Shown here one piece after another: positions 1-40,922 of a stretch of DNA of 40,922 bases. Source of the DNA: an uncultured Mycoplasmatota bacterium (lineage in GTDB: Bacteria; Bacillota_I; Bacilli_A; RF39; UBA660); the NCBI GenBank assembly GCA_948469065.1, contig CAOKKL010000002.1:1-40922 (forward strand). Direction: 5' to 3'. Position 1 is the stretch's first letter; every line of letters begins with the position of its first letter. The translations under genes were made by a program, and so were the position numbers. The notes under the pieces are model-generated. The model saw only the letters and a list, made by a program, of their open reading frames with translations. It made no database searches and was not told the origin of the DNA.

Positions 1-295
1 CCACTACTTCTATGTTAAATTGATATTTTACTTTAATATGCTCTTCATTTTTAAAATGAATTTCAATCGTTTGAGGTCCAAGTTTACTTGTATCAATTAT
101 ATTATCTTCTAATAAATTTCCATTTATACTCACTAAAAAATCAGAATATTTTGCTAACTCACGAATTGGAACGGTTAAATCGCTTTTTAATACTACTTCA
201 ATTTTGGCATAACGAACTCGTAAAATTAAAAATATCCCAACAAGTATTAAAAATATAAATATTCCTATACTTATCCAAATTATTTTCTTTTTCAT
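1..295 (-). CDS. membrane-anchored protein, N-terminal 98 codons only (gene runs off the window start)
   Basis: ATG at 295..293 follows an AAAGGA RBS, 24 nt after the HerA-like stop. Hand translation MKKKIIWISIGIFIFLILVGIFLILRVRYAKIEVVLKSD... shows one N-terminal TM helix followed by a soluble region. It is missing from the ORF track because it is truncated. Confidence 0.5.
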   Translation of the reverse strand, partial: MKKKIIWISIGIFIFLILVGIFLILRVRYAKIEVVLKSDLTVPIRELAKYSDFLVSINGNLLEDNIIDTSKLGPQTIEIHFKNEEHIKVKYQFNIEVV

Positions 296-319
296 ATCTT
301 AAATCCTTTCAAAAAAGAC

Positions 320-2164
320 TCATGCAGTAGTACTTTGTGAGTCAATTTCATTTTGTAAATTTATATTATTAATTGTTTCGGCTTGGTCTTGAACGGATTT
401 TTCTTCCTTTTTCTTCACATTCCAACAATTAGAAACATTACAATTGGAACTATAAGGAAGTGGATTTGGTAAATCTAGAGAAACAATCATTGGAATTTTA
501 AATGCACCTCCAAATGCTACACAACTACCTGGTTGTAAAGTTTTTTGCTTTGCAATTACATCTGCAGAAATATTTGGAAGCATTTCTTCAATATATTTTA
601 TATCTTTTGGATGAGTCATTTTAAAGATTAAAAAGTTAGAAACTTGAGCAATCACTGTGTCACTAATTTCCACAGGTCTTTGAGAAATGATTCCTAAAAT
701 AACTCCATATTTTCTTCCTTCTTTGGCAATTCGATCAAAAATATTATATCCAAGTAAAAAAGTATCAAGATCGTGTTGGATATATCGGTGGGCTTCTTCT
801 AAGATTAAATGAAATGGTATACTTGCTCGATTTTTTAAACTTTTTGAGAAATCAAAGAAAATTCGACACATAATTTTAACGATTACTTTAGCATAAATAT
901 CGTCAATATCTTCTAAATTAATATTTATAATCTGGGATTTTTTTCCTTGATTCATTAATAGATTTCCAATAAATTGCTCACTGTTTATATGACCCGCATT
1001 AACAAAATAATTTCCCACTTTGGTATTTAAAATACTAGCTAAACGCACTTTTAGAATAATAGCATCATCGTAAACTTTATTATTATTTTGAAATCCTTCG
1101 CTAATTAAAGTAAATTCCATTGCTTTTTTAAAATCCAATACTCCAAACGAGTAAATAGTAGGTTCTTTTACTTCTTCTAAATCATCGTTTACATGTTTTA
1201 AAATATAATCTGTAATTAAAACACTTTCGCCAAAATTACCATTTGAATCAATTTCAAAGCATTCTGAAAAACTTCTAGAATAACCAAGCCCAGCAATTCT
1301 TGAATCAAAATTAAAATCCGTAGTATGACACACTTCGATGATTGTAAATATTTCATTTTTCTTACTTGCTGTTGTTTGATTACTAAACAAAATTGCAAGT
1401 AAAGCCTTGGCAATCAAATGATTTTTGTATTCTTCTGCTTCTTCATTGTTTTGGCTAAAAATTTTGGCTAGTCGAAGAGTTCGTTCAATAATTGGCAATT
1501 GACTATGATTGTTTGCTTGTAATAATAAGGCCCAATCATCTAAATTTAATAAACTTACTGGTATTTGTAATAAAACATCATCTGGTTCTGTTGGATTGGT
1601 TGTTATAAATTTATAATTGTAATTTGTATTATATTGTTGAATTGAACGAAATGCGTTTTTATATTCTCCAAAAGAGTCAAAAATAACTAAATTAGCATGA
1701 TAGTTAAATACATTTTTATTTCCAAAAATATTTTGAATAATTCTTGCTACTCCACAAGATTTACCACTTCCACTATTTCCAAAGATGGAGAAATGATTGG
1801 AAAAAAAATCATTCACTTTAGGATATATTTGATAATTCCGATAAATTGCACTATGACCAAGTATAAATGATTCACTGGATTCGATTCCTACAATTTCTTT
1901 TAATTCATTTCCACCAATAATGCGTATTTTACTGGATAATAATGGTTTTCGGATGACACCATTTATATATCGATTTTTTGTAAATTCTCCTAAGAAACGA
2001 ATTTTAATTGTTTCTGGATTAATTTCTGTAATTTCTCCTAATATACGTTGTCCAGAATCTTCAAAAACGACATGGACATTCATTAAATCTTGAGTCCCAG
2101 CAGACCCACCTTGATTTTCTACATGTGCGATATTATCGCTTATAAATTTAATTTTACCAAACAT
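320..2164 (-). CDS. HerA-like (DUF87-type) FtsK-superfamily ATPase
   Basis: 614 aa. Walker A is FGNSGSGKSCGV and the Walker B-like motif is FHLILEEAHRYI. The N-terminal region is beta-rich and barrel-like (KIKFISDNIAHVENQ...IKIRFLGEF). Length and motif order fit HerA helicases. Confidence 0.7.
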   Translation of the reverse strand: MFGKIKFISDNIAHVENQGGSAGTQDLMNVHVVFEDSGQRILGEITEINPETIKIRFLGEFTKNRYINGVIRKPLLSSKIRIIGGNELKEIVGIESSESFILGHSAIYRNYQIYPKVNDFFSNHFSIFGNSGSGKSCGVARIIQNIFGNKNVFNYHANLVIFDSFGEYKNAFRSIQQYNTNYNYKFITTNPTEPDDVLLQIPVSLLNLDDWALLLQANNHSQLPIIERTLRLAKIFSQNNEEAEEYKNHLIAKALLAILFSNQTTASKKNEIFTIIEVCHTTDFNFDSRIAGLGYSRSFSECFEIDSNGNFGESVLITDYILKHVNDDLEEVKEPTIYSFGVLDFKKAMEFTLISEGFQNNNKVYDDAIILKVRLASILNTKVGNYFVNAGHINSEQFIGNLLMNQGKKSQIININLEDIDDIYAKVIVKIMCRIFFDFSKSLKNRASIPFHLILEEAHRYIQHDLDTFLLGYNIFDRIAKEGRKYGVILGIISQRPVEISDTVIAQVSNFLIFKMTHPKDIKYIEEMLPNISADVIAKQKTLQPGSCVAFGGAFKIPMIVSLDLPNPLPYSSNCNVSNCWNVKKKEEKSVQDQAETINNINLQNEIDSQSTTA

Positions 2165-2189
2165 AAATAAACCCTTCTTATCTTATAAA

Positions 2190-2198
2190 ATTATAACA
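2190..2198 (-). promoter_or_regulatory. candidate extended -10 promoter (TGTTATAAT) for the HerA-like gene
   Basis: The minus strand reads TGTTATAAT about 26 nt upstream of the ATG. An AAGAAGGG RBS lies between them. Confidence 0.4.
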
Positions 2199-2200
2199 TA

Positions 2201-2226
2201 AGAAAAAGAAAAGACCAAATCTTTTC
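2201..2226 (-). terminator. candidate intrinsic terminator after asnS
   Basis: Minus strand GAAAAGA-TTTGG-TCTTTTC hairpin (7 bp) followed by TTTTTCT, located just downstream of the asnS stop. Confidence 0.45.
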
Positions 2227-2249
2227 CTCTTTCTTTTGTTAAAATAAAT

Positions 2250-3623
2250 TTAAAATTCACAGTTTCTAGGAGTTCTTGGAAAAGGAATTACATCACGAAT
2301 ATTATCTACTCCTGTTAAATAAATTAATAAACGCTCGAATCCCATTCCAAAACCACTATGAACACAAGTTCCGTATTTTCTTAAATTTAAATACCATTCC
2401 ATTTCCTTTGGATCCATTGATAGTTCTTGCATACGAGTTATTAATTTATCATAATCTTCTTCTCTTTGACTACCACCCATTAATTCCCCAACACCAGGAA
2501 TTTCCAAATCTGCGGCTGCTACAGTTTTTCCATCACTATTTTGTTTCATATAAAAGGCTTTAATGTCTTTTGGCCAATTGGTAATAAAAACCGGTCCTTT
2601 AAAATATTCCGTAATATATTTTTCATGTTCTTTGGCAATATCTTCTCCATAAGCAGGTTCAAATTCCCATTTTACATCCGCATTTTTTAAAATGTTGATT
2701 ACTTCTTCATGCGTAATTCTTGTAAATTTACTGTTTACTAAATTTGTTAATTTTTCTATTAATCCTTTTTCTTCAAAGCGGTCTAAAAATTTTAATTCTT
2801 CTTTTGCTTTTTCTAAAACTGTTTGAACGATATATTTTAACATATCTTCTTGAATATCCATGATTCCATTTAGATCACAAAAAGCAACTTCTGGCTCAAT
2901 CATCCAAAATTCAGCGGCATGAGTTTTCGTATTTGAATCTTCTGCACGAAATGTAGGACCAAATGTATAAATTTTAGAAAAAGCCATGGCAAACGTCTCT
3001 CCTTGTAATTGTCCAGAAACAGTCAGTCCCGCTTTTTTTCCAAAAAAATCTTTTTTGTAATCTACTTCTCCTTTTAATTTTTCAAGAGGCAAAGTAGTTA
3101 CTTGAAACATTTCTCCTGCTCCTTCACAATCACTACCTGTGATAAGTGGAGCATGTAAATAAATATAGCCTCTGCTTTGAAAGTATTCATGAATCGCCAT
3201 AGAAGCTAAAGAACGAATACGAAAAACCGCTTGGAATAAGTTAGCTCTAGGTCTTAAATAACCAATGGTTCTAAAAAATTCTTTTGTATGAGGTTTGGGT
3301 TGTAGCGGATAATCATCTGGACAATCTCCTAATAAAGTCACTTTTTTGATTGCTACTTCATAATCTTGTCCTGCTCCACTTGATTCTTGCAATATTCCTA
3401 CTACTTCTATGCTTACTCCATTTTTTAAACTAGAAATTTTTTCAAAATCAGCTATCTCTCTATCATAAACTAGTTGCATATGCAAAAAATCTGTTCCATC
3501 AGAAAAATCAATAAAGCCAAAATCTTTTTGACGACGATGATTTCTGATCCAACCCGAAAGCTTTACTTCTTGATTTAAAAATTCTTCTTTTTTTTCTTTT
3601 AATTCTCTTAAATACATATTCAT
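2250..3623 (-). CDS. asnS: asparagine--tRNA ligase
   Basis: 457 aa. N-terminal OB fold (VKLSGWIRNHRRQKDFGFIDFSDG) and class IIb motifs FRAEDSNTKTHAAEFWMIEPE and GFGMGFERLLIYLTGVDNIRDVIPFPRTP. Confidence 0.93.
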   Translation of the reverse strand: MNMYLRELKEKKEEFLNQEVKLSGWIRNHRRQKDFGFIDFSDGTDFLHMQLVYDREIADFEKISSLKNGVSIEVVGILQESSGAGQDYEVAIKKVTLLGDCPDDYPLQPKPHTKEFFRTIGYLRPRANLFQAVFRIRSLASMAIHEYFQSRGYIYLHAPLITGSDCEGAGEMFQVTTLPLEKLKGEVDYKKDFFGKKAGLTVSGQLQGETFAMAFSKIYTFGPTFRAEDSNTKTHAAEFWMIEPEVAFCDLNGIMDIQEDMLKYIVQTVLEKAKEELKFLDRFEEKGLIEKLTNLVNSKFTRITHEEVINILKNADVKWEFEPAYGEDIAKEHEKYITEYFKGPVFITNWPKDIKAFYMKQNSDGKTVAAADLEIPGVGELMGGSQREEDYDKLITRMQELSMDPKEMEWYLNLRKYGTCVHSGFGMGFERLLIYLTGVDNIRDVIPFPRTPRNCEF

Positions 3624-3692
3624 CTCTCCTATTTTATATTATTTTACATCCAAAATAAATAATTCGCTAAAATATCCTAAACATTTTCTCTT

Positions 3693-5006
3693 TTATGGAT
3701 TCAGTCTAGTTGGACCTCTATAAATAAATGTTGCTTCACGAATATTATCAATTCCTAACAAAAGCATTAATAAACGTTGAATTCCAATGGCAAATCCTCC
3801 ATGAGGCGGCATCCCATATTTGAAAAATTCTAAATAAAAATCTAAACTTTCTAGAGTAATCCCCTTTTCTATAATTTGATTTTTTAAAATATCCAACCGA
3901 TGTTCTCGTTGTGCACCTGTTGTAATTTCAATGCCTCGAAATAATAAATCATAACTGCACGTTTTTCCTTGCTCATTTAGCATATGATAAAATGGTCTGG
4001 CTGCAAAAGGAAATTCTGTGACAAAAATAAATTCTGTTCCAAATTCTTCTTTTGCGTACTTGCATAGTAAATTTTCTTCTTTTCTTTCAAAATCGTCTTC
4101 TTTTTCTCCAATATAATGATATTTTTCTTTTAAAATATTTTTTGCTTCTGAAAAAGAAATTCGTGCGAATGGTTTTTCTAAGTCTGTCAAATGGACTTTA
4201 AACTCTTTTTCAATATTACTTCCAAAGTTTTGATAAATTTTTTGAATGGCAAATTTAAGCCATGCTTCTTCAAAATCCATAATTTCTACATAATTTTGAA
4301 TCCACGATATTTCAATGTCAGCCATATTAATTTCGGTCGCATGATAACTAGTATGGGAATTTTCAGCCCGAAATGCTGGTCCAATTTCAAATACTTTATC
4401 AAATCCAGAAGCCATTGCCATTTGCTTATAAAATTGAGGTGATTGCGATAAATAGGCGGTTTTACCAAAGTATTCTAATGAAAAAGTTTCTGCACCACTT
4501 TCTGCTGCTGCACCACTAATTTTTGGAGAATGGATTTCTAGAAAATGATTTTGTATACAATATTCTCTTAAGCTATGTTCTAATAAAGTTGCGATTTGAA
4601 ATAATAAATGATTATCATTTCTTCTTAAATCTACAAATCGATAATCCAATCTTGTTTCTCTTAAACTGTTATCTTTTTTATTATAGTCAAAAGGCAGTTC
4701 AGAAGCACTTTCACTTGTTATGAAAATTTCATTAGGAATTAATTCCATTCCACTTAATTTTACATTGGGTGCTTCTTTTAAAATACCTTTTACTGTTATA
4801 GTAGATTCTAAAGAAACATTTTCTAAGAGGTCAATAAGCTTTGTATTTTCTGTTGTTTTCTCAATCGTTACTTGAAGTTTTCCAGTGCCATCTCTTAAAA
4901 CCAAAAACATTACATATGGTAGATCTCTTAATTTATCTAGAAATCCTTGAAACTCAATTTCTTTGTTATAATAATTTTTTAACTCTGAAACAAATATTTT
5001 TTTCAT
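3693..5006 (-). CDS. aspS: aspartate--tRNA ligase, short archaeal/type-2 form
   Basis: 437 aa, about 150 aa shorter than the bacterial type and lacking the insertion domain. OB fold at the N-terminus. Motifs FRAENSHTSYHATE and GGFAIGIQRLLMLLLGIDNIREATFIYRGPTRLNP. Confidence 0.85.
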   Translation of the reverse strand: MKKIFVSELKNYYNKEIEFQGFLDKLRDLPYVMFLVLRDGTGKLQVTIEKTTENTKLIDLLENVSLESTITVKGILKEAPNVKLSGMELIPNEIFITSESASELPFDYNKKDNSLRETRLDYRFVDLRRNDNHLLFQIATLLEHSLREYCIQNHFLEIHSPKISGAAAESGAETFSLEYFGKTAYLSQSPQFYKQMAMASGFDKVFEIGPAFRAENSHTSYHATEINMADIEISWIQNYVEIMDFEEAWLKFAIQKIYQNFGSNIEKEFKVHLTDLEKPFARISFSEAKNILKEKYHYIGEKEDDFERKEENLLCKYAKEEFGTEFIFVTEFPFAARPFYHMLNEQGKTCSYDLLFRGIEITTGAQREHRLDILKNQIIEKGITLESLDFYLEFFKYGMPPHGGFAIGIQRLLMLLLGIDNIREATFIYRGPTRLNP

Positions 5007-5554
5007 TTGTCTTTCTCCTTTGTTCTTGCTAATGTTGTGTTTGTAATTGCCTCTACTTCCGATTTTTTTAAATTATAAACGTCAATCATTGCACCAAAAT
5101 ATTCTTGAAAAACTAGAAGAAAATCTTGATATGGTAACACCCCATTTTTGTATTCTTCACATGATTTTTGAAATGATTTCAAACATTCAATTTGCGATTT
5201 TCTTTTTTTGGTTGCAAAACCGGAATATTGCTGTTTTTTTGTTTCGTCAGAATCAAATTGCTTGATAAATTGAGACCAATGATTCATGAAAGAAACTTTA
5301 ACGAAAAGATCATATTCTCCTTGTAAAAATTTTTTTCCAAAATCTTTTTTACTCATTACTTCGGTTGGAATTCCTATGTTCCATAACAATTGTTTTATAA
5401 TAACACTTTGTTTCTCTTTATCTTTTCTTGCTATGGTATTATCGTTCTTACATTCTAAATAATAACGATATAATTTTTTTATCTTATTCAATGTTTCTTT
5501 TTTTTCATCTTTCCATTTTTGTAAACCTTGCATTTTGTTTATCTTTTTTTTCAT
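5003..5554 (-). CDS. hypothetical lysine-rich protein inside the T-box operon
   Basis: 183 aa. GGAGG RBS lies 5 nt before the ATG. Its stop overlaps the aspS start. I recognise no motif. Confidence 0.6.
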   Translation of the reverse strand: MKKKINKMQGLQKWKDEKKETLNKIKKLYRYYLECKNDNTIARKDKEKQSVIIKQLLWNIGIPTEVMSKKDFGKKFLQGEYDLFVKVSFMNHWSQFIKQFDSDETKKQQYSGFATKKRKSQIECLKSFQKSCEEYKNGVLPYQDFLLVFQEYFGAMIDVYNLKKSEVEAITNTTLARTKEKDK

Positions 5555-5562
5555 AATACCTC

Positions 5563-6495
5563 CTAAAAATTTATATCCAAATATTGAATTAAATCCATCT
5601 CTTTTACTGTCTTTTTTTCATTTGTATATAAATCGGTTAAAATAATTTCATTGTTTTCTATTTCTTTTTCTTTTATTGAAATAACATATTTGGTTGGATA
5701 ATACTTTTTAATAAAGCTTTTTTCACAGCGTTCTATGTTTTCTGTTTTAAATCCGTTTAAGCGTAATTCTTGTGTTAAATATAAAGATTTTTCTTTTTCT
5801 AAATTAGTTTGATAAGTAATAACAACATCTAATGTTTTTTCTTCTAACGATAAATTGCCTTGTACTACTTCTAATAAGTTTTCAAAATACCCAAAAAATC
5901 CATAGCAAGGAGTAGTTAAACTACTTAAATTTTCTAATAAAGAGGTCATATTGCCACCTTCTATCAAAAGAATTTTTTCTTCTTTTTCAGTGGTTTTATA
6001 AATTTGAAATACTATATCCTGACAAAAATCGGAATGAAGTTTTTTTTCTTCATAATTAATATCCAAAACATCTAAATCATTATAAATTATGGGACGTAAG
6101 GATTCTAAAACATCCAATTGTATCGTTAAATCACGAAGGCCACAAGCTTCTAAAAACCTAACCGCTAAAGACATTATTTCCGCTAAATAACTTAGATCTT
6201 TTTGCTGAAAAGAGAGAAATCCGTATTCATTTTTCTGCGTTTTCTGATACGTTACTTCATGATAATACATTTTTGTTGGAATTTCTTCTTCATTTAAATG
6301 ATATTCATAGTATCCTCGAATTCTACCCATGATTCCATTTTTGCGAACTATATTTTCATTTTCTTCAAAAATTGCGGAAGCACTATAATCATAGTTATAA
6401 ATTTCAGCAAAAGATGCTAAGATACGAGATAAATATTCGTACTCTTTTGCTAAATGTCCATAAATATCAATTGTCGATGTTATTTTCTTTTTCAT
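5563..6495 (-). CDS. HisRS-like / HisZ-like class II aaRS paralog with degenerate catalytic motifs
   Basis: Start moved to ATG 6495 (MKKKITS), behind an AGGAGG RBS. A motif-2-like stretch KMYYHEVTYQKTQKNEYGFLSFQQ lacks the conserved Arg. A motif-3-like stretch IEGGNMTSLLENL...CYGFFGYFENLL also lacks the Arg. The C-terminal ~100 aa look like an HGTP anticodon-binding domain (VVITYQ...LRLNGFKTE...VISIKEKEIENNEIILTDL). Confidence 0.6.
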   Translation of the reverse strand: MKKKITSTIDIYGHLAKEYEYLSRILASFAEIYNYDYSASAIFEENENIVRKNGIMGRIRGYYEYHLNEEEIPTKMYYHEVTYQKTQKNEYGFLSFQQKDLSYLAEIMSLAVRFLEACGLRDLTIQLDVLESLRPIIYNDLDVLDINYEEKKLHSDFCQDIVFQIYKTTEKEEKILLIEGGNMTSLLENLSSLTTPCYGFFGYFENLLEVVQGNLSLEEKTLDVVITYQTNLEKEKSLYLTQELRLNGFKTENIERCEKSFIKKYYPTKYVISIKEKEIENNEIILTDLYTNEKKTVKEMDLIQYLDINF

Positions 6496-6713
6496 AAGAC
6501 CTCCTAAATAAAAAAATCCCAATAATGTAAGGACGAACCAAAAGTCCGCGGTGCCACCTTACTTTACTAGGTACTCTCAAAAACTTACGGTAACGTCGTA
6601 TTACGGTTTCTAAATCGTTAGAGGTTGTTTTTTTCAAAAAAGAATTCTGGTGTTTTCAGCTTCCCACCATCTCTTCTTAGAATTCTTTTTAGAACTTTCC
6701 TCATTAGAAATAT
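6496..6713 (-). promoter_or_regulatory. T-box leader (tRNA-sensing riboswitch), probable Asn specifier
   Basis: Minus-strand elements found, in order. Stem I base TTTCTAA/TTAGAAA. TGA...GA K-turn region. AGAGA bulge. Distal GGTGGGA loop. 12-bp helix AAAAAGAATTCT/AGAATTCTTTTT. Specifier-loop 3' side GAAAAAAACAA. T-box sequence AAGGTGGCACCGCG (6547..6560). GTAAGG/CCTTAC helix and a T7 run before the RBS. Confidence 0.85.
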
Positions 6714-6719
6714 ATATCT

Positions 6720-6748
6720 ATTGTAATCTTTTTTTTTATAATCGTCAA
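6720..6748 (-). promoter_or_regulatory. sigmaA-type promoter of the T-box operon
   Basis: TTGACG (6748..6743), exactly 17 nt of spacer, then TACAAT (6725..6720), immediately upstream of the T-box stem I. Confidence 0.6.
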
Positions 6749-6765
6749 TTTTTTTTTTAATATCA

Positions 6766-7647
6766 TTATTTTTGAACGGATTCCAAATATGCGATTACTT
6801 CTTGTATTGTTTCAATAAATGATTCATAATTTACTTCAAACCATTTTACATCCATTTGATTGTTAAACCATGTAAATTGTCGTTTGGCATAGTTTCTAGT
6901 ATTTTGTTTACATTCTTCTACAACTTGGTGTAAAGTTTTTTTATTCTCAAAAAAATCATAAAATTCTTTATAACCTATGCCAATCATAAGTGGTTTTGTT
7001 TTTATTCCATTTAAGATAAATGGTTTTACTTCGTCAATTAGAGAAACAAGCATATCATCAAATCGCTTATTGAGACGCTGATATAATAGTTCTCGTTGTG
7101 CAGTTAAACCAATCACTATGACATCATCATAGATCAATTGAAATCCATTTTGACTAATTTCAATTCCTTGATCTAATTTTGAAAGAAGACGAATCATACG
7201 CTGCCGATTTTCTCTATCAAATACAATTCCAGTTTTATATGCCTCGATTCTTTTTTGAAGTTCTTCATTGGAAATATTATGATACAAAGAAGAGACATTT
7301 TCTTTTTCTTCTTGGAACTGATAATCATACAATGCAGCTTTTAAATACATCCCAGTTCCTCCAACAAAAATAGGAACTTTTTTCTTTTTTTTGATCTTTT
7401 CAATGCACTCTCTTGCATCTTTTTGATAGTCAAAAACAGTATAAGGCTCCGTAACATTTTTAATGTTTAATAGATGATGAGGAATATGTTCCATTTCCTC
7501 AGTTGTAATTTTAGCAGTACCCACATCTAAGCCACGATAAATTTGTAAGGAATCGCAATTAATGATTTCCCCATTTATTATTTTGGCTAATTCAATACTT
7601 AACTTTGTTTTCCCAACACCAGTTGGACCTACAATGGCTAAAATCAT
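6766..7647 (-). CDS. miaA: tRNA dimethylallyltransferase
   Basis: 293 aa. N-terminal P-loop ILAIVGPTGVGKTKLSIELA followed by CDSLQIYRGLDVGTAKIT, both typical of MiaA. Confidence 0.93.
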   Translation of the reverse strand: MILAIVGPTGVGKTKLSIELAKIINGEIINCDSLQIYRGLDVGTAKITTEEMEHIPHHLLNIKNVTEPYTVFDYQKDARECIEKIKKKKKVPIFVGGTGMYLKAALYDYQFQEEKENVSSLYHNISNEELQKRIEAYKTGIVFDRENRQRMIRLLSKLDQGIEISQNGFQLIYDDVIVIGLTAQRELLYQRLNKRFDDMLVSLIDEVKPFILNGIKTKPLMIGIGYKEFYDFFENKKTLHQVVEECKQNTRNYAKRQFTWFNNQMDVKWFEVNYESFIETIQEVIAYLESVQK

Positions 7648-7682
7648 TTGCTTTCCTTCTTTCTTATCATTTTAATAAAAAA

Positions 7683-8804
7683 TTATTTTATATTTTTAAA
7701 TGTTTCTTCAAGAAATTTTTGAGTTTGTATTCCTTGGTCGAAATCATAACCAAATGTTTTTTGCTCTAATTGATTTGCTATTTGTTGGAATTTAGTTTCC
7801 ATCATAAAAAACCAAGCCTCTCCTAAAAGAACTTTTCCGATTTCGATAACTACTTTCATATTACAAAACTTAATTCTTGTATAATCTGCAAATTGTTCGT
7901 TAAAAGAATTTGTTGGAAATTTATGAAAATAACTAGAAGGATGAGTTCTTAAAAAACCATTATCATAAATTGATGTATAATAAGGATTATCTCCGGTATA
8001 TATACTATCTATAATACCACAAAGAACTTGATAGATTTGCATTGTTTCATCACTATTACATAATTCTTCAAAATGATGATTTCCCCATTCATTTCGATAT
8101 GATGTCATTATAATATTTTTAATTTGGTTCGTGTTAGAGCTTTTAATTATTTCATCTACTTTGTTTTTTTCATAAAATTGTTCAAGTGTTTTTCGAAGAA
8201 GATTTTGATCAGACAAATTTTTTTCGATAAAAGATTCGATATCTGCTTTATTATATTCCATTATTTTTTCCGTATCTTTTTTGGCTTTTTCATATATGTT
8301 TTCTTGATAATTTCTTGCTTCTTGCAAGAATGATTCTAATTTTTGTGGATTTTTACTCCAACTTTCTTTTATTTCAAAAATAATATGAGAAAATTCTTCT
8401 GGCATATTTATTCCATCGACAATTGTTAATAAAGCATGTCCAAGTTCATGAGCAAAAATTCCTTCATTTCCTCCAATTTCATTTAAAATTGCAACAAAAC
8501 CATTATTCTTTATACGATTAAGATCTAAAAATTTAGAACTACGAGGAGTTAAACTATCTTGCAAGATAATTTTTAAAACAGAATCTATTTTATGAAAATT
8601 TTCTACGATTTTAATCGTTGCAGGATCCCCATTTTTATAACCGGAAATTAAAACATCAACAAATGTTTTTAACGATTTATAATCCATATTTTGAATGTTA
8701 TTTTGAATATATATTTTCATATTTTTTGGAAGCAAACTATAATTTGATATAAATAAATTTCGTTTTGCAACATTTGCTAAATTATTTTTTTCATTCTTTT
8801 CCAT
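7683..8804 (-). CDS. hypothetical cytoplasmic protein with an HExxH (zinc-metallopeptidase-like) motif
   Basis: Start moved to ATG 8804 (MEKNEKNN), behind a GGAGG RBS. It has a single HELGH motif (GIFAHELGHALL) and no signal peptide. Family not recognised. Confidence 0.55.
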   Translation of the reverse strand: MEKNEKNNLANVAKRNLFISNYSLLPKNMKIYIQNNIQNMDYKSLKTFVDVLISGYKNGDPATIKIVENFHKIDSVLKIILQDSLTPRSSKFLDLNRIKNNGFVAILNEIGGNEGIFAHELGHALLTIVDGINMPEEFSHIIFEIKESWSKNPQKLESFLQEARNYQENIYEKAKKDTEKIMEYNKADIESFIEKNLSDQNLLRKTLEQFYEKNKVDEIIKSSNTNQIKNIIMTSYRNEWGNHHFEELCNSDETMQIYQVLCGIIDSIYTGDNPYYTSIYDNGFLRTHPSSYFHKFPTNSFNEQFADYTRIKFCNMKVVIEIGKVLLGEAWFFMMETKFQQIANQLEQKTFGYDFDQGIQTQKFLEETFKNIK

Positions 8805-8928
8805 TATAATGCCTCCATCGTATTTCATCTTTTAGCTTACTTTAAGTATACTATTTTAATAATTATTTGCAAAGAAAAAAGATAAATTTATTTTTCATAA
8901 TATTAATAATGCGTAAATATTACTTTTT

Positions 8929-8937
8929 TGTTATAAT
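8929..8937 (+). promoter_or_regulatory. candidate extended -10 promoter (TGTTATAAT) for the ABC exporter genes
   Basis: TGTTATAAT lies 24 nt upstream of the TTG start at 8961, which has a GAGGTGA RBS. Confidence 0.4.
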
Positions 8938-8960
8938 GTTTATTTATGAGGTGATATAAA

Positions 8961-10721
8961 TTGGAAACAAAAGAAGAATTAGAAAGGCAAAAATGGGAAA
9001 CCTTAAAGAATATTAAAAAGTCATACCATTTTGCCAAGGAAAGTAAAAAAAACTTTATTTACTATTTAATCGGTTCTATTGCGCTTTGTATTATTGGAGC
9101 TATCGTTCCTATTTTTACTGCTAAACAAATTCTTAATATATCAAATGGATTTTGGGATGAACTGCTTATTAGTACCATCGCTGTGTTTGGTTTGGAAGTT
9201 TTTCGAAATGCTTTTTCTTTTTTATCTGGGCGTAATGCTTCAAAATTTTACCGCACTACGTTAAAAAATATCCAGGTTGGAATTGCAACGGAGATTTTAA
9301 AAACTACATCATTAGAATTTAATAAAAAATCAAGTGGTTATTTTATTGAACGAATTTCTAGTGATTCCGGAAAAATTGCAGATATATATTTAAATATTTG
9401 CGATTATATTACAGAAATTATTACAAATATAGGAATTTTGGTAAGCATTTTTATTTTAAATAAATATATATTTCTATTTTATTTCTTTTTCTTAATTAGC
9501 TTATTTTTAATTCAAAAAAGAAAAAATGATGTTTTTCAAAAGAATGATAAAATTTACCGAAAAAAGAAAGAAAAAGCAACTAGTTTAATTTCTGAATTAG
9601 TAAGAGGTGCCAAAGATGTTAAAGTTTTAAATGCAGAAAGAAGTTTTTTACAGGAAGCGGAAAAAAGAATTACTTTAGCTCAGCAGTGGCGTTATAAAAT
9701 GTTTTTAACAAATCGTATTTATCGTCTTATTTATAATAATTTACGAGATATATTAGACTTTAGTTATGTTCTTTTAGTTATATTTTTAATCCGTCATGAA
9801 TTATTAGTAATTCCGACTGCAATTATTCTATTTAATTATCGAAATCAAATTATTTATACATTAGATTATATTGGCATGTTAATGGAAGCTGTTAAAGATT
9901 TCAATCTTTCTGCAAACCGTGTTTTTCAAATTATTGAAAGTGATAAAAAAGAACAATTTGGAACCAAACACATTGAAAAAGTGCATGGCGATTTTGAATT
10001 TAAAAATGTATCTTTTGCTTATGAAGAAAATGAGCCTATTTTAAAAGATATTAGTTTTAAAATTAAAGCAAATGAAACGGTATCTTTTGTTGGAAAAAGT
10101 GGTTCTGGGAAATCAACGATTTTCAATTTACTTTGCAAATTGTACGAACCAAACCAGGGCGAAATTACAATAGATGGAATTAATATTAAAGATTTAGATA
10201 AAGATTCACTGCGTGGTAATATTTCAATTATTAATCAAAGTCCTTATATTTTTAATATGAGTATTCGAGAAAATTTAAGTTTAATAAAGGAAGGTTTAAC
10301 AGAAGAAGAAATGATGGAAGCTTGTAAACTCGCATGCTTACACGATTACATTATGTCTCTTCCAAATGGCTATGATACGATTGTCGGTGAAGGTGGTGTC
10401 TCTCTTTCTGGAGGACAAAGACAACGACTTGCTATTGCAAGAGCTTTGGTTCAAAAAACAGAAATCATTTTATTTGATGAAGCAACCAGTGCTCTTGATA
10501 ATGAAACACAAAAAGAGATTCAAAATGCGATTGATAATATGCAAGGAGAATATACTATTTTAATCATAGCACATCGTCTTTCAACGGTTATTAATAGTGA
10601 TCGCTTAGTTTTTGTAGAAGATGGTGAAATTTTAGATGTTGGTACACATCAAGAATTATTACAAAAAAATAAAAGTTATCAAAAATTATATGAGTTGGAG
10701 CTAAAGGAAACAAAAAAATAA
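8961..10721 (+). CDS. ABC exporter, fused permease/ATPase (type I exporter half-transporter)
   Basis: 586 aa. N-terminal six-helix TMD, Walker A GKSGSGKST, signature LSGGQRQRLAIARAL, Walker B ILFDEATSALD. Confidence 0.88.
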   Translation: METKEELERQKWETLKNIKKSYHFAKESKKNFIYYLIGSIALCIIGAIVPIFTAKQILNISNGFWDELLISTIAVFGLEVFRNAFSFLSGRNASKFYRTTLKNIQVGIATEILKTTSLEFNKKSSGYFIERISSDSGKIADIYLNICDYITEIITNIGILVSIFILNKYIFLFYFFFLISLFLIQKRKNDVFQKNDKIYRKKKEKATSLISELVRGAKDVKVLNAERSFLQEAEKRITLAQQWRYKMFLTNRIYRLIYNNLRDILDFSYVLLVIFLIRHELLVIPTAIILFNYRNQIIYTLDYIGMLMEAVKDFNLSANRVFQIIESDKKEQFGTKHIEKVHGDFEFKNVSFAYEENEPILKDISFKIKANETVSFVGKSGSGKSTIFNLLCKLYEPNQGEITIDGINIKDLDKDSLRGNISIINQSPYIFNMSIRENLSLIKEGLTEEEMMEACKLACLHDYIMSLPNGYDTIVGEGGVSLSGGQRQRLAIARALVQKTEIILFDEATSALDNETQKEIQNAIDNMQGEYTILIIAHRLSTVINSDRLVFVEDGEILDVGTHQELLQKNKSYQKLYELELKETKK

Positions 10722-10807
10722 ATTGTTTTCTTTTTTTATGATTTTATTAGAATCAAAAAAGTCAGTTTATTATATTTACTTCCTTTTAAAATAAACATGG
10801 TGATAAT

Positions 10808-12538
10808 ATGAAAAAAATTAATTTGACTAAATGGCTTTTAAATTATGCCAAAAAAGAAAAAAAAGATTTTTATCTTTATTGTTTCATAGGAATAACTATG
10901 GCTATTATATGGCTTATTTTACCGATTCTCATTTCGAAACAAACAATTCTTTTAACTGCAAATTCAATGGATACTCTTTATCAAATTACTTTACTTATTT
11001 TTTTGATTCATTTTTTTTATAGCATTTCAAAATATTTCATTAGTTATCATGCTCAAAAATTTATCACTTCAATCTATAAAAATCTTCATATAGATATTAC
11101 TAAAAAATTTTTAAATATAAAATATGAATTAATTCATTCTAAAAATACTGGTTTTTTTATTCAAAGAATGACTGATGATACCATTGATATTTCTGATTTT
11201 TTCATTAAAATTACAGATGACTTTATTGATATTTTTATTAATATTGGATCATTAATTACGATTTTTTTAATGAATCGTATTCTATTTTTTTTCTATCTTT
11301 ATTTTTTATTACTACTTTTTCTTATTAAAAAAACAAAAACCAAACGTTTTGCTGAAGAAGTCAAAAAGAAGCGAGAAAAAGTAGAAACGTTAATGAATGA
11401 TAATATTGAACTAATTAAAGGAGTAGAAGAAATAAAAGTATTGAATTTAAAAAAAATGTTTTTAAAAAAAATAGAGAAAAATATTCTACACTTTAATAAA
11501 TCACTTCTAAATGTAGGTGAAGTGAATCGTTTTTTCCTTTTCTTATCAAATAATATTAAAAATATTTTTCGTTATTTATTGCTCTCTTTATCTATTTATT
11601 TAATTTATAATAACAAATTAACTATATCTGTTGCTTTAATAGCTCTAAATTATGAAGAAAGTATTTTTGGTTTGCTTGATTATACAGAATCGCTCTTAGA
11701 AAATATAAAAATATTTCGATTATCTGCCAATCGAATATTAGAAATATTAAACGATGAAATATCAGCAAAAGAAGAGTTTGGTAAACTTTCTCTCATTTCT
11801 AAAGCAAAAACTGCCTTAGAATTTCAAAATGTTTCTTTTTCTTACGAAAATAAAAAATCACTATTAGAAGGTATTTCTTTTAAAATTTTAGAAACAGAGT
11901 CCGTTGCTTTTGTAGGAACTAGTGGCTGTGGAAAATCAACATTATTTCGGCTTTTAACTAAATTATATCAGCCGAAACAAGGTAATATTCTTTTGTTCGG
12001 AGAAAACATAGAAAATTTAAAAGAAGAAGAAATTAGAAATCATATTTCTATCGTCCCACAATCTCCCTATCTTTTTGCTATGAGTATCGAAGAAAATTTA
12101 AAAGGAAATCTAAAAATAACAAAAGAAGATTTGATAAAAGCTTGTAAGCTAGCAGAAATTCATGAAGAAATTTTAAAACTGCCGAATGGATATCAAACTA
12201 TGATTCAAGAAAATGGATTTAATTTAAGTGGAGGACAAAAGCAACGACTTGCTATTGCTAGAAGTTTACTACAAAATACGCCCATAATTTTACTGGATGA
12301 AGCGACCAGTGCTCTTGATAATGAAACGCAAAAAAAAATTCAAAACAATTTAGCAAACTTAAAAGGAAAAACCATTGTAACGATTGCTCATCGCCTTTCT
12401 ACTATTTTGAATCATGATAGGATTGTTGTTTTAAATCATGGAAAAATTGATGCAATTGGTACTCATGAAACTCTTTTAAAAGAAAATCAAATTTATCAAA
12501 GTTTATATCGAAATGAACAAACAAAGAGCAATTATTAA
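10808..12538 (+). CDS. ABC exporter, fused permease/ATPase; probable heterodimer partner of the preceding gene
   Basis: 576 aa. Walker A GTSGCGKST, signature LSGGQKQRLAIARSL, Walker B ILLDEATSALD. Tandem with 8961..10721. Confidence 0.88.
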   Translation: MKKINLTKWLLNYAKKEKKDFYLYCFIGITMAIIWLILPILISKQTILLTANSMDTLYQITLLIFLIHFFYSISKYFISYHAQKFITSIYKNLHIDITKKFLNIKYELIHSKNTGFFIQRMTDDTIDISDFFIKITDDFIDIFINIGSLITIFLMNRILFFFYLYFLLLLFLIKKTKTKRFAEEVKKKREKVETLMNDNIELIKGVEEIKVLNLKKMFLKKIEKNILHFNKSLLNVGEVNRFFLFLSNNIKNIFRYLLLSLSIYLIYNNKLTISVALIALNYEESIFGLLDYTESLLENIKIFRLSANRILEILNDEISAKEEFGKLSLISKAKTALEFQNVSFSYENKKSLLEGISFKILETESVAFVGTSGCGKSTLFRLLTKLYQPKQGNILLFGENIENLKEEEIRNHISIVPQSPYLFAMSIEENLKGNLKITKEDLIKACKLAEIHEEILKLPNGYQTMIQENGFNLSGGQKQRLAIARSLLQNTPIILLDEATSALDNETQKKIQNNLANLKGKTIVTIAHRLSTILNHDRIVVLNHGKIDAIGTHETLLKENQIYQSLYRNEQTKSNY

Positions 12539-14289
12539 TTCATTGCTCTTTTAAACATTCTTTCTAAATCGTAAATACTGAATTTTATGATTGTTGGTCT
12601 TCCATGCGGACAATGATAAGGATTGTCACATTCACATAACTCATTTAATAATTCTTCTTGGGCTTCATGACTTATTCGCATATTGGCTTTAATACTCATT
12701 TTGCAAGCCAAAGTAATAGCAATACTTTCATTAAATTTTACTCGATCAAAACCAGTAAGACCTCCTATCAGTAAATCGATAATTTTTCGAATACTTTCCT
12801 CTTCATATCCTTCTAAAAGCCAAGTAGGATGCCCTTTGAAAACAAATGTATTTACTCCGAACTCTTCAAAATCAAAACCTATTTCTTTTAAAATGGTTTC
12901 TTGCTCATGAATTTTTATAAATTCACTATTTGAAAGCTCAATGGTAATTGGAACTAATAAACTAGTCGTATAAACTTGCTTATTTTTTAAAGCTTCCATA
13001 TTTTTTTCATAATTTACTCGTTCTTGGGCTGCATGTTGATCGATTAAATAAATTCCTTCTTCATTTTCTGCAATAATGTATGTTCCATGTGCTAAACCAA
13101 CTGGATATAATTTTAATTGTTTCATCTGTGAATTAATAATAATAGTGTCACTTTTTTCTTTTACTGCAACATTCCCTAAATCAAATGTTGCTTGAACGTT
13201 TTCTTTTTCGAAAGTGTTTTTTGATTCTTCTTTTAAAATCGAATTCATCACTTCTTGTTTTACTGGATTAGTATTACTCATACGTTCTATTGCATCTGGT
13301 ATTAATAAATTTTGATACAATGCCTCTTTTATGGTCGTTACAATTAATTCATATAAAGCATTCATTTTATTGATTTTAATATCTTGTTTCGTTGGGTGAA
13401 CATTTACATCAATTAAAGTTGGATCGGTTTCAATTTTTAAAACCACAACTGGATATTTTATATCTGGTTTGTAAGTATAATAAGCATCATTAATTGCTCT
13501 TATAATATCTAAATTTTTAATTACTCTTCCATTTACCATAACAATCATATGATTTCGGTTGGATTTTAAAATTTCTGGTTTTCCAATATATCCATATAAA
13601 TCAAAGTCATTATTATTAGCACTTATTTCAATCATTTTGCTAGAAATTTGGAGTCCATAAATTTCATGAATTGTTTTATGTAAATTTCCGCTTCCACTCG
13701 TTTTTACTAATATGCGATCATCATTTGTTAAAGTAAAACTAATTTTGGGATGTGCAAGAGAAAATCGTTCTACAAATGAGACACAGGATGCAAGTTCTGA
13801 TTGTTCGCTTTTTAAATATTTTAATCTTGCCGGTGTATTATAAAATAAATGATCAATGGATAAAATTGTTCCTTTTCTAGCGTCGGTTTCTTCTATTGTT
13901 TTTAAGACGCCACCTTCCATTTTTAAAAATGTTCCAATATCTCCAGTTGAAGTTTTTAATGTCACATGAGAAACACTTGCAATCGATGGAAGTGCTTCGC
14001 CACGAAAACCTAAAGTATCAATAAAAAATAAATCATCATCTTTATAAAGCTTACTTGTTGCATGTCTTTGAAAGGCAAGTTTTGCATCTTCTTTTTCCAT
14101 TCCACTTCCATTATCAATTACATGGATACTTCCACGTCCACCTTCTTTTAGGTGAATTATAATTTCCGTAGCACCAGCATCCACACTATTTTCTGCTAGT
14201 TCTTTTACAATGGAAGAACATTTTTCAACGACCTCTCCTGCGGCAATTTTATTTGCCAAATTCTCATCCATTATACGAATTTTATTCAT
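12535..14289 (-). CDS. mutL: DNA mismatch repair protein MutL
   Basis: 584 aa. GHKL ATPase N-terminus (LANKIAAGEVVEKCSSIVKELAENSVDAGAT...DNGSGM) and C-terminal endonuclease-type motifs (DQHAAQERVNYE, CPHGRP). Confidence 0.93.
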   Translation of the reverse strand: MNKIRIMDENLANKIAAGEVVEKCSSIVKELAENSVDAGATEIIIHLKEGGRGSIHVIDNGSGMEKEDAKLAFQRHATSKLYKDDDLFFIDTLGFRGEALPSIASVSHVTLKTSTGDIGTFLKMEGGVLKTIEETDARKGTILSIDHLFYNTPARLKYLKSEQSELASCVSFVERFSLAHPKISFTLTNDDRILVKTSGSGNLHKTIHEIYGLQISSKMIEISANNNDFDLYGYIGKPEILKSNRNHMIVMVNGRVIKNLDIIRAINDAYYTYKPDIKYPVVVLKIETDPTLIDVNVHPTKQDIKINKMNALYELIVTTIKEALYQNLLIPDAIERMSNTNPVKQEVMNSILKEESKNTFEKENVQATFDLGNVAVKEKSDTIIINSQMKQLKLYPVGLAHGTYIIAENEEGIYLIDQHAAQERVNYEKNMEALKNKQVYTTSLLVPITIELSNSEFIKIHEQETILKEIGFDFEEFGVNTFVFKGHPTWLLEGYEEESIRKIIDLLIGGLTGFDRVKFNESIAITLACKMSIKANMRISHEAQEELLNELCECDNPYHCPHGRPTIIKFSIYDLERMFKRAMN

Positions 14290-14784
14290 CTACTCACCCA
14301 CTTTTATTTCATATAAATTTTCTTTATAATCACGACCATGAATGGTTATAAAATCTTCTTCTATCAAAACAGCACCTTTTTTTAAAAAGAATTCGTTCGA
14401 TTGTAAAGATTGAAATACATACACTGAATACTGTTGCATTTTTTGTTTTTTTAATACTATTTCCATCAATTCTAATAATTTTTTGCCATATCCTTTTCTT
14501 TGATATGTTTTTTTAATATAAATAGCATCAAGAAGAGCTACTTCATCAATGATACTAAAAATTAAAATACCAATAATTTCATCATTTCGAGTCAGTGAAA
14601 AATAATAATAATCTTTATGTTGCAATTGTTTTTTAATATATTTTTCTCGATCTTCTTTCTTATTCCATCTAGATTCCATCACATCATGAGGAAAAATTCC
14701 TACATAAGTCTCTTCCCAACATTTTAAATGGATATTTACAAACTCTTTTACTTTATTTTCTGTTAATCTTTTAATTTCAATCAT
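14290..14784 (-). CDS. GNAT-family N-acetyltransferase
   Basis: Start moved to ATG 14784 (MIEIKRL), behind a GGAGGG RBS, overlapping the yqeH stop by 8 nt. The acetyl-CoA motif region is YQRKGYGKKLLE. Confidence 0.75.
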   Translation of the reverse strand: MIEIKRLTENKVKEFVNIHLKCWEETYVGIFPHDVMESRWNKKEDREKYIKKQLQHKDYYYFSLTRNDEIIGILIFSIIDEVALLDAIYIKKTYQRKGYGKKLLELMEIVLKKQKMQQYSVYVFQSLQSNEFFLKKGAVLIEEDFITIHGRDYKENLYEIKVGE

Positions 14785-15760
14785 GTGACCCTCCAAAAAA
14801 AGATGGTCGAACTTCATAGGAAAGAAGGATATCGGTTTGAATAGTTATTTGACAAGGTTTAGAAATAGCAAAAAAACCAACTCCTGGTAATACTAAATCG
14901 CTTTTTTTATCTATTTTAATTTTTATTTCTTGTTCTTTTTTTTCTATCATTTTATATTTTTTCTCAAATATAAAGGCTTGATTGCCATAAAATGTTATAC
15001 TATTTTGTTCTAAGTTTTGTGATAAAAATACGGTATTTTCAAAATTTAAAATCGTTTCTCGTTTCATTTGCATGGTAATTGGTTTCATATAAACTTTCGG
15101 AGTTACTTTTAATAAAATTTCAGAATTCCACTTTGTTTTGAAAGAGAATCCTGGAGCATCAATTAAATGAATGTTATTTACTTTCCAATCTAAAAAGGAA
15201 AGCGTTGTATTTGGCATTTCACTTACTAATACAGGGCATTTTTCATGATTCTGATACCAGATTGCTTCTTTTAAAAAACTGCTTTTCCCAGCATTGGTCA
15301 TTCCCAGTAAAAGAGAAGTTTTTGAATTTTCCATATGATTTAAAAGTGTAGCTAATAATTTTTCACTTTTTTTTGTGTAGGAAAAAATTTTACTGTCAAT
15401 TTTATAAATATTTTGGATTCGTTTTAATAATCGCTCCATGGATATTGTTTTTGGAATAATATCAATTTTAGTTAATACAAGATACTTTTCTTGATTTATT
15501 TTTAGAAAAGGATCAAGTGCTTCTTTCGAAATTTGAAATAAATCTAAAAAATAATAAACTGGTTTATGAATTTTTTTTGCTTCTTCTAATAATTCTTGAT
15601 TTGTAAAAGAAAGCTCATCCATCGGAAGTTCATGATAATGAAGTAAACGAAAACAGCGTTCACAATATATCATATCTTCTTTTTGATTTGGAACAAAACC
15701 AGTCATGGTAGCGTTTGTATTTTGTAGTATACTTCCACAACCCAGGCATTTTTTATTCAT
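14777..15760 (-). CDS. yqeH: ribosome biogenesis GTPase YqeH
   Basis: 327 aa. N-terminal zinc finger CLGCGSILQ...YCERCF and a circularly permuted GTPase order (LTKIDI...GMTNAGKSS). Confidence 0.85.
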   Translation of the reverse strand: MNKKCLGCGSILQNTNATMTGFVPNQKEDMIYCERCFRLLHYHELPMDELSFTNQELLEEAKKIHKPVYYFLDLFQISKEALDPFLKINQEKYLVLTKIDIIPKTISMERLLKRIQNIYKIDSKIFSYTKKSEKLLATLLNHMENSKTSLLLGMTNAGKSSFLKEAIWYQNHEKCPVLVSEMPNTTLSFLDWKVNNIHLIDAPGFSFKTKWNSEILLKVTPKVYMKPITMQMKRETILNFENTVFLSQNLEQNSITFYGNQAFIFEKKYKMIEKKEQEIKIKIDKKSDLVLPGVGFFAISKPCQITIQTDILLSYEVRPSFFGGSHD

Positions 15761-16256
15761 AATAAACTCCCTTTTCTAATATTCCTTTTTTTCTTAATTG
15801 TTGAAATAGAAAACGTTCTAAAAACGAAGGCTTTTTATTACTGATAGTATTTACTAAAATACTTCGAAATCCCATTTTATTGGCACAATAAATATCTGAA
15901 AATAATTGATCGCCAATACAAGCAATTTCATGAACATTAAAACGATACAAATCTAAAATTTTTTCATATTTTTGCAAACTTGGTTTCCCACTTTGAAAAG
16001 CAGAATCGACATTTAGTTTTTCTTTAAAAGGTTCTACTCTGCTCTTACTCGCATTCGATAAAATAATTAATTTAAACTTTAATCCTTCTAAATAAGCAAA
16101 TAAATCCTTTAATTTTCTGTCTGGAACCGACATATTTTCTGGTGCAATGGTATCATTTAAATCAAACAGAAGACATTTGATTCCTGTTTTTTTTAACTGC
16201 TTATAATCAATGGTATAAATACTTTTTTGATAAATATCTGGAATAAAGGAATCCAT
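15753..16256 (-). CDS. yqeG: YqeG-family HAD-IIIA phosphatase
   Basis: 167 aa. Motifs LLFDLNDTI, ILSNAS and GDQLFSDI. Sits directly upstream of yqeH, as in the Bacillus yqeG-yqeH arrangement. Confidence 0.8.
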   Translation of the reverse strand: MDSFIPDIYQKSIYTIDYKQLKKTGIKCLLFDLNDTIAPENMSVPDRKLKDLFAYLEGLKFKLIILSNASKSRVEPFKEKLNVDSAFQSGKPSLQKYEKILDLYRFNVHEIACIGDQLFSDIYCANKMGFRSILVNTISNKKPSFLERFLFQQLRKKGILEKGVYYE

Positions 16257-16329
16257 CTGTTCACCTACATTTCTATCATATTATATCATGGGAAACAAAT
16301 TTCGTAAATGAAGCTTCAACAAAATAGAT

Positions 16330-16357
16330 AGAAAAAACATTGAAATTCATCAATGTT
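16330..16357 (-). terminator. intrinsic terminator after the sigK 3' segment
   Basis: Minus strand AACATTGA-TGAATT-TCAATGTT (8-bp stem) followed by TTTTTCT. It lies 10 nt after the sigK stop. Confidence 0.6.
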
Positions 16358-16367
16358 TCTTAATTTA

Positions 16368-16740
16368 TTATAAATCATTTTTACTTTTTAAAAATTCTTT
16401 TAAAATTTTCATCAAAGCCCTTTTTTCAATTCGAGATACATAACTTCTAGAAATGCCTAATTCTTTTGCAATTTCTTTTTGTGTTTGCTCTTTTTCTAAA
16501 CAAAGGCCGTATCTTTTTTTTATAATTTCTTGTTCTCGCGGATTCAAGTCTTTTAAATAATTATTCAACAATTCTAAATTATGTTTTGTATGTAATGAAT
16601 CTGCAATATCGATTGAATTATCTTTAATAACATCAATTAAATTAATTTCATTTCCATCCTTATCATAACCAATCGAATCATTTAAACTAACATTATTGCC
16701 ATTTTTTTTATTTCCTCTAAAATACATTAAAATTTCATTT
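16368..16740 (-). CDS. sigK: sigK 3' segment (spoIIIC-equivalent): sigma regions 3-4 of sigma-K
   Basis: The translation from the junction, (N)EILMYFRGNKK...SLNDSIGYDKDGNEINLIDVIKD...QKEIAKELGISRSYVSRIEKRALMKILKEF, is collinear with the B. subtilis SigK C-terminal half. The MIPFQLVKTA start in the ORF track is element-derived and has no sigma homology. Confidence 0.9.
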
Positions 16741-18441
16741 GCTGTCTTCACCAGTTGGAAAGGTATCATCTTTTATATTTCTTGCACCTATAAAGTTAAT
16801 TGTAATATCCTCTCCATCCGTTGTTATAGAACTTACTAGGAGCTTTATTAAGTTTCTTTTGGTATTTAGGTCTAGATTATAAAATTCATTAAAATAGGTG
16901 TCTAAAACGTTTAATACAAGATCAGATGTATCTTTATCACTAATTTCATCATAGTTAGTATTGGTTAGATCTTTTATTTGCTTTTCAATCTTTATATTTT
17001 GTTCTTTTAAAGATTTAATTTCTTTAGAAACATCATCTAGCAGTTCAATATCTATATATTTAATTTTATCTAATAAAGAATTAATATCTTTTTCATTTTT
17101 TGAAAGAGATGATCTTAACGTTTTTAATTCTTCATTGTTTTTATATTCTTCTGTAAAAGTATTTTTAGAAATTTCTTTTAATGATTGATAAAATAGTGAA
17201 GTAGGATTAGCAAGTTCTTTTATTTTTTCCATTACCAAGTCATCTGCTTCCAATCCATTAATATTTTTACAATCACATTTTTGTTTTCTACTTTTTTCTT
17301 TTAACTCACACATATAATCAAATCTTCTTCTTCCGTCTTCACTAATGGTTTTGTTTTTTAATTTTGGACGCATGAAAGATCCACAATGAGAACATCTTAA
17401 AATCCCTGAAAGCAAAGCATTACTAGCAGATGGTTTTCTATAACGCATATCACTATTTTTAAGTAGTAGATCTTGAACTTCTACCCAGTCTTTACCTGTA
17501 ATGTTTCCTTTATGTTTTCCAATAGAGATGATCCAATCTTCCACATCTCTTTTAATAACAATTTTATTTTTTCCTTTGTGTTCAGTTTTATTATATACCA
17601 TTAAGCCATGACTTCCGTTAAAGTCTTTTTCTTCTGCGTAAATTTCTACATCAAACTTTTTAAAATATTCTAAAGTATCTTTATCAGCAATAGCATAAAC
17701 AGGATTCGTTAAAATATTTTTTAAAGCCCAACGTGTAAAATATTTACCATTTTTAGTTTTAATATCATTTTGAATTGTATAAGTTTCTAATTTTGTTAAC
17801 GATTTTAACTCTAACATTTTTTTAAATAGAGTAATCACGATCGGCATTTCTTCATTATCGGTTAATTTAAATAACTTTCTTTTTTTACCATCTATGGTTA
17901 TTTTTTCTATTTGTTCAGAATCAAAACCAGTGGGAGTGTTCCCACCAAGCCAACGTCCTGTTTTAGCAAGATCTATCATATTATCACGGATTCGTTCTGC
18001 AGTAGTATCTCTTTCTAATTGTGCAAAAACAGAACTCATAAACATCATAGCACGTCCACTAGGAGTTATACTTTCTATATTTTCGGTAGCTGATAAGAAT
18101 ACCACTCCGTAATTATCAAGCTCTGTTACTAAATTACTAAAATCTGTTACGTTACGACTAATTCGATCTAGTCTATAAAAAGCTATGACTTTGATTTTAT
18201 TGTTTCTTATATCTTTTAATAATCTTTGAAAATCAGGTCTATTCATATTATAACCTGTAAATCCCTCATCCTCATAAATAATAATATCATTTTCTAAATC
18301 AACATCAGGAAATTGAAAAGCTATTTTTTTCTTACACATTTCAATTTGATTCTTGGTGCTTTCTCCTTTCCCTGTATATTTTGATTTTCTAGAGTAGATT
18401 GCTATTTTACGATCATCTTTTTTCTTACTTGTACTTTGCAT
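16735..18441 (-). CDS. spoIVCA: large serine recombinase (SpoIVCA-like)
   Basis: 568 aa. Resolvase-type catalytic N-terminus (IAIYSRKSKYTGKGESTKNQ) and a recombinase domain. Zinc-ribbon cysteines (CSHCGS...YMCELKEKSRKQKCDC) and a long C-terminal coiled coil. The stop codon lies on the att core. Confidence 0.92.
   Translation of the reverse strand: MQSTSKKKDDRKIAIYSRKSKYTGKGESTKNQIEMCKKKIAFQFPDVDLENDIIIYEDEGFTGYNMNRPDFQRLLKDIRNNKIKVIAFYRLDRISRNVTDFSNLVTELDNYGVVFLSATENIESITPSGRAMMFMSSVFAQLERDTTAERIRDNMIDLAKTGRWLGGNTPTGFDSEQIEKITIDGKKRKLFKLTDNEEMPIVITLFKKMLELKSLTKLETYTIQNDIKTKNGKYFTRWALKNILTNPVYAIADKDTLEYFKKFDVEIYAEEKDFNGSHGLMVYNKTEHKGKNKIVIKRDVEDWIISIGKHKGNITGKDWVEVQDLLLKNSDMRYRKPSASNALLSGILRCSHCGSFMRPKLKNKTISEDGRRRFDYMCELKEKSRKQKCDCKNINGLEADDLVMEKIKELANPTSLFYQSLKEISKNTFTEEYKNNEELKTLRSSLSKNEKDINSLLDKIKYIDIELLDDVSKEIKSLKEQNIKIEKQIKDLTNTNYDEISDKDTSDLVLNVLDTYFNEFYNLDLNTKRNLIKLLVSSITTDGEDITINFIGARNIKDDTFPTGEDSK
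16736..16740. repeat. att core copy (CATTT plus strand / AAATG minus strand) at the sigK 3'-segment junction
   Basis: Same 5-mer, in the same codon phase (xxA AAT Gxx), as at 28331..28335. The flanking bases differ on both sides, so the core is exactly 5 bp. Confidence 0.8.
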
Positions 18442-18478
18442 ATTCCAAAATCCTTTCCAACACGTATTAATTTAATAT

Positions 18479-18487
18479 AGTATATCA
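18479..18487 (-). promoter_or_regulatory. candidate extended -10 (TGATATACT) upstream of the recombinase gene
   Basis: The minus strand reads TGATATACT about 38 nt upstream of the ATG, with an AAAGGA RBS in between. No CATA-type mother-cell -10 element is visible. Confidence 0.3.
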
Positions 18488-18520
18488 CAAATTTAAAATA
18501 ATAGATATAGTTAAACAAAA

Positions 18521-18540
18521 TAAAAAAGACTTTGAAAGTC
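18521..18540 (-). terminator. weak intrinsic terminator after the envelope-protein operon
   Basis: Minus strand GACTT-TCA-AAGTC hairpin followed by a T6 run, 5 nt after the lipoprotein stop. Confidence 0.4.
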
Positions 18541-18544
18541 AATT

Positions 18545-19525
18545 TTATTCTAAGTTTGATATTTTCCATGTATTATTATCTTTTTTGATTGTTGCGTTTA
18601 ATACTATAAATTTTGTTTCTGTACCCCCAGTACAAAGAAGTCCAGCAATACATTTTGCGTCAATTTCATAATCCATACTTACTTCTATTTTTAACTCATT
18701 ATCACTTATATAATCCCTTATAGAATATTTTAAAGAATCATCTTTTAAATTTTTAAATGTATAACTCTTATGTGAATCTTGCCAACTCTTTTTAAATTTA
18801 TTAGTTGGTAATTCAAAATCATTATTTATAAAATACTCACTAATTGCACTTTTATTATTATCAATAAATCCAACCTGTATTATATCTTTAAATATAGGTT
18901 TAATAATTTCATCTAACTCCTTTACAAATTCCTCTTTAAAGTTGGAAGTATTAAGGTCTTCATAGATAAATTCATCATAATTTCTATCACTTTCAAATTT
19001 CCAATCTTTTAATAATTCATTTGTTGCTAAATATTGATAGTAAACATTTTTAAAAGCATTAAATTTATATGTAGCTTTGTTATCATCTATTCTAGGATCT
19101 GATAGCTCTATACCATCTACACTAACTTTTGATGATTTATATGCTGTAATAGTTCTTTCTTCGTATAGATTATCTATATAAACTTTATTTGACTTTTTAT
19201 CTACTTCTATATTCATAGAATCATTTTCATTAATGGTTAATTTATAATAAATTTTATTATCATCTTCACTTGATTTCATTGGTTTGCATGATGTAATTGT
19301 TTTTTTATTTTCTTTCATTTTTTTAACTAGTAATTCTTTAGCTTCCTCTTTTTTATTAGTAAGCAATTTTTCATTAGGAAAATAGGCAATATCAATCATA
19401 TCTCCGTAATTTTCTTTAATTAATATATCACAATATTGTTCTGCAACTTTATCTGTCTTATTTCCACAACCTGTTAACATGAAAGCCATTAAAATGGCTA
19501 AACTTAAATATTTTATTTTCTTCAT
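18545..19525 (-). CDS. lipoprotein of unknown function (element cargo, gene 4 of 4)
   Basis: 326 aa. Signal peptide with a lipobox (LAILMAFMLTGCGNK). The rest is a hydrophilic mixed alpha/beta region. Confidence 0.75.
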   Translation of the reverse strand: MKKIKYLSLAILMAFMLTGCGNKTDKVAEQYCDILIKENYGDMIDIAYFPNEKLLTNKKEEAKELLVKKMKENKKTITSCKPMKSSEDDNKIYYKLTINENDSMNIEVDKKSNKVYIDNLYEERTITAYKSSKVSVDGIELSDPRIDDNKATYKFNAFKNVYYQYLATNELLKDWKFESDRNYDEFIYEDLNTSNFKEEFVKELDEIIKPIFKDIIQVGFIDNNKSAISEYFINNDFELPTNKFKKSWQDSHKSYTFKNLKDDSLKYSIRDYISDNELKIEVSMDYEIDAKCIAGLLCTGGTETKFIVLNATIKKDNNTWKISNLE

Positions 19526-19545
19526 TTTTTTTAATTCCTTTCTTA

Positions 19546-20154
19546 TTATAAGCTAGATGTATTAATTGTACGATCTGAATTTGTACTAATTAATTGGTAT
19601 ACATTTAAGGTAGCATAGTCTTTATCATAACTATCTACAAATAACATTTCAGTAGTTGACTTATCACAATCATCTTTACACCACATGCTAGACACCTTTA
19701 TCTTTGTTTTTTCTCCTGATTTTAAGCTTATGGTTTCTTTTCCCCTAATTGCAAATGATCTCCCATTAGAATCTTTTAAGAAGAGTATATAACCAATATT
19801 ATCGATGGTTTCTTTTGATGTATTTTTTATAGTAAATTCGTATTCCACATCTCCAGCAAGTGTTTTATTATTATTTACTTTATTTTCTTTATGTTTTAAT
19901 TTAATTCCACTAACAGAAACTTTATCAAAATTTTTCACTTCGTTAAATGTATAATAATTGTATTCTGCTGATGTAGGATGTACTACATTAGCCAAAACGA
20001 CTTTTTCACTACTGCCACTACTTAATAGAGTAATGCCAGCAATTCCGATAATTGCAATAGCTCCACCAATTACAACTTTTTTTACTCCAATTTTTATAAC
20101 TTGATCTTTTATTTTTTTTACAATTTCTTTTCCTTTTTCTAATAAATTATCCAT
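19546..20154 (-). CDS. membrane-anchored small beta-rich extracytoplasmic protein (element cargo, gene 3 of 4)
   Basis: 202 aa. One N-terminal TM helix (VVIGGAIAIIGIAGITLL) followed by a ~140-aa beta-sandwich-like region (EYEFTIKNTSKETIDNIGYILFLKD...). A resemblance to DUF4352 is only a guess. Confidence 0.65.
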   Translation of the reverse strand: MDNLLEKGKEIVKKIKDQVIKIGVKKVVIGGAIAIIGIAGITLLSSGSSEKVVLANVVHPTSAEYNYYTFNEVKNFDKVSVSGIKLKHKENKVNNNKTLAGDVEYEFTIKNTSKETIDNIGYILFLKDSNGRSFAIRGKETISLKSGEKTKIKVSSMWCKDDCDKSTTEMLFVDSYDKDYATLNVYQLISTNSDRTINTSSL

Positions 20155-20178
20155 ATTATTTTACCTCATTTCCTTTTT

Positions 20179-22194
20179 TTAATCTTTTTGATAAGCACTT
20201 TCACATGATATGTCAGTGCATTTCATCACCCTAATTTTAGATTGATCTAAATTAGAAATACCTGTCAATCCTTGTATTTTACCTTTATCATCAACATTAG
20301 TGGGATATATATAATATCCACTTTCAATGTCATAGCCAGTTTCAGTCTTTCCTGTACCAGTAATTATATAATAAGATCCATCATCCTGTTTTTTAACACT
20401 TTGGTATTTTTGTGTACTCCATTTTGTAGTAAATGTTCCATCTTTACTTATAGTTAAAGAACTATTTGAATAAGTACCAACATAACAAGAAAAATCTCCA
20501 TTTAATAATTGTTCCTCACATTTATCTTTTATTTTTCCCTCTAATGTTATAATCGGTATTTTCTTTTCATAGGTAGCTTCTGCTTTAGCTATTTCTAATT
20601 TCCATATATGAAAGTTAGCATATAATCCAGCACTTACAAAAGTACCTATTTCCATTTTCCCGTCTAGTTCATCTTGATTATTAGATTTTATATAATTTAG
20701 TTGTCCATCTGTATATAAACCAACTGGAGCTTTTATACCTGCTTCCATTACTCCCAAAAAACTAATATTAACTTTTGGATCTAAACCAATTTTTGCTTCT
20801 GCTTTTCCTAAAATATCGTAAGAACTATCTTTAACACTTAAATCAAAATCTTTATAGAATCCTTTATTGTTATGTCCGAATAGAATATTGATATTACTTT
20901 TCATAGTTATAGATGATTTTAAAGCAAGTTCTAACTCTTTTAATAAATCTAATTCAAGATTCACAGTAAGTCCAAAAATAGGAGTAGGAATTATATGTTT
21001 TCCAAGTGTATCTTCTTCTTTAGAAGAATCCATTTTTAAATCTTCTAATTTTTCACGAGCAAGTGTTATATTTACTTCTTCATTATCATTAATTTCACTT
21101 TCAAATAATTTAAAGTCATCATCAATAGGATTAATATTAAAATCTGTATTTATATCTATATCAAGACTAGCACCTACATCATGTTTAAAGAAAGTTATCT
21201 CACTATGAGCTTTTAATCTAATAATAAATTCAACATCTAATTTCATATCATGATTTTCTAAAGTATCCTTAAAAATTGATTTTTCACCATGATTCAAGTT
21301 AATACTAACTAAAACTTTAGCACTTCCATCTTTTTGAGATTCTACTTTAACATTAAAAATATCTTCGGCATAAACATTAGGAATAATATTATCTAATATT
21401 CCATCTCTTGCTATGGCAACTTTAATATAGTCTTTTAATTCCTCATTGGTTATAAAATCATTTAATTTTAGATTAAACTCTCCATATACATCTAATTCTT
21501 TAAATAATTCCTCTAGAGTAGGAGCATTTGTTTTAATAGTATATAGATCATTTTCTTTATTTATATTATTTACCTTAAAAGCTATTACTTGATTTTCATT
21601 TTGATAATATAAAATATCATCTTTTTTAAATTCTTTATTAGATGTAATTGTATAATAATTGTCATCAATTTTAACACTTGTAATAATATCTTTATCTACT
21701 TTAATAACATTATCATTTAATACTTGCGTATTTGAATTTGGTCTAACGATTGTAAAATACAAAGTCTTAATATCTTTTAATTTTTCATCTGTGAAAGTTG
21801 CATTCTCTAAAGTGATTTTATATGTTTTTCCTGCTTCATAATTTTTATTAGAAGCTATTACATAATCATTTTTCTTTTTACTTATTTTTGTTTGAATTTC
21901 TTGTTCTTCTTCATCAACAATTTTATATTTTATTTCTTCATCTTGACTAGATACATTAAATTTAATATCAGCATTAGCTTTCATTAAATAATAATCTCCA
22001 TTTTCATATTGTACTAAATAATCACTAGAATCCGTTATTTTTAATGTTTCTCCAACAATAAATTCATCATTTTTATTATTTACCAAATAGTAGATCAGAC
22101 CACCAGCAATAAGTAATATTAAAATAATAATAGGAATAACAAATTTTTTATTTTTCATGTTTTTAAGCACATGGTTTCTAACTTGCTTTTTCAT
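20179..22194 (-). CDS. large membrane-anchored extracytoplasmic protein of unknown function (element cargo, gene 2 of 4)
   Basis: 671 aa. N-terminal TM helix (FVIPIIILILLIAGGLIYYLV) followed by about 630 aa of beta-rich sequence. The C-terminal Cys-containing module is CEEQLLNGDFSCY...CTDISCES. Confidence 0.7.
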   Translation of the reverse strand: MKKQVRNHVLKNMKNKKFVIPIIILILLIAGGLIYYLVNNKNDEFIVGETLKITDSSDYLVQYENGDYYLMKANADIKFNVSSQDEEIKYKIVDEEEQEIQTKISKKKNDYVIASNKNYEAGKTYKITLENATFTDEKLKDIKTLYFTIVRPNSNTQVLNDNVIKVDKDIITSVKIDDNYYTITSNKEFKKDDILYYQNENQVIAFKVNNINKENDLYTIKTNAPTLEELFKELDVYGEFNLKLNDFITNEELKDYIKVAIARDGILDNIIPNVYAEDIFNVKVESQKDGSAKVLVSINLNHGEKSIFKDTLENHDMKLDVEFIIRLKAHSEITFFKHDVGASLDIDINTDFNINPIDDDFKLFESEINDNEEVNITLAREKLEDLKMDSSKEEDTLGKHIIPTPIFGLTVNLELDLLKELELALKSSITMKSNINILFGHNNKGFYKDFDLSVKDSSYDILGKAEAKIGLDPKVNISFLGVMEAGIKAPVGLYTDGQLNYIKSNNQDELDGKMEIGTFVSAGLYANFHIWKLEIAKAEATYEKKIPIITLEGKIKDKCEEQLLNGDFSCYVGTYSNSSLTISKDGTFTTKWSTQKYQSVKKQDDGSYYIITGTGKTETGYDIESGYYIYPTNVDDKGKIQGLTGISNLDQSKIRVMKCTDISCESAYQKD

Positions 22195-23159
22195 TAGTAT
22201 TTTCTCCTACGTCTTTCTTCATCTATATATTTCTGTACGTCATTCATACTTTTAGCTATTGCTTTAAAACTTTCATTATTTTCTTTTTCTCTTTGTTCTC
22301 GTTCTTGACGTTCTCTTTGTTTTTCTCTTGCTTCCTTTTCTAAAATTTTCTTTTTTTCTAATTCTAGCTCATATAATCTTTGACGTTCCAATTCTTGACT
22401 ACGTTCATCTATATATAAATTTATACAATCTGTTAGATTATCACGTCTATTCGTTTCTAAATATTTAATAAATCTCTCTATTGCGTCTTGATTTTGATAA
22501 TCATTATGTAATTCTTTTTTTGTGATTTTTTCTCTTTTTTTGCTATTTTGATCAAGATTTTTTTCTAATTCTTCAATTAAAGTTGTAAGTTCATCTTTTC
22601 TTTGTTCATATATTTTTTTATTTTCAGCAATCACATTATCTTTAGTAGCCATATATCTAATATAGTCTATAAGATACCAAATAAGACATATAGGCAAACA
22701 TACTATTAATGATAAAAACATTCCAAATAAACAAGCTATTACAGAATTCAAATAATAATTAATAGGTAAAATTTTAAATATATTTAATAAGATTAAAATT
22801 CCAACTAGAGATAATATTGTTTTTAATATGCTATCAATTTTCTTATAGATGAAAATAGCTATAATGGATACTAATATAGATATTGGTACGTATAAGGTCA
22901 TTGGTACGTTATAACCTAAAGGATGGAATAACTTTAATACTAGAATTAAAGTAAGTATAGATATTAATATATAAACAATTTTTAAGATAAGATTATTACC
23001 TATGAATTCAAAAATTCTATTAAATCTATGTACTTTTGGCTTTAGTAAAGCTAATTCTTTTGATAAATTAGATTTTTGATCTTGCCAGTTATCTCTTTCA
23101 ATCACTAATTCCTTTAATGATTTTAAATTTTTTATTAGTTTTTCTTTGGTATTCCCCAT
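22194..23159 (-). CDS. polytopic membrane protein with coiled-coil/charged cytoplasmic tails (element cargo, gene 1 of 4)
   Basis: Start moved to ATG 23159 (MGNTKEK), behind an AGGGAGTG RBS. There are 4-5 hydrophobic helices in the middle. The C-terminal tail is KE/R-rich (EKEAREKQRERQEREQREKEN...ERRRRKY). Its stop overlaps the next start (TAATG). Confidence 0.65.
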   Translation of the reverse strand: MGNTKEKLIKNLKSLKELVIERDNWQDQKSNLSKELALLKPKVHRFNRIFEFIGNNLILKIVYILISILTLILVLKLFHPLGYNVPMTLYVPISILVSIIAIFIYKKIDSILKTILSLVGILILLNIFKILPINYYLNSVIACLFGMFLSLIVCLPICLIWYLIDYIRYMATKDNVIAENKKIYEQRKDELTTLIEELEKNLDQNSKKREKITKKELHNDYQNQDAIERFIKYLETNRRDNLTDCINLYIDERSQELERQRLYELELEKKKILEKEAREKQRERQEREQREKENNESFKAIAKSMNDVQKYIDEERRRRKY

Positions 23160-23311
23160 AAATAAAAGCCACACTCCCTAACAATAAATATTTTCTATTT
23201 AAGTATAGCATATTTTTGTTAAAAAAGACACCTATTATAGAACTTTTGCCTATAATATACATATTAAAAACATCTACTATAAATGAGAAAATATATATAG
23301 GTGGTGATAAT

Positions 23312-23581
23312 ATGAATTTTAGCCCTGAAGATGACAGATATATTTACGAATTAGTCAGTAAGAATATAAAGTATTTTAGACTTCATAATAATAGTAAATA
23401 TAGCTCGTATGGGAAAATGACACAAGAACAGCTTGCAGAAAAATGTGATTTAAGTCATAGTCTAATTAGTAACATAGAGTCTTCTAAAGTTCAACAATCT
23501 TTTAGTATCGCCGTACTATATAGAATCTCTCGTGTTTTAGAAATAGACATTAAAGAGTTTTTTGTTGATCGTAAACTTTAA
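23312..23581 (+). CDS. XRE-family HTH regulator
   Basis: Start taken at ATG 23312 (MNFSPEDD), behind an AGGTGGTGA RBS. The HTH_3-like core is MTQEQLAEKCDLSHSLISNIES. It is divergent from the cargo operon. Confidence 0.75.
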   Translation: MNFSPEDDRYIYELVSKNIKYFRLHNNSKYSSYGKMTQEQLAEKCDLSHSLISNIESSKVQQSFSIAVLYRISRVLEIDIKEFFVDRKL

Positions 23582-23631
23582 TATTTATTAATGTTTATAT
23601 AGAGTATGATTTTAAATTTTGTCGAAACTAC

Positions 23632-23675
23632 AAAAAAAGATATGGATTCAATAATTAGATTCCATATCTTTTTAA
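23632..23675 (+). terminator. intrinsic terminator (A-run / 9-13 bp stem / T-run)
   Basis: AAAAAAGATATGGA...TCCATATCTTTTT. The core stem is 23638..23646 paired with 23661..23669. Confidence 0.6.
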
Positions 23676-23805
23676 ATATACCAAAACTTTCTTAATATAT
23701 ACCTTTTTTATAAATTTATTTACCATTATAGGTTATGTTATCATTTATTTGTCAACGAAATACTAGTTAATTGTTGAAAAATAAAAATTGAAAGGACATG
23801 GTATT

Positions 23806-24252
23806 ATGAGTAGAATGATTTCTAAAGAACAACAAATAGAAGAAGCAAAAGAAAGATTAAAGAGACTATCTAAAAAATTCAATTTAAACCCTGTTATCTT
23901 AAATGTTTTTGAGCAAGGAAAAATAAAGGTATTTAGAAATAATGAATTGATTGATCTTGATTCAATGCCTGAATACAAAAAAATGGTTGCTGATTTTGAA
24001 GAAGAGTATAATCACGTTGTCTTTTATTGTATAGAAGAAAAATATAGTTTTGGTAGATGCTTATCTTTGTTATGTGTAGGAAATATAAAAATATATTGGA
24101 AAACAGAGAGATTGTTCCATTATGGATATGATTTTAAATATGAAGATATATATATGATTTCTACATATACATATAATTTAGATGATCCTGATTGCTCTGA
24201 ATTTGGAGATATTCGTATTGCTAGTAAAAATGGTTGTTTGATTAGAATATAG
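23806..24252 (+). CDS. hypothetical protein (element cargo)
   Basis: Start taken at ATG 23806 (MSRMISKEQ), behind a GAAAGGA RBS. 148 aa, soluble, no recognised motif. Confidence 0.6.
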   Translation: MSRMISKEQQIEEAKERLKRLSKKFNLNPVILNVFEQGKIKVFRNNELIDLDSMPEYKKMVADFEEEYNHVVFYCIEEKYSFGRCLSLLCVGNIKIYWKTERLFHYGYDFKYEDIYMISTYTYNLDDPDCSEFGDIRIASKNGCLIRI

Positions 24253-24253
24253 T

Positions 24254-24290
24254 AAAAAATCATAGATTTCAAAAGTCTATGATTTTTTTT
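24254..24290. terminator. bidirectional intrinsic terminator between convergent genes
   Basis: AAAAAATCATAGA-TTTCAAAAG-TCTATGATTTTTTTT. An A-run and a T-run flank the 8-bp core stem (24259..24266 paired with 24276..24283). Confidence 0.65.
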
Positions 24291-24299
24291 GATCAATTA

Positions 24300-24890
24300 T
24301 TAATCTATTTTGGTGCAATTATATTTTGCTTGTTTAGGAGATGGAGATAGAAATAATTTAGCATATTTTTCTTTTAATTGTTCAAGTTCAAAACTAAATG
24401 CTTCTTGTGATATTTCTCCATTTTCTTTTTTTCGTTCTAATAATTTTTTATGATGAAAGTATTCTAGTAAATATTCATTTATAGAAAAATTTAATACTAG
24501 TAATGGATCTTCTTCATTATCTGCTAGTGGGAATTCAATATTAGAAATTTGTTCAAATGCTAATTCAGACATTATTTCATTTTCATTCATATAATCACTT
24601 ATTCCAAATAAATAATCCAAACTAACTTCATGTTTTTTAGCTATTTTCAAAGCTTTATCTAATGTTAACCCACAACTACCTTTTTCAATAGCTCTTAATG
24701 TTTCATCACTAAAACCATCAATTTCATCTAAAAATTCACCAACACTTAACCCTAATTTTTTTCGTAAATCTCTCACTCGGTTTTTAGAAATATTCTTTAC
24801 TTCATGATTTTGGCTATCGACATTTACCTTTTTATCCTCATCATCACTAAATATTTCTTGTATGCTTTCTGTCCTTTTAACCTCTAACAT
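24300..24890 (-). CDS. XRE-family HTH regulator with extra N- and C-terminal regions (candidate element repressor)
   Basis: Start taken at ATG 24890 (MLEVKRT), behind a GAGAGGT RBS. The HTH_3-like core is LGLSVGEFLDEIDGFSDETLRAIEKG...VSLDYLFG. It is divergent from rep. Confidence 0.75.
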   Translation of the reverse strand: MLEVKRTESIQEIFSDDEDKKVNVDSQNHEVKNISKNRVRDLRKKLGLSVGEFLDEIDGFSDETLRAIEKGSCGLTLDKALKIAKKHEVSLDYLFGISDYMNENEIMSELAFEQISNIEFPLADNEEDPLLVLNFSINEYLLEYFHHKKLLERKKENGEISQEAFSFELEQLKEKYAKLFLSPSPKQAKYNCTKID

Positions 24891-24964
24891 ATAATTACCT
24901 CTCATTTAAATATAAATAACAAAACTTTTTCAATAAGTACCTATTTTTACAAATATATTTACCA

Positions 24965-25011
24965 TATAACTTTATTGTAAAATATAGTTATACCTTATAG
25001 CATTTATTGTA
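24965..25011 (+). promoter_or_regulatory. inverted repeat plus two direct repeats upstream of rep (candidate operator or origin)
   Basis: Inverted repeat TATAACT (24965..24971) / AGTTATA (24986..24992) with a 14-nt loop. TTTATTGTA occurs twice (24971..24979 and 25003..25011), 32 bp apart. Confidence 0.3.
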
Positions 25012-25047
25012 TCAAATGTAGCAATATTTAAAAATTTTTGTAAAGGA

Positions 25048-26079
25048 GTGATCATTATAGCTAAACAAGTTAAAAAAGATAGTCAAGCAAGAAGCTATCA
25101 AATTACACAGAATAATCCTAGCAAATATAATATTACTAGAGAAAGTTTTAAGGAAACTATATTAAAATTTAAACCTATTTATTATTGTATTTCGGAAGAA
25201 ATAGGAATTAAAGAAAAAACTCCACATTACCATGCTTATTTTAAGTGTTCTAGTCCAGTAAGATTCTCGACTTGTAAAAAAAGATTTAAATATGCCCATA
25301 TAGAACAAGCTCTTGGAAGTGCAACTGATAATCGTAATTATCTTATGAAAACAGATAAATACATAGATAAAAATGAAACTTTAATTGATTTTGAAGAAGC
25401 TGGAGAGATCCCACAAACTACAAAAGAAAAAAGGTTATCGGAAAAAGCAGAAGTGCTTCAAAAAATAAAGGATAGGAAAACCAATTTAGAAATTATAGAA
25501 GAAAATGAAAATTTATTATTTCATTTAAAAGATATAGAGAATATTAGACAAGAATATCTAAAAGAAAAATATTCAACTGAATTTAGGGATGTTTGCTGTA
25601 CCTTTATATACGGAGCTACAGAAACCTATAAGACAACTTATGTATATTCCAAATATAATGCAAAAGATATTTTTAGGATCTATAATTATCAAAATTTAAA
25701 TTCATTATGGGATGGTTATACGGGACAATCTGTAATCCTATTTGATGAATATAAAGGTCAAATACCTATTGAATTAATGCTGATATTAACGGATCGATTT
25801 CCAGTGCTAAATTTAAACGCAAGGTACAATAATAAAATAGCCATGTACAGTCAAATTTATTATTGCACGAACGAATGTTTTGATAATATTTATGCTTATG
25901 AGAAAGTCATGCACCCTGCAACATATAAAGCATGGGAAAGAAGAATCCATAATATATACGAATTTAGGAAAAATTCTGATGGATCTCCTAATGTTATAGT
26001 CCATAAAGAAACGAAAAAGGAGGGTTTTTCTAATGAACGAACCAAAGAAAATAAAGAAGAAAAAGATCAGACTATCTGA
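25048..26079 (+). CDS. replication initiator with HUH endonuclease + SF3-helicase-like layout
   Basis: Motif I YQITQNNP, motif II PHYHAYF (HUH at 25225..25233), motif III NRNYLMKTDK (YxxK). These are followed by a P-loop-like GATETYKT, Walker B VILFDEY and motif C YYCTNE. The exact start is uncertain because the GTG overlaps the RBS. Confidence 0.8.
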   Translation: MIIIAKQVKKDSQARSYQITQNNPSKYNITRESFKETILKFKPIYYCISEEIGIKEKTPHYHAYFKCSSPVRFSTCKKRFKYAHIEQALGSATDNRNYLMKTDKYIDKNETLIDFEEAGEIPQTTKEKRLSEKAEVLQKIKDRKTNLEIIEENENLLFHLKDIENIRQEYLKEKYSTEFRDVCCTFIYGATETYKTTYVYSKYNAKDIFRIYNYQNLNSLWDGYTGQSVILFDEYKGQIPIELMLILTDRFPVLNLNARYNNKIAMYSQIYYCTNECFDNIYAYEKVMHPATYKAWERRIHNIYEFRKNSDGSPNVIVHKETKKEGFSNERTKENKEEKDQTI

Positions 26080-27583
26080 TATATATAGAAAAATAGAAAC
26101 AAAATATTTACAGGTATATCACAATTGGAGACTCTATATTGTAAAGGTTATTATATTGTTCTTAACAATATTTCTTTTACTAATATTTAATTTAAATTTG
26201 AATAACATACCTTATTTTAATAAAATCAATTTAAACTTTCCATTAATAGATAATCTAATAAAAAAGAAAATAAACTTATTTTATGTTGTTATTTATATAC
26301 TATCAACGATTCCGATTATTGTGATATGTAAATCATTTTTTAAATCAATAAAATATGAAAATAAAGATGAACAATTAGCAAAAGCATTAATGCCTAATGC
26401 TAGTGAAGAAAAAAGAGAAGAATTATCTTCTAAAACAATTGTAATGTATCCTAATCCTTATAATAAAGATAATGAATATTGGATGCTTTATAAAAATTGT
26501 GTTCCTTATAATGTTATTTTTGATAAAAAGGAACTAATACAAAATTTTTTAGATGGTCAATATGTAAAAGGAACTAAAAATTATGGTTCTAACAAAGCAT
26601 TAATTAATTTGAGCAAAACAGATCCATCCGATCCTAAACCAATTAATTGGGATGATAAATTTCTTATTTCTTATAAAGGTGGTAGTCCAAAATTTAATCT
26701 TGGAATTACCAATTTTGATGAACCATACTATTGGGACACGAAAAAATTAATACACGAAAAACTTGGTGGAACCACAGGTGCTGGGAAAACAATAGTTCAA
26801 AAATCAATTTGCTACCAAGCACTTATGCAAAATTGTGAGCTTTTTATATATGATGGGAAACAGATCGATTATACAGGAATATGGAAAAGATTAAAAAATT
26901 GCACGATTGTTAATAGTATGAAAGGATTTCAAAATATGGTTAAAATGGTATATGAAATTCATTTGATGAGAAATAAAGAGTTTAAATTTCCATTTTATAA
27001 TATAGATAATTTTAATAGATTTAAAAAACCAATTCAACCAAGAAAGCATATTTTTCTTGTTATAGAAGAAGCTGCTGATATATTTGATATTGATGTTAAA
27101 ACCTTATCAAAAGAGGAAAAAAGTGAGTATTTAAATTGTATAGAAATTTTAAAAGAAATAGCTCGTAAAGGACGTGCAACAGGATGTCATCTGTGCGTAA
27201 ATAGTCAACGTCTTTCAGCTGATATTATACCACCTCAAATAAATTCATGCCTCAAATTCAAATTTTGTGGCTTTGCTGATAATATTTTATCTAATATTAT
27301 GGTAGAAAATACCGACGCACACGATTTATTAAAAGATGGTGTTGCTGGTATGTTTGTAGATGGAAACCATAATGTCATACAAACCTATTATATAGATAGT
27401 GAAATAGAACAAGCTATTTTAAAACCATTTGAAATTACAAGAAAAACAATGTCTGATATTCATGCAAGATATGATATTGGAGAAGAAGAACTTGAAATTG
27501 ACGGAGATAAATTTGTAAAAGATTATGTAGAAGATAAAGAAGCAATAGATCCTAATTATTTTAAAGTTAGGAAAGATAATTAG
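26033..27583 (+). CDS. membrane-anchored FtsK/SpoIIIE-family DNA translocase (TraB/TcpA/coupling-protein-like)
   Basis: 516 aa. GGAGGG RBS. Two N-terminal TM helices. Walker A GGTTGAGKT, Walker B FLVIEEAADIF, and the FtsK motif GRATGCHLCVNSQRLSADIIPPQI. Confidence 0.85.
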   Translation: MNEPKKIKKKKIRLSDIYRKIETKYLQVYHNWRLYIVKVIILFLTIFLLLIFNLNLNNIPYFNKINLNFPLIDNLIKKKINLFYVVIYILSTIPIIVICKSFFKSIKYENKDEQLAKALMPNASEEKREELSSKTIVMYPNPYNKDNEYWMLYKNCVPYNVIFDKKELIQNFLDGQYVKGTKNYGSNKALINLSKTDPSDPKPINWDDKFLISYKGGSPKFNLGITNFDEPYYWDTKKLIHEKLGGTTGAGKTIVQKSICYQALMQNCELFIYDGKQIDYTGIWKRLKNCTIVNSMKGFQNMVKMVYEIHLMRNKEFKFPFYNIDNFNRFKKPIQPRKHIFLVIEEAADIFDIDVKTLSKEEKSEYLNCIEILKEIARKGRATGCHLCVNSQRLSADIIPPQINSCLKFKFCGFADNILSNIMVENTDAHDLLKDGVAGMFVDGNHNVIQTYYIDSEIEQAILKPFEITRKTMSDIHARYDIGEEELEIDGDKFVKDYVEDKEAIDPNYFKVRKDN

Positions 27584-27629
27584 AATTTACCTTAATAAAA
27601 TTCATATATTTTATTGAGGGGGTGTTTGC

Positions 27630-27827
27630 TTGAAAGTCTACGTCAATTTACCACAAACACCTGAGGAAAGGAAAGAATTAGCAAATGGCGTAGCCAGATT
27701 CCATGCTACACTTATGCTAGAAAAAATTAAAAAATTAAATATCAATGATTCTTCTAAAGAAAAAGTTTTAAATTTAGTTTTAGATCATTTTAAAGAAGAA
27801 TCAAAAAAAGAATGTATAAGTGATTAG
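27630..27827 (+). CDS. small hypothetical protein (65 aa)
   Basis: TTG start behind a GAGGGGG RBS. Predicted helical. No recognised motif. Confidence 0.5.
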   Translation: MKVYVNLPQTPEERKELANGVARFHATLMLEKIKKLNINDSSKEKVLNLVLDHFKEESKKECISD

Positions 27828-28090
27828 CTCATACATTTTTTTAGTTTATTATATTTTTCACGTGAAATATGACAATTCCCATTTTCCCATCTACGAACAG
27901 AAGTATCTGAAACTTGGAGCATATCTGCAAATCTTACTAAAGACAGATTCATCTGTTTCCTTATGGATTTAATTTTTTCACAAGGATCATTTAAAAGAAA
28001 ATTTATATAATCATCATTAATTATCAGTTTATCTTCGATTTCAAGTTCTTTGATAACAGATTCTAATAATTTTATATCTACTAGCTTCAT
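27824..28090 (-). CDS. XRE-family HTH protein; its frame stays open upstream to 28243 and encodes a second HTH without a start codon
   Basis: The 88-aa ORF carries the HTH MNLSLVRFADMLQVSDTSVRRWENG. The 51 in-frame codons upstream read NTRRKLKPINEFSTIGEQIKYYRVLQDIKQEDLCKKLGVTRGALFHIENRD, with no ATG/GTG/TTG/CTG. Confidence 0.6.
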   Translation of the reverse strand: MKLVDIKLLESVIKELEIEDKLIINDDYINFLLNDPCEKIKSIRKQMNLSLVRFADMLQVSDTSVRRWENGNCHISREKYNKLKKCMS

Positions 28091-28330
28091 ATCTCTATTT
28101 TCTATATGAAATAATGCTCCTCGTGTAACTCCTAGCTTCTTGCATAAATCTTCTTGTTTTATATCTTGTAATACACGATAATACTTTATTTGTTCTCCAA
28201 TCGTGCTAAACTCATTAATTGGCTTTAGTTTTCTTCTAGTGTTTTAATGGTTATTTCTGTTTGGATGGTATCTCTTAATCTGTAAAAAAGATCACTAATT
28301 CCTACACAACTTTCCAATAGGTGTATATTG

Positions 28331-28335
28331 CATTT
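28331..28335. repeat. att core copy (CATTT plus strand / AAATG minus strand) at the sigK 5'-segment junction
   Basis: Identical to 16736..16740 and in the same codon phase of sigK. Confidence 0.8.
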
Positions 28336-28652
28336 TCAATACATCTTGCTACATAAGTTGTAATTCTTGTGGCTTTTTCTTTATTATAAGAGTCGATTCC
28401 TTTAATGAGACCAATGGTACCAATACTAATTAAATCATCGGTATCTGTATCTTTTGTTTCAAATTTTTTAACGATGTGTGCTACTAATCTTAAATTATGT
28501 TCAATCAATTTATTTCGTGCTGTTTGGTTTCCTGCTAACATTTCATTAATACATTTTTCCTCTTCTTCTAAACTAAGTGGATCTGGAAAAACTTGATTTG
28601 AATAAGATCCCGTAAAGAAAAAAAGACTTTTGATTAATTGAATTAAAAACAT
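28331..28652 (-). CDS. sigK: sigK 5' segment (spoIVCB-equivalent): pro-sequence and sigma region 2
   Basis: MFLIQLIKSLFFFTGSYSNQVFPDPLS (hydrophobic pro-sequence) followed by ARNKLIEHNLRLVAHIVKKFE...DLISIGTIGLIKGIDSY...TYVARCIEN. After the core, the ORF runs into 9 unrelated codons (AIYTYWKVV) and a TAG. Confidence 0.9.
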
Positions 28653-28695
28653 ATTACACTCCCTATTAAAAGTTATGTAATAGTATTTAAAAAAT

Positions 28696-29841
28696 TCATT
28701 GAATTTCTTTTCTTAATTTTCTAGATGGAATGACGATTCGTTTTTCACCGAAATAATAGGTGGCATTTTCTAAATGATTTTCATCAAAATAAGAGTCCCC
28801 TGAAAAAATGCTTGGTGATATGCCATTGTTCTTTTCTGTAGAACAAAGAAACAATTCAGTAAATTCATCTGTTTTTCCAATGAATACGCCTGAATTTTCG
28901 CTTTTTGGAATATTAGTTTTTTTTACACTGCAATTTTGAAATCTTGTATAGCCTGGAACAGTAATATATTTGGTATTGGGTACTCTTTTTTCTCCTAATA
29001 TAGCTCCTATATTTTCTTTTTCAGAATTTGGAAAAGTTAGATTGGAAATATGGATGTTTTCACATAAAAAATTGGCATAACTTGAGATCGACGAAATTAA
29101 TCCAATGGAAGTATCGTCATTATTTTCTAATTCTACCTGATCTATATTATATCCGTTTCCAAATAAGAAAAGGGTTCCATAAAAACCATCCAAACAAACG
29201 GGGTTTATTTTGGTTCGTACAATATTTTTTGTTAAGAAGGCAACAACCTTATGTTTGGGATATTTTGAAATAAGATTTAAGTCGTGAAAATGGTGAATGG
29301 GTAGTATCTGGTCTACTTCAACCAAGGAAGCATTTTTAAAAACAACTCCTTGACGAATCCATGAAGATATCACTTTTCTTTTTCCATAAATTTTATGATA
29401 ATTTCCATCTATAATAGCACCTTGGTAAAATGGAGAACATTTTCTTATTAAAATAAAATCATTTTTTAATTTTAATTTTGTTTTAGGTAGTAATACTTTT
29501 GGCAATTGATCAAAATCTTGATCCTTAGATAGAAAAAAAGTATCATCTTGAACTTGATAAGAAATTTCATAATTATTTTGAAAAATGGAAATAGAGCTAG
29601 CATTTATATTCGAAAAAAGAAAATTATTTCCAGTGGTACTTTTTGCAACTACTTGAAATTTATAAAATCGTTTTGGATTCACAAACACTACATATATCAT
29701 GCCTTGAAATTTATTTAAATCAATTGCTGAAATCGTAATATTAGAAACAATGTCATAAATTTTAATCATAACTTTCTCTTTTTTTTCAATTGTTTTTAAT
29801 TTATCAAAATCTTGCGCTGTTTTTATTTCAATTATTCTCAT
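28696..29841 (-). CDS. hypothetical protein
   Basis: 381 aa. AGAGGGA RBS. No signal peptide and no motif I recognise. Immediately upstream of sigK on the same strand. Confidence 0.6.
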   Translation of the reverse strand: MRIIEIKTAQDFDKLKTIEKKEKVMIKIYDIVSNITISAIDLNKFQGMIYVVFVNPKRFYKFQVVAKSTTGNNFLFSNINASSISIFQNNYEISYQVQDDTFFLSKDQDFDQLPKVLLPKTKLKLKNDFILIRKCSPFYQGAIIDGNYHKIYGKRKVISSWIRQGVVFKNASLVEVDQILPIHHFHDLNLISKYPKHKVVAFLTKNIVRTKINPVCLDGFYGTLFLFGNGYNIDQVELENNDDTSIGLISSISSYANFLCENIHISNLTFPNSEKENIGAILGEKRVPNTKYITVPGYTRFQNCSVKKTNIPKSENSGVFIGKTDEFTELFLCSTEKNNGISPSIFSGDSYFDENHLENATYYFGEKRIVIPSRKLRKEIQ

Positions 29842-29906
29842 TTTAATCCCTCTTTATAACACTATATCAAAGAAAAAGCAAAAAAAGGAAAAAAAATAAC
29901 ATTACA

Positions 29907-30680
29907 CTATTTTTTTGATAAATTTTTCTTAATTAAAATACCAAGAATAGAAAAAGAACTGAAAGCTAATAAAAAATAAAGAGAAAGATTTACTGTTGAT
30001 GTTTGAACATTATTTGGTGTATCATTAAATGCAATAAGAAAAGGAGAAAGTTCAGTAACAGAAATATCAATTTTTCCATTTTCTACTTTTTTTATAAATT
30101 CTTCTTCCATACCGTCTTTTTTTCTATGTAAGACATAAGCATTCATTCCATTGTATTGTTCTTGAAAACTAAATGTGATTGTCATGCCATTTTCTATATT
30201 TCCGCTTTCAAGTTGAATTTCGTAGCCTCCAAAAAGATGAAAATATCCTTTTAATTTTGCTTTTTCAAACATACTTTGATAGATAGGACTATTTTTTTCT
30301 AATTGTGAAGCATTTAATTTTACATTTAAATGATTAGAAATAGAAATATGATCCATTACTTTCGTCATATTTTCTTTCTTTAGTATAACTCTGGCAAAAC
30401 ATTCTTCTTCTGTATTACATAATTCTCCACCAAGTAAAATTTTATAAAAAGTCCCATTGTTTTGGATTTTTTTATCAAATGCCGAAAAGGAATTGTCAGA
30501 TAATTTTATAACATTTAATATGGAGTATTGATCCCAAATTTCTTTTATTTTTGGCAAAGCATATTGGATATAAGCTTCGTCTGTATCTATCAAGTAATCT
30601 GATATGATGATAGTATGAAATGTAAAATCATAACCTTCCACAATATCATAGATTACTCCATTTTTAGCAATTGCGACCAT
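29907..30680 (-). CDS. hypothetical protein with a C-terminal TM anchor; possibly the 3' part of a disrupted larger gene
   Basis: 257 aa. C-terminal hydrophobic helix LSLYFLLAFSSFSILGILI followed by KKNLSKK. It is in the same frame as ORF 30795..31061, separated by one TAG plus 38 sense codons. Confidence 0.55.
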   Translation of the reverse strand: MVAIAKNGVIYDIVEGYDFTFHTIIISDYLIDTDEAYIQYALPKIKEIWDQYSILNVIKLSDNSFSAFDKKIQNNGTFYKILLGGELCNTEEECFARVILKKENMTKVMDHISISNHLNVKLNASQLEKNSPIYQSMFEKAKLKGYFHLFGGYEIQLESGNIENGMTITFSFQEQYNGMNAYVLHRKKDGMEEEFIKKVENGKIDISVTELSPFLIAFNDTPNNVQTSTVNLSLYFLLAFSSFSILGILIKKNLSKK

Positions 30681-30794
30681 TATTCCTTGAGCCGTATAAT
30701 CGCCATCTCCTCCACCAGAAAAGCTAGAGAAATATAATGTTAAAGAATTGTCATTGAGATTTTGTTTTACGAATTCTTTGTATTGGTTGATAGA

Positions 30795-31061
30795 CTATTC
30801 ATAATCTAAATTAAAATCTGAACTAATTTTAATAAAATCAAAATTTTGAATTGCTTTTTTTACATATTCTTCTTCGTTTTTATCAAATAGATTCTGATTG
30901 GCATAAACAATTGAAATCTCTTTTCGAAATTGAACTGTTTTTTCGATATCCTTTTCTTGACAATCTTCTTCACTAATGCAATGATAAAAATCTGGTGCTT
31001 TTCTTTCATATACTGTAACTACAAACGTATGTAAATATTTAATATTAATCTCATAATACAT
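30795..31061 (-). CDS. hypothetical 88-aa ORF; possibly the middle part of a disrupted larger gene
   Basis: The same frame stays open for 106 codons upstream (to 31379) without any start codon. It ends at a TAG that is in frame with 29907..30680. Confidence 0.4.
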   Translation of the reverse strand: MYYEINIKYLHTFVVTVYERKAPDFYHCISEEDCQEKDIEKTVQFRKEISIVYANQNLFDKNEEEYVKKAIQNFDFIKISSDFNLDYE

Positions 31062-31396
31062 TTTGATACCATTTACGATAAAATTTTCTTGCTCATAAAT
31101 ATAATTGTTATTTGTTATCGTTTCTTTAACAAATTCAACATGTGTTCTTAAAGTATTATCAATGATTTCATTACTTTTCTCATAGAGAATACTATCATAA
31201 GGAATATCTTCTTGTTGAAAAAGATCCGTATCTTTTAGATTTAAATTAATCTGTGTGGGAAGAAGTTGTTTTATTTCTTCAATAGAAACAATCGATTTTT
31301 GAACAATTACTACTTGTGGCTCTTTTTTTAATTCATTTGTTATAGCGCTTACATGTTTTAAACTAAAAAAGATAAAGGATTATCGTTATGTTATAA

Positions 31397-31425
31397 AAGT
31401 AAAAAGAAGATTTAATAATCTTCTT
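31397..31425 (-). terminator. intrinsic terminator overlapping the end of divIVA
   Basis: Minus strand AAGAAGAT-TATTAA-ATCTTCTT (8-bp stem; the loop contains the divIVA stop) followed by TTTACTTTTAT. Confidence 0.6.
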
Positions 31426-31837
31426 CTATTCCATCTATATTTTCAAGTTCTAATTCAATTGATTGGCGTATTTTTCGTTTAAAATTAATAATTCTTCGTT
31501 GCAAGCTTTCAGCTTCTTCTTCTAATTTTGTTGCTCGCATTAATGCTTCATTTACTATTCTTGAAGCATTTCTTTTGGCATCGTCGATAATTCCTTTTGA
31601 TTCTTCTCTAGCCATTTTCTTAATTTGACTAGAGGCATCTTCTGCCACCATTAACGCATGATTTAATGTATGTTCCATATTTTGATAATTAATTAATTTT
31701 TGTTTTAAAATTTCAATCTCATGGTCTCGTTTTTTCAAGGTATTCAGCATGCTTTCATATTCTTTTGTAACATCTTTTACAAATTCATTTACTTCACCTT
31801 TATTATAACCATTGATACTTGTTCCAAATTTTTTCAT
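31412..31837 (-). CDS. divIVA: DivIVA-domain cell-division protein
   Basis: 141 aa. N-terminal FGTSINGYNKGEVNEFVKDV (DivIVA lipid-binding-domain pattern) followed by a coiled coil. Confidence 0.85.
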   Translation of the reverse strand: MKKFGTSINGYNKGEVNEFVKDVTKEYESMLNTLKKRDHEIEILKQKLINYQNMEHTLNHALMVAEDASSQIKKMAREESKGIIDDAKRNASRIVNEALMRATKLEEEAESLQRRIINFKRKIRQSIELELENIDGIEEDY

Positions 31838-31866
31838 GCTTCACCTCACAAACAATTCGTGAATTT

Positions 31867-32274
31867 TTACCACTCGATTTCGTCATCAACCTCTTTTGGT
31901 TTTTCCACTTCATCGCTGATTTTTCCTTGAATATTTACATTTTTTGGAGTACACAAATAAATTCCTACCCCTATTTTTTGCATTTTTCCACCAATGGAAT
32001 ATATACATCCAGATAAAAAGTCAATAATTCTTTTTGCTTGATCACTGGTTACTCTTTTTAAATTAACTACTACACTATTTCTATTTTTTAAATGATCCGC
32101 AATTTGTTGTGATTCCGAATAAGCTCTTGGCTCTAATAATATCATTTTATTTCCAGTCTTATCGGCTTCTTGTAAGGCTTCTTCTTCACTAACAGAATAA
32201 TATTCATCTTCTGTTCCCATTAAAGTATCTTCTTCATCATCTGCAAAAATTTTTTTTAGTTTACTTAAACCCAT
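31867..32274 (-). CDS. sepF: cell division protein SepF
   Basis: 135 aa. ILLEPRAYSESQQIADHLKNRNSVVVNLKRVTSDQAKRIIDFLSGCIYSIGGKMQKIG matches the conserved SepF core. Confidence 0.88.
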   Translation of the reverse strand: MGLSKLKKIFADDEEDTLMGTEDEYYSVSEEEALQEADKTGNKMILLEPRAYSESQQIADHLKNRNSVVVNLKRVTSDQAKRIIDFLSGCIYSIGGKMQKIGVGIYLCTPKNVNIQGKISDEVEKPKEVDDEIEW

Positions 32275-32302
32275 GTCACTAGCCTCCTATAATCTAATAC
32301 TC

Positions 32303-32331
32303 ATTTTAACAGATAATGCTTTCTTTTTCAA
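32303..32331 (-). promoter_or_regulatory. sigmaA-type promoter for sepF-divIVA
   Basis: TTGAAA (32331..32326), 17 nt of spacer, TAAAAT (32308..32303). A TAGGAGG RBS precedes the sepF ATG. Confidence 0.5.
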
Positions 32332-32356
32332 TTATTAAATGATGAAAAAAATGAAA

Positions 32357-32385
32357 AAAAGTGATAGAAAATTCAAATCACTTTT
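32357..32385 (-). terminator. intrinsic terminator at the end of the CYTH gene
   Basis: Minus strand AAAAGTGAT-(11 nt)-ATCACTTTT followed by a T-rich tract. The 5' arm overlaps the last codons. Confidence 0.55.
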
Positions 32386-32854
32386 CTTGAAATGTTAAAA
32401 TTGGATATTGATCGATTAAAATTCCATAAAATTCACGATATATACTTTTTACATCAAGCGTAGTTTTCTTTTGTTCATCGTAATCAATTTTATTTAAAAA
32501 TTTTTCAACTGCTTCTACATTTGGACCTTCTATTTCAACATATGTAGGAATCAAGGGCCAAGTATCAATTGCAATTTCAACATCCTCGTACAGATAACAA
32601 ATTCTTTTATTTTCTTGAACAGCATTTGCATGAAATCCCAATTCTTCTAGTATTTTGGCTGTTTTTTCATAATCCGATACTTCAATTTCTAATTCCTGAA
32701 CACCATTTATTTTTGTGTTATCAATAATTTCTTTTATTGTTAAAGTAGTTTTTTCACCATTGGTTCGTAATCGAATCCACTTTTTTGGATTAATTGGATG
32801 AAAATCATAAACTTGTCGTTTTTGTTCCCAATTGCCTACTTTCGTTGCTCCCAT
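32378..32854 (-). CDS. CYTH-domain protein (triphosphate tunnel metalloenzyme / CyaB-like); N-terminus displaced into another frame
   Basis: 158-aa ORF with a CYTH-like body (WIRLRTNGEKTTLTIKE...QELEIEVSD...AIDTWPLIPTYVEIEG). The signature EXEXK start (MIENEVKILEID) is encoded from ATG 32898 in the +1 register and stops at 32838..32836. Confidence 0.7.
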   Translation of the reverse strand: MGATKVGNWEQKRQVYDFHPINPKKWIRLRTNGEKTTLTIKEIIDNTKINGVQELEIEVSDYEKTAKILEELGFHANAVQENKRICYLYEDVEIAIDTWPLIPTYVEIEGPNVEAVEKFLNKIDYDEQKKTTLDVKSIYREFYGILIDQYPILTFQEK

Positions 32855-32894
32855 TTTTTCGTATCAATTTCTAAAATTTTCACTTCATTTTCTA

Positions 32895-35033
32895 TCATAT
32901 TCGTTTTACTCCTTTCACGAAATCTTTTTGTTCTAAATTCGAAATAAAACCATCCAATTCTTCTTTATTTTTTACTTTTATATTCATTTCATAAATAAGA
33001 TTTGTATTATCTTCTTTCGTTTTCACAGAATCAATATAAATATTTTTGGTAGTAGCACATGCAATAATATCAAGTAAATAATTTTTGCCAGGTAATACAA
33101 AGATTCGAAGTGTTGTATAATAATTTCCTTCTTTTTCTGCATTCCAACAAACATCAATAATTCGTTCTGTTTTTTCTTTGATATTGGGACAATTTTCTAA
33201 ATGAACACTTACCCCTTCTCCTTTGGTAACATATCCTTTAATGGCATCCCCACGAACTGGATGACAACATTTGGCAAGCGTTACTAAAATATTGCCATCT
33301 CCTGCCACAATAATTTCGCTTTTTTGGGGTTTTAATTGGATATTGCTAGAACGACTTACTTTTTCAATTAAAGCATCTTGAACATTTTTCTTATCTTCCA
33401 TGGTTAAGTTAATGATATAAATTGGAGTATAACGAAGTGTTCCTATTGCAAAATAAATTTCATTTAAATCATCTAATTTTAAATCTTTACAAACTTTTTT
33501 GATATTTTCATTATTTAAAACGTTTTCAAAAGAAAGTTTCTTTTTTCGAAGTGTACTTTCTAATATTTCTTTCCCTTTTTTAATGTAATTTTCTCTATCT
33601 TGCTTATTAAAATAAGATTTAATTTTATTCTTTGCTTGACTTGTTTTTACAAATTGCAACCATTCTTTGGATGGTGTACTTGTTTCTTTGGTATTAATTT
33701 TTACAATATCATGATCGGATAATTCATAATTTAGAGGAACAATTGCATCATTTACGATAGCTCCTACTACTTTATCACCAACGGCTGTATGGATGCGATA
33801 AGCAAAATCAACTGGTGTGGAACCTTTTGGAAGTTCTACTACATCCCCTTTCGGAGTAAAAACATAGATAAAATCGCTTAAAAAATCATTGGTAATTGTC
33901 GTCGCAAACTCTGTGTCATTTTTCTCTTCATTTGCTTCGATAAGACTACGAAAAACTTCTAATTTTTGCTCCATCATATTTTGGACTTTTTTCGTTCCTT
34001 TTTCTTTATAAGACCAATGAGAAGCAATTCCTTTTTCGGCAATTTCATCCATTTCCCAAGTTCGTATTTGAATTTCAAAACAATTTCCATCTACCCCAAA
34101 AACTCCAGTATGCAAACTTTGATACATATTTTCTTTTGGCATGGCAATATAATCTTTGAATCTTCCTGGCATAGGTCGATATTTGGCATGAATAAGTCCA
34201 ATGGCCGTATAACAATCACTTACTTTATCGACTATAATTCGTAAGGCTAAAATATCATAAATGTTGTTCCATTTTTTTCCATTGTTTAATTTGTTATATA
34301 TACTATGAACACTTTTTACTCGACTTTTAATATAAAAATGAATTCCATTTTCCATTAAAATATTACTAATGGAATCTTGCATTTCTTCTAAAACATCTTT
34401 TAATTCTTCTTCCGATGAACTTAATCTAGTCAAAATATCTTGATAAACATCTGGCTTTAAACAATAAAGAGACAAATTTTCCAATTCACTTTTGATCGAA
34501 TTGATTCCTAATCGACTAGCAATGGGTACTAACACACTCATTGTTTCATTTGCTTTTTGCTTTTGTTCTTGTAAATTTAAAAACGAAGCATTTCGAAGAG
34601 TATGTAACCGATCCGCTAATTTGATAAAAATTACTCGTACATCTTTGGCAAGGCCCACCAATACTTTTCTTAAATAAATGGCTGAAGATTCAGAATCATC
34701 GGGTAATTCTAGATGATTGATTTTACTAATGGAATCCACAATATCCGCAATCTCATTCCCAAAATATTCTTCTAATTCTTCTTTTGGAGTTTCCGTTTTA
34801 TTTAAAACTTCATGAAGCAAAGCTGCGCAAATTGTTGTAGAATCTACATGAAGATCCGTCAAAATAAAGGCAACGGATAAAGGGTGCAGAAAAAATTCTT
34901 TTTGAAATCTCATTTCTCCTTGATGCTTTTCTACGATATATTGATAAGCTTTCTTTATTTTAATGATTTCATCCATTTGCATAATGGGTTCTAACACTGA
35001 AATTAATTTTTCAATCGTTATTTTTTCTTCCAT
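32895..35033 (-). CDS. rel: bifunctional (p)ppGpp synthetase/hydrolase (RelA/SpoT homolog)
   Basis: 712 aa. HD hydrolase region (HPLSVAFIL...LHEVL), synthetase region (YIAMPKENMYQSLHTGV...EIQIRT), and TGS and ACT-like C-terminal domains. Confidence 0.93.
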   Translation of the reverse strand: MEEKITIEKLISVLEPIMQMDEIIKIKKAYQYIVEKHQGEMRFQKEFFLHPLSVAFILTDLHVDSTTICAALLHEVLNKTETPKEELEEYFGNEIADIVDSISKINHLELPDDSESSAIYLRKVLVGLAKDVRVIFIKLADRLHTLRNASFLNLQEQKQKANETMSVLVPIASRLGINSIKSELENLSLYCLKPDVYQDILTRLSSSEEELKDVLEEMQDSISNILMENGIHFYIKSRVKSVHSIYNKLNNGKKWNNIYDILALRIIVDKVSDCYTAIGLIHAKYRPMPGRFKDYIAMPKENMYQSLHTGVFGVDGNCFEIQIRTWEMDEIAEKGIASHWSYKEKGTKKVQNMMEQKLEVFRSLIEANEEKNDTEFATTITNDFLSDFIYVFTPKGDVVELPKGSTPVDFAYRIHTAVGDKVVGAIVNDAIVPLNYELSDHDIVKINTKETSTPSKEWLQFVKTSQAKNKIKSYFNKQDRENYIKKGKEILESTLRKKKLSFENVLNNENIKKVCKDLKLDDLNEIYFAIGTLRYTPIYIINLTMEDKKNVQDALIEKVSRSSNIQLKPQKSEIIVAGDGNILVTLAKCCHPVRGDAIKGYVTKGEGVSVHLENCPNIKEKTERIIDVCWNAEKEGNYYTTLRIFVLPGKNYLLDIIACATTKNIYIDSVKTKEDNTNLIYEMNIKVKNKEELDGFISNLEQKDFVKGVKRI

Positions 35034-35041
35034 ATTACATC

Positions 35042-35680
35042 CTACTTTTCTTTATAAAATATTTTACTTTTGATATCTTTTTCTAATAAATTGCAAAAAT
35101 TTATTGCATCTTTTATGTCACCTACCACGGTTAAATAATGGGTTGGAATGGCAAGTTTTGGATGAATTAAATTGGCAAGCTTTGAGGCTTCTTGATAATC
35201 CATGGTATAGGTTCCACCAACTGGTAAAAACAAGACATCAGCTTTTATGTTTTGATTTTCTTCAATGATATCTGTATCTCCAGCGATGTAATAAATGATT
35301 TCATCCATATTAAGTAAAAATCCCATCCAATTGTTTTGTTTTAAATGATGCTCTTTTAATCGATTGTAAGCTGGTATCGTTTGAAAACTCATCTTTTCAA
35401 AATAATAGGTTTCTCCGGGTTTTACCACTTTAATTTGTTCTTCTTTTACGCCAATATCTAGCAGTTCTTCAAAGATTTCTTTTGGAACAAAAAAGGAAGT
35501 TTCTTCTTTTCTAACCTTTAATAAATCAATCAAAGAAAAATGATCCCAATGGGGATGAGTTATAAAAACATAATCGGCATCATGAAAATTTTCTGGAATA
35601 TGAAAAGGATCAAAATAAATGGTGTAAGATCCATTAATTAATATGGAATTTTGAGCAAAAACATTAATTTTCGGATTCAT
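35042..35680 (-). CDS. MBL-fold metallo-hydrolase
   Basis: 212 aa. HxHxDH motif (ITHPHWDHF) and a downstream His/Asp pattern (GDTD, PTHY). Confidence 0.8.
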   Translation of the reverse strand: MNPKINVFAQNSILINGSYTIYFDPFHIPENFHDADYVFITHPHWDHFSLIDLLKVRKEETSFFVPKEIFEELLDIGVKEEQIKVVKPGETYYFEKMSFQTIPAYNRLKEHHLKQNNWMGFLLNMDEIIYYIAGDTDIIEENQNIKADVLFLPVGGTYTMDYQEASKLANLIHPKLAIPTHYLTVVGDIKDAINFCNLLEKDIKSKIFYKEK

Positions 35681-35927
35681 ATTTCGAACCTCTTTCTTTT
35701 CTCACATATTCGTCTATTTCAAAATTATCGGTATTTAAAATGTCATCTACTAAATCGGCTAATGTCAAATCATTGCCTTTTTTCCATTTTGTATGATAAA
35801 AAAAATTCCAAATATCTTTTTTTGTAATATAAATCATATGATTTTGATGCATTTCTAACTCTTTACTTTTTAAAGCTGGTATTAAACGTTCATAAAGACA
35901 ATCCAATGATGCAATTATTTCTTCCAT
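35664..35927 (-). CDS. ComN-like post-transcriptional regulator (YrzD family), tentative
   Basis: 87 aa. The pattern KKDIWNFFYHTKWKK...LADLVDDIL resembles Bacillus ComN. It neighbours a spoVB-like gene, as in B. subtilis. Confidence 0.5.
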   Translation of the reverse strand: MEEIIASLDCLYERLIPALKSKELEMHQNHMIYITKKDIWNFFYHTKWKKGNDLTLADLVDDILNTDNFEIDEYVRKERGSKYESEN

Positions 35928-35961
35928 ATATTCACCTGAAATCTAAAAATTATATATTACG

Positions 35962-35969
35962 CATACATT
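35962..35969 (+). promoter_or_regulatory. sigmaE-like -10 element (CATACATT) upstream of the spoVB-like gene
   Basis: CATACATT fits the mother-cell sigmaE -10 consensus CATACAnT and lies 40 nt before the ATG at 36009. The -35 element is not convincing. Confidence 0.3.
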
Positions 35970-36008
35970 TATTATATATCAAAGTATTTTTTTAGAAAAG
36001 GAGTAATC

Positions 36009-37307
36009 ATGAGGAAAAACAAATTTATTACATCTACTTTAATTTTAATGCTAGGAGGATTTATTACTAGAATATTAGGTTTTTTCATTAAAATTATGTA
36101 TACAAGGATCATTGGAGAAAATGGAGTTAGTTTATATTCCATTGTCATGCCAACTTATTCTCTTTTAATTACGATAGCATCTCTAAGTCTTCCAATCGCA
36201 ATTAGTAAAATGATTGCAGAACAAAAATTTAAAAGTTCTAAAATTTTATTTTCAGCTACTTTTATTATTTTATTTTTAAATATTTTACTGGTTACTTTTA
36301 TGTTTTTATCAAGTAAAATGATTGCAACCAATTTATTAAAAAATCCCGATTGCTATTATTTATTAATCGCCATGACTTTAACTCTTCCATTTATTAGTAT
36401 TTCTTCCATCTTAAGAGGTTATTTTTTCGGAAAACAGAAAATGGTTCCCAATACAATTTCAAATATTATTGAACAAATTGTCAAAATTATTTTAATTCTT
36501 TTAATCCTTCCAATTCTAATGAAAAAATCTATTTTCTTGGCAGTCATGGGACTAATTTTATTTAATATTGTTACTGAAATTGTCAGTATTATTACTTTTA
36601 TTTGTTTTGCTCCTAAAAAATTTACGATCAAAAAAGAGGATATTAAACCAAATAAAAAAACAATAAAAGAAGTATTTTCTATTTCGCTTCCTACGGTTTC
36701 TTCTCGATTTATAGGCAATATTGGATTCTTTTTTGAGCCAATTATTTTAACTAATTTGTTATTATTTTGTGGTTATTCCAATGAATATATTTTAAGAGAA
36801 TATGGTGCTTATAATGCTTATAGTATTGCGCTTTTAACAATGCCAAGTTTTTTTGTTGGAGCGGTTTGTTCTGCTTTAATACCCGAAATTAGTAAGTACT
36901 TAGGAATGCGAAATAAAACTATGATTAAACGTAGATTTTGGCAAGCACTTGGTTTTTCTTTATTAGTTGGCCTTTTCTTTTCCATTCTTATTTATTTTTA
37001 TAGAGAACCACTTTTAGAAATCGTTTATAATACAAATTTAGGATTAGATTATATTCGTATATTAGCTCCTTTTTTTGTTTTATTCTATTTGGAAGCACCA
37101 CTTATGAGTATGTTACAAGCTCTTGGTCATGCCAAAGAAACTATGAAAATTACTTTAATTGGAGAAATTATCAAATTGAGTTCTTTAACACTTCTTTGTT
37201 TTTGTCATATTGGCATGTATAGTTTGATTTATGCAGAAATCATTAATATTGTAGTTGTGGTAGGTTTCAATATTAAAAAAATTAGGAAATTTCTATTTTC
37301 TTCCTAA
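36009..37307 (+). CDS. spoVB: SpoVB-like MOP/MurJ-family flippase
   Basis: 432 aa and polytopic. The N-terminus FITSTLILMLGGFITRILGFFIKIMYTRIIGENGVSLYSIVMPTYSL...LPIAISKMIAE is collinear with B. subtilis SpoVB. It is shorter at the C-terminus. Confidence 0.65.
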   Translation: MRKNKFITSTLILMLGGFITRILGFFIKIMYTRIIGENGVSLYSIVMPTYSLLITIASLSLPIAISKMIAEQKFKSSKILFSATFIILFLNILLVTFMFLSSKMIATNLLKNPDCYYLLIAMTLTLPFISISSILRGYFFGKQKMVPNTISNIIEQIVKIILILLILPILMKKSIFLAVMGLILFNIVTEIVSIITFICFAPKKFTIKKEDIKPNKKTIKEVFSISLPTVSSRFIGNIGFFFEPIILTNLLLFCGYSNEYILREYGAYNAYSIALLTMPSFFVGAVCSALIPEISKYLGMRNKTMIKRRFWQALGFSLLVGLFFSILIYFYREPLLEIVYNTNLGLDYIRILAPFFVLFYLEAPLMSMLQALGHAKETMKITLIGEIIKLSSLTLLCFCHIGMYSLIYAEIINIVVVVGFNIKKIRKFLFSS

Positions 37308-37312
37308 TTTTT

Positions 37313-40255
37313 TTATGCATTTTCTAATTCTACACTTACAATTTTAGAGACACCTTGTTCTTGCATGGTAATTCCATATAGTGTATCTGCATATTCCATC
37401 GTTCTTTTTTTATGAGTAATTAATATAAATTCACTTTTCTCTTTTTTACTTTGTAAATATGCTCCAAAGGTATCGACATTTGCTTCATCTAAAGCAGCTT
37501 CTACTTCATCTAATATACAGAACGGAACAGGTTTTACGTTTAATATTGCAAACAGTAGAGAAATTGCTGTTAAAGTTTTTTCTCCTCCGCTTAAAAGCGC
37601 TATATTATTCAATTTTTTTCCAGGTGGCTCTGCTATAATATCTATTCCTGTTTCTAATAAATCATCTGGATTTGTCAATTTTAAGATACCATTTCCACCT
37701 TTAAATAGTTTTTTAAATACGCTACTAAATTCTCCACTTACTTTTTGAAAAGTTTCTTGGAATTTTTCTTTCATGATTTCATCCATTTCGGTAATTACTT
37801 TTTTTAAGTTATCACTACTTGCTTCCAAATCTTCTTTTTGACTTTTTAAAAATTGATATCTTTCATTTAATCGCTCGTATTCATCTATACTTCCTAAATT
37901 TACTTGTCCCAAAGCTTGCATTTCTTTTTTTAATCTTGCTACGGTTTCTTTTGCAAGCGAGTATTCCATTTCCAAAGGATAATCAATCAAAGCTTTTTCA
38001 AATGTAATGTTATAATTTTCACTTAAATTATTCAGTAAATTATCTAAAACTATATCCAATTTTCCTAATTTGATTTCTTTTTCTTTTAAGTTTTGTTCGG
38101 CTTTATTTTGAATACTAAATTTATCTTTGTTTTCTTTTTCAATCATTTCTATTTTAGAAATAATATCTTCTTTTGTTCCTTTTAAAATAGATAATTCTTT
38201 TTTTAAGATGTCAGCTTCTTTTTCGTAATTTTTTAACTCTTCTATAATCGTTAATAATTGTTTTTCTAAGGTATTTTCTAAAATTCCGGTAGTTCCTTCT
38301 AATTCTTTTGCTTTTTCATTTTTTCGCTTTTCTATTCGTTCTAAATTTTGTCGTTTTTGGCTTATTTCTTCTTCCAAATAGATGATTTTTTTATCGAAAT
38401 CATTTCGCGAATTTTCTAAATTTTCTATTTTGTTTTCGTAATTTTCTTCTTCTCTTTTCTTTTCTTCTAATTCTTTTTGAATCGTTTGATATTGATTTTT
38501 TTTCTTTTCTAGTTCTAATTTATCATTTAAAATACTATTATTTTTTTTATTGATACCACCTGTCATGGAACCACCACTATGAAGAATTTCTCCATCTAGC
38601 GTTACAATCCGGTATTTATAAGATATTTTTTTTCCTAAATTATTCATGGTATCCATATTATCTACAACTAAAATAGTTCCTAATTGGTTTTCAATGATAT
38701 TTTGATATTTTAAATCATAAGTAACTAAATCAGAAGCAATTCCCATAAAGCCTTTTATGGTTTTTAAATTGGTAATGATATTTGTTTCTATCATTCTTCC
38801 TTTGATGATATTTCGAGGAAAAAAAGTTGCTCTTCCTAAATGATTATCTTTTAAATATTGAATTGCTTTTTTTGCACAAGTTTCATTTTCTGTCACAATA
38901 AAATTATTACTAGAAGAAAGTGCTGTATCAATAGCAATCGCATATTCTTTTTCTGTTTCAATCAATTTTCCAATCGTACCATGGATTCCTTCTAATCTTG
39001 GATTATTTAAGATATTTTTTACGGCGATTGGCATTTTTGCATCTTGATTAATATTGTTTTCTAAAATTTCAATTTGATTTTTATAATTCCATTCTTCTTT
39101 TACTAATTCTCTTTTTTTATTGCTACAATTGATAAGTTTTACTCGAGTGATGGATATAGTTTCTTCTATACTCATTTGTTCTTTTTTTAAATTTTCATCC
39201 ATTTTTTCAAGATTTTTTAGTTCTAAATTACACAATTCTTTTTCTTTATCCAAATTTAAAACTTCTTCTTTTAGATTTAATAATCCTTCGTTTACTTTTT
39301 CTTTATCAATGGTATATTTTTGTCTTTCAAGTGTAATATCTTTTTCACTGTTCTTTTTTGCTGTTTCTTCTGTAATTTTTAAAATACAAGCATTTTTTTT
39401 CGCAATTTCTTCTTCTAATTTTAAATTTTCTAGCCGAAACTTTTCTAAATTACTTGTTTGTATCGACGAATTACTTTTTAATTCTAGAACTTCTTTTTCT
39501 AACGATTCTACTTCTTTTTTTAAGATTTGATATTCTTCATTTTTGTTTTTAATATCGGTTGCTAAAAAAGAAATTTCTAATTCTTCTAATTCATTTTTTA
39601 ATTCTAAATATCTTTTTGCAATTTCACTTTGTTTTTTTAAAGGTAGTACTGTAGTTTCTAATTCTTGAATCACTAATCCTACTTTTTCTAAATTATCTTT
39701 TGTTTTTTCTAATTTTCTTAGAGATTCATTTTTTCTTTTCTTATATTTTAAAACTCCAGCAGCTTCTTCAAAAATAACACGACGTTCTTCTGGTTTGCTA
39801 TTTACGACGGTTTCAATACTTCCTTGACTTATGATATTAAATGAATCAATTCCGGCACCACTATCTAAAAAAAGATCTGTAATATCTTTTAATCTTACTT
39901 TTGTATTGTTTAAATAATATTCATTTTCTCCACTTTGGTAAACAACTCGTTTGATTTCAATTTCGGTATAGTCACTTTTTAAGTAATGATCGCTATTGTC
40001 AAACGTTAAAATTACTTCTGCTCTTTTTTGTGGTTCTCTGGTTTTGCTACCTGCAAAAATACAATCTGTCATGGCACCAGTTCCACGTAATGATTTTACG
40101 GATTGCTCACCCAAAACCCATCGAACAGCATCGACTATATTACTTTTTCCAGAACCATTTGGACCTACAATTGCAGTAATATTGCTTTTGATTTCTATAT
40201 TGGTTTTATCTGCAAAAGATTTAAATCCATGGGCTTTAATACTTGTTAATTTCAT
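37313..40255 (-). CDS. smc: chromosome segregation protein SMC (short, 980 aa)
   Basis: Walker A GPNGSGKSN, hinge (GIHGTIGKLIETEKEYAIAIDTAL), signature LSGGEKTLTAISLLFA and Walker B FCILDEVEAALD. Confidence 0.93.
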   Translation of the reverse strand: MKLTSIKAHGFKSFADKTNIEIKSNITAIVGPNGSGKSNIVDAVRWVLGEQSVKSLRGTGAMTDCIFAGSKTREPQKRAEVILTFDNSDHYLKSDYTEIEIKRVVYQSGENEYYLNNTKVRLKDITDLFLDSGAGIDSFNIISQGSIETVVNSKPEERRVIFEEAAGVLKYKKRKNESLRKLEKTKDNLEKVGLVIQELETTVLPLKKQSEIAKRYLELKNELEELEISFLATDIKNKNEEYQILKKEVESLEKEVLELKSNSSIQTSNLEKFRLENLKLEEEIAKKNACILKITEETAKKNSEKDITLERQKYTIDKEKVNEGLLNLKEEVLNLDKEKELCNLELKNLEKMDENLKKEQMSIEETISITRVKLINCSNKKRELVKEEWNYKNQIEILENNINQDAKMPIAVKNILNNPRLEGIHGTIGKLIETEKEYAIAIDTALSSSNNFIVTENETCAKKAIQYLKDNHLGRATFFPRNIIKGRMIETNIITNLKTIKGFMGIASDLVTYDLKYQNIIENQLGTILVVDNMDTMNNLGKKISYKYRIVTLDGEILHSGGSMTGGINKKNNSILNDKLELEKKKNQYQTIQKELEEKKREEENYENKIENLENSRNDFDKKIIYLEEEISQKRQNLERIEKRKNEKAKELEGTTGILENTLEKQLLTIIEELKNYEKEADILKKELSILKGTKEDIISKIEMIEKENKDKFSIQNKAEQNLKEKEIKLGKLDIVLDNLLNNLSENYNITFEKALIDYPLEMEYSLAKETVARLKKEMQALGQVNLGSIDEYERLNERYQFLKSQKEDLEASSDNLKKVITEMDEIMKEKFQETFQKVSGEFSSVFKKLFKGGNGILKLTNPDDLLETGIDIIAEPPGKKLNNIALLSGGEKTLTAISLLFAILNVKPVPFCILDEVEAALDEANVDTFGAYLQSKKEKSEFILITHKKRTMEYADTLYGITMQEQGVSKIVSVELENA

Positions 40256-40908
40256 ACAACTCTCCCTGCGCTTTTTGTAATAGCATCATATGCAGCATTT
40301 TGTTCGGCTTCTTTTTTACTTTTTCCTACTCCAACACCATACACCATATCATCAATGCGAACTTCCATTTCAAATTTTTTATCATGTGCTGGGCCGGTTT
40401 CACGAATTAATTTATATTCTAATGATTTTTTATCGGTTTGAACCATTTCTTGTAAAATCGATTTATAATCAGATAAGAATTTGGTATCTTGTTTAATATA
40501 TGGAATGATAATATCGTCAATATATTTTTTAGCCGTTTCAAATCCTTGGTCTAAATAAATGGCTCCTAAAACCGCTTCAAATACATCTGCAATGATGGTA
40601 TCGTTTATGTTTTTCATTTGGCCATGTCCCACTCGAATATATTCTACTAATCCAATTTCTTTGGCATAGGTAGCTAAAGCTTTTTCACAGACAAAAGAAG
40701 CTCTTATTTTGCTCATGTCACCTTCTTGATAAGAGGTTTCTTTATAAAAGTAGTCGCTGGTAATTAACTCTAACACTGCATCTCCTAAAAATTCCAAGCG
40801 TTCATAGTTTTCACAATGATTTTCGTTGGAATAAGAACTGTGAGTAAAAGCAATCTCTAAAAGATTTTTATTTTTAATGTAAATATTTTTTTTTACTAGA
40901 AAATCCAT
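40252..40908 (-). CDS. rnc: ribonuclease III
   Basis: 218 aa. RNase III signature ERLEFLGDAVLE and a C-terminal dsRBD (GPAHDKKFEMEV...GVGKSKKEAEQNAA). Its stop overlaps the smc start. Confidence 0.93.
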   Translation of the reverse strand: MDFLVKKNIYIKNKNLLEIAFTHSSYSNENHCENYERLEFLGDAVLELITSDYFYKETSYQEGDMSKIRASFVCEKALATYAKEIGLVEYIRVGHGQMKNINDTIIADVFEAVLGAIYLDQGFETAKKYIDDIIIPYIKQDTKFLSDYKSILQEMVQTDKKSLEYKLIRETGPAHDKKFEMEVRIDDMVYGVGVGKSKKEAEQNAAYDAITKSAGRVV

Positions 40909-40922
40909 GATGAAACCTCTTT

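Follow-up and report, generated by a model that had tools for sequence, protein, structure and literature searches.

A sigK gene split by an 11.6-kb skin-like element, and its naturally uninterrupted allele, in an uncultured Mycoplasmatota bacterium

In the DNA of an uncultured Mycoplasmatota bacterium (GCA_948469065.1 CAOKKL010000002.1:1-40922), the late sporulation sigma-factor gene sigK is cut in two at codon Asn107 by a precisely bounded 11,595-bp (~11.6-kb) element. This is a real example of the known skin-element phenomenon. The sequence analysed, hereafter the window, is 40,922 nt long. The reading that best accounts for the locus as a whole, and which we regard as probable, is a sigK-targeting non-phage element, either an integrative mobilizable element (IME) or an integrated rolling-circle plasmid, with a skin-like excision that restores sigma-K.

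The split sigK gene and its uninterrupted allele

The sigK 5′ fragment (28333..28652, minus strand) contains the pro-sequence and regions 1.2-2.4; it ends two bases into Asn107, after codons 1-106. The 3′ fragment (16368..16739, minus strand) completes Asn107 and runs through regions 3-4 to the stop. The first-pass annotation had described the two interrupted reading frames, and its description is correct to the base: ORF 28302..28652 (minus strand) reads ...TYVARCIEN and then 9 unrelated codons with a TAG at 28302, and ORF 16368..16769 (minus strand) begins with 10 unrelated codons before NEILMYFRG.... Deleting 16741..28335 leaves a 690-nt ORF of 229 aa in which the CIENEILM motif is present, as it had also claimed. 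When the joined product was aligned to SigK and SigE profiles, a comparison proposed in that annotation, it passed the SigK-specific NCBIfam model NF004471 end to end with 317.5 bits (cut-off 252, residues 3-227), and the SigE models scored ~100 bits lower. The TIGR02846 score was 296.7 bits, slightly under the cut-off of 298.65. Sigma-70 regions 2 and 4 are present. Judged by its profile match, the joined product is pro-sigma-K, and the N-terminal leader aligned to the profile is the predicted pro-sequence.

An identical 229-aa protein (P0121, 100% identity) is encoded in public data on the Logan contig SRR26637664_5383 (L090), from which the element is absent. This contig is 100.000% identical to the window over 4820 bp (16740-11921) and 99.956% identical over 2262 bp (30588-28327), and the two alignments meet at the predicted repaired junction GATGTATTGAAAATGAAATTTTAATGTATTTTAG. 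The junction was thus found exactly as predicted, and this natural empty or repaired allele is the proof of the in-frame repair that the first-pass annotation had written out. Both flanks of the element belong to a single syntenic locus, which is unbroken in L090, and the repaired or empty allele occurs naturally on an otherwise identical chromosome. Compared with the intact allele of L090, the sigK 5′ fragment shows 100% identity; the 3′ fragment is 100% identical in both L090 and L099, and neither half has a lesion. Because the flanks match the empty allele at 100% identity, the insertion may be very recent, and for this reason the intact halves are no evidence of selection. L090 comes from a different sample and could be a strain that never gained the element.

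Related genomes were also compared for empty sites. Uninterrupted sigK occurs in 80 relatives at 59-83% identity over nearly the whole 229-residue protein (shortest match, residues 12-227), and the element is absent from these 80 loci as it is from L090. The occupied junctions recur in other assemblies. attR is reproduced in L099 (DRR813934), where ORF 18545..19525, the recombinase gene, and the sigK 3′ piece are all 100% identical, and attL is reproduced in four assemblies (L105-L108). The predicted circle (attP) junction, for which a search had also been suggested, had no match in JGI metagenomes or IMG/VR; the negative result is weak for IMG/VR, since the element is altogether missing from that collection.

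Recombination sites and the family of sigK-targeting elements

The intervening element occupies 16740..28334, with boundaries ambiguous by the 2-bp crossover, and has a GC content of 25.4% vs ~27.5% in the flanks. In attL (28310..28357, minus strand) the sigK (attB) half is joined, through the crossover AA at 28334-28333, to the attP right arm TGCAATATACACCTATTGGAAAG (28332-28310). In attR (16716..16762, minus strand) the attP left arm CTTTCCAACTGGTGAAGACAGCA (16762-16740) leads, through the crossover AA at 16739-16738, into the other sigK (attB) half. The first-pass annotation had noted AAATG at the break points. The string is indeed present at both, within the common string AAATG.AAT (8/9 bases), but the true crossover is narrower: in hosts with AAC for the Asn codon attR reads GCAAACGA, which limits it to the AA dinucleotide. 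The reconstructed attP is an imperfect palindrome of 23+2+23 bp around AA, whose arms are complementary at 17/23 positions, a value reached by a fraction of 1e-4 of random element windows. Arms homologous to the attL right arm were found in seven related sequences (L095, L096, L100-L104), and the relative L098 has an uninterrupted attP-like site. The attB is a 40-50 bp stretch of sigK with highly conserved codons for ...ARCIEN/EILM.... Carried out on the assembled sequence, conservative recombination at the AA common to attL and attR would remove 11,595 bp and restore the 229-aa pro-sigma-K gene.

The same site is used by related elements. About 110 of the 120 closest recombinase homologs end where sigK provides the stop codon, across diverged hosts. 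Among the 120, the C-terminus is ...K directly before a stop in 89 and extends as KRNxNV in 17, in agreement with the 53:9 ratio of AAT to AAC among intact sigK genes. The recombinase gene runs directly into the sigK 3′ fragment in every related element whose recombinase end could be read (16/16), and all inspected junction sequences lie at the same IEN/EIL codon. Related elements with both ends visible measure 4.6, 9.6, and 11.5 kb. The architecture is repeated in several dozen independent metagenomic contigs, the split sigK halves are intact in every family member inspected, and SpoIIP lies beside the same arrangement in one relative. Between hosts, the recombinase gene is 93% identical, vs 67-78% for the adjoining sigK 3′ DNA and 66-77% for divIVA, indicating horizontal movement between host species. 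Taken as sequence comparison, these patterns show a large family of sigK-specific recombinase elements with a constant target codon and swappable cargo that has moved between host species.

Gene content, predicted excision, and alternative readings

The large serine recombinase (568 aa; 16735..18441, minus strand) has Resolvase, Recombinase, and Zn_ribbon_recom domains (PF00239, 1.6e-31; PF07508, 9e-14; PF13408, 9e-12), and the catalytic motif YSRKS with the Ser nucleophile can be read from its translation. Its gene adjoins the sigK 3′ fragment, which is the usual arrangement in catalogued skin elements. The last 8 codons are within the attP left arm, and the stop TGA (16737-16735) is on the sigK side of the crossover. 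The region upstream (18479..18540, minus strand) contains a terminator-like hairpin GACTTTCAAAGTC with a T-run (18540-18522), followed by the extended -10 element TGTGATATACT (18489-18479). A TGnTAnAAT/TATACT element is kept at the same place in L096, L093, and L098. From this consensus match, the recombinase gene appears to have its own predicted sigma-A-type extended -10 promoter. A search for sigma-E or sigma-K promoter motifs upstream of the recombinase gene or of the gene for the 65-aa protein described below gave no convincing match.

Upstream of the recombinase gene, four co-directional genes (18545..23174, minus strand) make up variable cargo that is replaced by different genes in other family members. 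They encode a lipoprotein (18545..19525), a single-TM protein (19546..20154), a 671-aa N-terminally anchored protein (20179..22194), and a multi-TM/coiled-coil protein (22194..23174), each with no informative family match. An Xre/HTH_3 regulator identified by family match (23216..23581, plus strand) probably starts at ATG 23312, giving 89 aa as in relatives, and is followed by a conserved 154-aa protein whose function is not assigned (23788..24252, plus strand). A 201-aa HTH_3 repressor-like protein (24300..24905, minus strand) is encoded divergently from rep. The AT-rich intergenic region 24906-25047 contains short hairpins that could be a candidate operator or origin; no oriT or ori was identified in the element. 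The predicted HUH rolling-circle Rep (CRESS-type) with a superfamily-3 helicase-like domain (25048..26079, plus strand) was recognised by eye from HUH motifs I-III and superfamily-3 helicase motifs (YQITQNN, HYH, YLMK, the Walker A-like GATETYKT, VILFDE, and CTN). Its Pfam scores are weak (PF02407, 24.9 bits, slightly under the gathering score of 26; PF00910, 22.2 bits), and it is distantly related to RepA of Bifidobacterium p4M (tblastn, 1e-15). The following FtsK/SpoIIIE-family ATPase (26033..27583, plus strand) has N-terminal TM helices and is a predicted TcpA-like coupling protein or DNA translocase (PF01580, 24.7 bits, barely above the gathering score of 24; phrog_1358, 2.4e-34). No VirB4 or T4SS families were found among the ORFs of the element.

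The PHROG search of the element matched regulators and the FtsK-like protein only, with no structural, packaging, or lysis gene. Given this absence and the presence of Rep, FtsK/TcpA-like, and Xre proteins and envelope cargo, the element resembles an integrative mobilizable element or an integrated rolling-circle plasmid, as predicted from gene content. The first-pass annotation had described the element as small and of very different gene content. The lack of phage structural genes and the Rep/FtsK-type module bear this out, but its novelty was overstated, as small skin elements with unrelated cargo are known (bioRxiv 10.1101/2022.02.25.481979).

A small two-helix protein of 65 aa (27630..27827, plus strand) is conserved across the family types: a 57-65-aa protein is present in 5/5 types with a readable region, including the 4.6-kb mini-element, and it is the only gene besides the recombinase common to those five. 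It has no homology, fold, or structural match to any known directionality factor, and is the best candidate for the recombination directionality factor. The double-HTH_3 regulator gene (27824..28317, minus strand) begins with a TTG that falls within the attP right arm and precedes the stop of the truncated sigK 5′ ORF by 16 nt; in L100-L104 the start overlaps that stop (ACATGATGG). Integration leaves the gene no space for its own promoter, and its transcription must come from the sigK side. A 4-bp deletion near 28240/28239 causes a frameshift in the window copy; four further assemblies of this element have the gene intact (165 aa).

By analogy with the B. subtilis and C. difficile skin elements, and from the family-wide patterns in static assemblies, we infer that excision is developmental and takes place in the terminally differentiated mother cell. 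Sigma-K would then be made in the mother cell, and the forespore would keep the integrated copy. Expression of the recombinase may, as in C. difficile, start from a sigma-A-type promoter of its own, in which case directionality would be set by a separately controlled factor, for which the 65-aa protein is the best candidate. Transcription of the double-HTH gene from the sigK side may be a route by which regulation of the element is coupled to that of sigK.

The main competitor, which we consider unlikely but worth weighing, is a purely selfish IME or integrated plasmid for which the conserved sigK stretch is merely a safe and widely available attB. Excision would follow its own induction or transfer programme rather than sporulation, through the repressor 24300..24905 and then an operon of rep, ftsK, and the 65-aa gene, and occupied cells would be asporogenous, or able to form spores only once stochastic excision had occurred. 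On this reading the element would act as a heritable switch that turns sporulation on or off. The sigma-A-type appearance of the recombinase promoter fits this reading, as do the failure to recognise a sporulation-type promoter upstream of either the recombinase or the 65-aa gene, the position of the candidate directionality factor as the last gene of an operon under a divergent Xre repressor, the clear horizontal movement between hosts, and the occurrence of occupied and empty alleles on identical chromosomes. However, the use of one sigK site by ~110/120 homologs across diverged hosts would be hard to sustain if spore formation were abolished in spore-dependent gut anaerobes. In addition, the double-HTH gene immediately follows the sigK 5′ fragment, and all sigK-intervening elements tested experimentally to date excise during sporulation (PMC5025042, PMC6957869, PMC5595907).

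It is considerably less probable that the locus is a dead relic, in which sigma-K is no longer needed or is supplied by another copy, the split gene is decaying, and the apparent in-frame repair reflects nothing more than a recent insertion. The apparent recency of the insertion, the frameshift already present in the window copy of the double-HTH gene, and the filing of the relatives near Mycoplasmatota, a group of reduced genomes, would agree with decay. Against it, both sigK halves match the intact allele without lesion and are intact in all family members inspected, full-length SigK is conserved in >80 related genomes (59-83% identity), and a relative has SpoIIP beside the same arrangement. 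An assembly chimera, in which a mobile element was wrongly joined to a chromosomal contig, is a concern with an uncultured source, as misassembly is commonly caused by repeated mobile elements. We give it almost no weight, because attR and attL recur in independent material (L099 at 100% identity and L105-L108, respectively), both flanks are contiguous in L090, and several dozen independent contigs have the same architecture. The sigK-targeting non-phage element with skin-like excision stays our preferred reading.

Comparison with known systems

A catalogue of skin elements from 15 cultured genomes already included sizes of 2.6-48 kb and unrelated cargo, and proposed a (pro)phage origin (Galperin et al., 2022; bioRxiv 10.1101/2022.02.25.481979). 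The present element is a further example of the small members with unrelated cargo, and the kind itself is not new. It agrees with the catalogued elements in its size, in the division of sigK into spoIVCB-like and spoIIIC-like fragments, in the large serine recombinase at the edge, "usually immediately upstream of spoIIIC", and in that no other genes are common between elements. It differs in its plasmid/IME-type cargo and its host, an uncultured gut lineage, and its recombinase clade is traced here over several dozen metagenomic contigs at one codon; this comparison was made by description. The classical sense of skin as a defective prophage does not apply here, as prophage-derived content was not detected by the PHROG search.

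A parallel may be drawn with skinCd of C. difficile 630 (recombinase CD1231 and directionality factor CD1234), which is also small (14.6 kb), has a recombinase co-directional with sigK and expressed from a sigma-A-type constitutive promoter, and needs for excision a small separate factor without database homologs (PMC5025042). However, skinCd is inserted at another site in sigK (PMC3442830) and is described as prophage-like (PMC5025042). C. difficile sigma-K has no pro-sequence, whereas the N-terminal leader here aligns to pro-sigma-K. For CD1234, regulation by sigma-E and SpoIIID has been demonstrated experimentally, whereas the present system is described from sequence. In B. subtilis, skinBs likewise uses a large serine recombinase (SpoIVCA) to rejoin the halves of a pro-sigma-K gene, with a short identical junction core and a required small directionality factor, Skr (PMC6957869). 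It differs in being a 48-kb defective prophage, in that spoIVCA adjoins the sigK 5′ fragment in opposite orientation to sigK (PMC3442830), and in the sigma-E promoter of spoIVCA and skr.

Among elements that are not prophages, gin of B. cereus ATCC 10987 is explicitly non-prophage, resides in a mother-cell gene, is excised by a serine recombinase and a small factor, and is suspected of conjugation-linked spread (PMC5595907); its target is gerE, and it carries neither a Rep nor an FtsK module. Streptococcal IMEs are known to pair Rep with TcpA; they combine an integrase (often serine), an HUH Rep (PF02407, or Rep with PF00910 helicase), and an FtsK-like TcpA without type IV secretion genes (PMC5357655). 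The gene order is rep and then ftsK here vs tcpA upstream of the relaxase there, and the Rep activity here is a prediction. Reps of the p4M-like "pCRESS" plasmids are likewise found mostly on site-specifically integrated elements without virion genes (PMC6668415). None of these IMEs or plasmids is reported to target a sporulation gene. PhiS63 of C. perfringens and MMB025 of Alicyclobacillus are active sigK-attB elements with precise excision (PMC3442830, PMC13141910), but they are complete tailed phages of 33.6 kb and 105 kb, respectively. Their sites, nt 427 with a 10-nt core in PhiS63 and a TCTC core in MMB025, both differ from the present one, and the PhiS63 integrase is only 23.8% identical to the recombinase of the element.

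Split sigK with its empty and occupied alleles

In the window, sigK is split by an 11,595-bp element. The 5' ORF (28302..28652, minus strand) encodes an N-terminal sigma-factor fragment up to ...TYVARCIEN, followed by nine unrelated codons and a TAG, and the 3' ORF (16368..16769, minus strand) starts with ten unrelated codons before continuing as NEILMYFRG...SRSYVSRIEKRALMKI. The first-pass annotation had read an in-frame repair from the two break points, and this reading held: computed deletion of 16741..28335 gives a 690-nt ORF of 229 aa containing CIENEILM, and the same protein occurs naturally on a public contig (L090). Against the NCBIfam model of the sporulation sigma factor SigK (NF004471; cut-off 252 bits), the joined product scored 317.5 bits over residues 3-227, and SigE models scored about 100 bits lower, in agreement with the proposed SigK identity. 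No second sigma-like gene was found in the window. Both flanks of the locus are ordinary chromosomal genes: one flank has two class II aminoacyl-tRNA synthetase genes, miaA, mutL, yqeH, and yqeG, and the opposite flank has divIVA, sepF, relA, smc, and rnc. The synthetase genes (2250..3623 and 3693..5006) are adjacent paralogs of the Asp/Asn/Lys type, and a HerA/DUF87-like ATPase gene (320..2164) adjoins the pair.

Related genomes were scanned for empty sites, as had been suggested, using one genome per species. We found 80 loci with an uninterrupted sigK, 59-83% identical to the 229-residue query and matching nearly all of it (the shortest match covers residues 12-227), in MAGs of uncultured gut 'Bacilli', 'Tenericutes', and Erysipelotrichaceae. 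None of the 80 carries element genes at the sigK site. The joined protein itself was found verbatim (P0121, 100% identity) on L090 (Logan SRR26637664), where the gene order is a 381-aa ORF, sigK, yqeG, yqeH, GNAT, and mutL. L090 aligns with the window at 100.000% identity to 16740-11921 and at 99.956% identity to 30588-28327, and the two alignments abut exactly at the predicted repaired junction. The identity of the flanks and their meeting point indicate the same chromosome with and without the insert, and thus exact boundaries. The empty allele may come from a strain that never had the element. An assembly artefact in the occupied state is ruled out by L099 (DRR813934), which carries the window's exact recombinase and the same downstream genes, and by four further assemblies (L105-L108) with the exact truncated sigK 5' ORF and the same attL. 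Runs with the occupied allele are DRR813934, SRR29149397, SRR36555127, and ERZ14863997/ERZ14864031.

The orientation of sigK also varies. In the window, in L090, and in the relative L091 it points the same way as divIVA/sepF and yqeG, and in most relatives it is inverted (divergent from yqeG); among the loci inverted relative to the window are L001, L088, and L100-L102. We dropped the idea that the inversion is an artefact or a recombinase product, as L090, with its empty site, and L091 are oriented like the window. The divIVA-sigK gap of about 2.7 kb (28653-31411) holds two ORFs without family matches (28696..29841 and 29907..30680). This leaves only 43 nt in front of the sigK ATG, so the promoter of sigK must lie partly within the gene before it. 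Relatives of the host (L036 and L101) are labelled Tenericutes or 'Mycoplasmatota incertae sedis' (Candidatus Fimihabitans), yet they have a full-length sigK, one with SpoIIP beside the locus, which hints at sporulation genes being kept in a reduced, uncultured gut lineage. Organisms of the host lineage probably keep the late sporulation programme.

Recombinase, attachment sites, and spread of the family

The large serine recombinase (568 aa; 16735..18441, minus strand) has Resolvase, Recombinase, and zinc-ribbon domains, and related solved structures match its catalytic domain only. It has hundreds of relatives, the best 120 at 53-97% identity. In all 16 related elements whose recombinase end could be read, the gene runs into the sigK 3' fragment, and the insertion lies at IEN|EIL in every junction sequence inspected. 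Elements with both ends visible measure 4,629 bp, about 9,615 bp, and 11,452 bp.

Joining the element ends in silico gave attP as CTTTCCAACTGGTGAAGACAGCA-AA-TGCAATATACACCTATTGGAAAG, with arms complementary at 17 of 23 positions, a level reached by a fraction of 1e-4 of random element windows. The reconstructed junctions are GATGTATTGAAAATGAAATTTTAATGTATTTTAG for attB and GGTGAAGACAGCAAATGCAATATACACCTATTGG for attP. The recombinase ORF has no stop of its own (att regions 16735-16762 and 28310-28334); sigK supplies the TGA (AA|TGAAAT). Accordingly, 89 of the 120 homologs end in ...K followed by the sigK-derived stop. Another 17 read through into KRNxNV, where the host codon is AAC, and a few are fused or frameshifted into sigK. 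The ratio of stop to read-through mirrors that of AAT to AAC in intact sigK genes (53:9). In hosts with AAC as the Asn codon, attR reads GACAGCAAACGA, so the exchange must be left of this base, in the AA dinucleotide (28334-28333 and 16739-16738). Across 62 intact sigK genes, most of the 51 attB positions are at least 90% conserved, and this conservation accounts for the wide host range.

On the excised circle, the recombinase ORF is predicted to stay open across attP and join the double-HTH gene in frame, forming a fusion of about 738 aa. This frame is free of stops in four subtypes (L093, L096, L100-L102, and L105 compared with the window), and the conserved C-terminal FPTG of the recombinase and N-terminal LES of the regulator are translations of the two att arms. 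The circle junction that the first-pass annotation had proposed looking for was not recovered: its exact sequence and two degenerate attP patterns had no match in JGI metagenomes or IMG/VR. The IMG/VR result is uninformative, because a control scan showed that even attR of this element is absent there. A distant relative, L098 (JGI 3300042611, a 1926-bp contig with a 58% identical recombinase gene), reads in its last ~130 bases through an uninterrupted attP-like palindrome, TTCCTACAGGAGAGGCTTGCA-TT-TACAAGAGCCACTTGTCGGAA, and the sequence past it is homologous to the attL-proximal region of the window. L098 may be an excised or unintegrated form; its central dinucleotide, TT and not AA, suggests a different target.

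The recombinase gene of the window is ~93% identical to those of three other loci (L081, L087, and L088), and beyond the junction identity falls to 67-78% in sigK and 66-77% in divIVA. This step at the junction indicates horizontal movement. Cargo differs among members: one has a Fic, UDG, and Ham1 set, another a VirD4-like ATPase, an M48 peptidase, and a tyrosine integrase, and the L100 type has three unknown genes at the place of the window's four. A 4.6-kb mini-version in the same sigK codon (L095, GCA_036305765.1, 7039-11668) contains only the recombinase, Ham1-like, UDG, and Fic genes, and three small proteins, with a ToxN toxin and a second Fic gene just outside. In an Oscillospiraceae MAG (L093 and L094, ~2176-3990), sigK seems to carry two interruptions. 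A second serine recombinase gene (562 aa), distinct from the first, terminates within ...DLISIG..., and a middle sigK piece of ~48 codons (residues ~59-106) precedes the family's usual site at IEN|EIL; the first piece of sigK falls beyond the locus.

Gene content and nature of the element

The first-pass annotation had described the element as having a very different gene content from known skin elements, and we agree. No element ORF matched PHROG families for phage structure, packaging, or lysis; Rep and FtsK-type ORFs are present instead. The Rep-like ORF (25048..26079) has the HUH motifs YQITQNN, HYH, and YLMK together with superfamily-3 helicase motifs, marginal PF02407 and PF00910 scores, and a distant match to p4M RepA. 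It is followed by an FtsK/SpoIIIE-family ATPase (26033..27583) with N-terminal TM helices. The remaining genes encode three Xre-type regulators and four envelope-associated proteins of unknown function. A 671-aa cargo protein (20179-22194) has a weak N-terminal match, below the cut-off (1.7e-6), to the MAG1140 family, named by NCBI after a Mycoplasma protein, and is otherwise an orphan.

A skin-like insert with a serine recombinase could be read as a prophage remnant, and we rejected this reading, given the lack of PHROG structural matches and the distance of the nearest phage integrases (37-42% identity; 23.8% for PhiS63). A defence island was likewise rejected, since the PADLOC matches are generic HTH and P-loop ones only. 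The gene set resembles that of integrative mobilizable elements of Firmicutes, whose signature is the pairing of Rep and TcpA-like proteins with a serine integrase and no mating-pore genes (PMC5357655), and p4M-like Reps are found mostly on integrated elements without virion genes (PMC6668415). At least one skin-like lineage is not a decayed prophage but a plasmid/IME-like element that moves horizontally, with exchangeable cargo and a serine integrase specific for sigK.

Conserved core genes, proposed excision control, and known skin elements

Besides the recombinase, two genes recur across the family subtypes, encoding a 57-65-aa protein and a double-HTH_3 protein. The former, a two-helix protein (65 aa in the window; 27630..27827), occurs in each of the five element types whose region was readable, including the 4.6-kb mini-element. 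Its model is a confident two-helix hairpin (pLDDT 83), with no PDB match better than E=3. A word-based search gave only 10 close relatives, and no homolog was detectable among known directionality factors. We regard it as a candidate directionality factor.

The double-HTH_3 protein (164-174 aa; 27824-28317, minus strand) has its start codon inside the right arm of attP. In L100-L104 its ATG and the stop of the truncated sigK ORF overlap (ACATGATGG), and in L105, L106, and L108 it is an intact 165-aa ORF with a TTG start 16 nt before that stop; L107 ends inside the gene. We had considered the conserved peptide past the junction as a C-terminal tail of the recombinase, and rejected this because L100-L108 show that the double-HTH protein begins with it. 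In the window, the gene is frameshifted by a 4-bp deletion at ~28239-28240 (minus strand), with ATTAAAACACTAG in place of the ATTAAAACAAATACTAG of L105-L108. This could be a real mutation, possibly altering excision control, or an assembly error. After integration the gene has no space for its own promoter, so its transcription must come from the direction of sigK.

The recombinase gene is preceded by a terminator-like hairpin and by an extended -10 element (TGTGATATACT) that is conserved. Searches for sigma-E/sigma-K -10 motifs upstream of the recombinase and 65-aa genes gave only weak, non-conserved CATA-type matches in AT-rich DNA, and a generic promoter scan found fewer sites than in shuffled sequences. 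By analogy, excision would be timed as in the experimentally studied elements (PMC5025042, PMC6957869, PMC5595907). A more far-reaching reading, which we think improbable, is that the family has made integration into a reciprocal gene-splitting switch, one that follows host development although the element has no sporulation promoter. While integrated, the recombinase ORF would take its stop from sigK, and in the circle it would pass through attP into the regulator as the ~738-aa fusion. With its start in the att arm directly behind the truncated sigK ORF, the regulator could be expressed only upon firing of the sigK promoter in the mother cell. Excision would then take place in an already doomed cell while the spore retains the integrated copy, and the Rep and FtsK-like genes could replicate and spread it from a disposable donor.

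Skin elements are known from B. subtilis, C. difficile, C. tetani, and C. perfringens. The phenomenon is textbook knowledge, and the gain from the window element is incremental. It is a base-exact, naturally validated sigK-intervening element in an uncultured low-GC gut Bacilli lineage. Beyond the known skin elements, it offers cargo of the plasmid/IME type and evidence for recent horizontal spread, together with a defined clade of sigK-specific integrases, their att sites, and a host lineage with relatives that NCBI files under Mycoplasmatota incertae sedis. The integrase, attB, attP, and short candidate directionality factor are well defined, and the target belongs to the best-conserved DNA of spore-formers. 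The system could serve as a recombination tool and as a marker for sporulation-linked rearrangements in metagenomes. A non-prophage intervening element was already known in gin, within gerE (PMC5595907). A 2022 survey described skin elements of 2.6-48 kb in 15 genomes, with a SpoIVCA-like recombinase as the sole common gene, located at the edge and mostly directly upstream of spoIIIC (bioRxiv 10.1101/2022.02.25.481979). In C. difficile, the CD1231 recombinase of skinCd is constitutive, and directionality comes from a sigma-E-controlled factor (PMC5025042); the hairpin and extended -10 element of the window recombinase appear to resemble this constitutive set-up.

Follow-up and report, generated by a model that had tools for sequence, protein, structure and literature searches.

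The sigK gene of an uncultured Mycoplasmatota bacterium is interrupted by a mobile element that is likely an integrative mobilizable element (IME) or integrated rolling-circle plasmid built from two modules, with the origin of this copy lost. The element lies within the 40,922-nucleotide stretch of contig CAOKKL010000002.1 analyzed here (the window). The first module would comprise a serine recombinase, its att sites (AAATG within the C-I-E-N-E-I-L-M codons), a small helix-turn-helix (HTH) protein and a 65-aa candidate factor; it would put the element into sigK, from which the element must excise precisely for SigK to be produced. The second module, of the pCRESS2 kind, would pair a circovirus-like Rep with an overlapping TcpA-type membrane ATPase. 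Interruptions of sigK have been interpreted as dead prophages that are retained as switches of development; the DNA that interrupts it here appears to be a mobilizable element of the rolling-circle type with a recent history of movement between species of gut Firmicutes.

Table 1. Features of the element and of the flanking sigK fragments (window coordinates)
Feature	Position	Strand	Evidence or content
sigK 3' half, regions 3 and 4	16368..16740	-	Pfam Sigma70_r4 8.5e-18
Large serine recombinase, 568 aa	16735..18441	-	Pfam Resolvase, Recombinase and Zn_ribbon_recom; PHROG integrase 2e-99
sigK-intervening element	16736..28330	.	11,595 bp, AAATG core counted once
Variable cargo	18545..23174	-	Lipoprotein and three membrane proteins
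Cargo lipoprotein	18545..19525	-	
Cargo membrane protein, 202 aa	19546..20154	-	
Cargo membrane protein, 671 aa	20179..22194	-	
Cargo membrane protein, 326 aa	22194..23174	-	
Regulatory/accessory block	23216..24905	.	121-aa HTH (+), conserved 154-aa protein (+), 201-aa HTH (-); Pfam HTH_3
Deletion scar, hybrid nonamer TAGTTAT|AC (TAGTTATAC) in place of the origin hairpin	24985..24993	+	Comparison with locus L011
Origin remnant: 3' stem arm CTTATAGCAT, TGTATC (25008-25013), TGTAGC (25017-25022)	24994..25022	+	
Rep, HUH endonuclease fused to SF3 helicase, pCRESS2 type, 343 aa	25048..26079	+	Profiles, motifs, fold
TcpA-like FtsK-family ATPase, candidate coupling protein, 516 aa	26033..27583	+	Pfam, PHROGs, PDB, hydropathy
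65-aa ORF	27630..27827	+	Candidate recombination directionality factor (inferred)
88-aa HTH protein, beside the att site	27824..28090	-	Pfam HTH_3 1.9e-7; candidate regulator of the recombination unit
sigK 5' half, pro-sequence and region 2	28331..28652	-	Pfam Sigma70_r2 5.9e-15

The split sigK gene, its recombination unit and the spread of the element

The 5-bp core AAATG is present at 16736-16740 and again at 28331-28335. Joining the flanks in silico restores C-I-E-N-E-I-L-M within an in-frame 229-aa SigK that scores 317.5 bits against the NCBIfam SigK model NF004471 (cut-off 252). The open reading frame of the 5' half continues into the element up to 28302. Identical sigK junctions were found in related loci L001, L011-L014 and L017, and the insertion site is kept in 7 loci. 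Comparison with L013 gives dN/dS values of 0.04 for the 5' half and 0.014 for the 3' half. Values this low point to purifying selection on both halves, which by itself shows only that sigK remains in use; selection on a gene that is split implies that excision must still work. Excision would be under sporulation control; a promoter scan, which is uninformative in such AT-rich DNA, identified no sporulation promoter. The attP junction was sought in JGI metagenomes and IMG/VR and no match was returned; the circular form is thus unobserved.

The stop codon of the serine recombinase overlaps the att core. The protein shares 37-42% identity with the integrases of temperate phages of clostridia, its homologues at 58-76% identity are numerous, and its dN/dS is 0.05-0.16. 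Among the homologues examined, those in L001, L217 and L218 adjoin a sigK 3' fragment and the one in L219 does not. The 65-aa ORF at the opposite end of the element (dN/dS 0.1-0.2) has 57% identical counterparts in both L218 and L001 and matched nothing in family searches that included Pfam and PHROGs. L218 has the same recombinase, HTH and 65-aa unit in sigK and neither a Rep nor a TcpA-like gene. The 65-aa ORF travels with the recombinase and not with Rep, because it is present in this Rep-less locus, and it may act as the directionality factor. The 88-aa HTH protein is likewise conserved beside the sigK 5' fragment (66% identity in L001 and 48% in L218). The sigK-targeting recombination unit is shared in nature among different kinds of mobile DNA, which had earlier been shown only by engineered swaps.

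Relatives of the element are carried in the sigK genes of seven other species. Across these relatives, identity reaches 100% for element genes and spans 34-97% for the host sigK fragments; in hosts with a 34-74% identical sigK, the element genes are still 81-100% identical. In L012 the element is 81-97% identical and the sigma gene that it interrupts only 34-38%. Relative to L011, dS in the element is 0-0.17, whereas sigK approaches saturation at its synonymous sites (pS 0.6-0.79). Element identity so far above that of sigK indicates recent horizontal transfer. These sequence comparisons indicate that the element moved recently between gut Firmicute species, by whatever route.

The cargo between the recombinase and the accessory block is variable. 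Its proteins had no significant match among Pfam, PHROG and PADLOC families, and L001, L013 and L218 lack the membrane proteins or have others in their place. The 154-aa protein of the accessory block has a 38% identical relative directly upstream of rep in L018, an element with a tyrosine integrase. A search of all element proteins against PHROGs gave no convincing match to phage structural or lysis families, packaging included. The only matches of this kind were that of the ATPase to a terminase-ATPase family at 26 bits (against 119 bits for an FtsK-like family) and, lower still, that of the lipoprotein, whose signal peptide matched a spanin-like family at 18.5 bits. Neither mating-pore genes nor phage genes were found within the element or its flanks, no SSB gene was recognized in the element, and no helper conjugative element is visible within the window.

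The Rep and TcpA-like ATPase module

The nuclease domain of Rep scores 24.9 bits against Pfam Viral_Rep over residues 15-101, 1 bit under the gathering score of 26, and the helicase domain scores 22.2 bits against RNA_helicase over residues 186-274 (cut-off 21.5). The diagnostic residues of both domains are invariant in an alignment of 17 sequences. They consist of motif I NNP (N23, P24; xxTxNNP), motif II T58/H60 (T58-P-H60-Y-H, HYH) and motif III R96-x-Y98-x-x-K101 with the YxxK catalytic tyrosine, followed by Walker A G189..K195-T196, Walker B D233-E234, motif C N275 and the arginine finger R299. The Walker A loop reads GATETYKT with a tyrosine where the second glycine is expected, a substitution seen only in this clade (11 of 139 family members) that could impair ATPase activity. 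A profile of the Rep family retrieves the PCV2 Rep (7lar) across both domains with an E value of 1.9e-18, and the profile of the nuclease domain also matches the MDCV Rep. The AlphaFold model (pLDDT 80.6) aligns with the PCV2 ATPase domain at a TM score of 0.8 and with circovirus nuclease domains at about 0.75. Rep shares 39% identity (E 1e-60) along its whole length with BAK32345.1, the Rep of a pCRESS2 integrated plasmid, and 29% with RepA of the free pCRESS3 plasmid p4M. By these matches Rep is affiliated with the pCRESS2 group. A dN/dS of 0.06-0.10 denotes strong purifying selection.

The rep and ATPase genes overlap by 47 nt. The ATPase scores 24.7 bits against Pfam FtsK_SpoIIIE (cut-off 24) and matches the FtsK/SpoIIIE-like PHROG family at 2.4e-34. 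Its best match in the PDB is the pCW3 TcpA structure (6o1w-z; E 4e-19), compared with 5.6e-5 for FtsK, and it is 29% identical to the TcpA encoded next to tcpM on pCpb2-CP1, a pCW3-like plasmid. The Walker A (GGTTGAGKT) and Walker B (VIEE) motifs are present, hydropathy analysis gives two N-terminal peaks at about residues 31-60 and 79-104 that correspond to two membrane helices, and the chain ends after the ATPase domain in a short acidic tail with no recognizable DNA-binding domain. The dN/dS is about 0.2. Judged by these comparisons the ATPase is of the TcpA type, far nearer to TcpA than to FtsK, and it would function as a coupling protein.

The same Rep and TcpA-like pair is found at sites other than sigK, with a tyrosine integrase and an Xis-like protein in L009 and L018 and with other serine recombinases in L003 and L007. 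These results confirm the observation of a first-pass annotation of the window that had been made from the sequence alone, and support its interpretation in part. Both of the overlapping ORFs that it described (343 and 516 aa) were confirmed, the first as a Rep with the HUH and SF3 domains and the second as an FtsK/SpoIIIE ATPase with two N-terminal transmembrane helices, and its view that the element has a plasmid/IME backbone and no prophage genes agrees with the profile searches and with the recurrence of the pair alongside other integrases. The annotation had also likened the gene set to that of both IMEs and actinomycete AICEs (rep, traB, int, spd). The comparison with IMEs stands and the one with AICEs is not the closest, since the ATPase is of the TcpA type and the membrane proteins are variable cargo and not an spd-like set.

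An AICE-like element would be self-transmissible, with the FtsK/TraB-like ATPase alone forming the pore and moving double-stranded DNA and with the membrane proteins serving as Spd. The inventory of a rep, an FtsK-like gene, an int and several membrane proteins resembles that of an AICE, and the literature on streptococcal elements describes TcpA proteins as distant relatives of TraB. The host, however, is a Firmicute of low GC content (about 27%), the membrane proteins differ from copy to copy, the acidic tail of the ATPase includes no recognizable DNA-binding domain, and Rep together with a hairpin origin points to the processing of single strands. AICE-like transmission is accordingly rated very improbable, and the element is not assigned to the AICEs.

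A second possibility is an integrated plasmid and nothing more, in which Rep replicates the excised circle, the ATPase partitions or segregates it, and spread occurs in the absence of conjugation, for example by transformation after lysis of the mother cell. Kazlauskas 2019 terms such elements integrated plasmids and labels the FtsK-like gene a DNA segregation ATPase, not a coupling protein ('FtsK-like DNA segregation ATPase'; PMC6668415, Suppl. Note 1). The free plasmid p4M is a known relative, and the origin of the relatives described below resembles a replication origin. Against this stand the proximity of the ATPase to conjugative TcpA, with which it shares the two-helix membrane anchor, the streptococcal elements, in which every PF02407 Rep is paired with a TcpA, and the known mobilizations by relaxases of the rolling-circle replication type, which involve helpers of the TcpA type (PMC5357655, PMC5704250). 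The members of the Rep family that were found are also nearly all integrated rather than free. A plasmid that is never mobilized is a reading to be kept in mind but unlikely, and the mobilizable element is preferred.

The origin hairpin of the relatives and the deletion scar in the window

Upstream of rep, 64 of 78 related loci have a hairpin with a stem of at least 6 bp and a NNNTATTAC loop. The stems are unrelated in sequence between loci, which constitutes covariation, and the hairpins have a density of about 1.5 per kb upstream of rep versus about 0.04 per kb elsewhere. In the relatives the loop carries the circovirus nonamer TAGTATTAC about 60 nt upstream of rep and beside hexamer repeats, and TTGTA[G/T]C...TGTAGC repeats lie 3' of the hairpin in L001, L007 and L011-L018. 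Folding gives z scores of -2.1 to -2.95 for the hairpin in L011, L018 and L001, and no such fold forms in the window. The bacterial relatives of circovirus Reps thereby gain a clearly identifiable origin, with TAGTATTAC in a hairpin loop as the nonamer that Rep would nick.

No canonical nonamer is left anywhere in the element of the window. Compared with L011-L017, about 438 nt are missing, comprising the 5' arm of the hairpin and sequence upstream of it. The left side of the resulting junction corresponds to a nonamer-like pseudo-site in L011, ...ATATAGTTAT|CAAGCC, and the right side begins with the AC that comes after the canonical TAGTATT|AC nick. The identical junction is present in 3 independent assemblies, and a variant with a 93% identical Rep has kept the hairpin in six assemblies. 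The scar looks like the product of cleavage and joining by Rep (premature termination), and Rep is its presumptive cause. With no origin and a scar at the nick site, this copy serves as a natural control and would be indirect evidence that Reps of this kind act at the site in cells. Excision has probably been retained in this copy and the start of replication or transfer lost.

A deletion of this kind could in principle have arisen without Rep. Were it an ordinary accident of replication slippage or recombination, its coincidence with the nick site would be due to chance. AT-rich DNA is prone to slippage, and the short repeat TATAGT is common to both ends of the deletion. Slippage at TATAGT would yield ...TATAGTATTACC, however, and the window instead reads ...TATAGTTAT|ACC, in which three bases of the upstream copy come after TATAGT. 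The join is at the canonical T7|A8 position with a 1-nt ambiguity, and simple arithmetic puts the chance that a random endpoint falls within 1 nt of the nick position at about 2 in 580 for the intergenic region. An accident is for these reasons considered improbable, and cleavage and joining by Rep is retained as the probable cause of the scar.

In relatives with an intact origin, the predicted target of Rep on the excised circle is the TAGTATT|AC site in the hairpin loop, and a nick there would lead to rolling-circle replication, to a single strand for transfer, or to both. Lacking pore genes itself, the element would depend on a helper conjugative element, to whose mating pore the TcpA-like ATPase would deliver the strand. 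In the window copy, Rep would have joined the pseudo-site to the AC past the canonical nick, and this copy most likely persists only as an excisable sigK insert that initiates neither replication nor transfer in cis. The suggestion of the first-pass annotation that a developmentally excised sigK element could also replicate as a circle and be transferred is therefore plausible for the family and unlikely for this copy, from which the origin hairpin has been lost. A more speculative extension, which we regard as doubtful, applies to hosts of intact-origin copies. Excision in the mother cell would not only restore sigK but would also free a circle to be amplified by Rep or fed to a helper pore; the mother cell would be a donor that incurs no cost while the spore keeps the integrated copy, and the deletion in the window would be a relic of one such round of rolling-circle replication, after which the element re-integrated.

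The annotation had named decay, with frameshifted homologues elsewhere, as what would speak against its proposal. Frameshifts do occur in some relatives, in the Rep of L007 and the TcpA-like gene of L013; the family as a whole nevertheless experiences strong purifying selection and has spread from species to species. A functionless Rep/ATPase module throughout the family, in an element kept solely because sigK needs its excision, would account for these frameshifts, for the lost origin of this copy and for the deviant Walker A loop of Rep. It does not account for a Rep dN/dS that is given as the lowest in the element at dS of up to 0.75, for the invariant catalytic residues, for the compensatory stem changes of the origin hairpin, or for an element far younger than the divergence of its hosts. 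Family-wide decay is hardly credible on this evidence, and a mobilizable family in which this copy has lost its origin remains the preferred interpretation.

Comparison with known systems

A Rep, a TcpA-like ATPase and an integrase form a known kind of element, represented by the pCRESS integrated plasmids and by the streptococcal mobilizable elements with PF02407 relaxases. A backbone of Rep, FtsK-like protein and integrase has been described (Kazlauskas 2019, PMC6668415, Suppl. Note 1; Coluzzi 2017, PMC5357655). The backbone itself is not new, and only its joining to a serine-recombinase unit that targets sigK seems to be undescribed.

The pCRESS2 plasmids (Kazlauskas, Varsani, Koonin & Krupovic 2019, PMC6668415; e.g. 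EryRhu-E1 of Erysipelothrix rhusiopathiae) have the same HUH and SF3 layout of Rep, including the HUH of motif II and the asparagine of motif C. They also share the FtsK-like ATPase, the lack of viral structural genes and a chromosomal location in Firmicutes, Erysipelotrichia included. The described pCRESS2 plasmids use tyrosine integrases and reside mostly in tRNA genes or rpsI, whereas the present element uses a large serine recombinase within sigK. Walker B is DE here as opposed to the EE said to be typical of pCRESS2, and further differences are the Walker A tyrosine in place of the second glycine, the lack of a recognizable SSB gene and the missing origin of this copy.

The streptococcal IMEs (e.g. 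IME_SiniSF1_ebfC; Coluzzi 2017, PMC5357655; Guedon 2017, PMC5704250) likewise combine a putative Rel_PF02407 relaxase, of the rolling-circle initiator type, with a TcpA and an integrase in a compact layout that lacks pore genes, and mobilization is putative in both cases. L009 and L018 have exactly the relaxase, TcpA, Xis and tyrosine integrase set of these IMEs. The streptococcal elements belong to pCRESS1 (StrIni-E1) and have tyrosine integrases; in the window the order is Rep followed by the TcpA-like gene, and the sigK-specific serine recombinase is at the far end of the element. Of the features of an IME, the window copy has its own integrase with att repeats, a Rep as the candidate relaxase and no pore genes. 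It has no functional origin of transfer in cis, the nick-site hairpin being deleted in this copy and kept by its relatives.

The skin elements of Bacillus subtilis and Clostridioides difficile and phiS63 in the sigK of C. perfringens also sit inside the sigK frame and have a large serine recombinase at one of their ends, and precise excision would restore sigK. Skr and CD1234 are the directionality factors of the skin elements, where the present element has a small candidate ORF. The skin elements and phiS63 are defective or active prophages, in contrast to the rolling-circle/mobilization module found here with no phage structural or lysis genes. The gin element in gerE of Bacillus cereus ATCC 10987 (Abe et al. 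2017, PMC5595907) is likewise non-viral and interrupts a sporulation gene. It is excised by a serine recombinase and a small factor, and its authors suspect conjugative spread. The gin paper mentions no replication or FtsK gene, whereas this element has a Rep, a coupling-protein homologue and, in its relatives, an origin. Unlike the circoviruses and nanoviruses (PCV2 Rep 7lar, 6wdz), the element is a 12-kb bacterial integrative element that lacks a capsid gene and would presumably spend most of its life as double-stranded chromosomal DNA. The viruses have the same two-domain Rep fold, and they share with the relatives of the element an identical TAGTATTAC in a hairpin loop, with short direct repeats, next to rep.

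The split sigK gene and its insert

The sigma gene in the window (GC ~27%) is split by an insert. On the minus strand the left junction reads ...TGT ATT GAA AAT G/CA ATA TAC... and the right junction reads ...GAC AGC AAA TG/A AAT TTT AAT G..., and the core AAATG is common to both. An in-silico join across the core restores the sequence C-I-E-N-E-I-L-M and an unbroken 229-aa protein with a pro-sequence, which scores 317.5 bits against the NCBIfam SigK model (cut-off 252). The shared core and the in-frame join therefore set the insert length at 11,595 bp. An imperfect inverted repeat surrounds the core at the two element ends (CACCTATTGGAAAG / CTTTCCAACTGGTG), which is what the attP of a serine integrase should show. 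The TGA stop codon of the recombinase overlaps the core in the window and in the related loci L001 and L011–L017, so the crossover site marks the exact end of the recombinase gene. Phage CP51 integrase (42% identical) was rejected as a counterpart; it has no matching att arrangement at its 3′ end. The predicted attP junction of the excised circle contains ...GAAGACAGCAAATGCAATATACAC... and has no match in JGI metagenomes and IMG/VR, where the host may simply be missing. A sigma-70 promoter/terminator scan returned 81 sites versus 99.6 expected, a result that is uninformative in AT-rich DNA and gives no credible sporulation promoter call.

Features of the window, its element and related loci
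Feature	Locus	Position	Strand	Remarks
Chromosomal genes, one side	window			mutL, miaA, aminoacyl-tRNA synthetases
Chromosomal genes, other side	window			divIVA, sepF, relA/spoT, smc, rnc
Sigma region 2 fragment of split sigma gene	window	28302..28652	(-)	
Sigma region 4 fragment of split sigma gene	window	16368..16769	(-)	
Insert	window	16736..28330		
att core	window	28331-28335 and 16736-16740		
Recombinase stop codon and core	window	16735-16740		
568-aa large serine recombinase	window			Resolvase + Recombinase + Zn_ribbon_recom
Lipoprotein and 3 membrane proteins	window			no family assignment
Accessory genes	window			HTH protein, 154-aa protein, second HTH protein
343-aa Rep and 516-aa FtsK-like protein	window			genes overlap by 47 nt
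Walker A loop of Rep	window	25612-25635		residues 189-196
65-aa ORF	window			then 88-aa HTH protein
64-aa ORF (deleted in window)	L011	9682-9876		
Second hairpin (deleted in window)	L011	9889-9925		
Rep called as two ORFs	L007	9208-10220		129 + 215 aa
TcpA-like gene	L013	11043-12574		aligns in two reading frames
Element in a sigma gene	L012	1026-13606		uncultured Bacilli MAG MGBC122606
sigK apparently interrupted twice	L218	2176-12062		MAG contig; recombinase cluster P0226, NCBI label Oscillospiraceae
Recombinase at sigK 3′ fragment	L217	1-12059		
cotJ genes beside element	L003	13314-18451		
Origin-like hairpin	L200	1398-1424		IMG/VR contig, 2,441 bp

PHROGs matches among the element proteins are limited to regulators, the integrase and the FtsK-like ATPase, and no convincing match was found for capsid, tail, portal, terminase or lysis proteins. 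The one terminase match is a weak ATPase-superfamily similarity, and the prophage reading was rejected. These results bear out in full what the first-pass annotation had observed, a Rep/FtsK-like backbone without prophage genes, and its main reading of a plasmid or mobilizable-element backbone in sigK was right. A defence-island reading of the cargo was also rejected: PADLOC yields no match and no defence system for the cargo, and for the ATPase only generic HerA/FtsK-type matches. The 154-aa protein, and the 64-aa ORF that the window has lost, have no PDB, Pfam or PHROG match.

Rep and the TcpA-like ATPase

Profile searches support the assignments first made from the sequence of the 343-aa and 516-aa proteins. 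Pfam Viral_Rep aligns with Rep residues 15–101 at 24.9 bits, 1 bit below the gathering score, and RNA_helicase aligns with residues 186–274 at 22.2 bits, above the cut-off. The family profile matches porcine circovirus 2 (PCV2) Rep on both domains (E 1.9e-18). The AlphaFold model of Rep (pLDDT 80.6) resembles a redondovirus Rep (3e-12) and also the PCV2 ATPase domain (TM 0.8) and circovirus/nanovirus nuclease domains (TM ~0.75). An indexed search against 5.8 billion proteins gave only 18 clusters. Exhaustive profile searching gave 18,683 representatives at E ≤ 1e-3, 918 of them at E ≤ 1e-30, which places Rep in a large superfamily.

The invariant positions of the Rep alignment are motif I NNP, motif II T-x-H, motif III R-x-Y-x-x-K, the Walker A Gly/Lys/Thr, the Walker B D-E, the motif C Asn and an Arg. 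Motif II is HxH here and HxQ in the most distant members. The second glycine of Walker A is normally invariant. The Walker A loop of the window Rep is GATETYKT (clade pattern GxTxTYKT), and of the 139 family members whose motif can be recognised, 11 have Tyr in place of this glycine; H or N stands there in a few more. The Tyr is kept throughout the close Rep clade (51–95% identical to the window Rep) and is rare in the rest of the family. The sole plasmid match of Rep is Bifidobacterium p4M RepA (29%). Rep is 39% identical over its full length (E 1e-60) to BAK32345.1 from Erysipelothrix, taken from the PMC6668415 supplement as a published member of pCRESS2, one of the groups of bacterial CRESS-like Reps. 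The SSB reported for pCRESS elements was not identified in the element.

The 516-aa protein scores above the Pfam FtsK_SpoIIIE threshold and has two N-terminal hydrophobic helices. Among solved structures it is closest to TcpA, a 'DNA translocase coupling protein' (6o1w-z, E 4e-19), with FtsK far behind (5.6e-5). The top plasmid matches are C. perfringens plasmids, where the matched gene is the next after tcpM in the Tcp conjugation locus, i.e. tcpA. The proposed comparison with actinomycete AICEs was set aside as not the best fit, since the ATPase is closest to TcpA.

The origin hairpin and its deletion in the window

The origin in L011 lies 63 nt upstream of rep and reads ATGCTATAAG-TA-TAGTATTAC-CTTATAGCAT, a perfect 10-bp stem with the canonical circovirus/nanovirus nonamer in its loop. 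A stem of at least 6 bp with a NNNTATTAC loop (mostly TAGTATTAC) is located upstream of rep in 64 of 78 loci, at a density of ~1.5 per kb versus ~0.04 per kb elsewhere. Stem sequences show no relation to one another (compare AAAGTGGG/CCCACTTT in the non-sigK locus L018 with TACAACCCCTT/AAGGGGTTGTA in L021); what is conserved is the structure of the origin hairpin and not its sequence. Tandem hexamers, TTGTA[G/T]C ... TGTAGC, come after the hairpin and look iteron-like. A metagenome search with a 16-mer of the origin gave mostly chance matches, and a full hairpin was present in this search only in L080, L086, L091, L105, L135, L150, L174 and L200. The short contig L200 has an identical stem, GCTATAAG...CTTATAGC, around a CAGTATTAC loop; no homologue of the window Rep is detectable in it by tblastn at 1e-5.

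The window is among the few loci without the origin hairpin. The spacer between the HTH gene and rep is 143 nt in the window versus 580 nt in L011–L017, and the ~438 nt that are gone held the 5′ arm of the origin stem together with the conserved 64-aa ORF and another conserved hairpin. This second hairpin is GTAAGAC-N5-GTCTTAC, with compensatory changes in L013 and L017 (GTAAGGC/GCCTTAC). The window junction joins ...AAATATAGTTAT to ACCTTATAGCAT... and leaves the scar TAGTTATAC. The corresponding L011 sequence is ...AAATATAGTTAT/CAAGCC for the left part and ...AAGTATAGTATT/ACCTTATAGCAT for the right. CRESS Reps cut at TAGTATT/AC, as established by circovirus and geminivirus Rep biochemistry. 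Comparison of the window junction with L011 therefore places the join within 1 nt of the CRESS Rep cut position. The donor side of the join is nonamer-like, with 9 of 12 bases matching before the cut. A different product would be expected from simple slippage on the TATAGT that both sides share.

Three independent assemblies with the exact window Rep share the scar, and six assemblies of a 93%-identical variant retain the hairpin and the 64-aa ORF, which shows that the deletion is real and inherited and not an assembly artefact. Public sequencing runs with the window variant are SRR29149397, SRR26637620 and DRR813934; the intact-origin variant is in runs such as SRR27310732 and SRR27304218. 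No canonical nonamer is left anywhere in the window's element, and the scar region gives no origin-like hairpin when folded. Nonamer-like hairpins at 25511 and 27292 inside the element were dismissed as chance hits of a relaxed pattern in AT-rich coding DNA.

The most economical reading of the junction is that a Rep cleavage-joining event would have produced the deletion. Rolling-circle synthesis on the excised circle could have ended early at a pseudo-site, or strand transfer could have occurred between two Rep-cut sites; either route would give a copy no longer able to be nicked. We infer that a deletion at the nick site is indirect evidence of Reps acting on the nonamer in cells. The window copy is probably immobile because its origin has been removed by what looks like its own initiator.

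Distribution, selection and relation to known elements

The Rep/TcpA-like backbone occurs both in sigK and outside it, which answers a question raised by the first-pass annotation. Seven GTDB species representatives (L011–L017; mouse and other gut metagenomes) carry the window's element; their labels are uncultured Bacilli, Erysipelotrichaceae or 'Tenericutes'. Fragments of sigK are visible in six of the seven; the L016 contig ends before reaching them. L001 and L002 (Rep 50% identical) have a sigK insert with the same layout and entirely different cargo. Outside sigK, L009 and L018 combine Rep and the TcpA-like protein with an Xis-like HTH_17 protein and a tyrosine integrase, L007 combines them with another serine recombinase, and in L003 they go with a different serine recombinase and with type III restriction-modification cargo. 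In dozens of Clostridia loci, Xis and a tyrosine integrase come after a Rep of 33–38% identity. Beside the L003 element are cotJA-cotJB and a cotJC stub (Mn_catalase, 59 aa). Two unrelated genes separate these from a second, complete cotJA-cotJB-cotJC set; this may be a further disrupted, or duplicated, spore gene.

Relatives of the recombinase at 58–76% identity are many. In L218 a sigK insert is bracketed by the matching recombinase, HTH protein and 65-aa ORF and has neither a Rep nor a TcpA-like gene. L218 also has another serine recombinase gene (562 aa), which abuts sigK near codon 58; codons 1–58 are not found nearby. A 72%-identical recombinase adjoins the sigK 3′ fragment in L217, and within 10 kb are a Replic_Relax (MobC-type) relaxase, a VirD4-type (TrwB/TraG-type) coupling protein and a tyrosine integrase; L217 could hold either a nested element or a mobilizable backbone of another type in sigK. 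The recombination-unit proteins of the window and L001 share 76%, 66% and 57% identity, against only 50% for Rep and 32% for the TcpA-like protein, and these identities fit independent histories of the recombination unit and the Rep/TcpA-like module. The Rep/TcpA-like pair occurs outside sigK and the unit occurs in sigK without Rep, and the element is therefore a mosaic of both modules.

The two sigK halves have dN/dS values of 0.04 and 0.014 (window versus L013). This strong purifying selection argues that the split gene is still in use, which would imply working excision of the element. Between the window and its relatives Rep has the lowest dN/dS of the element (0.06–0.10); the values are ~0.2 for the TcpA-like protein, 0.05–0.16 for the recombinase and 0.1–0.2 for the 65-aa ORF. 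Between the window and L011 the element dS is 0–0.17 and its proteins are 92–100% identical, whereas sigK synonymous differences are near saturation (pS 0.6–0.79) and the sigK proteins are 71–74% identical. In L014 and L017 the element is 80–90% identical and host genes are ~70% identical in nucleotides. The L012 element is 81–97% identical to the window's, but the sigma gene it interrupts is just 34–38% identical, lacks a pro-sequence and is ambiguous (SigK 177 bits, SigE 169 bits, under both cut-offs). Both sigma families conserve the recombinase target RCI[D/E]NEILMY. These comparisons point clearly to horizontal movement of the element between hosts. The unlikely alternative that the module is a decayed remnant across the family has some support in the lost window origin, the split Rep of L007 and the apparent frameshift in the TcpA-like gene of L013, although the latter two may be either decay or assembly errors in metagenome bins; the low Rep dN/dS and the horizontal movement count against it.

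Kazlauskas et al. 2019 (PMC6668415) defined nine groups of bacterial CRESS-like Reps, pCRESS1–9. Most of these Reps are carried by elements that tyrosine recombinases integrate at specific sites, chiefly tRNA genes or rpsI; an FtsK-like ATPase is common to groups 1–3, 5 and 8, and pCRESS2 includes Erysipelotrichia and a Mollicutes bacterium (PMC6668415). Streptococcal elements that encode a PF02407 'relaxase', a TcpA coupling protein and a tyrosine integrase were independently classed as integrative mobilizable elements, and helpers with TcpA-compatible pores were proposed for them (Coluzzi 2017, PMC5357655; Guedon 2017, PMC5704250). In the literature searched, no sigK insert is described as having a Rep/TcpA backbone and no pCRESS element as having a serine recombinase, nor is the nonanucleotide mentioned for pCRESS elements; absence there is not proof. 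The non-viral element gin can interrupt a sporulation gene (Abe et al. 2017, PMC5595907), and recombination units were shown experimentally to be swappable between phages, skin and an integrative conjugative element (Suzuki et al. 2019). The element joins a mobilizable module of pCRESS2 type to a recombination unit of skin type and does not constitute a new category.
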